From the NCBI RefSeq assembly GCF_036365525.1, contig NC_090421.1, forward strand, positions 1,747,982-1,811,981: 64,000 bases of DNA, written 5' to 3'. Below, piece after piece: positions 1 to 64,000 of this stretch. This DNA is from Heterodontus francisci (lineage: Eukaryota). The position numbers were made by a program, and so were the translations under genes. Positions within the stretch are counted from its first letter, which is position 1. Each line of letters begins with the position of its first letter. The notes beneath the pieces were generated by a model. The model was not told the origin of the DNA. It saw nothing but the letters and a program-made list of their open reading frames with translations, and did not search any database.

Positions 1-39
1 GATTTGCTGGGGAGCAATTTCCCACTCCCACAACTTGCT

Positions 40-410
40 CTTCGCCTCTCCTGAAGGTGCTGATTCTTAGTTGGGGTACTGCTCCAGGTGCACCAGGCAC
101 TCTCCAGTACCTTGCCCAAGTGGCTATTGTCCATGTGTATGCCCAGTGAATGTTAGCAGGCTATCCATGCCTGGAGGGCATCACAGCCAAGCTGGGTTCT
201 GTTTTTAAATGATACCTAAGCATGTATTTTCTAGTGGGACTCATTGGAATCAGGAGCAGTAATCTAACTGTGCAGCTCAGGGATATCAAGGTCAAGGGTC
301 ACACTTGCACTAGTCAACTGGGCTGAGATACACTATCTCAACATAGACCAGGGATCAAACCTGGGACCTTCCTGGTCTGTGTGGCTGAGCTGCACACCAG
401 GCATGGAACC
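40..410 (-). mobile_element. Old tRNA-derived SINE, same family as 59365-59750
   Basis: Reverse-complement similarity, including CAGACCAGGAAGGTCCCAGGTTTGATCCC. Confidence 0.45.
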
Positions 411-1204
411 TACCAACTGAGCCCAACACTACCTTGACATGAATTCTGTAGAGTCATGTAGAAGATGTGTTGTGGACAGCTGTCTGTAATGTGATTAACG
501 TCTCCATAAATGAGGTTGATCAGATAACTTAAGTAGGTCCATTTCTCCTCTCGTATTGTTGGCCAGTGCATATCCTGCACTGGTGTCACTAGCAACAAAT
601 GTTCCAGAAAAACAAAACTAGAATATTTTGTAACTTTATACCTAAGACACTCAAACTGAGGCTACTTTATGATATTACTGCGTCACTCCGATCATTTTGT
701 ATTTCACTGACATTTCTCTAGCTGGGCGTTATGAATCAGGCCATTCAGAATAACCATGGCCAATTGTCACTCCGTGCTGTATATCTTTTCATACCACTGT
801 GGCTCACAAATTCTTGAATGCGCTTTTCAGATTAATATCCATTTGGTCTATGAGTTAAATTTCTAGCACAGAAGCAGAGTCCAAATCAGCCTACCCATAT
901 TGCACAACTACAGAACGACGAAGGAACAGCTGCAATTGTAATACTTTGGAAATTAAATTTTCTGACGCCGCATTCCACAAGTTCACAGGACACGCGGTGT
1001 AGATCAATCGCTTTCGGTGTATTTTGGGGTAGGGTGACATCCTTGCAATCAGTTTGGTTCCTGATACTTATATTGAAGATGGCATTTTTCTTTAAGTTGC
1101 AGACCGTTCTCCTTTACGTAATAAAATTCTATGTTTGGATCAGAGTAATATCCAATCAGAGATATGTATTAGTTGGCTATGATTATTTTTGATTTTTTTT
1201 GTAG

Positions 1205-1578
1205 CTGACCCCTGTGTCCAAGTGGATGGGAGCCCAAAATGTTGTTTTTTTAAATATAGCCCCAAAATAACATTTACAAACGTGGTGCGAGCTCACCTGT
1301 GGGTTTACCTGCGTCCAGTCCTGCACACCTCCACTATATACCTGCAGATCCTCAGGCTGAAACCCGTGACGGAGAAGGGCAGCAGGCATTCGCGGATCCG
1401 ATCCTTAAAAATTGACTTAAACTCCCGCAATGGACGCTGGCAAAGTATCGACTTTAAGCACGTGCTGCAGAACTGGTTCAAGCAACCTCACACCAACTGG
1501 GGCATTGAGATCAACGCCTTTGATATGAACGGCAACGACCTGGTTATCACATCTCCAGGAACTGGAGAGAAGGGACTG
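1205..1578 (+). CDS. GDF11: GDF11 coding exon 2 (TGF-beta propeptide)
   Basis: Polypyrimidine tract and AG at 1203-1204; GTGAGT donor at 1579; 374 nt. Translation DPCVQVDGSPKCCFF...RIRSLKIDL...WQSIDFKHVLQNWFKQPHTNWGIEINAFD resembles the GDF11 prodomain. Synteny with SARNP favours GDF11 over MSTN. Confidence 0.93.
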
Positions 1579-1655
1579 GTGAGTATCGTTCACTTTAAGT
1601 CCTCTGTATCAAGGAGATACATGTATCTCCAGTTTCAACAGCATCATACACATAT

Positions 1656-1696
1656 AGAGTTCTGATGAAGGGTCATTGACCTGAAACGTTAACTCT
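1656..1696 (+). ncRNA. Minimal type I hammerhead ribozyme motif (Penelope-type)
   Basis: AGAGTT-CTGATGA-A-GGGTC/ATT/GACCT-GAAA-CGTT-AACTCT: conserved core, 6-bp stem I, 5-bp stem II, palindromic ACGT stem III. Confidence 0.7.
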
Positions 1697-1795
1697 TGTT
1701 TCTCTCTCCACAGATGCTGCCAGACCTGCTGAGTATTTCCAGCACTTTTTGTTTTTATTTCAGATTTCCAGCATCTGCAGTATTTTGCTTTTATT
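1656..1795 (+). mobile_element. Short non-autonomous Penelope-derived repeat (pLTR-like)
   Basis: Matches the 3' end of the GIY-YIG fragment at ~17020-17100 and the copies at 5347, 8988 and 45735. Confidence 0.7.
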
Positions 1796-3439
1796 GCACA
1801 TGTGCTTAAAGATACCATCGTGTCAATGATCACCAATGCTAAAAAAAAAACTGTTTCCAATGGCAGGAGGGTGGGTAACCAGAGGACACAGATTTAAGAT
1901 AACTGGCAAAAAAAAAGAGGGACTAGGAGGAGGAAAAATGTTTATACAGCGCATTGTCATGATCTGGAATACACTGCCCAAATAGGACATCGGAGAGGCT
2001 GAACAGCACGGCAGAGCTTTTTAATAGTTTACTTCTGTTAATGTCCGTTTAAAGTATCTATTCCAGATAAAAATCACCGCTCAGCTGATTAAAGTGCTGG
2101 TGCGTGGAGCACAATTAAAACCTTATACGCCTGGACCAATTAACGCGACAACTGCAGTGCAGCAAAATTTGTTTTCAGCAGACACTCTGCCAAAGAGTTA
2201 AGTTGCTCCACTGTTGAATTAACCCCAGCTCAGTGGTTTGGCTAATTCCTAGCTAATCATTTTAATTCCCCCATTGGTGGAAAACTGATAAATTGTTATC
2301 TGAAGGGCCATTAAGAAGGCATGAACAGCCCTTCACGAGCAATTCCCCCTCCCACGTTCATGGGGCGTGGGCCAGGCCAGGCTGTATTGCCTTCAAGAAG
2401 GTGGTGGAGTCACCTTCTTGAACCGCTGCAGTCCATGTGATTCAAGTACTCTCGCAGTGCTGTTAGGAAGGGATGCAGACGTCTCAGAACGAGTTGTTTC
2501 AAATTTCACACCTTTCTCTTGGACAGAGACCTGACAGCACAAAGGGAAAAAGACGAGCACAGTTTTCTGCTAGCTTCAATGCAGATGTTAACTGCAGAAA
2601 ACATCTCCAGCAATTCGTGAGGCTACAATGATAGCTGTTGTAGGAAATGGAATTGCCACATGTGATGCAATAGGAGAGTACTGTTCTAAGGTTGTGGCAA
2701 CATAGCATAGCTTCCTGAGTAAATCCAATCCCACTAAAACAGATGACCTGTTTATTTATCACATTGCTGTTTGTGGAACTTTGGCGCAAATTTGCTGCTT
2801 TTTTAACATTACAACGACTACACTTTAAAAAGGTATCTCATTGGCTGTAAAGCAGTTTGGGACATTGAGTTTGTGAAAGGTGCAATATAAATGCAAATTC
2901 TTTCCTTATAATGGCTAAAGAATTCCTTGCTTACATAGCTGTGTTCCAACATGCTTGACGTCTCCATACGCATCACTACAGCACACTCATTCCCTTATGC
3001 TCCTGAAGACATGGACTCATGGTGAGATATGGCTCCACATGCACCAAAAGCCCTATTTTACTTGAGCGAGCCTAAACATTGAGTGTCGCAACTAATTTGG
3101 CTGGGAATGAGGAGTAGGGGCAGCAAACCTGTTCCTAGCCTCATCATCCAAACAATTGAAGCTCATCCAAGTCAATGGCAAGGGCTTTGTGCTTGACAAT
3201 ATTTACAGCTCGCCATTATCATTTTGCAGACCTGGTCTTACCTGACCAGTCCTATTCATTAATCCACATGGTGGAGAGCAAATGCATACTCATAGGAGGA
3301 GGTGCAACACTGGGAATCCAGCTAGGTACACCACCATAATTTTCCTTTACTCATGAAGATTGAATGAGAAAACAGAATTGAACAGTGTCTCACCTTAAGG
3401 CACGCTGGGAGTAACATTCCTCCCAGCATGCAATGGTAA

Positions 3440-4025
3440 GTGGTTGTTAGGAGTATGCAAATTTCAACAATGTGTCTTAAATGGAAATGGCTACTGGGAA
3501 TATGTGAATTCTAACACATTTAAACTGACTGCTGGAAGTATGGGAATGTGAATTTGAACAATAAATTTGAACAATAAATTTAAAATGTCTACTTAGCATA
3601 TGTGAATTTTAGCAATGCATTTAAAATGGCTGCTAAGGCTATGTGAATTGTAATAAAGCGCATAAAATGGCGAATAGGAATATGTGAATTTTAATAAGAA
3701 TAAATCAAATCTAACTGCACATTCAAGATATGTTCTGAAATTGGGCTGCACCGAAACATAAACTTGCTGACCGACATTTCAAGCATTTCCAGAATCCGCA
3801 ATAACTTGCATTTAAATTGCTGCTGGGATTTTAGGAACGTTCTCAATGTTTTTAAACTGACTTCTGTGAATACGCGAATTTTAACACATTTTGTAATCAT
3901 TCTATGAAATCTGCTAGGTGTATGTGAATATTGGCAATCTATTAAAGATGGTTGTTAACAATCTCCTAAATTTAACTGTGTATTTACAATGGCTGTTTGG
4001 AGTATCAACATTTTGACAATGCGTT
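3440..4025. repeat. Degenerate AT-rich ~40-bp tandem repeat
   Basis: Recurring AAAATGGCTRCTAGGAATATGTGAATTTTAACAATGCATTT-like units. Confidence 0.7.
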
Positions 4026-4209
4026 AATTTCCGACACTGCGTGCGGAGTGAATGGCGCTAACTAGCACGGAGGAATAAATCAAGGCATTTTGCATTTGAT
4101 TTAATATTTTGCCTGTTGTCCTATTGTAGCAGAGCAGATTTAGTATTATCGTGGCATTATGAAGGTTTATCGATACACTTCAATGAAAATGTTTATTTTC
4201 TTTTAACAG

Positions 4210-4590
4210 CAACCATTCCTGGAAGTCAAAGTGGCAGAAACAAACAAACGTACACGGCGAAACCTCGGGCTGGACTGTGATGAGCACTCCACGGAGTCGC
4301 GCTGTTGCCGCTACCCGCTAACAGTTGATTTTGAGGCCTTTGGCTGGGACTGGATTATTGCTCCTAAACGATACAAAGCCAACTACTGCTCCGGTCAATG
4401 CGAGTACATGTTCATGCAGAAATACCCACATACCCACTTGGTGCACCATGCCAATGCCCGGGGCTCAGCAGGCCCCTGCTGTACCCCAACCAAAATGTCG
4501 CCCATCAATATGCTTTACTTTAATGACAAGCAACAGATCATCAACGGGCAAATTCCAGGCATGGTGGTTGATCGATGTGGCTGCTCTTAA
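4210..4590 (+). CDS. GDF11: GDF11 coding exon 3 (furin site and 109-aa mature TGF-beta domain)
   Basis: ttttaacag acceptor; QPFLEVKV...RTRR|NLGLDCDEH...[12 protein letters not shown]...FNDKQQII...[14 protein letters not shown]11-type residues present (NLGL, QCEYMFM, D89, Q91, G100); 9 cysteines. Confidence 0.95.
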
Positions 4591-5346
4591 AAGCAAAAAA
4601 AAAAAAATCAACCAAACTTCCTTTCCCCTGTCCTTGGGAACTGAAACGTTCATTGTTCTTCAATGTTACGTTAAAACTACACCATGCGCTGTGCAATAGC
4701 GGACAAAGAAATAGAGAATTAGGCCTCAAGGTGGAGTCTCATCATCAGGAAACCTTTTTAAAAACGAGCTAGTTAATAAGAACTAGGACTAATTTTGATT
4801 CCAGATTTCGGTTTTCTTCCCCTCCCACACACAGTGACTGCTGATGGCATTATTAGAGCAAATCATTTTGGAGGTGTTACTATGAGTGAAATAAATTAAC
4901 ATATTCAAAAGTGAAGGCAAAGCACCCTGGGTAAATTGTATCAACTGACCTGAGTTTTGTTTCCATACAGGCTTTGAATCAGTAACCCTCCAAGACCTTG
5001 TCCGCGATGATGCCATCAAACCTCAGTTTAGACAAAAACTAATTTTTAACAAAAGAGAAAGATCAAGTGGGTGTTGATGGTACATCAAATGATTCTGTAC
5101 AATAGTTTGATTGCTTTTTTAAACAGGGAGTGCCGACAGTGGGACTTTAAGAAAAGCAGTCTAAATATGGAGCAGGGATGCTCTTAAAGTTTACAAATTC
5201 TTCCTCAAAAAATGTTTGTGAAGACGTCAGTCAACTGTAGACAGACGAAGTCCTGGAGAGGAAGTGTAATTTTTATTCATAGCTGAACTCATTCACCTGA
5301 AAGAGAAAACCTAGGAAGGCAAAGAAAGTTTGGGACGAGACCCAGA

Positions 5347-5465
5347 ATAGTTTTAATGAAGGGTTTAACCCTAAACATTAACTTATCTCTTCTAGCCGCC
5401 TGACCTACTGTGCATTTTCAGCATTCTATGCTTTTATTTCAGACTTCCGATTTTTGTATTTTTCC
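5347..5465 (+). mobile_element. Degenerate Penelope-derived short repeat
   Basis: Diverged match to 1656-1795; hammerhead core decayed (TTAATGA...TAAA). Confidence 0.5.
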
Positions 5466-6269
5466 TTCACCTTTACTCAAAGTACTGAACAATTGAGAAA
5501 GTCTCCTAACAGGAAACCTTTTTAGCTTCTTTCACTGAAGAATTTGGTACATTTGCGATCACACCCTTACCCAACCCAACCCATCAAAGCTTTAACTCAA
5601 GGGGGAGTGGAATATAAATGGGAAGGAGGCAATGTTTCAGTTTTATAGAACTTTGATCAAACTATACCAGAAATGATACCAGGGCTAAAAGGGTTAAATT
5701 ACAAGGTCAGGTTGCACAGAGTAGGGCGGATATAATCGAGATGTATAAAATGAGTTGATAGGATCGAGAGAAACTATTTCCTCTGGTGGGATAGTCCAGA
5801 ACAAGGAAGCATAACGTTAAAATTAGTTAAACCATTCAGGGGTGATGTCAAGAAGCACTTATTCATACAAAGGATAATGGAAATCTGGAACACTCTCCCT
5901 CCACCGCACCACCACCACCACCCCAAAACCAAAAGCTGTGGATGATGTGGGTCAATTGTAGCTTTAGAGGGTGAGATCGCGAAGTTTTTATTAATGGCGA
6001 CTCTATCCAAAAGAGTGTACCTTGACCACAGTGCCGAAGATGGAATGCGTTCTCACTTCTGGCACCCAGTGTCAACATCAAGCGCTTGAGATCAGTGGCA
6101 AGCTCCCTCCTCTCTGCTCAAGTCAGTACTAAGCGTTCCTTCTGATTTACCAGCCATGATTTTCCTGTTTATTAAACTGAATGGGGGCAAAATCACAGGC
6201 TGACGAGAATGTGAACCAAAGCTCAGTCAATCTTGGAACTATCTGTGCAAAGAACAAGTAAAGAAGTAG

Positions 6270-6860
6270 GTCTTAAAGGGTTAAATTATGAGGACATGTT
6301 GCATAAACTAGGCTTTTATACCACTGAGTATGGAAAATTAAGGGGTGATCTAATTGTGTTGTTTAAAATAATTAAAGATTACATAGTTTCTCTCTATCTA
6401 CCCTATTTCCTTTGGGGGGGGGGGGGGGGGGGGAGGGTGCAGGGTCCAGAATAAGGGGGTATAACTTTAAAATTAGAACTAGGCCATTCAGGGGTGATAT
6501 CAGGAAGCACTCCTTCGCACAAAGGTTAGTGGAAATGTGGAACTCTCCCCCCCAAAAAGCAGTTGATGCTGAGGGTCAATTGAAAATTTCAAAACTGAGT
6601 TTGATAGGCAAGAATATTAAGAGTTAGAAACCAAGGTGGGTAGATGAGAGTTAAGATACAGATTAGCCACAAACTAATTGAATGGTCTCAAGCCTCAAGG
6701 CGCTGAATGGCCTCCTCTGTTCCTATGCAAAAGGCTTGAGGGACTGAATGGCTTCCTCCTGTCCTTCTACAACAGGCTTAAGGGGCTGAATGGCCCTCCT
6801 TCTGATCCTATATTACAGGATTGAGCAGGCTGAATGGCCTCTACTCCTGTTCCCATTGGC
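6270..6860 (+). mobile_element. CR1 3' end with tandemly repeated tail
   Basis: LRGDLI, RGDIRKHSF, WNS motifs, then four copies of a ~40-bp tail unit. Confidence 0.7.
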
Positions 6861-7159
6861 AGAAGGGTGGAGAACCAGAGGACAGCGATTTAAGGTGAAT
6901 TGGCCAAAGAACCAAAGTCAACATGAATTTTTTATGTAGTGAGTGGTTAGGTTCTGAAATGCACTACCTGAAAAAGTCGGGCGGGCGGGGTTGGAGGTGG
7001 AGGCAGGCTATGTAACAGGCTTGAAGGGGGAGAGGTCTCTTCCTTTTCCAATGACGCTATGCTTGGATTTTAAGAACCTGTAGATCATAAGATGTGGAGT
7101 GGTGGGGGAGGGGTGAGCACGTCCACAGTTTTGCAGTCCTAGGAAAGAATGTGATGAGA

Positions 7160-8040
7160 CTTAGAATAGAATCATAGAATGGGGTTACAGCACAGAAGGC
7201 CATTCAGCCCATCATATCTGTACCAGCTCCCTGTAAAAGCAATTTAGCTAGTCCCACTCCCCTGTAGACTGGTGATGTTTTTTCCCTTCAGATGCTTATC
7301 CAATTCCATTTTAAAGCCACGATTGAATCTGCCTCCACCCACAACCTCCCCCCTCTTTCCCCCTCCCCCCAATTTTTCAGGAACAGTTTCTCTTTATCTA
7401 CTCTGTCCAGACCCCTCATGATTTTGAACACCTCTAAACCTTTTTTCTGAGAACAGCCCCAACTTGTTCAATCTATGTAACTGAAGCCCCTCATCCCTGG
7501 AACCATTCTCATAAATCTTTTCTGCACCCTTTCTAAAGCCTTCACATCCTTCCTAAACTGTGGCAGCCAGAATTGGACACAATACTCCAGTTGAGGTCGA
7601 ATCAAAGTTTATAAAGGTTCATCATAACTTCATTGCTTTTATATTCTATGTCTCTATTTATAAAGCCAGATCACATATGTCTTTTAACCACTTTCTCAAC
7701 TGCCCTACCACCTTCAATGATTTATGTACATTTACCCCAGGTCTCTGTTCCTTAGAATGGTATCCTTTATTTTATATTGCCTTTCCTTGTTCTTCCTACC
7801 AAAATGCATCACTTCATATTCCTGTGTTAAATTGCATCTGCCATGTGTCCTCCCATTCCATCAGCCTGTCTCTGTCCTCTTGAAGTCTATCACTACCCTC
7901 CTCACATTCACTATACTTCCAAGTTTTGTGTTATCTGCAAATATTGAAATTGTGCCTGTATTCCCAAGTCTAAGCCATTAATATAGATCAAGAAAAACAA
8001 TGGTCCTAGTACCAACCCCCTGGGGAACACCACTGTACCT
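7160..8040 (-). mobile_element. Decayed CR1 fragment
   Basis: Remnants of the PQG-VLGPLFFLIYIN motif and a (CATAGAAT)-type tail. Confidence 0.7.
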
Positions 8041-8987
8041 CCTTGATAAGTCTTCATTTGAACATGGGAAAGATGCAGGGAGGAGGAAGTGCATAACAAG
8101 GCATTGAGATTAGAAGGAACCAGAGTGCAAAGTTTACAGCAGCATTGACTAAAGTCGTATCCCTACCCTCCAAGAATTTCGAGCAGGTTATTGCAATTAC
8201 TTACCCATCAATGAAGTCAGATCTAATTTTTCTCTCACCTTGAGCTGTGGTCACACTATCCCATTCTCTGGTGGACAAGAAGTCCATGAGGAGATCACAA
8301 CAAATACCATGACTAGCACTTTAAAAATATTCTCAGTGTTTAGACAGGATTCCCCATTGAGCTGTGTTTTTCCTAGGCTCATCAATATTCATGAGTATTT
8401 CTCTTTAATATGCATACCATGATGCTGACCTGCAAAACAGCTCATGAATATGCTGAGTAGTATACAGTGGCTGGAAATGGACAGAGAAAGAGTTGACAGA
8501 TGTTGCAATCAATTACAACCACTTGCATTGAGAAACAAGCAGTTTCATTAAACTCCAAAGATTGAAGGAAATGTAAATAAGTTAAACTGTAGCAAATTGT
8601 GACACATTTTCTGTGTGTGTCATTTTGTCCATGATACAAATGTTGAAATACCAACAAGGTCCTTAGGGGTCAGCATCACTATGCACATATTAAATCAGTT
8701 TGTGAATATTTGTAAGTATCAGTACGCTAGCCTCTCTCTCTCTCATCAGTTACTGAGATTTGTTTTAGAACGATAGAGGTTCCTGCTTCAAAACCAACTC
8801 TGGCCTCTTACACATCCCCAATTTTCATTGATGGTAGCTGTGCCTTCAACTGCCTGGGCCCTAAACCTCTTCCCTTTTAAGACACTCCTTAATACTTACC
8901 TCTTTGACTAAGCTTTTGGTCACTTTTCCTACTCGCTCCTTATGTGGCTTGGTGTCAAATTGCATTTGATAACGCTCCTTTTTTTCA

Positions 8988-9090
8988 TAATAAAAACAAG
9001 AAATGCTGGAAATACTCAGCAGGTCTGGCAGCATCTGTGGAGAGAGAAGCAGAGTTAACATTTCAGGTCAGTGCCCCTTCTTCAGAGCTC
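8988..9090 (-). mobile_element. Penelope-derived short repeat
   Basis: Reverse complement of the 1656-1760 type; CTGAAGA...GAAATGTTAACTC. Confidence 0.65.
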
Positions 9091-9480
9091 CTTTTTTATA
9101 TTCAGTCATGGGATGTGGGTGTTGCTGGCAAGGCCAGCATTTATTGGCCATCCCTAATTACCCTCGAGATAACTGAGTGGTTTGCTAGGTCATTTCAGAG
9201 AGCAGTTAAGAATCAACTACATTGCTGTGGATCTGGAGTCACTTGTCGGCCAGACCAGGTAAGGATGACAGATTTCCTTCCCTAAAAGGACATTAGAAAA
9301 TCAGATGGGTTTTTACAGTAATTTCATGGTCACCATGATTGATACTAGCTTTTTAATCCAGATTTTTATTTAATTAACTGAATTTAAATTCCCCAGTTGC
9401 CGTGGTGGGATTTGAACTCATGTCTCCAGATCTTTAGTCCAGGCTTCTGGATGATAGTCCAGTAATATTAGCACTATGCC
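9091..9480 (-). mobile_element. tRNA-derived SINE: head and body of the 31925-35192 LINE joined to its 3' tail
   Basis: 9171-9480 aligns with 34885-35192; 9091-9169 aligns with the LINE tail; B-box GAGTTCAAATCC. Confidence 0.85.
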
Positions 9481-11539
9481 TGTACCCTATACTGTACACT
9501 TCTGTAAAGCGCCTTAGAATGTTTTACTACAGTAAAGGCGCTGTATAAATGCAATTTACTGTTGAGGGAAAACTGCAGCAAGAGTGACAGTCTTTCTCTA
9601 CAATGGGCCACTCTCTCACAATCCTGGAAGAAACAACTTCGGCTGGTCATGGATGTGTGCCCGAGCAGTCAGATTAAGAATAGAACTGGCAGAGGCCTTT
9701 GAGCAGATTGCCAGCTCACTTTCTACTCTGTATGCTGGAGCAGAGGGAACCCAAAGAGTGGGACAGAGAAAAAAAAAATTGGCAGAGAAAATAATAGGCC
9801 ACTTTTGTACAAACAGCCCAAAGTGACCTCAGCTATATACAGCCTCAACCAGGTCTGCAAGTAGATAGGGAGAAAGTGTTTCCACTATTAGGAGAGTCGG
9901 TAACCAGAACACAGATTTAAGGTAACTACCAAAAAAGCCGGGGGGCGGTGGGGGATGAAGAATCTTTTTGAAAAAATGCAACGAGTTATGATCTGGAATG
10001 CATTGTCTGAAACAGCAGTGGAAGCAGATTCAATAGTAACTTTCAAAAGGGAATTGAATCTCAACTTAAAAAAAGAAAAACTTGCAGGGCTATGTGGAGA
10101 GTGGACTAATTGGATGGCTCTTTCAAAGAGTCAGCACAGGCACGATGGCTAAATGGTCTCCTTCTATACATCGTTTTAAGATAATCAGCACTGAATTCAC
10201 TGAGGTAGACCAGGGACTGGTGGAATTCTGTTAAAGTAGTCAGTGAAAATTGTAATTTATCTTGAGACAGGAATTTTCTTTACCTAGTAGATTCAAATAG
10301 GTCTCCAACATTGAAGGGGAGTAACAGTGCATCACTCCCAAATATGGACCACCTCACATACTTTGGGTGGGTACCAAATGATTCTGTAGCCCCCACAGTC
10401 TCAATAACTAAAAACAAAACTGCTGAGCTAACCTGTTTTTTCCTTCAAAATGAAGATCAAGAAAGTCAGTTGAGGCCCAAAGTGCAAAACACCAAGAGGA
10501 GAGAAATCAAGATGATGATTAAATGACACTAAAATTAGGTTTTAAAAAGCTGATAGATTAAGGGGAAAGAGAAGACCGAGTGAGGCGATCCACAATCCTG
10601 AAGTCATGGGAAGGGTGGAGAGAATAGGAAATGGTGCGACAAATCTTGATTTCAGCATGGTGAGGATGTAGGGAGGAGAAAGTGTGTAGGACAAGGCCTT
10701 TGAAGTTTAGAAGGGACAAAGTACTCTGTTGTAGCTCCATGGTCTGTGGTGTTTAATGACCATTTATTGGGTATATAGGTCTCTCCAACACCTATATAAT
10801 TCTTAACATGGCAAAGATCTGTCTACTGCCTGCTGAGCCTTCACACTCTTCATACCTGCTTTTGTGCTTTAAAACAGCAAAGCAGAGGCAACTTGGTAGC
10901 AGGCATTTTGTACTGAAAGCTTCCTGCAACCCAGATGAGAGGCTGCCTCATGTTTCCAAGAGCAAGTTGTTTTCCTCTTTTAAAGTAAAATCTAGAAAGG
11001 CTGTTCAATAGGTGAGGGGTACACAATGGAATTCACAGTCACCAATCCAATCTTAGGGTTCAAATGATCTTACATAGCATGAAAACAAAGCTCAAGCAGT
11101 TTGTCAAACAAACTTCAAGATCAGATTGTTGACTTGAATTCATGCATGGTATAACTGTCAGACATTAAATCTCATTTTATTTTCTTACTAGAGAATGTAG
11201 CCCATTTTATCTAGTGGATTCATTTTTTTTTAGTAGGTATCTGCATTAGAATGAAGTGCTGTATATATTGAACAGATTTACAATGTAGGATCTGAAGGTT
11301 CAGAGGACTGCATTAGAGCCTGCAATATTACTGTATCTTTTAACAGTAGCTTATTTTAACAGCAGCTTACAGGAAAATGTGTATCTTATGAAGAGAGCAC
11401 ATCTCCATAAGAGGTGTTAAGCACCTTGAAGACACAAAACACACATTGCATGAACCTCCATTGGACTGTAAGGTGGCGACATCTGTTGTGATGGCTGGGC
11501 CTTACGAAGTGGAAGTTTTTAGGCAGTTTACTAAGATAG

Positions 11540-11807
11540 TGGCCCTGATTTTTGAAAAGTAAAAGGACAGCAGGGGGGTGTGTGCAGGGACAGGGGCAGT
11601 AGGAATGGTGTGCATGAGCCCCGGAGTGGCCGGTGAACCTGGGGGCGTGGAGGCACAACCGATCTTAATGGCCAGGCCTCCTTTGAATAAATTTTGAACC
11701 CAGCAAGACCAACTACCTGGCTGGTGGACAGGAATGGTGTGGCCTCAGATTATTTTAACTCCTCCCATGCAACATTCACACTAGATGAGGGTTACAAATC
11801 AGGGCCA
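11540..11807. mobile_element. MITE-like element
   Basis: Perfect 12-bp terminal inverted repeat TGGCCCTGATTT / AAATCAGGGCCA; GC-richer non-coding interior. Confidence 0.55.
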
Positions 11808-14800
11808 ACATGTCCAGGATGAGTGACTCCAAATGTATGGGATGCACCACCTTCTTTTGATGTGTTCGCTTCCCTAGTTATTGCAAAAAATGTTCAGGAC
11901 AAAAATTGATCCTGTTCAGGATACAGAAGGCAGTGAGGTGGAACATCTGGACTGTCCTCACTGTACAAGGATGAATAACCACCCTGATGTACAAAGTACT
12001 TAGAGATCCAAAATAAAATGAGCTGTGGAAGAAGCAAAGCTCTCGTTCTCAGGTTTAGTTCAAAACATAACTGGTCCTAAAAATAATTAGTAAACTAGTA
12101 TTTACTTAAATCTTGTGCAGTTGGGACGTTGATGGCTACACATCAATTAAATCTTTGAGCCAGGGTTGTAGCAAAGGTAATGTGTGGGGTGGGGGGTGCA
12201 AGTAGCTAGCATAACAGTCAGACTTAAAAGAACTTTAGGATCACTCTTGTTATAACTGTTTTTCAACTTTGAGTCCCTCCATTGAGTATGGAGGAAACAA
12301 TGTTCCCTTTTAATCCATTGGGTTACTGCAGCCCTAAGACTAAGTATAAATATGGATCACCCCATTTCCCCAGTCTGTTCTCAGTTCCTAACCTGTGCAC
12401 TGTTGAACACCGTTCCACTCTTTCCTTCCCTCATCCTCTCCTTGTACATAGTTCATCAGTTTACTCCACAACTAATAATTAAAGTTAAATGATAAAAATC
12501 GAGGGAATGAAAGTACCTGATGACAGTTAGCCTGATTGAACAAAGTTTGGGAGAGCGATAAGAGGAAAGGGACCTCCAAATGTGTAAAACCTTATTCAGA
12601 CTCAGTCTTTGAAATGTTAAATGTTGCACTACGCAAAGGTCAAAGAAACAAGAGGATGTTTATATTACAGACCTGTGTTAAACAACCCTTTTGTCTACAA
12701 CTCATGATACCCATGCAAATATAAGTGAGATTATGGATGTCACTGTGCAAATCAAGTACATGTATTTATGCCAGCCTTTACCTAGTATTGTACCAGTGGG
12801 GAAAGTGGCACAATGCCAACCTCCAGAAATACGTCATGTTTTAGTAGTATTGGAGATTCTTAGACTTCACTACAAATAAAATTGTCTATTCAGCTCTCCA
12901 GTGTAAAGTACCAAAACAGTCTTGACTTTAGACAGCCTTTCAGGAAAAGCCATCTTTACCATGCTAAATTGAAATGTAAAGGGGTCAAGCCATTTTTTCT
13001 GCGTTCAAGTTTTATTTTGTAAGCATGTTAAAAATAGGGAGTGTAATGAATACAGTACATAATGGCAGAGACGTGAAGTTATTGTCTGCAGTGGTTTATG
13101 CAACAAGCTCTTTAGTTACACATTATGAGTAGGGGTGTGTTAGAATCCAGGTAGGTGCTTTTAGCCTTATTGGACCAGGCTGGGAAACAAAAGTTAAATG
13201 TTTAAGCATAATAGCCATCTTGGCAAAATTCCAACATGGCCACCATCATCACTGGAGAGTGGCAATAGCTAACCTTTCATCCCTCAGGGGCCAGCTTGGA
13301 CATTTATTAGTGTACTGATGTTAAATTTTACAAATAGCCAGTTGCCATTTGATTGCATATATTTTGTTAGTGTTACTGCAGGTGATGGTGCTTGGGTTGA
13401 TAGAATGAGGGTAGAGGATAGGAGGCTCAGAGGGAACCACAAACCAGCCTGCAGGCCACTTGGTCAATGACTACCACCATAAAAAGAACAGGATAGTATT
13501 CAATACCCAGAGGGGACATTGAGCAAGAATGGCATCATGTATGTAGAAAGTGGCCCAGTGCCACCACTGATTTCAAACAGCTGCCTAATTTTTGATTCAA
13601 CTCATTGTAACCAGTACATGGACTAGACACCAATAATCTTCATAAACCATCCCAGAGGATAAAATCAAATCAGTTGTAAACTTGTGCAAGCTTTACATAT
13701 ACAATATTGTATAAACTAAAGTTAATATAGTTGCTTGTGTTAGTTATGTTCATGTTGTGTATATTATTCCCTTTAAATCTGTCCCATTTTGTTTTCAGTA
13801 TTTTTGGTACAAAGAAATATTTACATAGAAAAAGTAGATTTGTTTTTAAAAAGGTTAAGTTGAATTGTGTCTTTGAAACCTCAGTATTGCAGATAGAAAA
13901 TTTATCTGCCAAGTCCTGAAATATTACTTTGAATTCTTGTTTTAGTTTGTGGTTGTTTGGAGCAATAAAACATTTATACAGACACAGTGTCATTCTTGCA
14001 TTCCAAAAATGAGGCAAAACTGCACAGTCCTTGAAGGAAGAATGTGTTAGAGAAGGCTCATGGCAAAATGAAAATCTCATGAGACTGAATTATGCAGTGT
14101 ATTAGAACATGGGCCTGGGTTTGAACCCAGCCCAACTTAATGGAGAAGTCTTTATCTGCTACTGCAAGTGAAATGAGTTTGGACCATCCTTAGTGGGTAC
14201 AGGTCTACAACATAACTCAGCATAAAGGGGCAGTGTTGAGATTCAAATTACATAGAAATTATAATATGGAAACAGCCCGCTCAGCTGGACCAGATCACTT
14301 TATTGATTACCCTCCACAACCAATTGAGGGTGTACCCAACAATGGCTTTTCCTCTTATATTCCCATTCTCCCTGAGAGAGATGACAGATATCGGATTCAC
14401 TTTGTGCCTCTTCACAAGTAATATGGTCAACAGCTCAATGGAGTAGGATCAAATCTACCTCTTTGGCACCATGCATTGACGCTCTGGGCTGCACCATTAT
14501 TCATCCACAAGACAATGAGAAAATTTGCATTTCTATGTACCTATTATCAGTTCAAATATGAGACAGCATAGGAAGTTCTGATCTGGCCTTTTGATGTAAA
14601 TTGAAGTACTGAACAGTCAACAGGGCAACTGTCTCTGGGTCAATGCTGTATTATTTGTTCAAGGGAAACAAAGACCTAGGAACAAGCCACCCAGCCCCAC
14701 CCCCAACACTCAAGTTTGCATAAGGCTTGGGAAGAGCAGGGGAACAAGGGGAAAAGAAGATTGTTTGTGACAAAATGGATTACACAAGTGTAATCTCAAA

Positions 14801-15059
14801 CATGCCATATAACCATTGAATGTAGAGAATTAGGTTTGTACTTTGCTACCAATTTTCTCTATGGAGTTGCCAGAGGAGCAGTCTTCCATGACACACGCCC
14901 CACTAGTTGCACAAGAATGCCAAATTTCTGCCCTTGCATCCCTCAGAGCCAGTGTCTTCAAGCTAGTCCATCTTCATAGTACTATAAATCTCAATTGAAG
15001 CATGATATGGCATATTTGCATACCTGGCCTTCCTTGGCCATTTGGAGTCTTTACAAGCT

Positions 15060-15146
15060 CAGCATTAAAGTAACAGAAAATCTGGGCTAATGTCTGTTCT
15101 TGCAGCTGACTGCTGTTCAGCAACCAGTTTGAAAGCGTGCATCAGG
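15060..15146 (+). repeat. 87-bp copy of 17803-17889, flanked by a 19-bp direct repeat
   Basis: Direct comparison of the two segments; flanks TGGAGTCTTTACAAGCTCA and TGGAATCTTTACAAGCTCA. Confidence 0.85.
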
Positions 15147-15514
15147 CATCTGGAATCTTTACAAGCTCATTGTGAAACTTTTGCCACCTTCCCCTTCCTT
15201 CCTCAAGCGATTCTGGAAATTTAAGTCCTTGAACCCAGAGGAAGCAAACATTCACTGGCCCTCAAAGTCTCTCAATTGCACTCAAGCCTCACTCACCATG
15301 TGCTTCATACAGCTCAAAGAAAATTAAACTTATACAGACATCCATGGATACCGACTGCATGGCTCAGAGTGTGCATGTTCCCATTATTGCCCTACAGTTA
15401 ATGCCTCATATTTTCTAATTTAAACAAAACAATCTCCTCTCCTGTAAGCGCTACCTCTTGGCAGTTCTTTCAGTGATAACCCTCACGTGCACGACTATTT
15501 TTCACGCAAGCCTA

Positions 15515-15780
15515 TTTTTTTTAAATTATTCAATCCTGGGACGTGGGTGTTACTAGCTAGCCCAGCATTTATTGCCCAGCGCCAATTGCCCTCGAGAAGG
15601 TGGTGGTGAGCCACCTTTTTGAACCGCTGCAGACCTTGGGATGTAGGTACACCCAACAGTGCTGTAAGGAAGGGAGTTCCAGGATCTTGACCCAGTAACA
15701 GTGAAGGAATTCCCATGCATCTGCTGCCCTTGTCCTTCTAGGTAGTAGAGGTCACGGGTTTGGAAGCTGATGTCGAAGGA
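15515..15780 (-). mobile_element. 3' fragment of the same LINE family
   Basis: Matches the tail of 31925-35192, with an internal deletion. Confidence 0.75.
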
Positions 15781-16284
15781 TTACTAAGCTCAATCAGGTC
15801 CTCAAGCTATGCCCGCACTTGTTTGCCTTCCAACACAGGTGACTGGATAGGAATCAGGAACCTTGCTGATTGCACCCCTCCCCACTAAAGGCTGCTGACG
15901 CAATTGTACTGTCTCTGCTCCAAGTGAAACCTGCTAGCTCTGTACAGAGCAAAAATGAAAATGTGGCAACTTCTTGGTCTGTATGGAGAAAAGATCTCAA
16001 ACTGAGGTTTCTCAGTAACAATCTGCTGTGACATTGAGACAATTGCCCTGGTCCTGAAAAAAAAATGGTCTGCAGTGAGGGGGCACTACATTGGCTTCAG
16101 AAACCCCCTGGGTTTGAGAAATATAGCAAGGATTGCTGATGGGATAACAGAGAACACCTCTTCACCCATTAATTTTGCTCAAAAGCATGGATCATTGCAC
16201 ATGCTGGGGCAGGGGGGGGGGGGGGGGGGAAACCACAATGACTAAATACTTTACCAGCAATGAAGAATAGTCATTATTCAACAA

Positions 16285-17100
16285 GACCTCTGCCATTTCT
16301 GCCACCTCCAGCATGATGGCAAATACAGCTACCCTCCCCACTTCTGCATTCTGAAGGAACCATTCCCTCCATAACACTGTGGTCCACTTCTCAATCACCC
16401 TCTCCCCTTCCCACAGAAACTTTCCATGCAAGGACAGGAGATGCAACATCTACCCTTTCACCATCTCCCTTCTCACCATCCAGGGCCCCCAAATAATCCT
16501 TCTAGGTGAATGGCGATTTATTGTACTTTTCAATTTAGTATACTGTATTCAGTGCTCATGGTGCAGTCTCCTATACATTGGCGAGAGAAAACAGACTGGG
16601 TGAACACTTGGTGGAACACCTTGGTTCAGTCCACGATTGTGACTGAGCTTCCGGTTGTCAAGTAAATTCTCCACCCCATTTGCACTCAGCCTCCCACGCT
16701 GTTCCAATGAAGCTCAATGCAAGCTTGAGAAAGAGCACTTTATCTTCTGATTAGACACTTTACAGCCCTTCAGATTCAACATGGAGTTCAACAATTTCAG
16801 ATTATAATCTCTGTCCCCATTTACTTATTGAATGGCAGCTGTTGATTCTGCTGTTCCCATTTATGTCTCTAGACCCATTTTCTGTTTCTTTACTTGTCCC
16901 ATCACCCCTTGTTATTTAATCACTCCTGTCTTCAACTCTAACGCAGGCCTTCCTTTTTGTTCTTCACACATCACCACCTTTGTACTTGCTTAAAACCTGC
17001 TACATCTCTATCTTGTTCCAGTTCTGACAAAAGGTCATTGAGCTGAAACATTAATTTTGTTCCTCTTTCCACAGATGCTGCCTGACCTGTTGAGTATTTT
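16285..17100 (+). mobile_element. Penelope-like element 3' fragment (GIY-YIG endonuclease remnant plus terminal repeat)
   Basis: Remnant translation VYCIQCSWCSLLYIGE is the GIY-YIG/CxxC motif of Penelope-like elements; ends in a decayed hammerhead-bearing repeat. Confidence 0.7.
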
Positions 17101-20100
17101 AGAACAATGGTAATGTGGGTGAGGTATTGGAGGGAACCCATGGACTTGTACTTGAGCACATCACCTTAAGAGGACTAAATGAAGGTGGGGGTGGGGTAAA
17201 AAGCAATGACTGAGAAGTCAGCACTTCACGTTCAAAGTACTTGCCCAGGTTACCACCACCTTTAATGTAAGGAAATGTAATTCGGAATAGATGCAATTAA
17301 AAAAGATTTCTATTCAAGTAAATGAAATTGTACCACTGCTCAGATCTTCACAAAGGACCTAGGGGCAGGAAAAAGAGCAGGGTTTGATCCTATGCCCTTT
17401 AGATGTAAATTGTTTAAAATGTCTTCTGTTTTAAGACCAGGTTTTCCCTCATGCAATGGATGAGAGGAGGAAGACCCCCTACACCTGTTCTCCATAAACC
17501 AACGACAACGTGGGAATGCAACACATTTAGGAATTCTTGTGTAATGACTTGCTACTTCTCCAATGACAAAAAAGGGCTAAATCTTTAACCCTGACCTACC
17601 CAGGCCTCCAAGGACAGAGCCTTTGAACTTTGTTTTACTTGTTAGCTTTCCCCTTTCTTCATTGTCCTTGAATCCTTACTTCAGCATCCACAGGAGCTGT
17701 TAAAGAAACACTGATTTACATAATTGCCAAATTGACCAGCGCTTGCTAAAATTCAGCAGCCTAATATTCCAATCAGTATTATTTTAACCCATGGGTTACC
17801 TCCAGCATTAAAGTAATAGAAAATCTGGGCTAATGTCTGTTCTTGCAGCTGCCTGTTATTCAGCAACCAGTTTGAAAGCATGCATCAGGTACAGTCTAGC
17901 CCAGCAGCAACAAAGACAGTGAGTTAGCCTGCTTCCTGGCTCGGCCATCATTGGGTGATACTGCAGGACAGCTAACTCCATACCCATGAAGACTGAACAG
18001 GGGTAAAATTCACCTTTGGCAGGGCTGCAAAACTGGCCGTGATAGATTGGCTGCCCATGTTATGTCCCTCCCCTCCAATTTGCATGTAGTTATTACAGCA
18101 GTTGTTGAAAGATTGGCCTATGATGATTTGGGGTGGTGGAAAGAGAGAATTGTACAAATTAGAGGACAGGTCATATAAGATTGGGTACATATAGCTGAAG
18201 AAAATCACTAGTAAGGTGGGTGAGATTCGAGTGATATGGAAACTTTGAAGTCAATGTGCTGGGTGCAGGGAGTGGTGGTGTGGGAAAAAGGGCTTGCCAA
18301 GTAGCTATTCCAAGTGTGGGAAAAAGCTGGTTTCACAGATAACTGGCAATATCTTTAAAATAGACTTTTACAATACGTTTACCGATCAAGAGGCCTTTAG
18401 GCTCTGATGTGCCCCCCACCACCTTGTCATCAAACACCAAAGATTAATTTCCTAAGCAGGTTGTTCAGATTGAAGAATTAGATGCTGACTGGCATTAAAG
18501 AGCAAGATATATCTAAAGCAACTAATAATGGGAGATGGATTGTGAGAATAAACAGTTTATTTGCAGTTGGGAGTGGGAAAGAAACAAAGCAAAAGAAAGT
18601 ACTATTAGGGCCATGATTAAACAAAAAGCTGTCACGCTGAGACATCAGTTGGGAGAGCCAGTGCTGTCCTCAAAGAGTTAAGCACTTGGTTGTAAAGGAA
18701 CTCGTGAGAAAGGAAACTACTAGTTTAGTTCTGTCGTCTACCTGTAAGGAGCTCTTTAATAGAGCAAGCGGAACTAGTAGGAATGTGTGAAGAGAAAACA
18801 CATGCCATCCTGCAAATTCCAGCTTCCTTCAACTCTCCCAATAGGAGAGACTTAATTGTACACTGTTTTTTTGTTTAAAGCACATCAGCAAGATTCATAA
18901 TACTGCAACTTTGGTTTCAACTTCCATTTTAAAATCTTAATCAAATAATTATCAGGTTTCTGAAAGGAATAAGTCTCACTGCAATGAAGAACTATAACGC
19001 AGGATTGCTGCCTGATACTGCTGGTCAGTGGCGTAGAGTAGAACAAGAGAACAATACAGTGAAGGGTCAGCTGTGGTGGCAGGGGCCATGATGGGGAATG
19101 ATTTTGGGAGTTAGGACAAGCTGCTTATTATCTGTCTGCTTCCTCAGTTAGGGAGGAGTACACCTTTTAAAGAGGAGGAATGTGATAGGTAGGGCAAGTA
19201 ATTTGCCACAGCATGACAAATTTAGCATTCCTACTAAAGTACTTTACCCAAGGAGTCACTCAAACTGCCAAGTCCTTGCAATGTGCACTTCTCCTGTCTT
19301 ACCTTAAAAAGCACAAACTGTATCCAAAAAATAGATAGCAGCATAGCTGTAGGCTCCAGTACAGTAGACCATAGGGCTCACTTTCACTAGTTCCTTTCAC
19401 AGCACAGTGGGATCAAAATAAACATGTAGGTGAAACTCTGGATTAGCAATCTTATCCCACCCGAATCAGGTGATGACATTCCTCATCCTTTCTTTGTAGG
19501 CTTAAACTGCACAGAACCTCCCAAGAGACAGCAAGTTACCCCAGGCAACTTTATAGAAACATGGAAAAGGCCATCCAACTTTATGAATGATAGAGCACAA
19601 GGAGATAATGACAAGTATTTTTAATTATTTACACTGTCAAACTATCAAATATTTGAGCTTTCATCAGTGTAGGACAGTTGTGTTTAAATTGGAAGTCCTT
19701 CTACAGCAAAATAAAGTGACAGGATAGATCAGCTCACCTTTCTTTCCCTCCACAAAGTCATTATGAAGGAAGCTAGTGCTGAAGGAGGAAGAATGAGAAT
19801 GAAGGACAGTGAAGAAAACTTCCTCTGTCACGTATTTAGTTTCAAACTCCAAAGAAAATGGTGGCCGAGACCATTGCATCGTTTAAAAGGGAAAAGTGAA
19901 TAAATATTTGAAGAGGAAGATACAGTTCTAGGGAGACCAAGGCAGTGGAATTCATTTTGGATTGCTCCAAAGAACCAGCATAGCCATGGTAGACCTAATG
20001 CTATAAATTTATATGGCTCCAAGTCAGATACACTAGTTAGAGGCAGAATAAAACTGCACCCCAATCTCAGAAGAGCACCCCCTGCTGCAATGTGACATTT

Positions 20101-21275
20101 TCCATTTCCCTCGTGAACCACCTTGTCTTTGGACAGAGATTACTAATTAATGCTGAACTATAGGCAGTCTCATGCTCTACGCCAATCCCCACAAGGAACT
20201 GTATTGAGAACATCTGAATTCATTACTGACTGCAAGCATCTAAAGAATACAGAAACTTTCAAACAGTCAGTAGGAGCTAAATTTGAGCCAGTGCAGAGGT
20301 TAAAAAGGTCACGGTTTTAAAAAAAAGTAACCATTTCCCACAAAACATTTTTAAAATGATATATCAAGCAACAGCCTTGAGAAATAGGGAACCCACCAGT
20401 GACTCAGTTCCCCTATTATGCAGCTGAGGCATATGAACTAGGAAGATCCCAAATTCAATCGCTGGTTTGTGTCGAGTTAGCATCCCTTGGGTTTCCTGAT
20501 CCAGATTTCTATTCAGTGATTTCTGCTGCAAGTAATATGTGAATACAGTATCAGGCCTGTCTATGTTGTAGCCATGGTTAACTAAACTAACACATACCAC
20601 CAAATCACACGAGTGAATATATTTTCTGTGGACACCTGCGGGAACCTGTCAGTCTCGAACAGCCTAGTAGGTACAGCCTATTAAATTATTCAGACCAGGT
20701 TGAGTCTGCGGACAGGGAAAGGAAAGAAGTTTGGGTGCTAAACCCAGCCTCAACACATGTGGACATCAGGTGGGAGGACAACAGGGAGGATAAAAGAAAA
20801 AAGTATTTCTGTTTCTGATCACTATCCAGTAACTGCTAGTGGAAATGTGTGGGGAAGTCAGAAGGGCAGGCTTGCTAGGACACCTCTACAATGCAAATCT
20901 GCTGACACTTACTGCCAGGGCTCATACATGAGGAACAAGCACTTAGACAAGGTACTGCTCTAACAAGAGTCAGTACTTCCAGAAAAGGGAGAAGATGGAA
21001 AGTGAAATGCCTGATTTGTACCCATCTTAAAGAAATCAAATAGCAACTGCAAAAATATTTAAAAACAAGTCAATTGCCATGTGCATTTGTAGAAAATATG
21101 ATCCAGCAACCAGAAAAGTTTGGGGAGGCGGGGGGGGGGCAGAGAAGTTGTTTTTTAAAAAATGAGGCAACAGGCTCCACACCAATTACATTCAAAACCA
21201 TCCCATGCGTATGGATACACTTGACAGGAAATGTTGTCAAAGTAGCATTCCTAGATGTGAAATGACACCTGGACA

Positions 21276-21432
21276 AGATTAGATTAGATTAGATTAGATT
21301 AGAGATACAGCACTGAAACAGGCCCTTCGGCCCACCGAGTCTGTGCCGAACATCAACCACCCATTTATACTAATCCTACACTAATCCCATATTCTTACCA
21401 AACATCCCCACCTGTCCCTATATTTCCCTACC
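21276..21432 (-). mobile_element. 5'-truncated HE1-like V-SINE
   Basis: 3' half only, with (AGATT)5 tail on the + strand. Confidence 0.8.
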
Positions 21433-21885
21433 AGAGTTTTACATTTTATTGCATCACACCACCTGCTAGTTAGTTCACTGGGAAACAGTCACCAGTTTCA
21501 TATCACACATACTGGCAGTTTATGATCAAACATTTACTGTTTCAGTAAACCAAGCCACTGCAGCTATGTCACAAGATGGGGCAGGGAGGTGGGGGAGCGA
21601 AAGAAAATGCAATGCTGCAAGTTTAAAAAGAGAGGGGTAGTTAGGTGCTTGTAGACAAATGCTTTGGGCCAATTGAATTCTAAAATAAAATTGCTGTAAA
21701 AGATCAGAACAGGTAATAGCAGGATAATTCACACCTATGTGTGGCACACCAGACACAACTCACTATCACCATTTTACCAACCCCAATTACCTGTCCTTTT
21801 TTAAAATGTATGTGCTACCCTACCAAGAATTCATTTTTTGTTCTTTACCAGAGTAAACAAAACCCAGTGGTATCTTTTAACATAT

Positions 21886-22234
21886 GGGCGACACAGTGGC
21901 GCAGTGGTTAGCACCGCAGCCTCACAGCTCTAGCGACCTGGGTTCAAATCCAGGTACTGCCTGTGTGGAGTTTGCAAGTTCTCCCTGTGTCTGCGTGGGT
22001 TTCCTCTGGGTGCTCCGGTTTCCTCCCATATGCCAAAGACTTGCAGGTTGATAGGTAAATTGGCCATTAATAATTGCCCCTAGTATAGGTAGGTGGTAGG
22101 GAAATATAGGGACAGGTGGGGGATGTGTTAGGAATATGGGATTAGTGTAGGATTAGTATAAATGGGTGGCTGATGGTCGGCACAGACTCGGTGGGCCGAA
22201 GGGCCTGTTTCAGTGCTGTATCACTAAACTAAAC
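21886..22234 (+). mobile_element. HE1-like V-SINE, full length
   Basis: tRNA A/B boxes; V-domain (GTGGAGTTTGCAAGTTCTCCC...GCTCCGGTTTCCTCCCA); CR1-type tail; (CTAAA)n end. Confidence 0.85.
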
Positions 22235-23325
22235 ATTTCTTTCACGAATAGATGAAAAATGTACTTGATGTTGATCGCTGTCATCTCACTGTGATAAATG
22301 GAAACCCGCACTCAAGCTGAGGAGCAAAAGACTCAAATCAACCTCGACTTGACAGCCAACATAAGTTTGGAGTCTCAATTTCTTGGAATATTTCTGTGGA
22401 TGATTAGCATTACATATTTAATAGTTGGCAGTCTACAAGATGGGGTTAAACCTTGTATGTAATGAAGTTAGGACAATATGAAGTCCAATTATTTTTTGAA
22501 TGAGGTCAAGTGGCTACAGTCACCATTTTGTGCGTGGAGGGAGAAAGAATGACAGATTCATGTGGTGTACAGTATGAATTATTCATAAGTGATTAGATCG
22601 ACGGATGTTGACATCTATGATCGATAACAATTTCTTCCAGTCCGTTTTGTCCCGATTGGAACATTCAAACATTCAAAGTCAAAAAATATAACCCTCTCCA
22701 CCCAAACAAAATCATAAAAGCCCTTTCTGAAGGGAACATCCCCCCTCTACGTTCAATGGGTTGGCACTGGGTAAGGAATAGCTTTTGTGTTGTTTTGAGC
22801 AATCTGCACAAAATCTCTGGCATCACCCGTGTTGAAGACAAACTCCCACTGCAATTTGTATTTTTAGTCACTGACCCATCCATCAAGGTTTTACTTCACT
22901 TAAAAGGTTTCAAAAACAAGGTGATGCAACAATAGCATGACAAAGAAGTCACGTGCATTCACATTTACAAATTAGACTTTTGCAGCTTGCAATGTTTAAC
23001 AAAGACACAACCTTCTTTAATTATCTAGCAAGTTTCACTTGGTTGTACAGTACCTGCAAAAAGTTCCACTAAGATTATCTCCAGCCTGCAGCAGTGACTT
23101 GTGCTCCATGGTATCTCAGCATCTTATTCCTTATTGCTGAAGCAACTGTACATTCTAGCAGTTGTAATTAAATAAGTCATCTAATTTCTGACACCTTGCA
23201 AACACCATTACTGCAAACTGATACACGATAGGGAAATAAAGCACATTTTCAGTTTAAAAAGTATCCAAAAAAATCTACTTGATACACATTTAAAATATTC
23301 TTGGTAAAAAAAAAGCAAGGTGTTA

Positions 23326-23367
23326 TCAGACAATCCCAAAACGTTCTGCTCTTTTCCTCTTCTTTGC
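23326..23367 (-). CDS. SARNP: SARNP exon 11 (terminal)
   Basis: AKKRKRAERFGIV-TGA; the 11 exons sum to 639 nt in one open frame. Confidence 0.95.
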   Translation of the reverse strand, partial: AKKRKRAERFGIV

Positions 23368-23958
23368 CTATTAAAAGAAATATACCAACATCAGAAAGTT
23401 GATTTACAATTCTCATCATTTTCTTATATAGACTTATCCTAGTTATCTTAATTAACTGCTGCAATGATTACATTACTATGATCTGTGAACTCAAATGAAT
23501 CAACATGCTACTCACATCAAGCATGATGGGATCGACTGTAAATGATATGTGAAAGGATTATATAGTATACTCAATACCATACCTATAAGGCCACTCAACC
23601 ACAAGGCAATTAAATTCAACCCTGCTTAATTTGTTTGGAGTACACATAACAGGCCATTCATGACTGATCTGTATCTCAATTCTATCCAATCATCTTGGCT
23701 CCATATCCTTTTATACCCTGATGTAACAAAAATCTATCCCTCTTAGATTTAAAATGGTTGAAGTAGGGCTCTACCAATTGCAACTATATAAAATTGTTAT
23801 TTAACCATTGCATAGATTCACCATTGTTAAATACAACAGCCAAAAAATATAAAATTTACCTACATTTATAAATTGCTAATTATAATCAGTCATGGACAAA
23901 CCTAGAGATCAGAGTTGGCAGGTTTCCAAGGTGTTGGATAATATGCTAGTTTGGTTAC

Positions 23959-24042
23959 CTCTACATCATCTCCACCTCCTGCTGAACTTGTCACAATTCC
24001 AAACCTCTCCTTCCTCTTTTTCATTTTCTCATCATCTTCAGT
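23959..24042 (-). CDS. SARNP: SARNP exon 10
   Basis: 84 nt; TEDDEKMKKRKERFGIVTSSAGGGDDVE. Confidence 0.95.
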
Positions 24043-24494
24043 CTGCAAGAAAAGCAAACACACATTAAAGTCAAAGTGGAGATCAGAATTGATTTAAGGC
24101 AGCAATATTCAGCTCGATGGGTAAATGTACTGTGGCATGGTACCAAGCCATAGAAATATGTGAAAAAGGGCAGTTGGGAAAGATTCCAGAGGGCTGAAAT
24201 TGTACTGCAGCCAAGAGTCATTAAAAAATTTACAATGAATGGGGGGAAAAACGCTTCTCATTATGTCCCAGCAGTTCATGTATTGCATAAAGTTACAATA
24301 CTTGCTGTGCACTCTGGGTAGCAAAAGAGTTAGAGAGCTTTATCAGCAATTCTTTGGCTAAACTGAGCAAAGTCATGATTGGTTGGAAAGTAATATACAG
24401 CAGTGTACCAAGAATTCAGGTAATTTACAGAGTCCTGTAGCTTAACAGGGCCAGAGAAAGAAAGCAGACGATGCGATACAACTGGGTTAGAATG

Positions 24495-24839
24495 ATTAGA
24501 TTAGATTAGATATACAGCACTGAAACAGGCCCTTCGGCCCACCGAGTCTGTGCCGAACATCAACCACCCATTTATACTAATCCTACACTAATCCCATATT
24601 CCTACCAAACATCCCCACCTGTCCCTATATTTCCCTACCACCTACCTATACTAGTGACAATTTATAATGGCCAATTTACCTACCAACCTGCAAGTCTTTT
24701 GGCTTGTGGGAGGAAACCGGAGCACCCGGAGAAAACCCACGCAGACACAGGGAGAACTTGCAAACTCCACACAGGCAGTACCCGGAATCGAACCCGGGTC
24801 CCTGGAGCTGTGAGGCTGCGGTGCTAACCATTGCGCCAC
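24495..24839 (-). mobile_element. HE1-like V-SINE
   Basis: Reverse complement of 21886-22234; (AATCT)n tail; possible GAATG target-site duplication. Confidence 0.85.
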
Positions 24840-25564
24840 GAATGTCTTTCATTGTTCGGTTGCAAGACTCTAAATACTTCTTAAAAGTTTAAGGGAATGT
24901 GCATCCTTTGTGCCGTTGCCAAAGAGTGGAAAAGCACCTGTGGAAATTCAACCTTCCAACTGTTTGCAAATGACACTTATCTGTGGAATGTAAAATGTGC
25001 AGAAGCTTCAAATGGCTAATGTTAAACGCGCCATGCTGAATCAAGCAGAGCAATCTGCTGGCATTCATTGAGGTTCTGCCCGATTATTAAAAGACCTCGA
25101 GCAGAGAGAATAGCCATGACTTGGTTATGTAGCATTTTGGAAGTGAAACAAGAGGCTTTTATTGCTGACAATTGATTTGGTGTTGAACGAAGCAGCAGCT
25201 AACAACAGCACACAACAGAACCTAACTCATTGGATTAGAATATCCATATGATAACTCACCCAAATGTCGTTCACCCATCACCCCTGTGCTCACTGACCTA
25301 CACTGACTGCTATTCCTCCAACATCTTGTTTTAAAATTCTCATTCTGGTTTTCAAATCCCTCCATTGCCTCAGCACCCTCTACACCTCCCACCGCCACAA
25401 TCTTTACGCCTCCTCCAAATCTGGCCTTTTGCACATCCAATTTTAAATTGCTCCACAATAATCAGCAACCCCTAAGCTCTGCAGTTCCCTCCCTAAACCT
25501 CTACACCTTTTTCCTCCTTTAAGACCCTCCTGAAAACCTACCTCTGATGTGCTTTTGATCACCT

Positions 25565-26762
25565 AAGAACATAAGTAATAGGAGTAGGCCATTCAGCCCC
25601 TCAAGCCTGCCCCGCCATTCAATAAGATCATGGCTGATCTGTCCCAGGCCTCAACTCCTCTTTCGGGCCTGCTCTGCATAACCCTCGACTCCCCGAGATT
25701 GCAAAATCTATCTACCTCCTCCTTAAATACATTTGGTGACCTAGCCTCCACAACTCTGAGGCAGAGAATTCCAGAGATTCACCACCCTCTGAGAAGAAAA
25801 AATTCCTTCGCATCTCAGTTTTAAATGTGTAGCCCCCTTATTCTGTAATTATGTCCCCTAGTTCGAGATTCCCCCACCAGTGGAAACATCATCTCAACAT
25901 CTACCCTGTCGAGCCCCCTTAAAAATTTTATACGTTTCTAGAAGATCACCTCTCATTCTTCTAAACTCCAATGAATAAAGGCCTAACTTGTTTTGCCGTT
26001 CTTGATAAGACAACCCCTTCATCCCAGGAATCAGCCTACTGAACCTTTTCTGAACTGCCTCCAATGCTAGTATATCCTTCTTTAAATACGGGGACCAAAA
26101 CTGTACTCAGTACTCCAGGTGTGGCCTCACCAACACCCTGTACAGTTGTAACAAGACTTCCCTATTTTTTTTATTTTTTTAACTCTAACCCCCTAGCAAT
26201 AAAGGCCAAAATTCCATTTGCCTTCCTAATTACTTGCTGCACCTGCATGCTAACCTTGTGTTTCATGTACAAGAACACCCAGATCCCTCTGTACTGCAGT
26301 ATTTTGTAGTCTTTCTCCATCTAAATAATAATCTGCCTTTTTCTTTTTCCTACCAAAGTGGATGATCTCACACTTTCCCACATTGAACACCATCTGCCAA
26401 GTTTTTGCCTACTCACCTAACTGATCTATGTCCCTTTGCAGATTCTTTGTGTCCTCATCACTGCATGCCTTCCCACCTATTTTTGCATCGTCAGCAAATT
26501 TGGATACACCACACTCTGTCCCTTCCTCCAAGTCATTAATGTAGATCGTAAATAGTTGAGGCCCTAGGACCGATCCTTGTGGCAGCCCACTAGTTACGGC
26601 TTTCCAACCTGAAAAAGACCCAATAATCCCGACACTCTGCCTTCTGTGTGTTAGCCAATCCTCAATCCATGCCAACACATTACCCCCAGTACCCTGAGCT
26701 CTTATTCTGTGCAATAACCTTTTATGTGGCACCTTATCAAATGCCTTCTGAAAATCCAAATA
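25565..26762 (-). mobile_element. CR1 LINE 3' part nested in an L2 remnant
   Basis: DFQKAFDKVPH, PQGSVLGP, KFADD; ACCT on both flanks. Confidence 0.88.
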
Positions 26763-29369
26763 CCTGTCTTAATACCTCCTTATTTGGTTCAGTGTTACAT
26801 TTTTTGTTTGATAATCACACCTGTGAAGTGCCTTGGGGCATTTAACTATATTAAATGTCTACAGGCACATTGTTATTGTAAACTTCTTTAAAAAACTGGA
26901 ACCAATTGCAGACATGCAGGATCATTCAGTACAGTTCTTTTCTCCATTTCTGCTAGTTGAATTGCGATAAAAGTTTATTTCTGTGGCAAAATAAAGTAAA
27001 CTTCCCCTCTTCTGCTCACTCCTGTTTGATTTAAACAAAAAACTAAAAAGACTAAGGCCCTTACAGTGCAGACACCATCAAGAAAAAAAATCACTACCAC
27101 TCCCCATCAGCAATAGCATCCTTCTTGTGAAGTACAAGCAATGAAACCAACAAACCTCTGAAGGCGGAAATATTGCTTCTTGCTGATGTGAACTTTCAGG
27201 AGGTTTAATAAACATCTATACAGTAGTCAACATTGCATAAGAAACTTTACAGTCTGGAGTGGCAAGCATTTTAACCCATTGATTACAGTCACTAAACAGC
27301 AAAAGTAGTTAAAAACTAATAATTTGAATGCCTTTTTAGTACAACCATCTATTCAGACATCTACAATAAATAAAATGCTAATTTCAAAATATTTCTATTG
27401 TATACTATGACAAGGATTCATTCACAGGGGAAAATAATTCTTAAAAAAAAAAGTCACTAATCAAAAGGTTATGATTTTTCTCCACTGAATTCCTTTTTCT
27501 TCACCCGTTCTAATACTGAAAGGTTTTGCTTGGAGTTACATGCAGATAAACAAAGGATCCCTATTTAATTATTGAATTACCAGAGTTTACTGAGAAAGTG
27601 CTTCCTCAATTACACAACTGCATTTTGCTACTGTGTTCAGCACCAATGCACAGAAGGAGGAGGCCAACTCTGGTTCAGCCAGAGTATCAGGGGGAAGGCA
27701 TTAAGAAGAAGTGAGATCCGGTTCAATGAGGAAGCAATTTTTTTTCTTTAAATGGCTCAGTAAGCAAAGACCATTTGCAATCACTTCCTCTAAAAGGCAG
27801 GAAGGAAAACAGTTGGAAAAGAAAACTACACAAAATCCTTGCACCTCCCATGCTCATACATCCAGTCTTGTGGCTATTTTTGCTGGTCACATTTTATTGT
27901 CCATTGGCCTAGATTCAGATATTGTAATTCCCCAGCTTCTCATGTTTTTAATTGCGTTGGTACCAGTCTGCAATGGAGGAGTGGGGCTGAGCAGATCACG
28001 TTAGTGCTGCAGACACACAAAGAGATGGTGTATACATCAATCATAAGTTCCTTCTCACAGCAAGAGGCCAACGGCAATGACAACTTCACTGGCTATAATT
28101 TTTTTGTTGCTGCCACATTCTCCCTGCCGTCAACACTCATTTATAACATCTAGCGTGGCTTGCTTGAGAGCTCCACAAGAACTCAGAGGGGGTAGAAAGA
28201 ACACATTGTTGCCTTAAGAGGCTCACCCAGGCAGCACTCTTAACACAAAGCCAATTTGTTGGTGGACTCAAAACGCAGCAAAAACCTAGGCGACAGATAC
28301 AGCCCGCTGAAGTGTGCTATGTAATAAAAGTCTACATTCGCTATAAAAATGTAATGGGATGTTGGCAGAAATAGTCATGTACTTTCCAAGAAATGGCAAA
28401 CTAGATATTTAATACAGAGCTGTATTGTTGCTTCAATGTTATGCAAGAGGGTCATTATTCCACAGCATGCTGCAATGAGCCCACTTCTAACTGCATGTAA
28501 AAACTTCCCAAGCACCCTGCCATAACTAAATTTTCTGTCCTTGTTACAGTCAAAACATATACCACCTAACGGATGTCATTATAATTCACTCCATGTGCAC
28601 ATTTCCTGAAAGCAGTAGGTGTGCCAAATCCATTACGAGCTACAATAATGTTTTCTGTACTGATCATGAGCCAAGTACAGTTGAAGCTTGTTATGTAATT
28701 AAACAGTCAGCCAAGGAATAAACCAATGCTTTTCAACCTACAAGTCAGACCTCCTTTGCTGTCTCCTCCCCTCCCCACAAATAAAACTGATTACCTGTCA
28801 CCTCAACTATTACTGATAATAATTCTGAAATTTGTCATCTGCCTTTACTGAACTGCCACAACCACTGATGTATTCTCCATCTTTTTGGTCACTGAAGGCC
28901 ACCATACAATTAAATATTGCAATTACAAGACACACCAACAACTAGTAGAAGAAAGGAGTGCAACACGGGTTAATGGAGGATCTCAATATAGATTCAAGTG
29001 AACAGCAAAAAGGAGTAATTGTACTGAGTTTGGTCAAGAATCTAGAGTCAACACACCTCCAATTAATGGGAGGGCAGTGAATTTAATTTAATTTTATATG
29101 CATGAAACAAGGTCGACTGTTCTTTTATTCTTTCATTAGTTTTTTAAAGCTTAAACATTATATACTGAACAGCCTCAGTCATATAGTGACAATAGGTGAT
29201 GCCGCTTTCTCAAAACATTTAAGTGCATCCTGTGACCCATCACAATTCTAGTCACTTCATTCAAAACTCCCCAAAACCCAAGTAGACTAACAAATACATG
29301 AAATCAAAAGCAATTGTTTAATCAACTCACTTGCCAGAATCCCCACAACTCTACATAATCAATGGACAT

Positions 29370-30472
29370 ACAGGGGAATGTGGCAGGTCGGATCCAAAAT
29401 TGGCTCAGTGACAAAGGGTAGTCGTCGACGGATGTTTTTGTGAATGGAAAGCGGTTTCCAGTGGCGTTCCACAGGACTCAGTGTTGGGACCCTTGCTGTT
29501 TGTGATATATATTAATGCTACAGACTTAAATGTGGGAGGCATGATTGGGAAATTTGCTGATGACACAAAAATTGGCCGTGTAGTTGATAATGAAGAGGAT
29601 AGCTGTAGACTCCAGAATGATATCAATTGTTTGGTTGAGTGAGCGGAAATGTGGCAAATGGAATTCAACCCAGAGAAATGTGAGGTAATGCACTTGAGGA
29701 GGACAAACAAAGTGAGGGAATACACAATAAACAGAAGGATATTGAGAGGGGAAGAAGAATTGAAAGACCTTGGAATGCATGTCCGCAGGTCCCTGAAGGT
29801 GGCAGGACAGGTAGATAGAGTGGTGAAGGCGGCATATGGAATGCTTTCCTTTATTGGCTGAGGTATAGAATACAAAAGCAGGGATGTAATGCTGGAACTG
29901 TATAAAACGCTGGTTAGGCCACAGCTGGAGTATTGCGTACAGTTCTGGTCACCACATTACAGGAAGGACATAATTGATCTGGAGAGAGTACAGAGGAGAT
30001 TTACAAGAATGTTGCCAGGGCTTGAAAGTTGCAGCTATGAGGAAAGACTGGATCGGCTCAGGTTGTTTTCCTTAGAACAGAGGAGGTTGAGGGGTGACTT
30101 AATAGAGGTGTACAAAATTATGAGGGGCCTAGATAGAGTAGGCAGGAAGGACCTGTTTCCCCTAGCGGAGAAGCCAATTACCAGGGGGCACAGATTTAGG
30201 GTGATTGGTAGAAGGATTAGAGGGGACATGAGGGAAAACTTTTTCACTGAGGGCAATGGGTGTCTGGAATTCATTGCCAGGAACGGTGGTGGAGGCAGAA
30301 ACCCTCAATTCATTTAAAGGGTATCTTAGACATGCACCTGAAGTGCTGTAACCTGGAGGCTACGGACCAGGTGCTGGAAAGTGCGGTGAGATTGGGCGGC
30401 TAGATTTTTCGGCTGGTGCAGACACAATGGGCTGAATGGCCTCCTTGGGTGCCGTAATTTTTCTTTGGTTCT
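29370..30472 (+). mobile_element. CR1 LINE 3' part
   Basis: [40 protein letters not shown]; CR1 3' UTR. Confidence 0.9.
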
Positions 30473-30559
30473 AACTGCCATATTCCTTCTTCAATGCTGC
30501 CCCCGAATAGAATGCAGACTCTCCTGCAACAACTTGAGATGCTTTATTGAGTTAAAGGG

Positions 30560-31190
30560 GCATTTTAAAGCAAAGTTGGACACTTAGCCACATTAGGCGA
30601 TACTGGGGCAGACGGACAAAAGCTTGGTCAGAAATAAGCTTTAAGGAGCATCTTAAAGGAGGTGAATGAGACAAAGGCAAAGATATTTGGCCGGGGCGGG
30701 CGCAGAATTCCAAAGCTTATGGTTGAACACACAACCACCAATGGTAGAGCGATTAAAACCAGGTATGATCAAAAGGCCAGAATTAGGGGAGATCAGAGGG
30801 TTGTAGGAGATTAGAGATAGGGACAAAGCCATGGAGGAATCTGAAGCCAAGGATGAGAACTTTAAAAATTGAGGCATTGCTTCACTGGGAGCCAATGTAG
30901 GCCAGCGAGCTCTGGGATGATAGGTGAAGAGATTTGGTGCAAGTAAGGACACAGGCAGCAGTGTTTTGGATGACTTCAAGTTTACGGAGGGAAGAATGTA
31001 GGAGGCGAGTAAAGAGTGCGCTGGAATGGTCACGTCTCGAAGTAACAAAGGCATAGATGAGGCTTTCAGCAGATGAAGCGAGGCAGGGGCGCAGTCAGAC
31101 AATGTTCGGGGTGGAAACAGGTCATCTTAGCGATGGCGCGGGTGTGTGGTCAGAAGCTCATCTCAGGGTCAAACAGGAAAACCAAAGATT
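30560..31190 (-). mobile_element. L2 LINE remnant
   Basis: Degenerate L2 C-terminus (LDYS, HWLP-like, LWNS). Similar remnants at ~8790-8980, 25250-25565, 31700-31925 and 35193-35450. Confidence 0.6.
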
Positions 31191-31542
31191 TATTAATTTT
31201 AAATAACTGAAATTGCTTATATGGACAGTTTACCACAGGGGGGCTGGTTGGCTCCACATTTAAAAGCTGTGATCCAGCGAACATACCATTCAAGATCTTG
31301 GTCACTTGATATTTAAAATGTTAAATTAAAGACATCCTCTACTTCTTCCCTAGTCAGAAAAACCCTCATACCAAAGCAGCAAGGCAGGAGAAAAGTACAG
31401 GTACTACAGATCAAATTTAGTAATTAAACATGAGGTTTTGATTTTTTATGCCAATCTCAAATTACTGCCCCCTTCCCAAAAGCATTACGAGTTTTTAAAC
31501 TAACAAATTGGTTTGCGCTTTAAACATAGAACTTTTACCTAC

Positions 31543-31611
31543 CTTTTTGGAGAGTGACGATACATTCATACCAAATCTTTCAGCTCTCTCTCTCAATTTT
31601 TCAGCACTGAT
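31543..31611 (-). CDS. SARNP: SARNP exon 9
   Basis: 69 nt; ISAEKLRERAERFGMNVSSLSKK. Confidence 0.95.
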
Positions 31612-31924
31612 CTGCAAGTTAAGAGTAAGCAGTCAGAATTTTTGAGTAGAAATTTGATACATTACAGTCAAACTAATTACTTCTCTCTGGTGATATGGGC
31701 AGAACAACTTTTAATCATGTCACCTTTAACATAGTAAAATGCCCCAAGGTGCTTCACAGGAGCGCCATCGAACAAATTTCAACACCAAGCCATATAAAGG
31801 AGATGAGGTTAAGTATCCAAAAGCTTGGTCAAAGAGGTAGACTTTAAGGATCATCTTAGAGGGACAGAGGCAGAGAGGTTCAAAGGTAGAATTCAAGAGC
31901 TTAGGACCCAGGCAACTGAAAGCA

Positions 31925-34900
31925 ATTTTTTTTTTTTTTAATTATTCATTCATGAGATGTGGGCGTCACTGGCTAGGCCAGCATTTATTGCCCATCCCTA
32001 ATTTCCCTTGAAGGTGGTGGTGAGCTGCCTTCTTGAAACACTGCAGTCCATTTGGGGTAGGTATACCCACAGTGCTGTTAGGGAGTTCCAGGATTTTGAC
32101 CCAGCAACAATGAAGGAACGGTGATATAGTCCCAAGTCAGGATGGTGTGTGACTTGGAGGGGAACTTGCAGGTGGTGGTGTTCCCATGCATCTGCTGCCC
32201 TTGTCCTTCTAGATGATAGAGGTCACTGGTTTGGAAGGTGCTGTCTAAGGAGCCTTGGTGCGTTGCTACAAAGCATCTTGTAGATGGTACACACTGCTGC
32301 CACTGTGCGTCGGTGGTGGAGGGAGTGAATGTTTGTAGATGGGGTGCCAATTAAGCAGGCTGCTTTGTCCTGGATAGTGTTGAGCTTCTCGAGCATTGTT
32401 GGAGCTGCACCCATCCAGGCAAGTGGAGAGTATTCCATCCCTCTCTTGACTTGTGCCTTGTAGATGGTGGACAGACTTTGGGGGGAGTCCAGAGGAGAGT
32501 TACTCGCCGCAGGATTCCTAGCCTCTGAACTGTTCTTGTAGCCACGATATTTACATGGCTACTCCAGTTCAGTTTCTGGTCAATGGTAGCCCCTAGGATG
32601 TTGATAGTGGGGGAATTCAGCGATGGAAATGCCGTTGAATGTCATGAGGAGATGGTTAGATTCTCTCTTGTTGGAGATGGTCATTGCCTGGCACTTGTGT
32701 GGCGCGAATATTACTTGCCACTTATCAACCCAAGCCTGGGTTTTGTCCAGGTCTTGCTGCATTTCTACACGGACTGCTTCAGTATCTGAGGAGTCATGAA
32801 TGGCGCTGAACACTGTGCAATCATCAGCGAACATCCCCACTTCTGACCTTATGATTGAAGGAAGGTCATTGATGAAGCAGCTGAAGATGGTTGGGCCTAG
32901 CACACTACCCTGAGGAACTCCTGCAGTGATGTTCTGGAGCTCAAATGATTGACCTCCAACAACCACAACCATCTTCCTTTGCGCTAGGTATGACTCCAGC
33001 CAGCAGAGGGTTTTCCCCGATTCCCATTGACCTCAGTTTTGCCAGCGCTCCCTGATGCCATACTCGGTCAAATTGCTGCCTTGATGTCAAGGGCAGTCAC
33101 TCTCACCTCTGGAGTTCAGCTCTTTTGTCCATGTTTGGACTAAGGCTGTAAATGAGGTCAGGAGCTGAGTTGCCCTGGCGGAACCCAAACTGAGCGTCAC
33201 TGAGCAGGTTATTGCTAAGCGAGTGCCACTTGATGCACTGTTGATGACACCTTCCATCACTTTACTGATGAATGGTAGGCTGATGGGGCGGTAATTGGCC
33301 GGGTTGGACTTGTCCTGCTTTTTGTGAACAGGACATACCTGGGCAATTTTCCACATTGCCGGGTACATGCCAGTGTTGTAGCTGTACTGGAACAGCTTGG
33401 CCAGGGGCACGGCCAGTTCTGGAGCACAGGTCTTCAGTACTACTGCCGGAATATTGTCAGGGCCCATAGCCTTTGCAGTATTCAGTGCCTTCAGTTGTTT
33501 CTTGATATCACGCAGAGTGAATCGAATTGGCTGAAGTCTGGCATCTGTGATGCTGGGGACTTCAAAGGAGGCCGGGATGGATCATCAACTCGGCACTTCT
33601 GGCTGAAGATGGTTGCAAATGCTTCTGCCTTATCTTTCGCACTGATGTGCTGGGCTCCCCCATCATTGAGGATGGGGATATTTGTGGAGCCACTGCCTCC
33701 AGTTAGTTGTTTAATTGTCCACCACCATTCACGGCTGGATGTGGCAGGACTGCAGAGCTTCGATCTGATCTGTTGGTTATGGGATCGCTTAGCTCTGTCT
33801 ATCGCATGTTGCTTACGCAGTTTGGCACGCATGTAGTCCTGGGTTGTAGCTTCACCAGATTGACACCTCATTTTGAGGTATGCCTGGTGCTGCTCCTGGC
33901 ATGCACTCCTGCACTCTTCATTGAACCAGGGTTGGTCTCCTGGCTTGATGGTAATGGTAGAGTGGGGAATATGCCAGGCCATGAGGTTACAGACTGTGGT
34001 TGAGTACAATTCTGCTGCTGCTGAAGGCCCACAGTGCCTCATGGATGCCCAGTTTTGCATTGCTAGATCTGTTCGAAATCTATCCCATTTAGCATGGTGG
34101 TAGTGCCACACAACACGATGGAGGGTATCCTCAATGTGAAGGCGGGACCTCGTCTCCACAAGGACTGTGCGGTGGTCATTCCTACCAATACAGTCATGGA
34201 CAGACCCATCTGCGGCAAGCAGATTGGATGAGGACGAGGTTGAATAGGTTTTACCCTCTTGTTGGTTCCCTCACCACCTGCCGCAGACCCAGTCTAGCAG
34301 CTGTGTCCTTTAGGAATCAGCCAGCTCGGTCAGTAGTGGTACTACTGAGCCACTCTTGGTGATGGACTTTGAAGTCCCCCACCGAGTACATTCTGCACCT
34401 TTGCCACCCTCAGTGCTTCCTCCAAGTGCTGTTCAACATGGAAAAGTACTGACTCATCTGCTGAGGGAGGGTGTAGGTGGTAACCAGCAGGAGGCTGCCT
34501 TGCCCATGTTTGACCTGATGCCACAAAACTTCATGGGGTCCGGAGTCGATGTTGAGGACTCCCAGGGCAACTCCCTCCCGACTGTATACCACTCTGCCGT
34601 CACCTCTGCTGGGTCTATCCTGCCGGTGGGACAGGACATACCGGGGGATGGTGATGGCAGTGTCTGGGACATTGTCTGTAATGTATGATTCTGTGAGTAC
34701 GACTGTCAGGCTGTTGCTTGACTAGTCTGTGGGACAGCTCTCCCAACTTTGGCACAAGCCCCCAGAAGTTAGCAAGGAGGACTTTCCAGGGTCGACAGGG
34801 CTGGGTCTGCCGTTGCCTAGGTCGATGCCGGGTGGTCCGTCCGGTTTCATTCTTTTTTTATTGACTTTGTAGCGGTTAAATACAACTGAGTGGCTTGCTA

Positions 34901-35192
34901 AGCCATTTCAGAGGGCATGTAAGAGTCAACTACATTGTTGTGGGTCTGCAGTCGCATGTAGGCCAGACCAGGTAAGGACAGCAGATTTCCTTCCCGAAAG
35001 GACATGAGTGAACCAGATGGGTTTTTACAACAATCGACAATGGTTTCATGGCCATCATTAGACTAGCTTTGAATTCCAGATTTATTAATTGAATTCAAAT
35101 TCCACCTTCTACTGCGGTGGGATTCGAACCCATGGCCTCAGACCAATACCCTGGGTCTCTGGGTTACCAGTCCAGTGACAATACCACTACGC
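31925..35192 (-). mobile_element. Near full-length CR1/L2-group LINE with tRNA-derived head, APE and RT (frameshifted)
   Basis: ORF pieces with PWFNEEC, NYRPISL, GVPQGSVLGP, FADD; B-box GGTTCGAATCC at 35130-35120; A-rich tail; inserted into an L2 remnant. Confidence 0.9.
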
Positions 35193-35793
35193 ATGGCCAC
35201 CAATGGTGCAGCGATGGAAATTGGGGATATGCAAGAGGCCAGAACTTGAGCAGTGTGACGATAACTTGAATTTACATGGCGTCTTTAACACAGTAATGCC
35301 TCACAAGGCACTTCACAGAAGGGTTAACAAAATTTTGACACAGCCACGGAGGGCTGTAGGAAGTTAGAGGTAGGGAAGGGAGAGGCCATGGAGGGATTTG
35401 AAAACAAGGACAAACGATTTTAAAATAGAGGCTTTGCCGGCCCAATTTTAAATATAGATATATCAAGACTGTGAAACACTTACATCAAAAAACCTTTAAT
35501 TATGTACCAAGTTTGAGGGCCCAATTTAGGTTGGAGTTTGCATTGTTGCATATAGTTGACTCCATTTCTAGTGCACAGATTGGAAGCCATTTTAAACCAT
35601 GGACAACACATTCTGAAACTCTGCAGTGTCAAATTATTTTACAAACTAGTGACATCATTCATGACTATGCTGGATTTTATGTGAACACATCCAAGTTTGG
35701 GAAAAAATGTTGACAACTGCTCAAATTATGATTAGACTGACAGAAACAGATGGGAGTTTGGATGGTACTTAGCTTTCTGAAAAAAAAACTTAC

Positions 35794-35819
35794 CATGGTT
35801 TTGATATTTCCAGGAGTAC
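35794..35819 (-). CDS. SARNP: SARNP exon 8 (26-nt micro-exon)
   Basis: TAG acceptor, GTAAGT donor; GTPGNIKTM (human GLSSDNKPM); restores phase 0. Confidence 0.82.
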
Positions 35820-36835
35820 CTATATTAGAAAAAAAATGCAATTCACTCTCATCAGCCTGGTTAACAGTTCAAAGTACAAGAACACTAAAGACATCTTCAC
35901 AAAATATTAGAAATAGGGCTGTCACTGTATATAGTCAGGTACAGCATTGAGAATGATCACTGCACAGTACAGATACATTTTTATACCTAAAATTCCAGGA
36001 GACTGTAACAATACAGAATGACAAAAACCTCAAGACAATGAAGACTTCATATAATAATGAACTTAATGAGAGGCTACCAGAAACAGATATGCAAGATGAC
36101 AAAGCTACTGCCCGATTTTAGTGGATTGGCAAAGTCAGGATTAATTCTCAACATGCTAGCTAGAAATGGTATTCTTGAGAACTAAGCATCCCAAGACTAT
36201 TGGTCACCATCACCACTAAAGAGATTTTGGGTACAGATGAAGTACAATAGTAATGGAATTAATTCAAGTACAACCACTAGAAGGCATGCAAACACCCTCC
36301 ACTTCAGATACGTCCACCCAGCCTGTGAACACCACTCCACTGTGGTAGGTATAAGGCCAGGAACTCAAGACGCAGAGGACTGTGGGCAGTCAAGCAGATA
36401 TGCACATGGTTTAAAAAAAAAGGGGAAAAAAAAATCAAAAATACTATTTTTAAAAGATCAGAACAAAATAATCTGTTGCAGGTTACTGGCGTGGGTGGGG
36501 GGTGGTGAAGGGAAGTAAAATGGAATAAAAGTTTCCAAGAACAGGTAATTAAAAAAGTAATATTTCTTGAAGCAATTTATTTTTGGAGATGCACAGGAAA
36601 GGAGACATGAGAAAGAGAAAAATACAAGTGTATGGTCCTCAGCACACCATCTGCTCCAGATTCACAGGTACTGCAATTTTAAAACTTGTGCCAAACAGAG
36701 TGGTAAAATACAGATGCCGAGGCTAGGATGCTATTGTTGTGCTTCCATTTCTTTCTCTGTTTAGCTCTTTTAAAAATCACATCTGTAATATTGGGAACAA
36801 TGTTGGACCAAACAAAAGGATAATTTTGTTCTTAC

Positions 36836-36861
36836 CTTTTGTTGCAACAGGCAAACCAAAC
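36836..36861 (-). CDS. SARNP: SARNP exon 7 (26-nt micro-exon)
   Basis: TAG acceptor, GTAAG donor; (R)FGLPVATK(G) completes the RAARFG motif. Confidence 0.88.
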
Positions 36862-37809
36862 CTATTTTGGAAAAAATAAAAACTGTAAGATTCTCAAAAT
36901 GTATACACAAGACTGAAATAGTACTGTGGGATCGACCACAAATCTCACTCGAACTTGGCTTGTTCAGGATAACCATTTTTTAAAAAGGCAGTCGATCTTT
37001 GCATCAATACTGCCACCTTCTGGACAGGATTTAATTCAGATACTTGGAACAAGGTTGAAAAGATTGGAAAAAGCGAAGCTCAGAGTTGATCTGTGATCAG
37101 TACTTTTCTCAGACAATTGAAGATTCATTTTTAAAAAAACATGAACTTCAGAAATTTGACGACAAAATATTTGCCTGTCCAGGATGGGTCACTAGTCAAA
37201 CTGCCGAGGCATGCATCGCCTTCAACAATCAAGGTTATTCAATGGCCTGTGACCTAGTCTCTGAATTTGGGATTGGTTTCCTGATTGACAGTTTTATTGC
37301 AGCACAGTGTTCATTGTGTCAATTGTAGTCAAAGACAGCACTGAACTGCAATTAATCCAGACCTAAATTTTGGAAATCGGTTTCCTCTTACGCTCTGCAG
37401 TTTTCCTCCTCATCACAGCTGAGTCACACAGATTTGGTTTTCACCAAAACATCCATGCATAAAATTTCCAGGAGTCACTGGACAGCACTCAGGAAATTTT
37501 CTCTTCTCGAAGATATAGGACAAGGAGTAGGCCATTTAGCCCCTCAAGCCTAATCTGCCATTCAATCAGATAATGGCTAATCTGTGAGCCAACTCCATAT
37601 TTTGCCCCGTAGCCCTCGATACCTTTAGTTAACAAAAACCTCACAAATTAATTGATCTATCAATTCTTGTTTGAAGACTAACAAACTTCTACCACTGTGG
37701 AGGTGTTGCCTAATTTCACTCCTGAAAGTCTAAAATTTGGAGCCAGACCCAAGTCTCCTCGTCTTAGACTTACCAACCAGCAGAAATAGTTTTTTTTTTA
37801 AAAAAAGTT

Positions 37810-38226
37810 ACTTAATGGGATGTGGGCATCACTGGCTAGGCCAGCATTTACTGCCCATTCCTAACTGCCCTTGAGAAAGTGGTGGTGAGCTGCCTTCTTG
37901 AACCGCTGCAGTCCATTTGGGGTAGGTACACCCACAGTGCTGTTAGGAAGGGAGTTCCAGGATTTCGACCCAGCGACAGTGAAGGAACGGCCGATATAGT
38001 TCCCAGTCAGGATGGTGTGTGACTTGGAGGAGAACTTGCAGGTGGTGGTGTTCCCATGCATCTGCTGCCCTTGTCCTTCTAGGTGATAGAGGTTGCAGGT
38101 TCGGAAGGTGTTGTCCAAGGAGCCTTGGTGAGTTATTGCAGTGCACCTTGTAGATGGGTACACACTGCCGTCACTGTGCATCGGTGGTGAAGGGAATGAA
38201 TGTTGAAGGTGGTGAATGGGGTGCCA
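37810..38226 (-). mobile_element. 3' fragment of the same LINE family
   Basis: Matches 31940-32350; inserted within a CR1 remnant. Confidence 0.8.
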
Positions 38227-38927
38227 TCTCTCAATCTATCCTCTCTGTTCTCCTTAACATCTTGAAAACTTCAATCAAATCATCCCTTAATCATCAAAAT
38301 TCCCAGGAACACGACCCTAGCTTGCATAATCTCTCTTGGTAATTTAAAACTTGGGAGTCCACATATCATTCTGGTAAACTTACACTGCAGTCCCTCCAAG
38401 GACAATGTATCCTTCAACTAAGGTCAATTGTACCACTAGACTGCTACAGTTAAGTACAAAGACTTGGGATTAAAAATAAATCAGAAATGCAATAGTGGAG
38501 CACAGTTTTCCAACTATAGAAATAAGCCGAGAAACAGATTTGTATTATTTAAATGAAAAGAAATTACATCAAGAACAGCTTTCCCAATGGAATTTAAGCC
38601 AATCACTGCATACAACCAGGTGAGGAAGGTCAAAGAAATTAACAATTAGATTCCTTCCAAAGCCCAATCTTATTTTCTACCCCAATTATGTGCTTCAACC
38701 TTTGAATGCTGTCCAGTGACTCCTGTAGGAAGTGTATTGACATTGGTGAAAATTGAACAGATTCAATAGTGATCCCTTCTGTGGATAAACAACTGAACAT
38801 TAACTGACCATGTGCTAACTGTAGAATTACCCAATGCCTTCTAAATAATTCCTTTAATCTTTTCTAATTTATATATCTCCTAGGTAACATTTGCACTTGT
38901 ACATTTGTTTATGCAAATAATTAAACA

Positions 38928-41753
38928 TACGAAGTCAATAAAAAGGAATGAAAGCGGACGGACCACCCGGCATCGACCTAGGCACCGGAAACGACAACGG
39001 CAAACCCAGCCCTGTCGACCCTGCAAAGTCCTCCTTACTAACATCTGGGCGCTTGTGCCAAAGTTGGGAGAGCTGTCCCACAGACTAGTCAAGCAACAGC
39101 CTGACATAGTCATACTCACGAATCATACCTTACAGATAATGTCCCAGACACTGCAATCACTATCCCTAGGTATGTCCTGTCCCACCGGCAGGACAGACCC
39201 AGCAGAGGTGGCGGGACAGTGGTCTACAGTAGGGAGGGAGTTGCCCTGCGAGTCCTCAACATCGATTCCGGACCCCATGAAGTCTCATGGCATCAGGTCA
39301 AACATGGGCAAGGTAACCTCCTACTGATTACCACTTACTGCCCTCCCTCAGCTGATGACTCAGTACTCCTCAATGTTGAACACCACTTGGAGGAAGCACT
39401 GAGGGTGGCAAGGGCACAAAATGTACTCTGGGAGGGGGACTTCAATGTCCATCACCAAGAGTGGCTCAGTAGCACCACTACTGACCGAGCTGGCCGAGGA
39501 CATCGCTGCTAGACTGGGTCTGGGGCAGGTGGTGGGGGAACCAACACGAGGGAAAAACATACTTGACCTCGTCCTCACCAATCTGCCTGCTGCAGATGCT
39601 TCTGTCCATGACAGTATTGGTAGGAGTGACCACCGCACAGTCCTTGTGGAGACGAGGTCCCGCCTTCACATTGAGGATACCGTCCATCGTGTTGTGTGGC
39701 ACTATCACCATGCTAAATGGGATAGATTTTGAACAGATCCAGCAATGCAAAACTGGGCATCCATGAGGCGCTATGGGCCATCAGAAGCGGAATTATACTC
39801 AACCACAATCTGTAACCTCATGGCCCGGCATACCCCCACTCTACCATTACCATCAAGCCAGAAGACCAACCCTGGTTCAATGAAGAGTGCAGGAGGGCAT
39901 GCCAGGAGCACACCTCAAAATGAGGTGTCAACCTGGTGAAGCTACATCACAGGACTATCTGTGTGCCAAACTGCATAAGTAGCATGCGATAGAGCTAAGC
40001 GATCCCATAACCAACAGATCAGATCTAAGCTCTGCAGTCCGTGACTGGTGGTGGACAATTAAACAACTAACTGGAGGAGGTGGCTCCACCAATATCCCCA
40101 TCCTCAATGATGGGGGAGCCCAGCACATCAGTGCGAAAGATAAGGCAGAAGCATTTGCAACAATCTTCAGCCAGAAGTGCCGAGTTGATGATCCATCTCT
40201 GCCTCCTCCTGAAGTCCCCAGCATCACAGATGCCAGACTTCAGCCAATTCGATTCACTCTGCGTGATATCAAGAAACTACTGAAGGCACTGGGACCGCAA
40301 AAGCTATGGGCCCTGACAAAATTCCAGCAATAGTACTGAAGACCTGTGCTCCAGAACTTGCAGCGCCCCTAGCCAAGCTGTTCCAGTACAGCTACAACAC
40401 TGGCATCTACCCAGCAATGTGGAAAATTGCCCAGGTATGTCCTGTACACAAAAAGCAGGACAAGTCCAACCCGGCCAATTACCGCCCCATCAGCCTACTC
40501 TCAATCATCAGCAAAGTGATGGAAGGTGTCATCAACAGTGCCATCAAGCGGCACTTGCTTAGCAATAACCTGCTCAGTGACGCTCAGTTTGGGTTCCGCC
40601 AGGGCCACTCAGCTCCTGACCTCATTACAGACTTGGTTCAAACATGGACAAAAGGGCTGAACTCCAGAGGTGAGGTGAGAGTGACTGCCCTTGACATCAA
40701 GGCAGCATTTGACCGAGTATGGCATCAAGGAGCCCTAGCAAAACTGAGGTCATCACTGCAGGAGTTCCTCAGGGTAGTGTCCTAGGCCCAACCATCTTCA
40801 GCTGCTTCATCAATGACCTTCCTTCAATCATAAGGTCAGAAGTGGGGATGTTCACTGATGATTGCACAATGTTCAGCACCATTCGTGACTCCTCAGATAC
40901 TGAAGCAGTCAGTGTAGAAATGCAGCAAGACAATGACAATATCCAGACTTGGGCTAGTAAGTGGCAAGTAACATTCGCGCCACACAAGTGCCAGGCAATG
41001 ACCATCTCCAACAAGAGAGAATCTAACCATCTCCCCTTGACATTCAACAGCATTACCATCGCTGAATCCCCCCACTATCAACATCCTAGGGGCTACCATT
41101 GACCAGAAACTGAACTGGAGTAGCCATATAAATACCGTGGCTACAAGAGCAGGTCAGAGGCTAGGAATCCTGAGGCAAATAACTCACCTCCTGACTCCCC
41201 AAAGCCTGTCCACCATCTACAAGGCACAAGTCAGGAGTGTGATGGAATACTCTCCACTTGCCTGGATGGGTGCAGCTCCAACAACATTCAAGAAGCTCGA
41301 CACCATCCAGGACAATGCAGCCCGCTTGATTGGCACCCCATCTACAAACATTCACTCCCTCCACCGACGCACAGTAGCAGCAGTGTGTACCATCTACAAG
41401 ATGCACTGCAGCAATGCACCAAGGCTCCTTAGACAGCACCTTCCAAACCCGCGACCTCTACCACCTAGAAGGAACAAGGGCAGCAAATACATGGGAACAC
41501 CACCACCTGCAAGTTCCCCTCCAAGTCACACATCATCCTGACTTGGAACTATATCACCGTTCCTTCACTGTCGCTGGGTCAAAATCCTGGAATTCCTTTC
41601 CTAACAGCACTGTGGGCATACCTACCCCAAATGGACTGCAGCGGTTCAAGAAGGCAGCTCACCACCACCACCTTCTCAAGGGCAATTAGGGATGGCCAAT
41701 AAATGTTGGCCTGGCCAGCTTCGCCCACATCCCATGAATGAATAAAAAAAAAA
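38928..41753 (+). mobile_element. Second copy of the same APE-RT LINE, lacking the head
   Basis: PDIVILT, GDFN, QFGFR, DIKAAFD, GVPQGS, FTDD motifs; tail ...CCCACATCCCATGAATGAATAAAA; inverted relative to 31925-35192. Confidence 0.9.
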
Positions 41754-42033
41754 TGCTATGAGGGGCTATGGAATGTAACACTGAGTTAACGATTGAAGTA
41801 GAGACCATGTAAATATTTAAGAATTGCTTAGATAGCTGGTTGAAGGAAAGGGAATTAAAGGGATAGGGGAACATTGCTTGCACGCAATTCGGATTATGGC
41901 TCTTTGGAGGCTAAACACTGGCAAAGACTGGTTGGACCAATTGGCCCATTTCCATTTTGTAATTTCTATCTAATTGCTCCCAACACAATGAACTTTGCAC
42001 TGTGATGTCTGTATTAACAAATAGTACAATGAT

Positions 42034-42766
42034 GTTGTATGCTATGTTCAGACTGGCCAAGAGAGTGTGGGAAAATGGCGCACTGACACGGAACACAAAA
42101 GTCCGAGTGTATCAGGCCTGTGTCCTCAGTACCTTGCTCTACGGCAGCGAGGCCTGGACAACGTATGCCAGCCAAGAGCGACGTCTCAATTCATTCCATC
42201 TTCGCTGCCTTCGGAGAATACTTGGCATCAGGTGGCAGGACTATATCTCCAACACAGAAGTCCTTGAAGCGGCCAACATCCCCAGCTTATACACACTACT
42301 GAGTCAGCGGCGCTTGAGATGGCTTGGCCATGTGAGCCGCATGGAAGATGGCAGGATCCCCAAAGACACATTGTACAGTGAGCTCGCCACTGGTATCAGA
42401 CCCACCGGCCGTCCATGTCTCCGTTATAAAGACGTCTGCAAACGCGACATGAAATCGTGTGACATTGATCACAAGTCGTGGGAGTCAGTTGCCAGCATTC
42501 GCCAGAGCTGGCGGGCAGCCATAAAGACAGGGCTAAATTGTGGCGAGTCGAAGAGACTTAGTAGTTGGCAGGAAAAAAGACAGAGGCGCAAGGGGAGAGC
42601 CAACTGTGCAACAGCCCCAACAAACAAATTTCTCTGCAGCACCTGTGGAAGAGCCTGTCACTCCAGAATTGGCCTTTATAGCCACTCCAGGCGCTGCTTC
42701 ACAAACCACTGACCACCTCCAGGCGCGTATCCATTGTCTCTCGAGATAAGGAGGCCCAAAAGAAGA
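42034..42766 (+). mobile_element. Young 5'-truncated RTE-clade LINE
   Basis: Uninterrupted ORF (STLLYGSEAW, RRLRWLGHV, C-terminal CxxC...H); (AAG)n tail; ACAATGAT target-site duplication at 42026-42033 and 42767-42774. Confidence 0.9.
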
Positions 42767-42920
42767 ACAATGATAACAGTTCAACTCTACCTGAAAAAAT
42801 AATTTTTCCTCCCTCAAATAAAACACATACTGCATAGAGATTTTTTTTTTTAAAAAAGGGTTGACAGCAAGCTTGCATTCTGAATGCCATTTCCAAGCCT
42901 TTCTTTTGTGCAATATTTAC

Positions 42921-42994
42921 CGTGCAGCACGAGCAGCTTTCTTACTCTCCGCTGTCCCTGGTACATTGAACCGCTCTGCTCTTTTCTTCAGTCT
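42921..42994 (-). CDS. SARNP: SARNP exon 6
   Basis: 74 nt; RLKKRAERFNVPGTAESKKAARAAR. Confidence 0.95.
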
Positions 42995-44039
42995 CTGTAG
43001 AGAAATAAAGAAAAAGATTCAGTAACAAAATTCATTAAAACATGCTGAATCACTTCAAGATGGGTAATCACATGAAATTTCATAATAGCAGTACATCCTG
43101 GGTTTTCAATTCACATTTTCAACCTGCAAGCCACCACATCAGCTGTTGGTAAACATGGTAGCACCTTGCAAAACTAAAAAAGTGAGCTCCTCAGAAGAAA
43201 AATTATACTTTTTTTTTGCCATCATCTGCTATCAGCTACATTTTAAATGTAAACACACCAAGACTGAGCACAAAGCCATATCCTGTCACTCCATGGCACA
43301 GAATATTACAACACCAACTTAACCAAAGACTGTTCACAAATGGTTCAGGACTGATGACAATCAGCATTTATAATGCAAAATGCTCTACTTCCCATGTCAA
43401 TGAACAGCAGTGAATTACAATTGGCCATTGCATGGTCACATATTACAGGACATTGTATGCGCCAATTTCAAAACCTTACAGTATTGAAAGGACTCTTGAT
43501 GGGATCACAAGAGTCAAGTTACAGCTTACTTAGATCCAGCATTGTTCAAAGGTAAAAGTTCTGTTCAAGAACATCTCCATCTTTTGATTAGCGATGAAGG
43601 TAAATGTAATAAACAATGTTTCATATGCTTGGTATTTATGACCAGTAAAAGGAAAATTATATCATTTCTGTAATTATGGCATTTTTCAAACTGATGACTG
43701 GTCCCACAACAGAACATTAATTTTCCTTAAAACCCAGTGATGTAGTCAAGTGCTTTCTTTCATTTTATCTAATCAAGCTTCTTCTTTGATTCTCATTTAA
43801 TATTTTGAGTTCAGCCAGAAACATGGGACTACCTAGCCTGTGGAATTCTCCATGGCTGGTGTCAATGCCACTCTACATTTGAGGCAGGGGCACTCTTCCC
43901 ATTACCAATATTACCTCTCTACTCAAATGTTTCTAAAAGAACAGAATGCCAAGTTACCATTTGCATAATTTACTTTTTTCAGCATTTGTTACATCTCAAA
44001 AATATTTCTCTAATCCTGCAATTTCATTGTATCTCAGGA

Positions 44040-44985
44040 ATACAAAATTGGTTAAGAGACAAAGCAGAGGGTAATGGTGAATGGCTGTTTTTCAGACTGG
44101 CGGGAAGTACAGTGGTGCTCTTCAGGGGTTAGTATTAGAACCACTGCTCTATTAACAACCTGGACTTGAGTACACAGGGCATAGTTTCAAAGTATACAGA
44201 TGATACAATATACAGAAATGTAGTAATCAATGAGAAGGATACAAAGACATAAAAATGGGCAGACACATGGCAGATGAAATTTAATGCAAAGAACTGTGAA
44301 GGGATGCATTTTTGTAGGAAGAATGCAAGGTAATAATGAATAAGTTGTACAATTTTAAAGGGGGTGCAGGAACAGCCATCTCTGGGCATATGTACACAAA
44401 TCCGTTAAGGTGGCAAGACAAGTTGAGAAGGCTGTTATTAAAGCCAAGGATCCCATATTGCTTTTATTTTTAAAAAAAGGCTGAGTACAAAGCAAGTTAA
44501 TTATGCTAAACCTGCATAGAACAATGGTTAGGTCTCAGCTGGAGTAGTGTGTTCAATTCTGAGCACTACACCTCAGGAAGGATATCAAGGCCTTGAAGAG
44601 GGAGTAGCAAAGATTTACTAGAATGGTGTCAGGGATGAGGCAATACAGTTATTTTGGAGAAGCTGGAGTTCTTCTCCTTAAAGCAGAAGGTTAAGAGGGA
44701 ATTTGATGGAGGTGTTCAAAATCATGAATGGGACAGCGTTAAGGTGGTTACACAGATTTAAAGGTGATTGGCAAAAGAACCAGAGGTGACATGAGGGAGC
44801 TGTGATTTGGAATGCACTGCCTGAAAGAGTGGTGGAAGCAGATTCAACAGTCACATACAAGAGAATGGGTAAAAACTTGAAGGGTTAAATACAGGGCGAT
44901 GGGATTAATTGAATAGTTCTACCAAAGAGCCGGCACAGGCATGCTGGGCTGGACGGCCTCCTACTTTGCTGCATCATTCTATGAT
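44040..44985 (+). mobile_element. Decayed CR1 fragment
   Basis: Degenerate RT C-terminus and 3' UTR. Confidence 0.7.
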
Positions 44986-45151
44986 TCTCCATTCATTTGG
45001 AGAATGCACACAGCTTCTTAAAGAAGCAACATGCACAGATACACTCTCCTTCAATTAAACATTTGGATGAGAAGCAAAATAGTAATTTTATCCAGTTGTT
45101 TTCATTGTGAATGAGCAAACACTGAAGAGCAAAGTCAAAATCAGTGCGGAG

Positions 45152-47236
45152 CTCATCAGAGTTATACAGCACAGAAACAGGCCCTTCGGCCCACCATGTC
45201 CGCGCTGGCCATCAAGCCCATTTATTGTAATCCCATTTTCCAGCACTTGGCCCATAGCCTTGTATGCTATGGCGTTTCAAGTGCTCATCTGGAAACTTGT
45301 TAAATGTTGTGAGGGTTCCTGCCTCTACCACCCCTTCAGGCAGTGTGTTCCAGATTTCAATCACCCTCTAGGTGAAAATTCTTTTCCTCAAATCCCCTCT
45401 AAACCTCCTGCCCCTTAACTTAAATCTATGCCCCCTGGTTACCATCATCTCCGCTAAGAGAAAAAGTCTCTTCCCATCTATCCCATCAATGCCCCTCAAT
45501 TTCGTATACCTCAATCAGGTCCCCCCTCAGCCTTCTCTGCTCGAAGGAAAACAACCCTAGCCTATCCAGTCTCTCTTCATAGCTGAAATGCTCCAGCCCA
45601 GGCAACATCCTGGTAAATCTTCTCTGCACCCTCTCCAGTGCAATCACATCCTTCCTATAGTGTGGTGACCAGAACTGTACACAGTACTCCAGCTGTGGCC
45701 TAACTAGCGTTTTTATACAGCTCCATCATAACCTAAAATAAAAGCAAAATACTGCGGATGCTGGAAATCTGAAATAAAAACAAGAAATGCTGGAACCACT
45801 CAGCAGGTCTGGCAGCATCTGTGGAAAGAGAAGCAGAGTTAACATTTCGGGTCAGTGACCCTTCTTCGGGTCTATGCCTCGGCTAATAAAGGCAAGTATC
45901 CCATATGCCTTCCTAACCACCTTATCTACCTGTGCTGCTGCCTTCAGTGATCTATGGACAAGTACACCAAGGTCCCTCTGTACTTCCTCGGGTCCTACCA
46001 TCCATTGTATATTCCCTTGCCTTGTTACTCCTCCCAAAATGCAACACCTCACACTTCTCAGGATTAAATTCAATTTGCCACTGCTCTGCCCATCTTACCA
46101 GCCCATCTAGATCATCCTGTAATCCAAGGCTTTCCTCCTCACTATTTACGACATCACCAATTTTCATGTCATCTGTGAACTTACTGATCATACCTCCTAT
46201 ATTCACGTCTAAATCATTAATGTACATTACAAACAGCAAGGGTCCCCGCACCGATCCCTGTGGTGCACCACTGGTCACAGGCTTCCAATTGCAAAAACAA
46301 CCCTCGACCATCACCCTCTGCCTCCTGCCACTAAGCCAATTTTGGATCAAGTTTGCCAAATTGCCCTGAATCCCATGGGCTCTTGCCTTCTTAACCAATC
46401 TCCCATGCGGGACCTGATCAAAAACCTTACTGAAGTCCATGTAGACTACATCAACTGCTTTAAACATCTAATCACCTCCTCTGAAAATTCAATCAAATTT
46501 GTTAGACAAGATCTCCCCCTGACAAAGCCATGCTGACTATCCCTGATTAATCCCTGCCTCTCCAAGTGGAGATTAATCCTGTCCCTCAGAATTTTTTCCA
46601 ATAGTTTCCCTACCACTGATGTTAGACTCACTGGCCTGTAATTACCTGGTTTATCCCTACTACCCTTCTTGAATAATGGTACCTCTCCTGTGGCCAGAGA
46701 GGATGTGAAAATTTGCATCAGAGCCCCTGCAATCTCCTCCCTTGCCTCACATAGCAGCCTGGGATACAACTCATCTGGGCCTGGGGATTTATCCACTTTT
46801 AAGCCCACTAAAACTGCTAATACCTCCTCCCTTTCAATGCTAATATGTTGAAGTATATCACAATCCCCCTTCCTGATCTCTACACTTACATCGTCCTTCT
46901 CCATAGTGAACACAGATGAAAAGTAATCATTCAAAACCTCACCTATGTCCTCTGGCTCCACACACAGATTGCCACTTTGGTCCTTAATGGGCCCTACTCT
47001 TACCCTGGTTATCCTCTTGCCTTACGATTTTCCTTTGTCTTGCCCGCCAGTATTATTTCATGCCCCCTCTTCGCTCTCCTAATTACTTTTTTTTTTTTTA
47101 AGTACCCCCCTACACTTTCTATACTCCTCTAGGGCCTCCGCTGTTTTCAGCCCTCTGAATCTGCCTTAGCCTCCTTTTTTTCCCCCCTTATCCAATCCTC
47201 TATATCCCTTGACATCCAGGGTTCCCTGGGCTTATT
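45152..47236 (-). mobile_element. CR1 LINE (ORF2 RT region)
   Basis: KSPGPD, NYRPVSLTS, QHGF, DFSKVFD, KFTDD; its 3' tail matches the V-SINE tail. Confidence 0.9.
45735..45870 (-). mobile_element. Penelope-derived short repeat nested in a CR1
   Basis: CCGAAGA-A-GGGTCACTGACCC-GAAATGTTAACTCT...; interrupts CR1 ORF2 sequence. Confidence 0.75.
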
Positions 47237-48351
47237 GGTCCCCAATATGCATCAATACACCAGCCACATTGAGATTTTAGACTATTTTTCGCCAAGAGTT
47301 ACATTTAATTGTTTGAAAAAATTAAACAAAGTGCACTCACACAAATTTAAAAAGGATAACATGACAACAGGTAGTGAAAATGCTAATGGGCTAAGTCTTG
47401 AAGTTGCTCCCCAAAATACACAACACATTAACACACTTCACTAATTGATCAACACCTCACACCAATTGTATCGGAAAGTCCCTAGTTCTGGGTGCTCCGC
47501 AGAAAAACAGACGCTCACTAAAAGCTGAGAGCAAGCTTTTGTTCAGTTCAGAAGGCAGTTAGATGTTGCTTTGCTTAAGTCAAGCAAGACAAACCACTTA
47601 CATGGGAAAGGGCAGTGTGCTTATTATTTTGCATTACTAGAAGTGAGTTGTACTGACTTGCTGAATTCAATCATAATTGTTGTTCTGAGTTGACTTGCTG
47701 TGAAATAAAGCAGTTTAAACCATTCATAGCTGGCCTTGTCTCATCAAGTATTAACTCAGTCGGTCTTCAAAAAGATTGCAGAGCACACACACAGGTGAAA
47801 AACAAATACCCTGTTCAGATCACAAGAGAGTCCTACTTGTGACAGCCTTGGTTACACAATCTTATAGTTAGGTACTGGACAGCATAGGCACAACCTTAAA
47901 CCCAAGATCTGGCCAATTACAGGAGTGACCAGCATTACTGCACCCAAGAGCATATCCAAGGTTAACACCAAAACTTGCACCACCATCTCAGCACTCTATA
48001 CTTCCATTTTTCAATGAGTAGGAAGTCCAAGATAGGGTCTCAGAAGAGGTACCAGTGGAAACCTGGTACAGTCCCAACCAGTAAAAATGGCCATGTTTAA
48101 AACGGACAGTCTCCTCAACCAAAATGTGATACCCATTAACTATTTGGATTATCAATTTTAAAGCTCCCAGTTATAGCGTCAATGCTCCATTTGTTTCGAC
48201 CAGAAACAGCTGCACTTGCTGTGATATTATATGAATGCAGTACATATGACAAACTGATGCATTTAAATATTTATATTGGCTTTTAAACAATTCATTAGGA
48301 GAACTAAGAAAAAACTGAAGATATCAGTGTATTACTTCAGAAATTCTTGTT

Positions 48352-49088
48352 GCGCTCCGACGAGGTGCCGCCGCCGGCACCCAGCGTTTAGCGCTCCGAC
48401 GAGGTGCCGCCGCCGGCACCCAGCGTTTAGCGCTCCGACGAGGTGCCGCCGCCGGCACCCAGCGTTTAGCGCTCCGACGAGGTGCCGCCGCCGGCACCCA
48501 GCGTTTAGCGCTCCGACGAGGTGCCGCCGCCGGCACCCAGCGTTTAGCGCTCCAACGATCTGCCACCGGCACCCAGCGTTTAGCGCTCCAACGATCTGCC
48601 GCCGGCACCCAGCGTTTAGCGCTCCGACGAGGTGCCGCCGCCGGCACCCAGCATTTAGCGCTCCGACGAGGTGCCGCCGCCGGCACCCAGCGTTTAGCGC
48701 TCCAACGATCTGCCACCGGCACCCAGCGTTTAGCGCTCCGACGATCTGCCGCCGGCACCCAGCGTTTAGCGTTCCGACGATCTGCCGCCGGCACCCAGCG
48801 TTTAGCGCTCCGACGATCTGCCGCCGGCACCCAGCGTTTAGCGCTCCGACGATCTGCCGCCGGCACCCAGCGTTTAGCGCTCCGACGATCTGCCGCCGGC
48901 ACCCAGCGTTTAGCGCTCCGACGATCTGCCGCCGGCACCCAGTGCTTAGCACTCCGACAATCTGCCGCCGGCACCCAGTGCTTAGCGCTCAGACGAGGTG
49001 CCGCCGCCGGCACCCAGCGTTTAGCACTCCGACAATCTGCCGCCAGCACCCAGCGTTTAGCGCTCCGACGATCTGCCGCCAGTGCCTA
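48352..49088. repeat. GC-rich minisatellite, 39/36-bp units, ~20 copies
   Basis: Unit GCGCTCCGACGAGGTGCCGCCGCCGGCACCCAGCGTTTA (39 bp) and a 36-bp variant. Confidence 0.97.
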
Positions 49089-49768
49089 TAACATTCTATT
49101 CAAACTTCAATGAGGAATTAAGTGAATAAGTGAAGAATTCAATAAGATGGATTCTGCATTATACCGCATAATTGAATTGTGCTGGCAGACCATGGGTACA
49201 CTACAGGTGAGCGAAGGAGAGAACCAGAGTCATGCTCAACGGCAGCCACATACCAGCAGTGAGCTCCGAGGCACTGGACCATAAACATGACCCACAGACT
49301 GCGCTTTAGACCAGCGGTCACATATAACGGGCAAATCACCAACTCAAACATGTCTGCTATAAGTTGCAGAGACCTTCAGCATCAACTATCACTCTCAGCT
49401 ATCAGAGGTGCACAGCCTACTGAACAGAAAAGGGAGACCAAGAAGAAAAAAGTACATTATAGTGCAAGAGAGATACTAGGAATAGTTATGCTACATTAGA
49501 GGATACATTTAATAGCATTTACTGAATGCAGAATACAAAACCAGTGGGAAGTTCTAGACATCAAGCAAGTGAAGGCCTAAAAGATCAAACCATTGAAACA
49601 GATGATGTTGAAATGGCCTATCAGTTAAGATTCATATTAGTTGCAGTCGGGTGTCTATGGAAAACGGGCACATAACCTGCTTACAAGTAGTTAAATTAGT
49701 CTATAAAAAAGGACAATTTAGTAAAATGCTGAATCAGGGCTATTTTGCAGAAGTCCATCGATACCCAC

Positions 49769-49820
49769 CTCACTCTCCGTCATTGGTGCCATTATTTTAA
49801 CCAACTTCTTTGCTGTAGTT
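49769..49820 (-). CDS. SARNP: SARNP exon 5
   Basis: 52 nt, AG/GT; TTAKKLVKIMAPMTESE (human AAEKKVVKITSEIPQTE). Confidence 0.9.
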
Positions 49821-50693
49821 CTGAAAAAGAAACACTTAGAATTTATGGTGGAAGGAGCTGATCATCTAATGGTCAGCTTAAATAGTGACAGTCAAAAAAA
49901 CTGTTAATTGAGTTAGGAGCCACAAAAATATAGTTGCATCATGCCCAGAAACATTATTTTCAAGCTAAGACAGTAGGTCTAGGAATAGAGTACTGACTCT
50001 CATTAAAACCCAGTTTTGAAATCCACACTGGACTATCATTTGAACCCAGCTTCAGCAGTCTGCTTGAGATAATAGTGGAGCAACAGATCACGTGGTAAGG
50101 AACTGTTTTTGTTAGAGAGCAGGAAAACGAGCAATTTCACTAGCTGCCTTTAAATCAACCATTAGAGAGCAATATTGAGGACAATGTGCACAGCTCAGTT
50201 CACCACTTCCTCTTGATTAGGATGGTAGCACTATCAGAACAAAATTCAGATTGATTGCGGGGGAGGCGGGGCAGCTGAAGAACAGAAAGTAATTGAACAG
50301 TGATAGACTAAGCTCATCACTAGTTTTAAACAAAATACTCAATGATTAACCCAAGTCTAAAAGATTATTCTTGACTTGCATTGGCAGCTCGAGTCATCCA
50401 TGATACCATAGGCCTTCCCATTGCATCTGATGTACCATAAGTGCAGACACAACATTTTACATGGTTATCCAGCTGCTTGCACAAAGGGATGTTCACGGGC
50501 GATGAATAGTGCAAAGCCATGAAGTAACGCAACCCTGGTTAAAGCATAAAGTAGAATTTTTCCCATTATGTGGCAGAAACATTAAAATCAGTACTTGCAT
50601 GCGTAGACCATTAGCCAGTACTGTAACAGTTCTCTTGGATAGCTGGCAAGATACAGTACAAAGCCATTTAAACTGGAATTGGTTAATATTTAC

Positions 50694-50773
50694 TCTTCTG
50701 GTTCTTTGACAGCAACAGTTTGACCTTCAACTTCTGGCTCAACCTTCTGCTGCTGCTGCTGCTGCTCCTCCTC
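50694..50773 (-). CDS. SARNP: SARNP exon 4 (acidic linker with polyQ)
   Basis: 80 nt, AG/GT; EEEQQQQQQKVEPEVEGQTVAVKEPE; phase 0 to 2 fits neighbouring exons. Confidence 0.82.
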
Positions 50774-51106
50774 CTGTGTATAAAATGAAAAATATGAATG
50801 CTTTCAAGAATGCAGCATCTATACTTTTGACAGAATCTAAAATACCTTACCATCAGGTATTTGCTGAAACTCAGGTTTGTGTTCAATTTTCTTTAGAAAC
50901 CAGGTTCCTTATGCTGCATTCAAATTAAAGCCTAGTTTGAGGCACAGAGACATTATGTTCCATCACTGAACCAGAGCTCCCCGTACTTAGCAACACTCTC
51001 GTTTCCACATCCCCACCTTTGACACAGGTAATAAATACATAGTTATTTCAGGAGATAATCTCCTCTGTTTTAAAGAAACCAGGCAGCAGCAACTGCATGG
51101 ATCTGT

Positions 51107-51438
51107 GTTTTAGTTTTAGAGATACAGCACTGAAACAGGCCCTTCGGCCCACCGAGTCTGTGCCGACCATCAACCACCCATATATACTAATCCCATATTC
51201 CTACCACATCCCCACCTGTCCCTATATTTCCCTACCACCTACCTATACTAGGGGCAATTTATAATGGCCAATTTACCTACCAACCTGCAAGTCTTTTGGC
51301 TTGTGGGAGGAAACCGGAGCACCCGGAGGAAACCCACACAGGCACAGAGAGAACTTGCAAACTCCACACAGGCAGTACCCAGAATTGAACCCGGGTCGCT
51401 GGAGCTGTGAGGCTGCGGTGCTAACCACTGCGCCGCCC
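51107..51438 (-). mobile_element. HE1-like V-SINE
   Basis: Same family; (CTAAAA)n tail. Confidence 0.85.
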
Positions 51439-52149
51439 TAAATTGTAACCACCCTCACCCAAAATTATTGAGGACTACACTGTGAAGCCCAAAACTGCAC
51501 AGTACTCCAAATGCAGTCTTACTATGGTTTAAAATCGATTTACCGTATACTGACATATTATATACCTTTTGCCATAAAACCCAGTGTTACATTAGGTTTT
51601 TTATGGCCTTATCTAATTGAAATGCTGCAATTTGCTTTTCTCACCCAAATAAATTCTATAACCTACAACTTCTGAAACATTAACTGAACATATCCTGCAT
51701 TACAAGTCAAAAAAGTTTAAAATGTTGAATTATCCCAAGTACATAGCACATTATTTCTAAATCTTGGGACACTTGTGTTGCATAACTGACATAACTAGAG
51801 CAGGCAATTCTACCCAGTGGGTGGAGCCCAATTAACTCATTCTCAAAAAGGAATGCTCGCAGAACAAAAGAGAAACCCTTTCAGCCATAAAAGTTTCCAG
51901 TACTCAAGTGAAACTTTTCAAACGTTGAGTGTTTGGCATTAATTCAGCTAATCATCATGCTTTGACCACAGCATACTAATGGTCAGCACAAATGGAGGAG
52001 AAGAAAACAATGTGACCAATGAAACTGTACATTATTCAGATAGGTAATTTCAAGGGAGAACATAACCTCGGGATTCAGGTGAGGATTTGGATACTGCCAC
52101 ACAATCTTTCCTAGGAATCCTTTATCCCCAGATTCTGACCTAGATATTA

Positions 52150-52530
52150 CACAAGAACATAAATGGGAGGAGTAGGCCATATGGCCCCTCGAGCCTCCTC
52201 CGCCATTCAATACAATCATGGTCGATCTACTTGAATTCCACTTTCCCACCCTATCCCCATATCTCAATGTTCAAAAATCTATTGATCTCAGTCTTTGAAT
52301 ATACTCGATGACAGAGCATCCACAGCCATCGTGGGTACAGAATTCCAAAGATTCACAACCCTTTGAGTGAAGAAATTTCTCCCCATCTCAATCCTAAATG
52401 GGGCCGACCCCTTACCCTGAGATTGTGACCAGCTTGTTCTTGAATCTCTAGGGAGGGGGGGGAAAAAAAAAAAGAGGCTCTAAGCATCTACCCTGTCAAA
52501 TCCTCTCAGGATTTTATACATTTCAATAAT
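52150..52530 (-). mobile_element. CR1 3' fragment
   Basis: GGAGTAGGCCA...GCCCCTCGAGCCT tail similar to 25565-25930. Confidence 0.65.
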
Positions 52531-52774
52531 ATATACTGACAAAAGGAAATTACAAACTTTGTAGAGAAGAAAATGAACAGGCTGCAGTGTGAAACTCCAA
52601 TGTGCCACGGCCATAAGTGCAGAAATATCAGGTCACCCATCTCCTCTGTACGAGTAGTGCCAATGAACCAAGGAGTGAGCTACTGCATGTTTATCCAGCC
52701 AAGGATCACAAACAGAATAAAAATCTCCTGATGGCAATATCAGAAAATTCTAGAAAGTAACATAATAAATCTAC

Positions 52775-52821
52775 CTCTGTATCTTCAGCTAGAACATCCT
52801 CTTCATTTACTTCTTCCTCAG
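52775..52821 (-). CDS. SARNP: SARNP exon 3
   Basis: 47 nt, AG/GT; AEEEVNEEDVLAEDTE; phase consistent. Confidence 0.93.
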
Positions 52822-53239
52822 CTGCAGGAGAAAGAAGAGTGGATTGATATTGGACCTATTTTTTTCATAAATCAAAATATATTAATGCTTGAAGTTACAC
52901 CTGTGAATACTAAACTCATTACAAGACAGCATTCCAAAGATTAGCTAAAAGTGGGAATCAAACATTATGGAAGGGTGCAGCTCAAGCTGTTCCATCAACT
53001 GACCCCAACCAGACTACTACCTGCAATGACTCACAACAATTCCCCCTTTATCCAGTGATCAGCCAATTTATGATTTTGAATTCAGTGTAATGATTTGTAA
53101 CATAGAATCTCAATGACATGTTTTGCAAGTGTAACACATATTGGGCAACTGAAAAAAATTCCAATTCTTCATAAACTCCTAGATTAGTTTTATTTATTAA
53201 AAATCTGTGTGGGGGATTAAATAGCAGTCATAATTTTAC

Positions 53240-53339
53240 CATGTTCTTCCAGGTAAGCCTGCAGTCTCTGAATGAGATCCTGCTTGTTTCCTTTAGTATC
53301 CAGCTCTCTTGAAGCACATTCTTGTCTCAGTTCGGTCAA
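53240..53339 (-). CDS. SARNP: SARNP exon 2 (SAP domain)
   Basis: AG/GT bounded, 100 nt; LTELRQECASRELDTKGNKQDLIQRLQAYLEEH is a SAP motif. Confidence 0.95.
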
Positions 53340-54269
53340 CTAAAGCACGATGAAAACAGAAAGAGTTAGAACCATGGATGTTTACAGCATAGCAGGCCAT
53401 CATTCATTGGCTAGATCAATCCAAAACTAACTCTACTGCCCTGCTCTCATCCTACGACCTTGTTCACTCCCCAGAGCTCTGCCTCTTTCTCCGTTTAAAA
53501 TATTGGTCCAACTTTCCCTCACAAAATACAATGATCTCTGCCTTAACCACTCCCAAAGCTAGGCATTCCATGATCCAACTCTAAAGAAATTTCTAACTTC
53601 TCTCTTCACCCTAAATGAGGATTTTAAAACTGATGATCCACCACCAACTCCCAAACTATAGGTTAGTCTTTTCCTACTCATGCCACTGGAATCCTTCATT
53701 ATTTAAAAAACTTCTACTTAATCACCTCTTGACTTTGCGCCAGTCAAAATAATCTCTGTATTAATAAATTTCCCCATCTCCTGTATCAGAGTGAATCGAC
53801 ACCAACTCTATAGCTTTAATGTCCTTTTTATAATGGGGCACCCAAGGCTACACAGTACTTGAGCTGTGGATTAACTGGCTGGCACATGTTTCTCTTTGCT
53901 CTTGCACAATTCCCTTATTTACAAAATCAAAAGTGGTATTGGCTTTTAAAAAAAAATTGTTTTAACCAGATACACTATCACGTTCAGGGAATAATATCCT
54001 ATTTGAAATATCTGCAGCATAAAAAACAGCAACCCAAATTGAGACCAAATAACATGGCATAGAGCTGAAGGCGGTTTTCTAGTCTTAGGTGGCCTGTAAC
54101 TTCTCTGAGCGGTGCATTCAGCCACTGGGCCATTGTGAAAGCCATGTGTTTCTTTTCAATGCGGCACTCGGAACATTCCTTTCACCGTAATGTTGCTTAA
54201 AAAGATCGGGAAACTTTAGAACAGTAAAAAAAAGTCACCCCCACCCCCGCAGAGGGAGAGAAAGAAAAT

Positions 54270-54600
54270 TTAGCCTGCGGGTCCCCGGAGTAGAGTCTCA
54301 GGGGATTAGAATAGAGAAGCTGAAGCGTGGAGACTATTTTCTCAGAGGGTAGGAAGCGCGGGATAGTCACGAAATCTCACAGCCTTCACTTTAAACACAG
54401 CCACCGCTCCCCCGTCCCATCACCCAGACTTCAGCTCTACCTTCAATTTGCTGATGTCCACCGCCATCCGGTCCGCCATCTTGCCAGACTCTTCTCCTCC
54501 CACCGCCGCTCGCCGGTTGTCCAATAAACAGCCACTTTACTCACTATCCAACAGGCCGGTCCGCCATTGGCTCACATGACACAGCGGGCAGCTCAATCTA
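54270..54600 (-). promoter_or_regulatory. SARNP promoter / small CpG island
   Basis: Local CpG enrichment around exon 1; CCAAT on the - strand at 54566-54570 and on the + strand at 54521-54525; YY1-like AAGATGGCG over the start codon. Confidence 0.6.
54441..54479 (-). CDS. SARNP: SARNP (CIP29/THO1) coding exon 1, MADRMAVDISKLK
   Basis: AAGATGGCG start context; GT donor at 54440-54439; ends in KLK like human SARNP exon 1; GC/CpG-rich surroundings. Confidence 0.88.
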
Positions 54601-55004
54601 CTGTTGCTATAGAGATCTGAGGGGGAGGGGGAAAGAAATAAATTCAAAGGGTAAAGAAAATAGAGCAAAACCTATAACAATATTTCCCAATATTTAACAG
54701 CAAATAACAATAGAATTGAAATTTTAAAATTATACATAATTGTGGTGATATGACAACAATTTGCAGCTTTTTTAGGCTGCAGAAACATCAATTTAAAGAT
54801 TATTGTCCTTTCACCATGAAACAGTGCTAATCCTTGTATTTTATCATTCGCTTTGTTTATGGACGGACAATGTGATGATATAAGTCATGGGGAAACATAT
54901 CACTTACATGTGACTCTTGCTGGGATACGTGGCCACGGCCAAGTGGTAATTCTCCACTGGGGTGACCACCAGATCATCTGGTTTTGGGGATAGTCACCTG
55001 GTAA

Positions 55005-55778
55005 CGGAATGCCTCATCACCAGAACTTTCAAACAAGCACCAAGATGTAGCTTGGCTGGTGGTGAGAAGAGCCCTCCCCGTCAGATCCTTCCTGCATGCC
55101 CGAAGTCTCGCCCCCTCCACACAATGCCCCCGCGGTGGCTGTGGTGGGGAAGAGACGGTCGCCCACCTCCTCCTGGAATGTGACTTTGAAAAGCAGGTGT
55201 GGAAGGAGATGCAGTGGTTTTTGTCGAGGTTCATCCCAAGCAGCTCTGTAACACAGGAGTCTGTGCTCTACGGGCTGTTCCCAGGGACGCAGACCGAGAC
55301 AAACATCAACTGCTGCTGGAGGACTATCAATTCGGTCAAAGACGCCCTTTGGTCTGCTCGAAACTTGCTGGTCTTCCAGCGAAAAGAGTTGTCAACCACC
55401 GAATGTTGCAGACTGGCACATTCCAAGGTCCAGGACTACGTGCTGAGGGACGCACAAAAGCTTGGGGCAGCCGCAGCAAAGGCTCAATGGGGAAAGACCA
55501 CAGTGTAAGGTCCCCCCACCAAGCTGAACTGAGGGGCTGGATCCATGGGAAACCCCTCCAACTGTATCGGGAAAATTTCTGTCTCCTGTATAATGTAAAA
55601 ATGTATCTGGCAGGACAAATGTGAAATGGAAGGGTTGTGAGGCAACTCATAATTGTATAGAAGGAAACTGATCACCTTTGCACTGTTTGTATTTTTTGAC
55701 TTGATGCTGTTTTAAACTGTTTGGGGAATGTAATTTTTTACAGATTTTTATGAATAAAGTATATTTTGGAAAAAAAAA
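55005..55778 (+). mobile_element. Tx1/L1-clade LINE 3' fragment, copy 1
   Basis: zf-RVT-like CPRGGCGGEETVAHLLLEC; AATAAA and A-tail. Confidence 0.85.
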
Positions 55779-55786
55779 CCTGGTAA

Positions 55787-56242
55787 CTGCTGGAGGACCA
55801 TCAATTCGGTGAAAGACGCCCTTTGGTCTGCCCGAAACTTGCTGGTCTTCCAGCGCAAAGAGTTGTCCACGACCGAATGTTGCAGACTGGCACATTCCAA
55901 GGTCCAGGACTACGTGCTGAGGGACGCACTAAAGCTTGGGGCAGCCGCAGCAAAGGCTCAATGGGGAAAGACCACTGTGTAAGGTCTTCCCGCCATAGTG
56001 AACCAAGGGGCTGGATCCATGGGAAACCCCTCGAACTGTATTGGGAAAATTTTCATTTGCTGTAAAATGTACATGGCATAAGAAATGAAATGGAAGGGTT
56101 GTGAGGCAACTCACTCCTGTATTGAAGGAAACTGACCTCCTTTGCACTGTTTGTAATTTTTGACTTGGTGCTGTTTGGAACTGTTTTGTCATGTATTTTT
56201 TACAGATTTTTATGAATAAAGTATATTTTGGAAATAAAAAAA
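55787..56242 (+). mobile_element. Tx1/L1-clade LINE 3' fragment, copy 2
   Basis: Highly similar to 55313-55778; own AATAAA and A-tail. Confidence 0.85.
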
Positions 56243-57042
56243 AGTCACCTGGTAATTTTCAAGGATGAATGCAGAAGTTTTCTGCTTCTGCACTCACCAG
56301 CCCATGATTTTTTTTGTCCATTCATTTTAATGAGCAGAAACTTGTGGACAGGCAGGTACAGAAGCAGGAAAACCTTGGCACATAAGTTTATGCCTGTCAT
56401 GTTTTTATAAAGGTTGTGCATGTGTAGACCTGTCACAAGTTTAGACTTGCAAGTGAACCAGTTTTGTGAGAATACTCGGCTATATTTTTATCGAGGTCTG
56501 CACCAATCCACTTTTGGACTGGATAAAAGGTGGCTGCCCAATTCTTAATGCATGAGTGTTAGCAGGCGATTTGACTCTGGAGAGTATCACAGCTATGCTC
56601 AATCCAGTCCTTACCTACTATCCATACACATACTCTCCACCACAGTCCACTGGAGAGTGATCAGGAGGAGAAACTCTGGCTGATACTTTCCTCCATAGCT
56701 CACGGCTGGTGAAGCCAATTGTAAAATCCTCACCACCTCCCTAGTTGAGATAGCCAACTCACTATAGATCAAGGTCAATCCTGGGACAATCGTCTTAATG
56801 GCTCAGTACCTCACCAGGCGATGCATTTTCTCACAGTCACTGGGGAGCTACAGTGTGTTATGCATAAATTGTAGTGGCACCTGATTTAGCTAATCTTAGC
56901 CAATATCCCTGGGCTAGGGAGAGAGGAAATCAGACAGGGTCTGTCTCCTGATGTTACAACTCAAGACACCTATCTGCAGTTATAATTTCATCTCAGGATA
57001 CAAATAACATGATCTGAACCCCTCAACGAAATTACTACCCAA

Positions 57043-57445
57043 TGTCAGTCTTGACTCAGTAGGTAACACACTCACGTCTGTGTCAGGAACTTGTAGATTC
57101 AAGCCACGTTCCAGAAACTCAAATGCATGATCTAGGCTAGCACTTCTGTTCAGCACTGAGGGAGCACTGTACTGTCAGGCATGCTATCTTTCGATATCCC
57201 ATCTGCCCTCTCAGATGGGCATAAAAGATCCCATGGTACTATATGAAGAGCAGGGGAGATTCCCTGGTGTCCTGGTCAAGCATTTATCCCTCAACCAACT
57301 CCTGCTTGCTGTTTGTGGGACTTTGCGGTGTGCAATTTGGCTGCTGCATTTCCTACATTGCATCAGTGACTACACCTCAAATGCACCTCACTGGCTGTGA
57401 AGCGCTTTGGGACATTCTGAAAGACCCTATATAAATGCAAGCCTT
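57043..57445 (+). mobile_element. Deu-domain SINE (SacSINE1/AmnSINE-like)
   Basis: tRNA-like head; AAAAGATCCCATGG...CCTGGTGTCCTGG...TTTATCCCTCAACCAAC core; L2-type tail ...TATATAAATGCAAG. A 3' fragment also lies at ~2740-2900. Confidence 0.7.
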
Positions 57446-57639
57446 TATTTTGTTTTCATTTACCCATTTATCAGGTATATTTTTTTAAATATCTGGAATA
57501 GCAGTCAATAGGTTTCCTTCTAAGCTATTAATTAGTCCTAAAAGTTCTCTTTGTGCCAGAAGCACCCAGAAAACCTAATGAGTGACCATTAACCCTCTCT
57601 GAAAGATTCACTTCAGAAATAGGTTGACATCCTTCCATC

Positions 57640-59045
57640 TATGAAAGATGATGGACATGCAGCAAACAATCTATTTAGGTGGGGTGTCTTCTCTTGGTGC
57701 ACCTTTGCTGATGGCTGTGAAGGCTAATCCTTGAGAGGTAGGTTCTGCCCCAAGTGCTGCACGTGAAGCTGCCAAATGATGCTGTGAGTTGTTGTTTTTG
57801 ATGTTGGCACCTGTTGCCAAGCTGCTGTAGCAACTGGTCATCATGGTAGTGCACACCAGTCCACAGGATGTGTCGCCATTTCCCTCTTTCACCAGCTAGT
57901 GACTCCCATGTGCAATAGTCGACATTTAGGGCTTGCAAACATCCTTGAAGTGGAGCTTTGGGCGCCCCACTGGTCGTCTGGCCCTGGCTACTTCACCATA
58001 CAGAAGGTCCTTGGGTATGCGACTGTCTTCCATCCTGCGGACGTGCACAATCCACCAAAGCTTCCTCTGTTTGATTTGTGCCAACACACTTGGGAGCTCT
58101 GTCTTTGAGAGGACTGCCATATTTGTGATTTTGTCCTGCCAGGATATACCCATAATGCACCACAGACAGTGAAGATGGAAATTATTGAGCTTCTTTTCCT
58201 GGTAGCTGTTTGTTTCCCATGTTTCACAGCCATACAGCAAGGTGCTGAGAACACAGGCCTTATAAACCATCAGCTTGGTCCTAAGGGTCAGCTTGGTGTT
58301 ATGCCATGAGCGTTTCGCAAGTGGGCCAAAGGTGGTAGGTACTTTCCCAATGCATGTATCGAGCTGTGCGTTAAGGGACAGATTGTCCGTCACCGTGGAC
58401 CCAAGGTAGCAGAATTTGCTAACCACTTCCAGTGGGGTGTTATCTAGTGTGATCAGGGGCGGAGATGCAACACTTTGTCCCATGACCACGGTTTTCTTGA
58501 CACTTATAGTTGAGAACAAGTTACAGGCACGGGAGACACAGTCCATGAGTCTTTGTAACTGAGTTTCCGTATGAGCTACTAACGCCGCATCATCAGCGTA
58601 GAGGAGTTCGCTGAACAGGACACGATGTGTTTTTGTCTTCGCTTTCAGCCTGGTTAGATTGTAGAGCTTGGACTCCTTCCATATCTGCAGGGAAGGCGAA
58701 GGTCATGAGCATGGAGAAGAAGATTCCAAACAGAGTGGGGACTAGGACACAACCTTGTTTCACTCCATTCTTCACTCTGAAACTGTCAGAAGTGGAGCCA
58801 TCAAACTGTACAGTGCAGTGCATGTTGTCATGGAAGGAGCAGATGAGACTGAGGAGCTTCAGTTCACAGCCAATTTTTGCCAAAATCTTGTAGAGCCCTG
58901 CTCTGCTGACGGTGTCGAATGCCTTAGTGAGATCTACAAAAGAAAGATAAAGGTGTATACTCTGTTCCCTACACTTCTCTTGTAGCTGGCCTATGGAGAA
59001 GATCATATCCACAGTAGATCTGTCGGCACGGAAACCGCACTTCAC
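57640..59045 (-). mobile_element. Older RTE-clade LINE fragment
   Basis: GFR, DLTKAFD, GVKQGC, LYADD, LLYGCETW motifs across frameshifts. Confidence 0.85.
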
Positions 59046-59364
59046 AAATTATACAGTCCATTCTCTTTAGTAGCTGACGTGCTATTGGTTTTTACGGGAC
59101 AGCTACACATTTTCAGATTGAAGATATTATGAGGATTTTAAACAATGTTCTCCTTGTAAATGTAACCCCTCCCCATACCAGTACAAAAGTGCCTATAAGT
59201 TAGAATCAAATATCATCTGCAGTTGAAGTAAATGATGTTTGGAAGATTGCTACGTGGATGTCAGGAGCTAAAGGGGGTTTGGGTAACATTATAATGTGCA
59301 AGAGCAATAACTGTGTAATCTGAACTCCCCAACAACAACCATGATCAAGAATGTACTACATCAG

Positions 59365-59750
59365 GCTCACTGTGGCTCAGCTGGTAAATACACTGCCCAG
59401 TACAGTACTGAGCCATACAGACCAGGAAGGTCCAAGGTTTAGTTCACAGTCTGTGCTGATTTAGCAGCAATTTCAGCTACAAATAAGTTAATCATGCCTG
59501 AGTGGAAAAATCAGGTTCCACTATCCTGATTGCTGCTTGGTGAATACCTGGTGGAGAGAGCATATGTGGAGATGTCAGGAGAGGGCAGGATTGGTGGTGG
59601 CTGTAATATACTCCATGTTTGAATGGCCTGTCAACATCGAGGTTCACATGTGAGAAAGAGCCACTTGGGCAAGCACCAGGGAGTGGCTGATCTCCACGGA
59701 CCAATATCCCAGCAAGGAGTCAGTACCTTCAGGATAGGAGCAGGGGAACA
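59365..59750 (+). mobile_element. Old tRNA-derived SINE family (unnamed)
   Basis: TGGCTCAGCTGG head and CAGACCAGGAAGGTCC motif; related decayed copies at ~40-410(-), ~20400-20995(+), ~56520-56850(-). Confidence 0.5.
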
Positions 59751-59789
59751 AAACTGGAGAAAATGAATTCACCGTACACAGAATTGTGG

Positions 59790-60846
59790 TCACCAGCCCA
59801 CATCCCAGCACTCAGTGTGGCTCCCTTTCAAACAACTGTTTCCATCTTGTGATGGAAACCACAGCTGCCAAATGGAAACATATTAATTTTGTCATATGGA
59901 ACACTATTTTGAACCTTTACTGGATATTGAACATAACTTGTTTAAAAAGACCACTGAAAACATGGCTGCACATTTGCATTCTAAAAGACAGTTGAATAGA
60001 GAGACAATGGGAGTACTCCCTGATTCAATTAGCCAGATGGGTTTTGTCAATAGTGATAATCTAAAGACATTGAGAGTTTATGTCTGTGTAAGAGCCAGCA
60101 CTCCATTCCACCCCCACACCACCCCCCCCCCACCTCACTGAGTGTGTCTAGTAAGCTTTGAAGAATCAACAATCCTCACAGGCAATTCTGTGTCAAACAA
60201 AGAGCTAGTCACTTGACTACCCTGCTTACCAACCTGGGAATTGATTGAATTGTGCATCACAGTAACGTTTTGCGGCAAAATGCATTTTGAAGACCAAAGA
60301 GAAGCAAAGTCTCTCTCTCTCTCTCTCTCACACAAAGTTCCAGGGACCCACAGAAGTAAATTAAGTCTCAAGACAGAAGACCCCTGCAGCCTTCTGGTAC
60401 CAGTAAAACAAGTTTGAAAGTGTGCACTGGGCCCCAACGAGAAATGCAAGACTTAATTTCAATCAAGGACTTTACATCCAGACCAAAAACTGTAACTGAA
60501 TTCCATCTACTACTTTAAACCTTCCCCACTTTAATTCTTTCTCCTCCTCTGTATCTATTTGTGTGTGTGTTTATCGTGTATGAATGCTAGCATGGTTGCG
60601 TCATGTATTTTTAGTAGTTTTAACTGAGCTAGAGTGTTAAGGTTAATAAACTTACCCCTTTCTTGTTTAAATCTAAGAAAGTCTGTTTGATTGATTCCTT
60701 TACAATTACAATTAGAGAGCAGTGAGCAAGGATTCACTGAGGGAAAGCTAAAAACACTGTGTTTTAAAAAGTTAAACTCTGTTACGCCCAAACCAGGAAA
60801 AGGGCAAAAGGGGAGCCTGAGACCCCTTCCTCACTTGGTCGTAACA
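59790..60846 (+). mobile_element. Probable LTR remnant (Gypsy-like solo LTR); 5' boundary uncertain
   Basis: AATAAA at ~60645; ends ...CTTGGTCGTAACA, a typical LTR terminus. No matching 5' TGTTACGACC found. Confidence 0.4.
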
Positions 60847-61028
60847 ATCTACGGTCCCTGAGCCAATCCTTGTTCTCTTAATATCGGAGTTGTAAATTCC
60901 TGGAGATCTATTTGTTTGTCCATTTACAAAGTTTCACACTCAGCCTTTTGCTTTTGGCCTGTTTTTGAGCCTGAAATGGGCGCTAAGCTCAGAGCTTGCA
61001 CCCCAGCTAGGAGGCCCAAGGTCAGCTT

Positions 61029-61471
61029 GAAATTGGGCCTCAGACCTCATTAATATTAATTAGATGAGCTGCCAGCACCTGTCGTGCCTCCACAGGTAGC
61101 TCACCCATTTCAAGAAAATGAACATTGGGGTGCTTGCCTCGCCAGCAGCCTGATGGTAAGTCCTGGGGTGGGGCGGGTGCAGGAGAGCAGCAAATGCGAC
61201 ACTGTGGAGTCAGGGGAGTAGTTCTGCTCCTGCAGTTCTACTCTTCCTGGCCCTAAAGCAATTTTTCTTTGTTTTTACCACTTGGTGGCAGCCGCTGCTT
61301 AGGCCAGAGGGGGACTGAAATAGGTGTTAGGGCCCTGATTTAATATATATTGGGGACGCCTGTAAAATGGTCCAAACCAATGTCAGGTCAGATAGTTTTC
61401 AAGTGTCCTTTGGACAATGGCTCCCGTAATTGGCCCTCGTTGCATGCATTTTAGGCCCGAGGTCCAATTTC
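61029..61471. mobile_element. MITE-like element
   Basis: Imperfect 19-bp inverted repeats (16/19), GAAATTGGGCCTCAGACCT / AGGCCCGAGGTCCAATTTC. Confidence 0.45.
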
Positions 61472-62209
61472 TTCCCAGTCTGTATTGCTCAGTAACACCT
61501 GTGCAGCATAGTTAGCCACTAAATCCTGGGGAGAGTTAAATCCTTGCGAAATTTTTAAATTAAACTGGCCAATCAGATCAAAGACTACAGCAACTTGCAT
61601 GCGAACACAATGGCGAAATGTTATGTCAAAAAGTTGGGTTACGCATTCAGATCTGCTCAAAGAATCACTTGGGGAGTATCCTGTCCTGGCAGAACTCTGT
61701 AAGTCAGCACAAAGCAATACTGAATTTCAAGAGACACTGATGTGATTAGAACTATTTGCTTGTGTGGAGGGTAAACACTGACATGGATTGCTTCGGCCGA
61801 ATGCCCTGTTTCTGTGTTGTAACTTCTATGATCTTAACTTCAACCAGAAGATGCATGTTTTATCAATGAACCTGACAACAAGCCTTGTGAAATTACGATA
61901 TGCACCTCCGTCTGCTGGAAGAATGAGTGTTGTAGGATCAATCATGTTTGAATGCAATACGACTTCAGTGATAAGCACAGGTTAAAATTCAACATTCCCA
62001 CACAATGACTTCCTGATTTCAGACATCATTATGGGGAGATGGCAAACAGAGCTCTTGTTTGTTGTAACAGAAAAATTCCAGGTTCAGTGCTGAATTAGCT
62101 GATCTCAGCTGTGGCAATAGTAAGGGATGCTACAATTGCCCTCATTAAGTTTCCATTTTTTTATGGAGGGGCCTTGATGATGAGACAACTTCTTTAAGGG
62201 TCAAACTCG

Positions 62210-62670
62210 CACCCGTTCACCCAGTATCCCTGTGCTCGCTGACGTACATTGGCTCCTGGTCCAAATAATGCCTCAGTTTTAAAATTCTCATCCTTGTGTT
62301 CAAATCCCTCCACGGCTTCACCCTTCCTTATCTCTGTAATCTCCTCCAGCCCCACAACCCTCCTCCAAATCTATGCTCCTCTGACTCTGGTCTCTTTTGA
62401 ACCCCCATACTTACTTTGCCCCACCCACTGTCAGCCCTGCCTTCAACTGTGTAAGTCCTAAGCTCTGGAATTTCCTCCCTAAAACTCTCTGCCTCTCCTC
62501 CTTTAACATGTTCCTTAAAATCTACCTCTTTGATCAAACTTTTAGTCACCTGTCCTTACATCACCATCTTTGACTTGGTGCCAATTTTTGTTTGACGATG
62601 CTCCTGTTAAGCACCTTGGGATGTTTTATTACATTAAAAAGGGCTATATAAATACAAGTTGTTGTTGTTG
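62210..62670 (+). mobile_element. L2 LINE 3' remnant
   Basis: Degenerate L2 C-terminus and tail ...GCTATATAAATACAAGTTGTTGTTG. Confidence 0.65.
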
Positions 62671-63694
62671 AAAGTCAAATTAATATGATGTTGGGTAACA
62701 CAATGCACTTTATCACTGCAAGTTAATGATATTGGCAATAAAACAATGCACCAGGAGGTCAAAACTCACTGAGCAAGTTTCATCCATATACCAAAAATAT
62801 CCTTAGATTATGAGCAAGCCTAGGAATTGTGAAACTCAGAACAAATCCAATGGTTTTCTCGGCCTCAGAAGCTTGTCAGTCCAACTACTGGAGTCAAGAT
62901 AATCAGAGGGAGCAAAGAGAATATATTTAACCACTAGCATGCTATACATGTGTTTACTTTGGGGGATGTGCTTGTCTTTCCAAGTCACCAAGGAGTGTCC
63001 CAGGCATCTCTTTCTATTTTCATGCTGAAAAATTTGTCAATGATTGACATGGCCTTATCTTGTCACATGGCAATAATCTAAGAAATGGTCCAATTAAACT
63101 GAAAGATTTTAAAAATAAAACAACCTATGTCCGATTTCAATAGAACAAAAGGGAAACTTAGACCACAATGTTGTTGATTAGATACACTATTTCCTGCAGT
63201 GCCCACCAGTTGCAGAAGGGACTCCTGCCATTGACATCTTTATTATATTGCCTGAGACCCAACAGCCATATTTTCACAGGTCTCAAAAGGTGTTGCCAAG
63301 TCTCCAGCTAAAGCTAAAAGTGCAAAGCTGGATCTATTTCAGGAATGGGAATCAAGAGTCTCTGGCCTTTTGATAGACCAATACGAGTTACACTGAGTTG
63401 CTTTGGTGTCACCAAACAAAACACAGCACAAGTGATCACATGGTCCAATCAAACTAAAAGAAGCTCAATATAAGCATAGGGAAACTTCCCAACTAAATCT
63501 GAATGTTGTTCCCAGTGTCTATAGGAACATTTTATATCCTGCAGTGTCCTTTGATTGCAAAAGGCCTCAAGCATACTGGCAAACACTGCATGCTCCCTCT
63601 CCAAGAATCTGGGCATAGTAAGTACCATGGAAGACAGGCAGGCAGCCAGGACAAAGCCCTGGAGCCACAGCTGGAAATAAATGGGAGAACTCAG

Positions 63695-63870
63695 TATATT
63701 CAGTGGCTATGTCTGCACCCGGGTGTCCCTGGAGAGGAAGCATGTGGTGTTGGCGGCCTTCTGCTGCTAGAGGGACTGGAGTTCATTGCAGACAGACAAT
63801 AATGACTTAATAGGTTTCCTTTTGTTTTGCCTGTGATTTGAAGTTTATTGTTTGTGCCCCTTTAAAAAGT
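63695..63870 (+). mobile_element. Decayed Tx1-like LINE 3' end
   Basis: Remnant IFSGYVCTRVSLERKH resembles Tx1 ORF2 C-termini; T-rich UTR follows. Confidence 0.4.
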
Positions 63871-64000
63871 GACACTTTCTGTTAAGTGTGATCCTTGATT
63901 GACGTCTTGGCCATTGTAATTTTGTGCTGGCTGCACTTTTTAAACTCTCTAGCAGCAAATCGCTCCTATGTCTGTTTTCTTGAAATTCGTGTCCTTTTTT

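Follow-up and report, generated by a model that had tools for sequence, protein, structure and literature searches.

The hammerhead motif and its setting in GDF11

The window, which is the whole stretch of shark DNA analysed (64 kb), contains exons 2 and 3 of GDF11, and a minimal type I hammerhead motif lies between them (Table 1). Over 126 aa, the exon 3 frame is identical (100%) to P0002, a GDF11-like protein from a shark; its identity to a ray GDF8 is 89%. Exon 1 is ∼61.7 kb upstream, which places the motif in intron 2. It starts 77 nt into the intron, in agreement with the distance first proposed (the exon 2 donor is G/GT at 1578/1579), and the predicted cut site is 112 nt beyond the donor.

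Table 1. Features of the GDF11 region and of the repeat family; positions are those of the window unless a locus (L) is given.
Feature	Position	Strand	Basis or remark
GDF11 exon 2, TGF-beta propeptide	1205–1578	+	Pfam TGFb_propeptide, tblastn with P0002, splice sites read
Possible 5′ copy of a target site duplication, uncertain	1647–1655	+	7/9 matches to 1795–1803, not adjacent
Minimal type I hammerhead motif	1656–1696	+	Letters, control search, folding
Stem I strands	AGAGTT 1656–1661, AACTCT 1691–1696	+	Read from letters
Outer two stem I pairs, likely host flank	1656–1657	+	Upstream letters, D/E contigs through 1660
5′-truncated terminal fragment (pLTR + tail), Neptune-like Penelope element	1658–1795	+	Repeat alignments, parent elements
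Core CTGATGA (CUGAUGA)	1662–1668	+	Read from letters
Extra A between A9 and 10.1	1669	+	Read from letters
Stem II, 5 bp, G-U closing pair	GGGTC 1670–1674 / GACCT 1678–1682	+	
GAAA	1683–1686	+	Read from letters
Palindrome ACGT (ACGU), in place of helix III	1686–1689	+	
Cleavage triplet GTT	1688–1690	+	Predicted cut after 1690
Acceptor-like pyrimidine tract and AG (1712–1713), carried by element	1694–1713	+	Second AG at 1762–1763
GDF11 exon 3 coding part, mature TGF-beta domain	4210–4590	+	Protein comparison, tblastn, Pfam
Older repeat copy, core destroyed, 72% identity	5349–5449	+	3′ of stop and first AATAAA (4890)
Repeat copy; stem I, stem II and palindrome damaged	8989–9089	-	Alignment, letters
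Longer repeat copy with 3′ UTR, core damaged	16829–17099	+	Alignment, letters
Repeat copy, CCGA-core subfamily; stem I and palindrome damaged	45736–45872	-	Alignment, letters
∼730-bp inverted-end element	L070:4742–5476, L162:8057–8774, L182:3131–3855; also L046, L143, L172		

The letters and coordinates of the original prediction all match the sequence, on the sense strand. The CUGANGA core, GAAA and NUH are present in type I order; helix III is absent, and the palindromic 15.1–16.1 positions would permit a dimer. A descriptor that required CUGANGA, GAAA, UH and minimum lengths of 3 bp for stem II and 5 bp for stem I has a single match in the window; in 40 Markov-1 control sequences the rate was 0.05 per 64 kb. 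In Rfam, positions 1–6000 gave three chance matches and no hammerhead at E≤10, which is expected for a motif without helix III.

The account of stem I can be refined. The six pairs that had been described do pair, but the element supplies only four of them (AGTT/AACT) and not the outer two. The native upstream letters of the element are YC (34,132 motifs, an exact genome-wide count), whereas AG precedes stem I in 1,160 motifs, versus 1,028 with a GA control (genome-wide). Since AG is no commoner than GA, its lengthening of stem I is an accident of the flank, and the same two counts rule out both fold-back and selection as origins of the extra pairs. The extra base after A9 is A in 51/55 sampled copies. 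The G10.1-C11.1 pair is replaced by G-U in the window copy, and the position still pairs; this closing G-U is a subfamily trait (9/50 copies) rather than private damage. With a canonical CUGA core and a 6-bp stem I, the window copy is better on paper than the youngest parent elements.

The motif forms the first 39 nt of a 138-bp repeat (1658–1795), which matches four other places in the window. It is a single copy without a neighbouring unit, and a retrozyme-type tandem is absent. Clear 12–16 bp duplications flank solo copies elsewhere (L035, L036, L128, L137, L140, L160, L179 and L217). The two acceptor-like AGs of the element are preceded by tracts with 16/18 and 15/18 pyrimidines. In GDF11 intron 1 (L071–L077), there are two family insertions in ∼62 kb, versus ∼3.4 expected (55 per Mb), which is not a significant difference.

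Other repeats were seen in the window. An inverted pair of LINE-type, RT-bearing copies (31932–34871 and 38928–41753; 2.8 kb, ∼90% identical) is separated by 4 kb, and a GC-rich minisatellite with open frames on both strands lies at 48352–49080. The frame at 55005–55508 has a zf-RVT domain (Pfam E 4e-11), and represents the 3′ end of a non-LTR retrotransposon. A ∼340-bp repeat that is very common in the genome sample occurs at 21896–22232, 24501–24839 and 51109–51434; one copy of it interrupts the Penelope copy L021.

For the orthologous site, organisms D and E (one study) each contribute one contig, which aligns without gaps to 1200–1660, with 26 differences, and runs on for 77 unaligned letters past 1660. 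The site is covered by contigs from two of four runs, and among the joints listed none spans the element. An element at the D/E site would have extended the alignment, and this gives a hint, and only a hint, that the insertion may be lineage-specific and that 1656–1660 may be host letters.

The Penelope family and its parent element

A repeat search of the 6.0 Gb genome gave 1,206 first-look candidates, 40 of which were scored. Upstream sequence is common to 11 of 29 other fetched loci, and its translation contains pieces of RT and GIY-YIG. With the endonuclease part as query there were 102,486 first-look candidates; of the 150 scored, at least five loci (L111–L115) have open frames of 924 aa. 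In L111–L115, this RT-endonuclease frame is flanked on both sides by a 138-bp sequence that is 90% identical to the window copy. The structures are partial tandems, with repeats 98–99.8% identical and a hammerhead at both ends, so that the parent hammerhead is preceded by the 3′ UTR of one unit and followed by the frame of the next. The original prediction had proposed a Penelope-type minimal hammerhead that needs a dimer, and the parent element is thereby identified in the same genome. At L113 (211–2904 and 6476–10000), on a small contig, young Penelope units have inserted into tandem arrays with periods of ∼122 bp and ∼66 bp.

The 924-aa frame matches the Pfam domains RVT_1 (450–588, E=5e-6) and, C-terminally, GIY-YIG (826–857, E=0.004), both below the gathering cut-off, and has 1,551 homologues, with RVT_1 in most of those listed. 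Weak RVT_1/GIY-YIG matches also occur in two of five decayed fragments. The L111 translation contains a CxxC inside the GIY-YIG stretch (the two cysteines that the CCHH motif places between GIY and YIG) and a C-x4-C-xx-C linker just before the endonuclease. Counted from stem I, the long frame has its first ATG ∼170 nt further downstream. By the criteria given in the part of PMC8557442 consulted, the parent appears to be of Neptune or Nematis type, and we call it Neptune-like.

Abundance was estimated from 161 evenly spaced, non-random 10-kb regions on large contigs (1.6 Mb of called bases; one region is all N), by a profile search for segments reaching the motif or tail. The 108 segments found form 88 insertions, 20 of which are inverted pairs, and extrapolation from this sample suggests ∼4×10^5 segments in the genome. 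In the first 1.2 Mb, coverage of the last 100 bases of the element exceeds that of the 5′ half of its frame by a factor of ∼60. Genome-wide, the window 37-mer has 83 exact copies. A pattern comprising core, stem II, GAAA, palindrome and a 3-bp stem I gave exact counts of 18,099 core-complete motifs with CUGA and 35,829 with CCGA (∼54,000 together), while reversed-pattern controls gave 0. The corresponding expectation for a 66-kb gene is 0.10 sense copies with the CUGA core, and 0.30 of either core kind. The family is also common to organisms C, D, E and F, as contigs of all four runs pile up on the repeat (27,000–52,000 contigs aligned per run, a figure that includes a second repeat nearby). 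The ∼54,000 motifs are no record, since axolotl is reported to have 126,247 type I motifs (PMC7229834).

Relative to the family majority, the window copy has one private difference in 84 scored columns (∼1% diverged). Since the whole 138-bp element is retained at this divergence, the window copy is a recent insertion. Across 50 copies, changes affect 15/479 core columns and 100/2524 tail columns (p=0.44); the core decays as fast as the tail, so that the copies decay neutrally and an intact core requires no selection. The core (CUGA or CCGA) and palindrome are still present together in 23/55 sampled copies.

The stem II closing pair is G-C in 22, A-U in 15 and G-U in 9 of 50 copies, with two unpaired, two unaligned, and A-C never seen; the position is thus paired in 46/48 aligned copies. 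Private divergence is 7.6% for U4/A-U copies (n=13, the oldest), 1.9% for U4/G-U (n=9) and 1.8% for C4/G-C (n=20), and the youngest members carry the closing G-C. A path from A-U through G-U to G-C would fit selection on stem II in master elements, although it represents three lineages and not independent events. The CUGA core and G-U pair did not arise by CpG decay, since the changes are one-sided: positions 6/7 have T in 29 and A in 3 cases, and positions 25/26 have T in 27 and A in 2. A CpG at 30/31, by contrast, shows decay in both directions (7 and 15).

The youngest, ORF-intact and most numerous subfamily has a CCGAAGA core (U4C), and accounts for the larger of the two genome-wide counts (35,829 vs. 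18,099). U4C reduces in vitro activity in a viroid, according to the portion of PMC3088659 consulted, and the most successful lineage may therefore bear a weakened ribozyme. With intact young elements, three subfamilies and U4C, the family offers a test bed for whether cutting by PLE hammerheads is required.

The 3′ ends of the segments fall at two points ∼34 nt apart (+103 and +137), with 34/108 at +97 to +111 and 55/108 at +134 to +138. These two end points correspond to the 30–40 bp optional tail of PLEs. In the Anolis element PAc, reverse transcription is described as primed internally at two tail sites (PMC11167929).

The 5′ ends are also concentrated. In 25/88 insertions an arm starts at -5 to +5, versus 19 anywhere in -339 to -6. 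The native upstream letters are kept in at most 34,132 of the ∼54,000 core-complete motifs, and the native three upstream letters are missing in at least 37%, partly through mutation. The start of stem I reads YYANWYY, which we take to be the initiator consensus, a loose one of 7 bases. The element transcript would likely start at this initiator-like sequence overlapping stem I, and the 5′-end pile-up at stem I is in this sense a prediction of the transcript start. An internal promoter without TATA is reported for Drosophila Penelope (PMC2377424). The pile-up might alternatively be due to a 3′ splice site at +2/+3, as for D. virilis, where an intron is reported to end at helix I (PMC4209133), or to stalling at the fold. 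In several inverted structures (L027, L028, L025, L050 and L111:6282–6521, with such turns being frequent) the 5′ structure turns at a tiny hairpin that stem I makes with the initial bases of the core, which would look like a new DNA strand folding back at the 5′ edge of the ribozyme.

If the transcript does start at stem I, internal priming at tail sites near the RNA 5′ end would lead to run-off after 100–137 nt, and would yield "ribozyme-only" insertions. The window copy, which spans +1 to +138, would be a typical product of such priming. Judging from the literature, the ribozyme would act only as a dimer or when protein-bound, as a step in the cycle of the element, and a lone copy in a host intron would have neither a dimer partner nor a bound element protein.

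Cleavage, splicing and the likely fate of the motif

We consider it highly probable that the GDF11 motif is a minimal hammerhead heading a recent 138-bp fragment of a high-copy PLE, and that it would be transcribed, spliced out with the intron and degraded uncut. In practice, it likely does nothing to GDF11. The original prediction had inferred that the motif could cut GDF11 pre-mRNA if paired with another copy. In its fuller form, the contrary claim is that cutting at 1690 occurs at a rate of consequence, with a copy in trans, a substrate in intron 1 or the element protein, and so lowers GDF11 output where the element is active. This is quite unlikely, although several features speak for it: the canonical CUGA core, the palindrome and the sense orientation; tens of thousands of potential partners, with young intact coding copies among them; and protein-assisted cleavage, shown for an Anolis PLE hammerhead (PMC11167929). 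As the family is abundant, and partly young and intact, trans partners and element protein may exist in some cells. On the other hand, the integrity and orientation of the copy are no sign of host use, since tens of thousands of motifs are equally intact.

Partner, fold and precedent all speak against the claim. A scan of introns 1 and 2 of GDF11 found no intact partner copy. The only other sense copy in these introns (L071:7425–7552) is in intron 1, ∼4.2 kb upstream; its sequence begins past CUGAUG, and AUGU stands where the palindrome would be. Having lost CUGAUG, it could not serve as the enzyme, but could be a substrate strand. Intron 1 holds in addition one head-less inverted pair. The predicted monomer fold pairs the core with the cleavage strand (folding z-score -1.8), and stem I has a predicted probability of 0.05–0.14 in the pre-mRNA context. 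The predicted energy of the double hammerhead is -17.5 kcal/mol, versus -32.3 for the best two-molecule fold, which is inactive, and -22.6 for two monomers; the active dimer is thus ∼15 kcal/mol above the two-molecule minimum, with energies that omit tertiary core contacts. In the published work consulted in part, a min-HHR monomer is uncleaved while dimers and trimers cleave little (PMC4209133), and one of nine Xenopus retrozyme dimers was cleaved (bioRxiv 10.64898/2026.07.22.740005). For the Anolis PLE hammerhead, the sections consulted of PMC11167929 describe cleavage only with the element protein, no RNA-seq ends at the cut site, and cleavage that is dispensable for insertion in vitro.

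Among the sampled copies, 5′ ends at the cut site disappear when insertions of a second transposon are allowed for. Starts at +28 to +38 occur in 9/68 solo segments, and the eight inspected adjoin the end of another transposon-like element; in three of these eight, the split halves of the same copy are both visible. Copies starting at the cut site are therefore rejected as evidence of cleavage. An element ∼730 bp long with inverted ends (Table 1) has entered the hammerhead repeatedly, on or close to the cleavage triplet, and its insertion seems to duplicate 3 bp. It resembles a Harbinger-type MITE with a target preference.

A different effect on GDF11 would arise if the acceptor-like sites of the element (1712–1713 and 1762–1763) captured the exon 2 donor, giving a decayed message and no mature ligand. 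The sites lie in sense orientation at 135 and 185 nt from the donor, each at the CAG end of a strong pyrimidine tract, and their capture is predicted to lead to a stop after 31 or 21 codons, respectively. We regard this as quite improbable: all copies of the family, which number in the hundreds of thousands, carry these sites, so that they must usually be tolerated, and the genuine acceptor (4209) is undamaged. An intronic ribozyme that is domesticated and conserved, of the type found in RECK and other amniote genes, would match the intronic location, sense orientation and intact core, and such cases exist (PMC6155905). It is nevertheless very improbable, given the missing helix III, the youth implied by ∼1% divergence over the whole 138 bp, and, as a hint, the contigs of two organisms that diverge at the start of the element (past 1660). 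A chance match to the hammerhead consensus might be argued from the z-score, which is just -1.8, and from the lack of an Rfam match. With the control expectation of 0.05 per window, a stem II closing pair that covaries as A-U, G-U and G-C across subfamilies (46/48 paired), and a location that fits where PLE hammerheads are described, chance can be practically discounted; membership in the family refutes it.

A broader speculation, which we also think improbable, is that expressed young Penelope protein or abundant RNA switches on sense intronic hammerheads, which would make up thousands of the ∼54,000 core-complete motifs, so that host pre-mRNAs are cut in trans. GDF11 would be one target, in view of its canonical core, its stem I lengthened by the flank and its cut site 112 nt beyond a donor. 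If true, this would be a transposon-gated brake on a growth-patterning gene, and if the element protein can switch on lone intronic copies, there would be thousands of conditional cut sites in shark host genes. The preferred reading remains that of an inert fragment: as found, the GDF11 motif matters little, as min-HHRs in truncated Penelope ends have been known since 2014.

Comparison with known systems

Min-HHRs were described in 2014 in the pLTRs of metazoan PLEs, including fish Neptune, Poseidon and Xena (PMC4209133), and judged by its letters the GDF11 motif belongs to this terminal-repeat class. As in the motifs of that report, so far as consulted, it is of type I and has no helix III, a palindrome (15.2–16.2 there), an extra base between A9 and 10.1, a short helix I and a location in a PLE terminal repeat, and the copies are mostly lone ones from truncated elements. 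The sole departure is at 10.1–11.1, where G10.1-C11.1 is a highly conserved tendency in min-HHRs and the window subfamily has G-U, in a stem II of 5 bp. The ∼54,000 core-complete motifs compare with ∼4,000 in coelacanth and ∼9,000 in Xenopus, with search methods that differ. The parts of PMC4209133 and the one supplement file searched name no shark, and a literature search at title and abstract level, with subscription papers mostly outside its coverage, gave no report of the motif or of this shark family.

The Neptune EN+ PLEs (PMC8557442, in part) share with the parent element a single frame for RT and C-terminal GIY-YIG, the CCHH motif, the CX2-5CxxC linker, pLTR-forming partial tandems, inverted 5′-truncated copies and a 30–40 bp optional tail; the window differs in that it holds just the last 138 bp. 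The linker is given there as common to Neptune and Nematis, and absent in Poseidon. The Anolis Poseidon element PAc (PMC11167929, in part) is alike in having a hammerhead near the ORF start and two 3′ end points that define a tail. Its ORF starts inside stem II, whereas the first ATG of the shark element is well downstream of stem I, and the shark protein has the linker zinc finger that Poseidon is without.

Amniote intronic hammerheads, such as that of RECK, are also intronic and of type I, but are described in the portion consulted of PMC6155905 as canonical, low-copy and conserved, while the window motif is a minimal and young one, among tens of thousands. Non-LTR retrozymes, which are reported in one chondrichthyan (bioRxiv 10.64898/2026.07.22.740005, in part), resemble the window copy in being short, non-coding and related to PLEs, and in bearing a type I hammerhead (see also PMC7229834). 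They are, however, tandem repeats of ∼170–400 nt that yield circular RNA (PMC7229834, as far as consulted), whereas the window contains a single truncated end fragment with one motif.

Follow-up and report, generated by a model that had tools for sequence, protein, structure and literature searches.

A tRNA-like head on a CR1-type LINE of Heterodontus francisci and a short element made of the two ends of such a LINE

The window, by which we mean the whole 64,000-nt stretch of Heterodontus francisci DNA analysed here, contains an autonomous LINE with a tRNA-like head and a SINE-like element that consists of the 5' and 3' ends of such a LINE. The pair suggests that a tRNA-headed LINE may give birth to short repeats in one step, by removal of its middle. 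We lean towards an order of events in which the LINE gained a tRNA- or SINE-type head before internal deletions turned it into SINEs that were complete from the start.

RESULTS

The short element joins the two ends of the LINE

The short, non-autonomous element lies at 9092..9482 on the minus strand and is ~390 nt long. It consists of a tRNA-like head (9400..9482, minus), a body (9171..9399, minus), a LINE 3' tail with a nested stem-loop (9092..9169, minus) and a short poly(A). Its partner, LINE copy 1 (31932..35195, minus; 3.26 kb), is nearly full length and bears both the tRNA-like head (35110..35192, minus) and a frameshifted single ORF, and sequence alignment placed the part of its 5' region common to the SINE body at 34884..35109 (minus). 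By blastn, SINE positions 9171-9482 matched 34884-35195 of this copy with 74.4% identity over 324 columns (E 8e-54); counted by part, 57/82 positions were identical in the tRNA-like segment and 65/79 and 115/136 in the body. The match ends at CCACTCAGTT (SINE 9180-9171, LINE 34893-34884). A single unmatched base, 9170, follows, and the SINE continues with its tail (9169-9092), which is identical to the LINE 3' end at 59/68 positions in copy 1 and 62/70 in copy 2 (87-89%). The earlier note had described a ~390-bp SINE in which the LINE 5' end is joined directly to the last ~80 nt of the LINE, and this holds, as a ~310-nt and a ~78-nt match; with the body matching as well, the similarity on the 5' side is not limited to generic tRNA boxes. 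Both ends of the element are homologous to one LINE and the ORF is missing, as in a SIDE of the Persaeus type, and the 3' tail in common with a partner LINE and the terminal poly(A) are those of a SINE2.

The tail folded with a z of -2.0 in the SINE copy and more weakly in the LINE copies. Two LINE 3' fragments in the window also match it, one assigned to the same LINE subfamily by sequence match (37790..38204, minus; 51/62 identical) and one from a more distant relative that shares the tail and reaches 69% upstream of it (15515..15780, minus; 58/70). A special pairing of the SINE with the latter was rejected, given the tails of the two LINE copies. A protein search with the SINE body's own reading frame gave no match. 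At the end of the SINE poly(A), a ~100-nt repeat (8986-9086) has been inserted with an 11-nt duplication (8974-8984 and 9087-9097), and three further copies of it occur in the window (1657-1759, 17020-17099 and 45737-45867). This repeat has a CTGA..GA...GAAA motif, which we take to be like the hammerhead core of Penelope-type terminal repeats; Rfam made no hammerhead call.

The LINE fits the CR1-Zenon group

Full-length relatives (930-1050 aa) used in tblastn aligned to LINE copy 1 from the endonuclease to near the tail. Together with an RVT_1 match they define a broken single ORF, AP endonuclease first and reverse transcriptase after it, at 32079..34785 (minus). LINE copy 2 (38928..41753, plus), on which Exo_endo_phos_2 was also matched, is 5'-truncated 13 nt downstream of the junction at which the shared 5' region gives way to LINE-only sequence and has a 98-nt internal deletion; 2596 of 2804 columns (92.6%) are identical between the copies. 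A length of ~3.3 kb and one ORF with AP endonuclease and reverse transcriptase agree with a CR1-Zenon-type LINE (lengths of Zenon LINEs for comparison stand in Table 1 of PMC6740152, in its accessible part). The best protein matches came from Mobula, Heptranchias and Scyliorhinus and then from Branchiostoma and insects. In a quick tree of 118 rows and 149 columns, the reverse transcriptase piece fell into a 79-row clade (SH-aLRT 98) with proteins of Colias, beetles, cephalopods and Branchiostoma, and apart from the window's other CR1 relic. This placement fits the CR1-Zenon group, by a tree in which no row is labelled Zenon; a group of that name has been listed for the whale shark genome (10.1101/443036, accessible part).

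In neither LINE copy does the endonuclease frame have an AUG after its last upstream stop. An AUG-led frame of 42-46 codons runs across the start of the endonuclease in a different reading frame, in copy 1 (34722-34906, minus) as in copy 2 (38942-39088, plus). Another AUG lies within the shared body and is followed by a stop in the window and by Gln in two whale shark gene models, P0121 and P0148; if this is the true start, the SINE contains the first codons of the ORF, as in Persaeus. The LINE 5' region folded no better than shuffles (z -0.38), and we therefore claim no ribozyme or IRES structure for it. Several predicted gene models of sharks and rays (P0001, P0011, P0057, P0122 and P0148), among them models named anoctamin-7-like and cystathionine beta-synthase-like, incorporate pieces of the LINE, by exonisation or annotation error. 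DNA pattern scans of metagenome and viral contigs returned 0 matches, and protein-led scans of the same two collections returned no relative. GTDB representative symbiont MAGs hold many animal LINE contigs with intact ORFs of 950-1200 codons (for example in the records JBEVXV01 and JBEVVR01), which are host contamination.

Head and LINE are a single insertion

The head and the LINE of copy 1 form one insertion and are not two neighbours. Head and LINE body adjoin with no intervening tail, poly(A) or duplication, and the flanks of head plus LINE are two collinear halves of one older repeat. An uninterrupted copy of that host repeat at 62200-62680 is identical to the flanks at 26/39 and 25/38 positions and leaves no host gap, which is why we read head and LINE as one insertion; the 3-nt TGC stands at both of its edges. 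An independent adjacent insertion of the head with a duplication of its own, which the earlier note had considered, is thus at odds with the flanks. The SINE (flanks 8780-8980 and 9499-9564) and LINE copy 1 (flanks 31703-31919 and 35191-35435) sit at different positions within the same older repeat, which has at least five copies in the window and which is presumably an L2-type 3' region.

Only one of the two long LINE copies in the window shows the head, and copy 1 is the sole head-bearing LINE copy that was read as continuous DNA. With a single continuous example, and with copy 2 starting headless 13 nt from the junction, copy 1 might be a one-off chimera, made when the reverse transcriptase switched from LINE RNA to SINE RNA in a family that has no head. 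Data from outside the window speak against this. We surveyed the contigs of four of 24 listed runs, from four organisms (one, X1, may be the window's own source, leaving three). In the four runs, the distance to the contig ends from position 34878, 6 nt to the LINE-only side of the junction, was 49, 60, 55 and 31 nt, figures that do not by themselves state that both contig sides align. We also examined 33 close proteins, namely P0122 and the 32 that reached 50% identity in a list of 150 matches. In three of them, all whale shark gene models, a head-region peptide precedes the endonuclease: P0121 and P0148 continue past the junction into residues of the LINE side, and P0123 begins with body peptide ahead of the endonuclease. 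Another 29, which begin within the ORF or have been spliced to exons of the host, are uninformative on the head. The head-peptide scores of the three models were 25.8, 25.4 and 18.1 bits, reached by 0, 0 and 3 of 200 control stretches. A head match in P0162 (24.3 bits) was rejected, its peptide coming from the middle of the ORF. Because the scores are small and P0162 attained such a score falsely, it is the order and position of the peptides, not the score, that carry weight.

The short form recurs with several junctions

Contigs of all four runs, and thus of all four organisms, contained a short join between LINE tail and body, and in each run several contigs did so, as expected of a SINE2 amplified as a family of its own. 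The joins given here come from the best 15 rows of a list with 13,084 more. The join 32010->34884 was found in 8, 9, 8 and 6 contigs per run (shorter side 35, 34, 30 and 41 nt; 2-nt overlap), 32011->34884 in 9, 5, 5 and 3, and 32003->34884 in 12, 13, 14 and 0. A 2-nt deletion in the reference copy may account for part of this spread of junctions over 32003-32011. A distinct join, 32035->34879 (8, 8, 8 and 1 contigs; 2-nt overlap), keeps five LINE-only bases on its 5' side and includes an extra 24 nt of the LINE 3' end, and therefore points to deletion from a head-bearing LINE, in more than one event. Mapping the junction microhomology, as the earlier note had proposed, gave a divided answer: several of the joins listed have overlaps of 1-2 nt, and the window's own SINE copy has one unmatched base.

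The chimera reading is thereby largely refuted and in our judgement very improbable: P0121 and P0148 cross the same junction as copy 1, contigs of four runs continue for 31-60 nt to each side of 34878, and junction variants contain LINE-only bases. The structure of head and LINE is a family trait across elasmobranchs, in whose data the SINE/LINE family is abundant.

The head carries Pol III-type boxes and appears to be an acquisition of the shark lineage

The SINE head has an A-box-like motif from 9475 and a B box ending at 9408; the head of LINE copy 1 has an A-box-like motif from 35188 and a B box at 35130-35120 within a T-arm-like hairpin. The two boxes are at tRNA-like spacing in both. A combined A+B pattern, fitted to the window's heads, had three matches in the 64-kb window vs 0.01 expected, namely the SINE head, the LINE head and the head of one V-type SINE. 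A 5'-terminal pair of internal A and B boxes for Pol III is a feature of a SINE2, whereas a SIDE of the Persaeus type has neither a small-RNA head nor a Pol III promoter. ARAGORN and an Rfam covariance search of the heads, which are decayed copies, made no tRNA call; there was only a match of the T-arm to tmRNA (E 0.23). Head, body and nested repeat gave no meaningful Rfam family, and the heads folded no better than shuffles (z -0.06 and 0.22). What the earlier note called a tRNA head is thus borne out by its A and B boxes and not by a tRNA call from either program.

Several young V-type SINE copies occur in the window (21896-22232, plus; 24487-24839, minus; 51109-51434, minus; 21279-21433; 45160-45241), 90-97% alike and with intact A/B boxes, which we take to be HE1-like V-SINEs. 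They share only the box motifs with the SINE at 9092-9482, which had no blastn match to them or to other CR1 relics and so falls outside HE1 V-SINE/HER1, defined by a V domain and an HER1-type tail. Other repeats of the window include a GC-rich 36-nt tandem array at 48352-49080 (19.6 copies, 93% matches, open in several frames) and an L1/Tx1-like 3' end with a zf-RVT domain at 55005-56240, the last ~470 nt of which are tandemly duplicated (88%).

We also looked for the boxes in 75 invertebrate LINE relatives, present as host contamination in MAGs, 39 of which cover the endonuclease start together with no less than 500 nt ahead of it. An A+B pair occurred upstream in 0 of these 39 by the strict pattern and in 1 by the relaxed one; the 39 come mostly from few contaminated MAGs and few hosts and are not independent, and both patterns had been derived from heads in the window. 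ARAGORN with a relaxed cut-off made 142 scattered calls on the 75 loci, which we discarded as noise. Because the strict pair is missing from these relatives and Persaeus has no Pol III promoter, the LINE seems to have acquired its head within the shark lineage.

T-runs are scarce on the LINE sense strand

A run of at least four T ends transcription by Pol III. On the LINE sense strand there are two T4 runs in copy 1 and one in copy 2, none in common. Over 2781 columns, the two copies have 0 runs of at least four T in common vs 2.6 expected (p 0.06) and 4 of at least three T vs 14.2 (p 0.0003). The observed/expected ratio of TT was 0.81 and 0.72 in the LINE copies vs 1.18-1.27 in three other LINE relics, a fourth relic having 0.85, and runs of at least four T occur 3-8 times per kb in the window's other CR1 relics. 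In codon shuffling, copy 2 had 5 runs of at least three T vs 12.8 (0/300), below all 70 relatives tested (0.70-1.27), and copy 1 had 11 vs 14.9 (p 0.10); runs of at least four T were not significant in either copy. A dinucleotide-preserving test of T4 runs, which removes the TT deficit itself, was also not significant, and Phe TTT:TTC was not lower than other T/C-ending pairs (p 0.21 and 0.23). Four T-poor relatives likewise have 0-2 T4 runs. The closest relative fetched (L002 1-3099; 51% in the reverse transcriptase piece) is T-poor with one T4 run in 2.9 kb; its contig starts at the ORF, the 5' end being outside the contig.

The scarcity of T-runs is compatible with Pol III transcription and is not proof of it. 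That the full LINE itself is transcribed by Pol III seems to us possible, at a little under an even chance. The element may instead be an ordinary Pol II-driven SIDE like Persaeus, in which the A/B boxes survive as passengers at the LINE 5' end and Pol III does not transcribe the full LINE. This accords with the failure of the head to match a tRNA model or to fold better than shuffles, with the ordinary use of Phe TTT, the p value of copy 1 and the few T4 runs of the T-poor relatives, and with the lack of a cap to be expected on a 3-kb coding transcript made by Pol III. Against it, both boxes are kept at tRNA-like spacing in both partners, the LINE copies have no run of four T and few of three T in common, copy 2 is depleted under codon shuffling and the window's other CR1 relics have more T4 runs; we hold it to be a little less than an even bet.

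Order of events

The SINE head and body are ~80% identical to LINE copy 1 in aligned columns, compared with 92.6% between the LINE copies, and the SINE carries indels of its own relative to copy 1. Its head is 70% identical to that of the LINE and its tail 87-89%, and CpG observed/expected is 0.19 vs 0.33, lower in the SINE; a lower CpG ratio and a more diverged head are expected if the SINE is the older partner. The identities led us to reject the window SINE as a deletion of these particular LINE copies; it appears, by its divergence, to be an older or sister subfamily, presumably of the deletion derivatives. The comparison of divergence that the earlier note had proposed, made here within the window, thus finds the SINE copy older than the LINE copies and does not prove the direction of change.

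The same facts can be read with the SINE first: along the lines of the Okada/Kojima bipartite model, a tRNA head and either a body of its own or a LINE 5' UTR would have been joined to the LINE tail. A template switch or recombination would later have brought the SINE's head and body onto the LINE, while the SINE simply lived on. The relatives lack the head, so it had to come from outside; the window SINE looks older than the LINE copies; the box motifs resemble those of the window's V-type SINE heads; and module exchange among SINEs is documented (PMC5786205 and PMC7245038, accessible parts). Joins with LINE-only bases and a longer LINE 3' part, present in all four runs, would however arise more easily by deletion of a head-bearing LINE, a point that is itself compatible with capture as the first step. 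We regard the SINE-first order as unlikely.

For the order that we prefer, head gain followed by deletion, the observed starting point is that elasmobranch single-ORF CR1/Zenon-type LINEs carry a tRNA-like, Pol III-type head as their regular 5' end. The head would have been gained in the LINE lineage from a tRNA or a tRNA-type SINE. The ORF would then have been removed more than once, as the several junctions suggest, by internal deletions at short overlaps that end just past the shared 5' region and at the last 80-105 nt of the LINE. The ~390-nt product would keep promoter and 3' stem-loop and, by established SINE/LINE biology, could be mobilised in trans by the LINE protein through the shared stem-loop. 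Where the earlier note offered either deletion of the ORF or capture of the promoter, it was right in kind; the evidence suggests both, capture and then deletion, although the direction is not proven. Capture first is indicated by the 0/39 relatives with an A+B pair and by Persaeus, deletion by the several junctions and their LINE-only bases.

DISCUSSION

The closest known system is the lepidopteran pair of the SIDE Persaeus and the Zenon CR1 LINE. As described in the accessible part of PMC6740152, the LINE is likewise a ~3.3-kb member of the CR1 group and the derivative consists of its 5' and 3' ends, with a length of 270-390 nt and variable breakpoints at microhomologies. The same source gives Persaeus no tRNA similarity and no Pol III promoter, whereas both partners here have A/B boxes; the host here is a vertebrate. 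The reverse transcriptases appear related, by a tree with no row labelled Zenon. Bipartite LINE-derived SINEs (Bov-tA, AfroSINE, Mar-1, SINE2-1_ACar and hagfish SINE2-9/10) also combine a tRNA head with a LINE 5' part and a LINE 3' end (PMC5786205 and PMC7245038, accessible parts). There, it is the deleted element that receives the head and the LINE has none, whereas here the LINE itself bears it, and the bodies reported in the accessible part of PMC5786205 come only from RTE and Vingi 5' regions, in contrast to the CR1-type LINE found here. That source mentions in passing RTE-1_DAn and relatives, which are, like the LINE here, autonomous LINEs with a tRNA-like sequence matching many SINE2s; they belong to the RTE clade, and the passage gives no position, function or paired SINE. 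The known shark pairs, HE1 (V-SINE)/HER1 and SacSINE1 and CmiSINEs/L2-2_CM, similarly have tRNA-type heads, LINE-derived tails and the same hosts, but in the accessible parts of PMC3747384 and PMC5499810 the 3' tail is the only part that SINE and LINE are described to have in common, whereas the SINE here shares head and body as well.

The comparison also drew on the accessible parts of PMC6685494, PMC11481361 and PMC13295347. Our literature search found no description of this SINE/LINE pair or of a tRNA-headed CR1-type LINE; most subscription papers, Repbase, Dfam and the supplements of PMC5499810 lay outside its scope and may list them. What is new relative to a SIDE and to bipartite SINEs is an autonomous LINE that itself bears the Pol III-type head.

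On the usual view, a SINE forms when a small-RNA head becomes fused to a LINE tail, and the origin of SINE bodies is still under discussion. The LINE described here combines all three parts in one autonomous element, and the SINE body is literally the LINE 5' region, which extends LINE-derived SINE bodies beyond the RTE and Vingi clades. Because head, body and tail are already in one LINE, a SINE can arise from it by one deletion. The fullest picture, in which a 3.3-kb LINE with a captured head, purged of T-runs and translated without a normal cap or in-frame AUG, would be transcribed end to end by Pol III and would repeatedly spawn SINEs across sharks and rays, is doubtful as a whole. If the LINE does use its head as a promoter, it would be a rare natural case of a protein-coding Pol III transcript, with the absence of T-runs and cap-independent translation as its testable consequences.

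Follow-up and report, generated by a model that had tools for sequence, protein, structure and literature searches.

The question raised by this locus is whether a LINE of about 3.3 kb that begins with a tRNA-like head could be a coding unit of RNA polymerase III (Pol III). To our knowledge, Pol III is thought to make only short non-coding RNAs. The field division described in passages of PMC10886601 assigns LINEs to RNA polymerase II (Pol II) and SINEs to Pol III, with the length of Pol III units limited by processivity. The sequence comparisons reported here favour a LINE whose coding RNA is made by Pol III and whose translation begins in a non-standard way, a reading to which a probability of roughly 0.6 is given.

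Structure of the element in the window

The window, that is, the whole 64-kb stretch of the Heterodontus francisci genome that was analysed, holds one full-length copy of the element and several related sequences:

31926..35192, minus strand: the tRNA-headed Zenon LINE in full length, carrying mutations, at 5.6% divergence from the column majority of the family
35113..35194, minus strand: tRNA-Thr-like head in which an additional ~20-nt hairpin separates the anticodon arm from the T arm (relaxed ARAGORN and alignment to host tRNA-Thr(AGT))
35184..35194, minus strand: A box, first two bases altered here and intact in most family copies
35120..35130, minus strand: B box GGTTCGAATCC, perfect
34881..35112, minus strand: SINE-type body, common to the partner SINE, containing AATAAA (35086) and 8 of the 9 upstream ATGs
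34898..34906, minus strand: in-frame ATG-Ala-TAG mini-frame abutting the long frame; the TAG is the family majority state
31998..34897, minus strand: single endonuclease-reverse transcriptase (RT) frame, 975 codons by column majority, broken by indels in the window copy
34722..34850, minus strand: out-of-frame ATG (34850) with a short overlapping frame; the older subfamily has ATA
34525..34528, minus strand: T4 run, private to the window copy
34442..34445, minus strand: T4 run, private to the window copy
31926..31997, minus strand: short 3' UTR and poly-A tail
38928..41753, plus strand: sister copy, 5'-truncated near element position 335
9088..9487, minus strand: partner SINE of 400 nt, in which the terminal ~70 nt of the LINE, followed by poly-A, adjoin the head and body directly
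37790..38204, minus strand: 3' fragment of the same Zenon LINE family, 87% identical to the window copy
15514..15780, minus strand: older 3' fragment of the same Zenon LINE family

Read on the minus strand, the window copy is ordered as a tRNA-like head, a body of ~230 nt, the endonuclease-RT frame and, behind a short 3' UTR, poly-A; like the sister copy, it is dead and frameshifted. The original prediction had placed a perfect B box at 35130-35120 and a clipped A box at the start of the element, and both were confirmed, the A box lying at 35194-35184. The head is present as described, but the 5' end of the family lies ~12 nt farther upstream (equivalent to ~35204) and includes a complete A box, the first bases of the window copy having been replaced relative to that end. 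No tRNA was called in the 64-kb window by ARAGORN at its default threshold, and Rfam gave no meaningful match there. With the relaxed threshold, a tRNA-Thr was called for 35 of the 39 fetched heads. Two tRNA-Thr genes were found in the host, each followed by T5, and the head aligns to a host tRNA-Thr(AGT) gene except for the extra hairpin.

Distribution of the head within the family

A search of the genome (6.0 Gb) with the head plus the ORF start returned 9851 first-look candidates, of which 40 were scored. The head-ORF junction was covered in all of the scored copies other than the window copy (39/39), the 5' ends of 38/39 fetched copies fell within 7 nt of one another, and the poly-A was reached within the fetched stretch in 33/39. 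No intact copy was among the 39 fetched, in which open stretches reach 743 aa at most, and no consistent target-site duplication was found among the fetched copies. Since a head-based sample selects for the head, 29 copies were drawn by endonuclease-internal DNA; 17 of these were headed, 7 broke inside the leader and 5 broke at or after position 348, with no alternative leader among them. A second sample (n = 29, one locus common to the first) gave 16, 12 and 1 in the same classes, and one further sample, biased toward the junction, was excluded from the leader count.

The 41 aligned copies differ from the column majority by a mean of 3.7%, and most of the young copies carry the consensus A and B boxes. 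Older copies were recovered by sequence patterns, a search with an old copy having given mostly young ones. The older subfamily (n = 39; 31 of 60 fetched plus 8 from another sample) lies 12% from its own majority and 6% from the young majority, and its majority has different but valid A and B boxes.

Identity of the element

In its leader and length (compared by eye), its absence of ORF1, its poly-A and its size of ~3.3 kb, the tRNA-headed LINE matches elasmobranch Zenon (CR1 group), and is treated here as a putative member of that family. The Zenon traits of no ORF1, a single endonuclease-RT ORF and a poly-A tail were all found, the tail at the 3' ends of 33 fetched copies and of the window copy. 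Passages of PMC13343379 describe Zenon, in elasmobranchs as well as coelacanth and hagfish, as a LINE that lacks ORF1 and has poly-A, and the elements named there (CarCar_Zenon-1, RhiTyp_Zenon-1, ScyCan_Zenon-1, HypSab_Zenon-1 and SquAca_Zenon-1/2/3) are likewise ORF1-less, with one frame, poly-A and ~3.3 kb. As judged by eye over the first 400 nt, 7/7 elasmobranch consensuses in the supplement of that paper (four sharks, one ray) begin with the head and have no T4, the B box of the ray consensus being short by one letter; three hagfish and coelacanth consensuses are headless and contain T4+ runs over the same length. The head, the boxes, the avoidance of T-runs and the missing start codon go undiscussed in the passages of PMC13343379 consulted, and in the portions covered the words 'tRNA', 'polymerase' and 'promoter' are absent from the text and 'tRNA' from the supplement.

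Other LINEs show parts of this arrangement. Lepidopteran Zenon, as described in part of PMC6740152, is also single-ORF with poly-A and yields short derivatives joining 5' and 3' ends, and similar deletion derivatives occur here. Persaeus, an internally deleted derivative of lepidopteran Zenon, is stated in the same source to be without tRNA homology or a Pol III promoter, whereas the shark LINE itself has both boxes. RTE-1_DAn and related elements are reported in passages of PMC5786205 as LINEs with tRNA-like sequence, but belong to the RTE clade; the passages are silent on where the tRNA-like part lies, on its promoter function and on T-runs. The best database protein matches of the element were unnamed and 40-41% identical, its identity to host CR1 protein was 24-30%, and no relative was found among viral contigs.

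Coding frame and translation start

The column majority holds a single open frame of 975 codons, which extends from a TAG at element position 305 as far as a stop at 3233. Pfam detected both an endonuclease (PF14529/PF03372) and an RT (PF00078) within a single natural stretch of copy L047; a structure prediction of this copy had a pLDDT of 81, which has no bearing on the Pol III question. The leader of 325 nt has stops in all three frames and is followed by this one frame, in agreement with the claim that ORF1 is absent. The ORFs of the young and older subfamilies differ by 95 synonymous and 40 replacement codons out of 903 (position 520 on), and to judge by these substitutions the endonuclease-RT frame is under purifying selection between the subfamilies.

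It had also been claimed that no obvious in-frame ATG precedes the endonuclease. There is in fact one, at 34906, with a TAG two codons behind it, and the first ATG of the open 975-codon frame is codon 285, past the endonuclease. Nine ATGs lie upstream of element position 305, the last being this in-frame one; AATAAA occurs at element positions 119 and 343, and the out-of-frame ATG is at element position 354. A master element with a sense codon at the in-frame TAG was considered and rejected, the non-T alleles (31/118 copies) being spread over all subfamilies; other CCTA sites show the same change. The use of the out-of-frame ATG as a universal start, followed by a frameshift, is weakened by the older subfamily, which has ATA there and retains ATG-Ala-TAG (of the samples behind the ATA counts, one pattern sample was selected for ATA and another older-copy sample was not). 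Inspection by eye revealed no canonical slippery site.

No start mechanism was found in the leader. No known structured RNA family was recognised there, and an HDV-like ribozyme gave no Rfam match, a loose descriptor fitting 1/5 copies versus 5/40 shuffles. The whole leader of one copy folded with a z of -3.0, and the body alone, in three copies, with z from +0.2 to -1.6; the case for a stable structure in the body is weak. The translation start is the least certain step of the proposed mechanism: ribosomes might reinitiate or read through after the in-frame ATG-Ala-TAG, or might enter internally immediately past it, where TTG or ACG would serve as a near-cognate start.

Precedents exist for parts of such a scheme. 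Gunnery and Mathews reportedly showed in 1995 that uncapped Pol III transcripts are translatable at low efficiency, and the protein of R2-type LINEs is made without a normal AUG. In passages of PMC5786205, LINEs that carry HDV-like ribozymes at the 5' end, R2 among them, are described as making protein from RNA without the usual 5' cap. The R2-type 5' end arises by self-cleavage of a longer transcript, whereas no such ribozyme was found in the tRNA-headed Zenon.

Avoidance of T clusters

The expectation that the family sequence lacks a Pol III terminator was borne out, the column majorities of the young and older subfamilies both being without T4. The two sense-strand T4 runs reported for the window copy (34528, 34445) are indeed private to it, and the sister copy has, as described, one T4 (39727) and five runs of at least three T; this T4 is a CpG-decay change present in 7/41 copies. 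T4 is absent in 25/41 copies, and the 21 T4 runs seen over the 41 copies occur in one or two copies each, bar one CpG-decay site. The young majority contains eight T3 and no T4, versus 15 A4+, 13 C4+ and 8 G4+ runs, and the older majority contains six T3. Interrupted T-runs are weak Pol III terminators in human cells, according to part of PMC3141230; the young majority is free of T3VT2 and T2VT3, with two T2VT2 and, inside the hairpin of the head, a single weak interrupted motif.

The 975-codon frame was compared with synonymous-codon shuffles in which protein and codon usage were fixed. T3+ runs numbered 4 versus 13.0 expected (p 0.0005) and windows with four T in five numbered 1 versus 10.7 (p = 0.002), whereas runs and clusters of A, C and G were at expectation. 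T4+ runs alone (0 versus 2.1 expected, p 0.07-0.08; p 0.07-0.09 with the older subfamily included) were not significant; of the depletion that the original prediction proposed to check against shuffles, the part concerning T4 itself stayed within chance, and T3 runs and interrupted T clusters proved significantly depleted. A mononucleotide shuffle gave 0 T4 versus 4.4 expected (p 0.009). Both T3 and T4 fell short of significance under a first-order Markov null, so much of the signal is avoidance of TT. Codons ending in TT preceded a T-starting codon in 0/24 cases, versus 44/204 elsewhere. Five unchanged single copies showed the same trend, as did the older subfamily (T3+ 3 versus 12.5 expected; four-T-in-five 1 versus 10.4), the two subfamilies being only 6% apart and not independent samples.

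Two LINE families of the same genome served as controls. The CR1 majority (16 copies) had 13 T4+ runs versus 9.1 expected and the RTE majority (16 copies) had 2 versus 2.5. In raw segments, which overlap in that some loci were fetched twice, T4+ runs per kb (expectation from composition in brackets) were 0.37 (1.56) for the Zenon family, 5.11 (2.68) for CR1 and 3.25 (2.72) for RTE. Within the window, the CR1 at 29368-30383 carries three T4+ runs in 1 kb, as the original contrast with that element implied.

Among 75 metagenome loci, 47 had a query-matching open frame of at least 500 codons and were kept as non-shark relatives, the other 28 being excluded. Observed/expected ratios in these 47 ranged from 0.59 to 1.44 for four-T-in-five windows and from 0.79 to 1.48 for T3+, versus 0.09 and 0.31 for the tRNA-headed Zenon, and seven T4+ runs occur in the closest of them (41% identical). 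An upstream A/B box pair is absent from all 47, although only 30/47 offer at least 400 nt of upstream sequence and true 5' ends may be missing. One distant T-poor relative, L146, had 0 T4 versus 1.9 expected, a similar avoidance of T-T codon junctions and no upstream A/B pair. The avoidance of T clusters is specific to the sense strand, to T and to the tRNA-headed Zenon family.

Partner SINE and other derivatives

All 20 scored copies of the partner SINE that were fetched consist of head, body and LINE tail, the tail being that of the tRNA-headed Zenon. Another SINE family shows a match to the CR1 3' end at 45164-45233, and the CR1-tailed SINE at 21279-22233, together with its copies, is a family separate from the partner SINE. 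Other derivatives of the LINE have differing deletion breakpoints. At least one SINE-form copy (L290) has a young LINE-type head, so heads are common to the SINE and LINE forms. The leader may have originated as a SINE leader grafted onto a headless Zenon, or in a tRNA-LINE fusion from which SINEs arose by deletion. In the course of events that we propose, an ancestral headless Zenon would have gained the leader by template switching, and selection would then have cleared the T clusters.

The HER1 LINE is said by Ogiwara (1999) to be of the CR1 type. In part of PMC3747384, HE1 and HER1 are an elasmobranch tRNA-headed SINE and a CR1-group LINE with a common 3' tail; there the SINE tail comes from CR1-type HER1, whereas here the partner SINE takes its tail from the Zenon LINE. 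SINE2 elements, including the Zenon-tailed SINEs of bivalves in passages of PMC11481361, similarly have a tRNA-derived A/B head, a body, a LINE tail and no internal terminator. They are, however, short and non-coding, and only the partner at 9088-9487 fits that description, the tRNA-headed Zenon having 3.3 kb and a 975-codon frame. A tRNA-Thr-like head is also common to MetaSINE, as described in part of PMC4824008. In a check for the 66-bp Meta domain, which in MetaSINE comes directly behind the head, no match to five short words of the body turned up in the supplements of PMC4824008 and of PMC4758252 that could be searched, all but one file of each being covered, and comparison of the SINE body with the named domains UCON3, Meta and Deu gave no assignment.

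Transcription of the element and competing explanations

The head with A and B boxes and the absence of T4 over 3.3 kb of sense strand suggest that master copies are therefore likely to be transcribed by Pol III. The boxes, the position of the start, the lack of an alternative leader and the family-specific avoidance of T clusters are each predicted by such transcription, and the protein is likely to be translated from the uncapped Pol III RNA by a non-standard start. In the proposed cycle, TFIIIC would bind the A and B boxes, Pol III would start ~10 nt upstream of the A box, cross the poly-A and stop at the first T-run of the flanking DNA, and the protein would prime the reverse transcription of its own RNA at the 3' tail. 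The purifying selection on the ORF favours translation from this same RNA, and a capped, scanned Pol II mRNA is a poor match for a sequence whose first 350 nt hold two AATAAA and nine upstream ATGs. Counting against Pol III transcription are L146, with neither T4 nor upstream boxes, and the non-significant depletion of T4 alone, as well as the view of Kojima, given in passages of PMC10886601, that weak Pol III processivity restricts such elements to ~1 kb.

The strongest competitor, which we regard as possible though rather unlikely, is an ordinary Pol II LINE whose SINE-derived leader serves as a 5' UTR or an internal Pol II promoter. The boxes would then survive either as TFIIIC sites or through exchange with the SINE, which is abundant; the scarcity of T would reflect a TT-avoiding mutation or codon bias, RNA stability or the sensing of U-rich RNA by the immune system. 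Parts of PMC10886601 and PMC5786205 describe non-LTR elements as being transcribed by Pol II, and the signal absorbed by the first-order Markov null, the non-significance of T4 absence alone and the T4-free L146 without an A/B pair all suit this explanation, as does the sharing of heads between the SINE and LINE forms seen with L290. It accounts less readily for a depletion that affects only T, only on the sense strand, and far outside the range of the 47 relatives and of two LINE families of the same genome; for a 5' end located as expected for the start of a type 2 promoter; and for two AATAAA and nine ATGs ahead of the frame.

Less probable again is a division of labour, in which Pol III would make the full-length template RNA and the protein would be supplied in trans by capped transcripts in which Pol II has read through copies located within host genes. 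The head and the avoidance of T clusters would be accounted for without the translation of uncapped RNA, many internally deleted derivatives have moved in trans, and sequence of the element was found along its full length in RNA-type assemblies, the four RNA runs covered consisting of contigs that show neither 5' end, cap, strand nor level. The mostly silent change of the ORF between the subfamilies is, however, easier to understand if every protein copies the RNA that encodes it, and a capped read-through RNA would still be without a usable ATG. That the window copy is a one-off SINE-LINE chimera, a caveat attached to the original prediction and prompted by a sister copy that begins near the junction, can be set aside as practically excluded, the junction occurring in 39/39 scored copies, in the older subfamily and in the published consensuses of five species.

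None of the sequence findings that had been named as speaking against Pol III transcription (a junction confined to this locus, T4+ runs in the consensus, an upstream ORF1) was encountered. Transcription of the coding LINE by Pol III, with translation from a non-standard start, is retained as the preferred reading. The fuller proposition, an autonomous retrotransposon of sharks and a ray that would be transcribed by Pol III into a 3.3-kb coding RNA, translated independently of a cap and of a normal AUG, recoded against terminators and turned into SINEs by deletion, we hold to be about evenly balanced between true and false.

Significance

The family is probably the known Zenon, and the mechanism would be new if confirmed; no report of a Pol III-transcribed coding LINE was found in the open literature, the scope of which leaves aside subscription journals, Repbase and Dfam. 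If the proposal is true, sharks and a ray carry a natural 3.3-kb coding Pol III unit that breaks the LINE/SINE polymerase rule, with a coding sequence moulded by the avoidance of terminators. The element would then also provide a natural leader for the translation of uncapped RNA and a compact single-ORF retrotransposon for testing in cell culture, and would show how a LINE can become a SINE in one step.

Composition of the LINE reading frame and leaders of its relatives

The single endonuclease-RT frame of the tRNA-headed Zenon LINE (window 31998-34897) was poor in phenylalanine, with 18 of its 975 codons (1.8%), just under the minimum found among 93 database relatives of at least 700 aa (range 1.9-7.7%), and it made no use of the TTA codon. 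Upstream of their own frame, two of the non-shark relatives (L153 and L181) had a short leader motif in common, which gave no match in an Rfam search; compared by eye, it was also present in the coelacanth Zenon leader published in PMC13343379.

Truncated and shortened copies

The 5' truncation points of young LINE copies in the genome formed two clusters, each lying on an A5 tract or immediately following one:

element 184-200, first cluster (loci L204, L233, L235, L255, L301, L304, L311, L321, L322, L323)
element 348-352, second cluster (loci L228, L241, L256, L299)

This clustering may stem from microhomology, from pausing of the RT or from RNA ends that had been processed. Eight further loci (L260, L262, L264, L265, L271, L273, L274, L280) were short derivatives consisting of leader and tail, with variable breakpoints that are additional to the junction of the main partner SINE.

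Other features of the window

21279-22233, 24487-24839 and 51109-51434, second SINE family, similar at its end to the 3' end of the CR1 at 45164-45233
41963-42712 (+), 57926-59048 (-), 55005-55624 (+) and 25753-26825 (-), other LINE fragments
48267-49113, tandem repeat in which both strands contain open frames
1183-1665 and 4207-4590 (+), pair of exon-like frames

The second SINE family is a candidate HE1. Two of the four LINE fragments were RTE-like, one of these serving as a control, and one belonged to an unassigned RT family; one of the four is presumably Tx1/L1-like, judging from its features. By their sequence features, the exon-like frames probably belong to a myostatin/GDF11-type gene.

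Recurrent changes at CCTA

Within the CCTA context, T>G (also T>C) changes recurred in independent LINE copies, at 11-26% per site, at element positions 246, 306 (window 34900), 386 and 540, an apparent mutation hot spot in the H. francisci genome.
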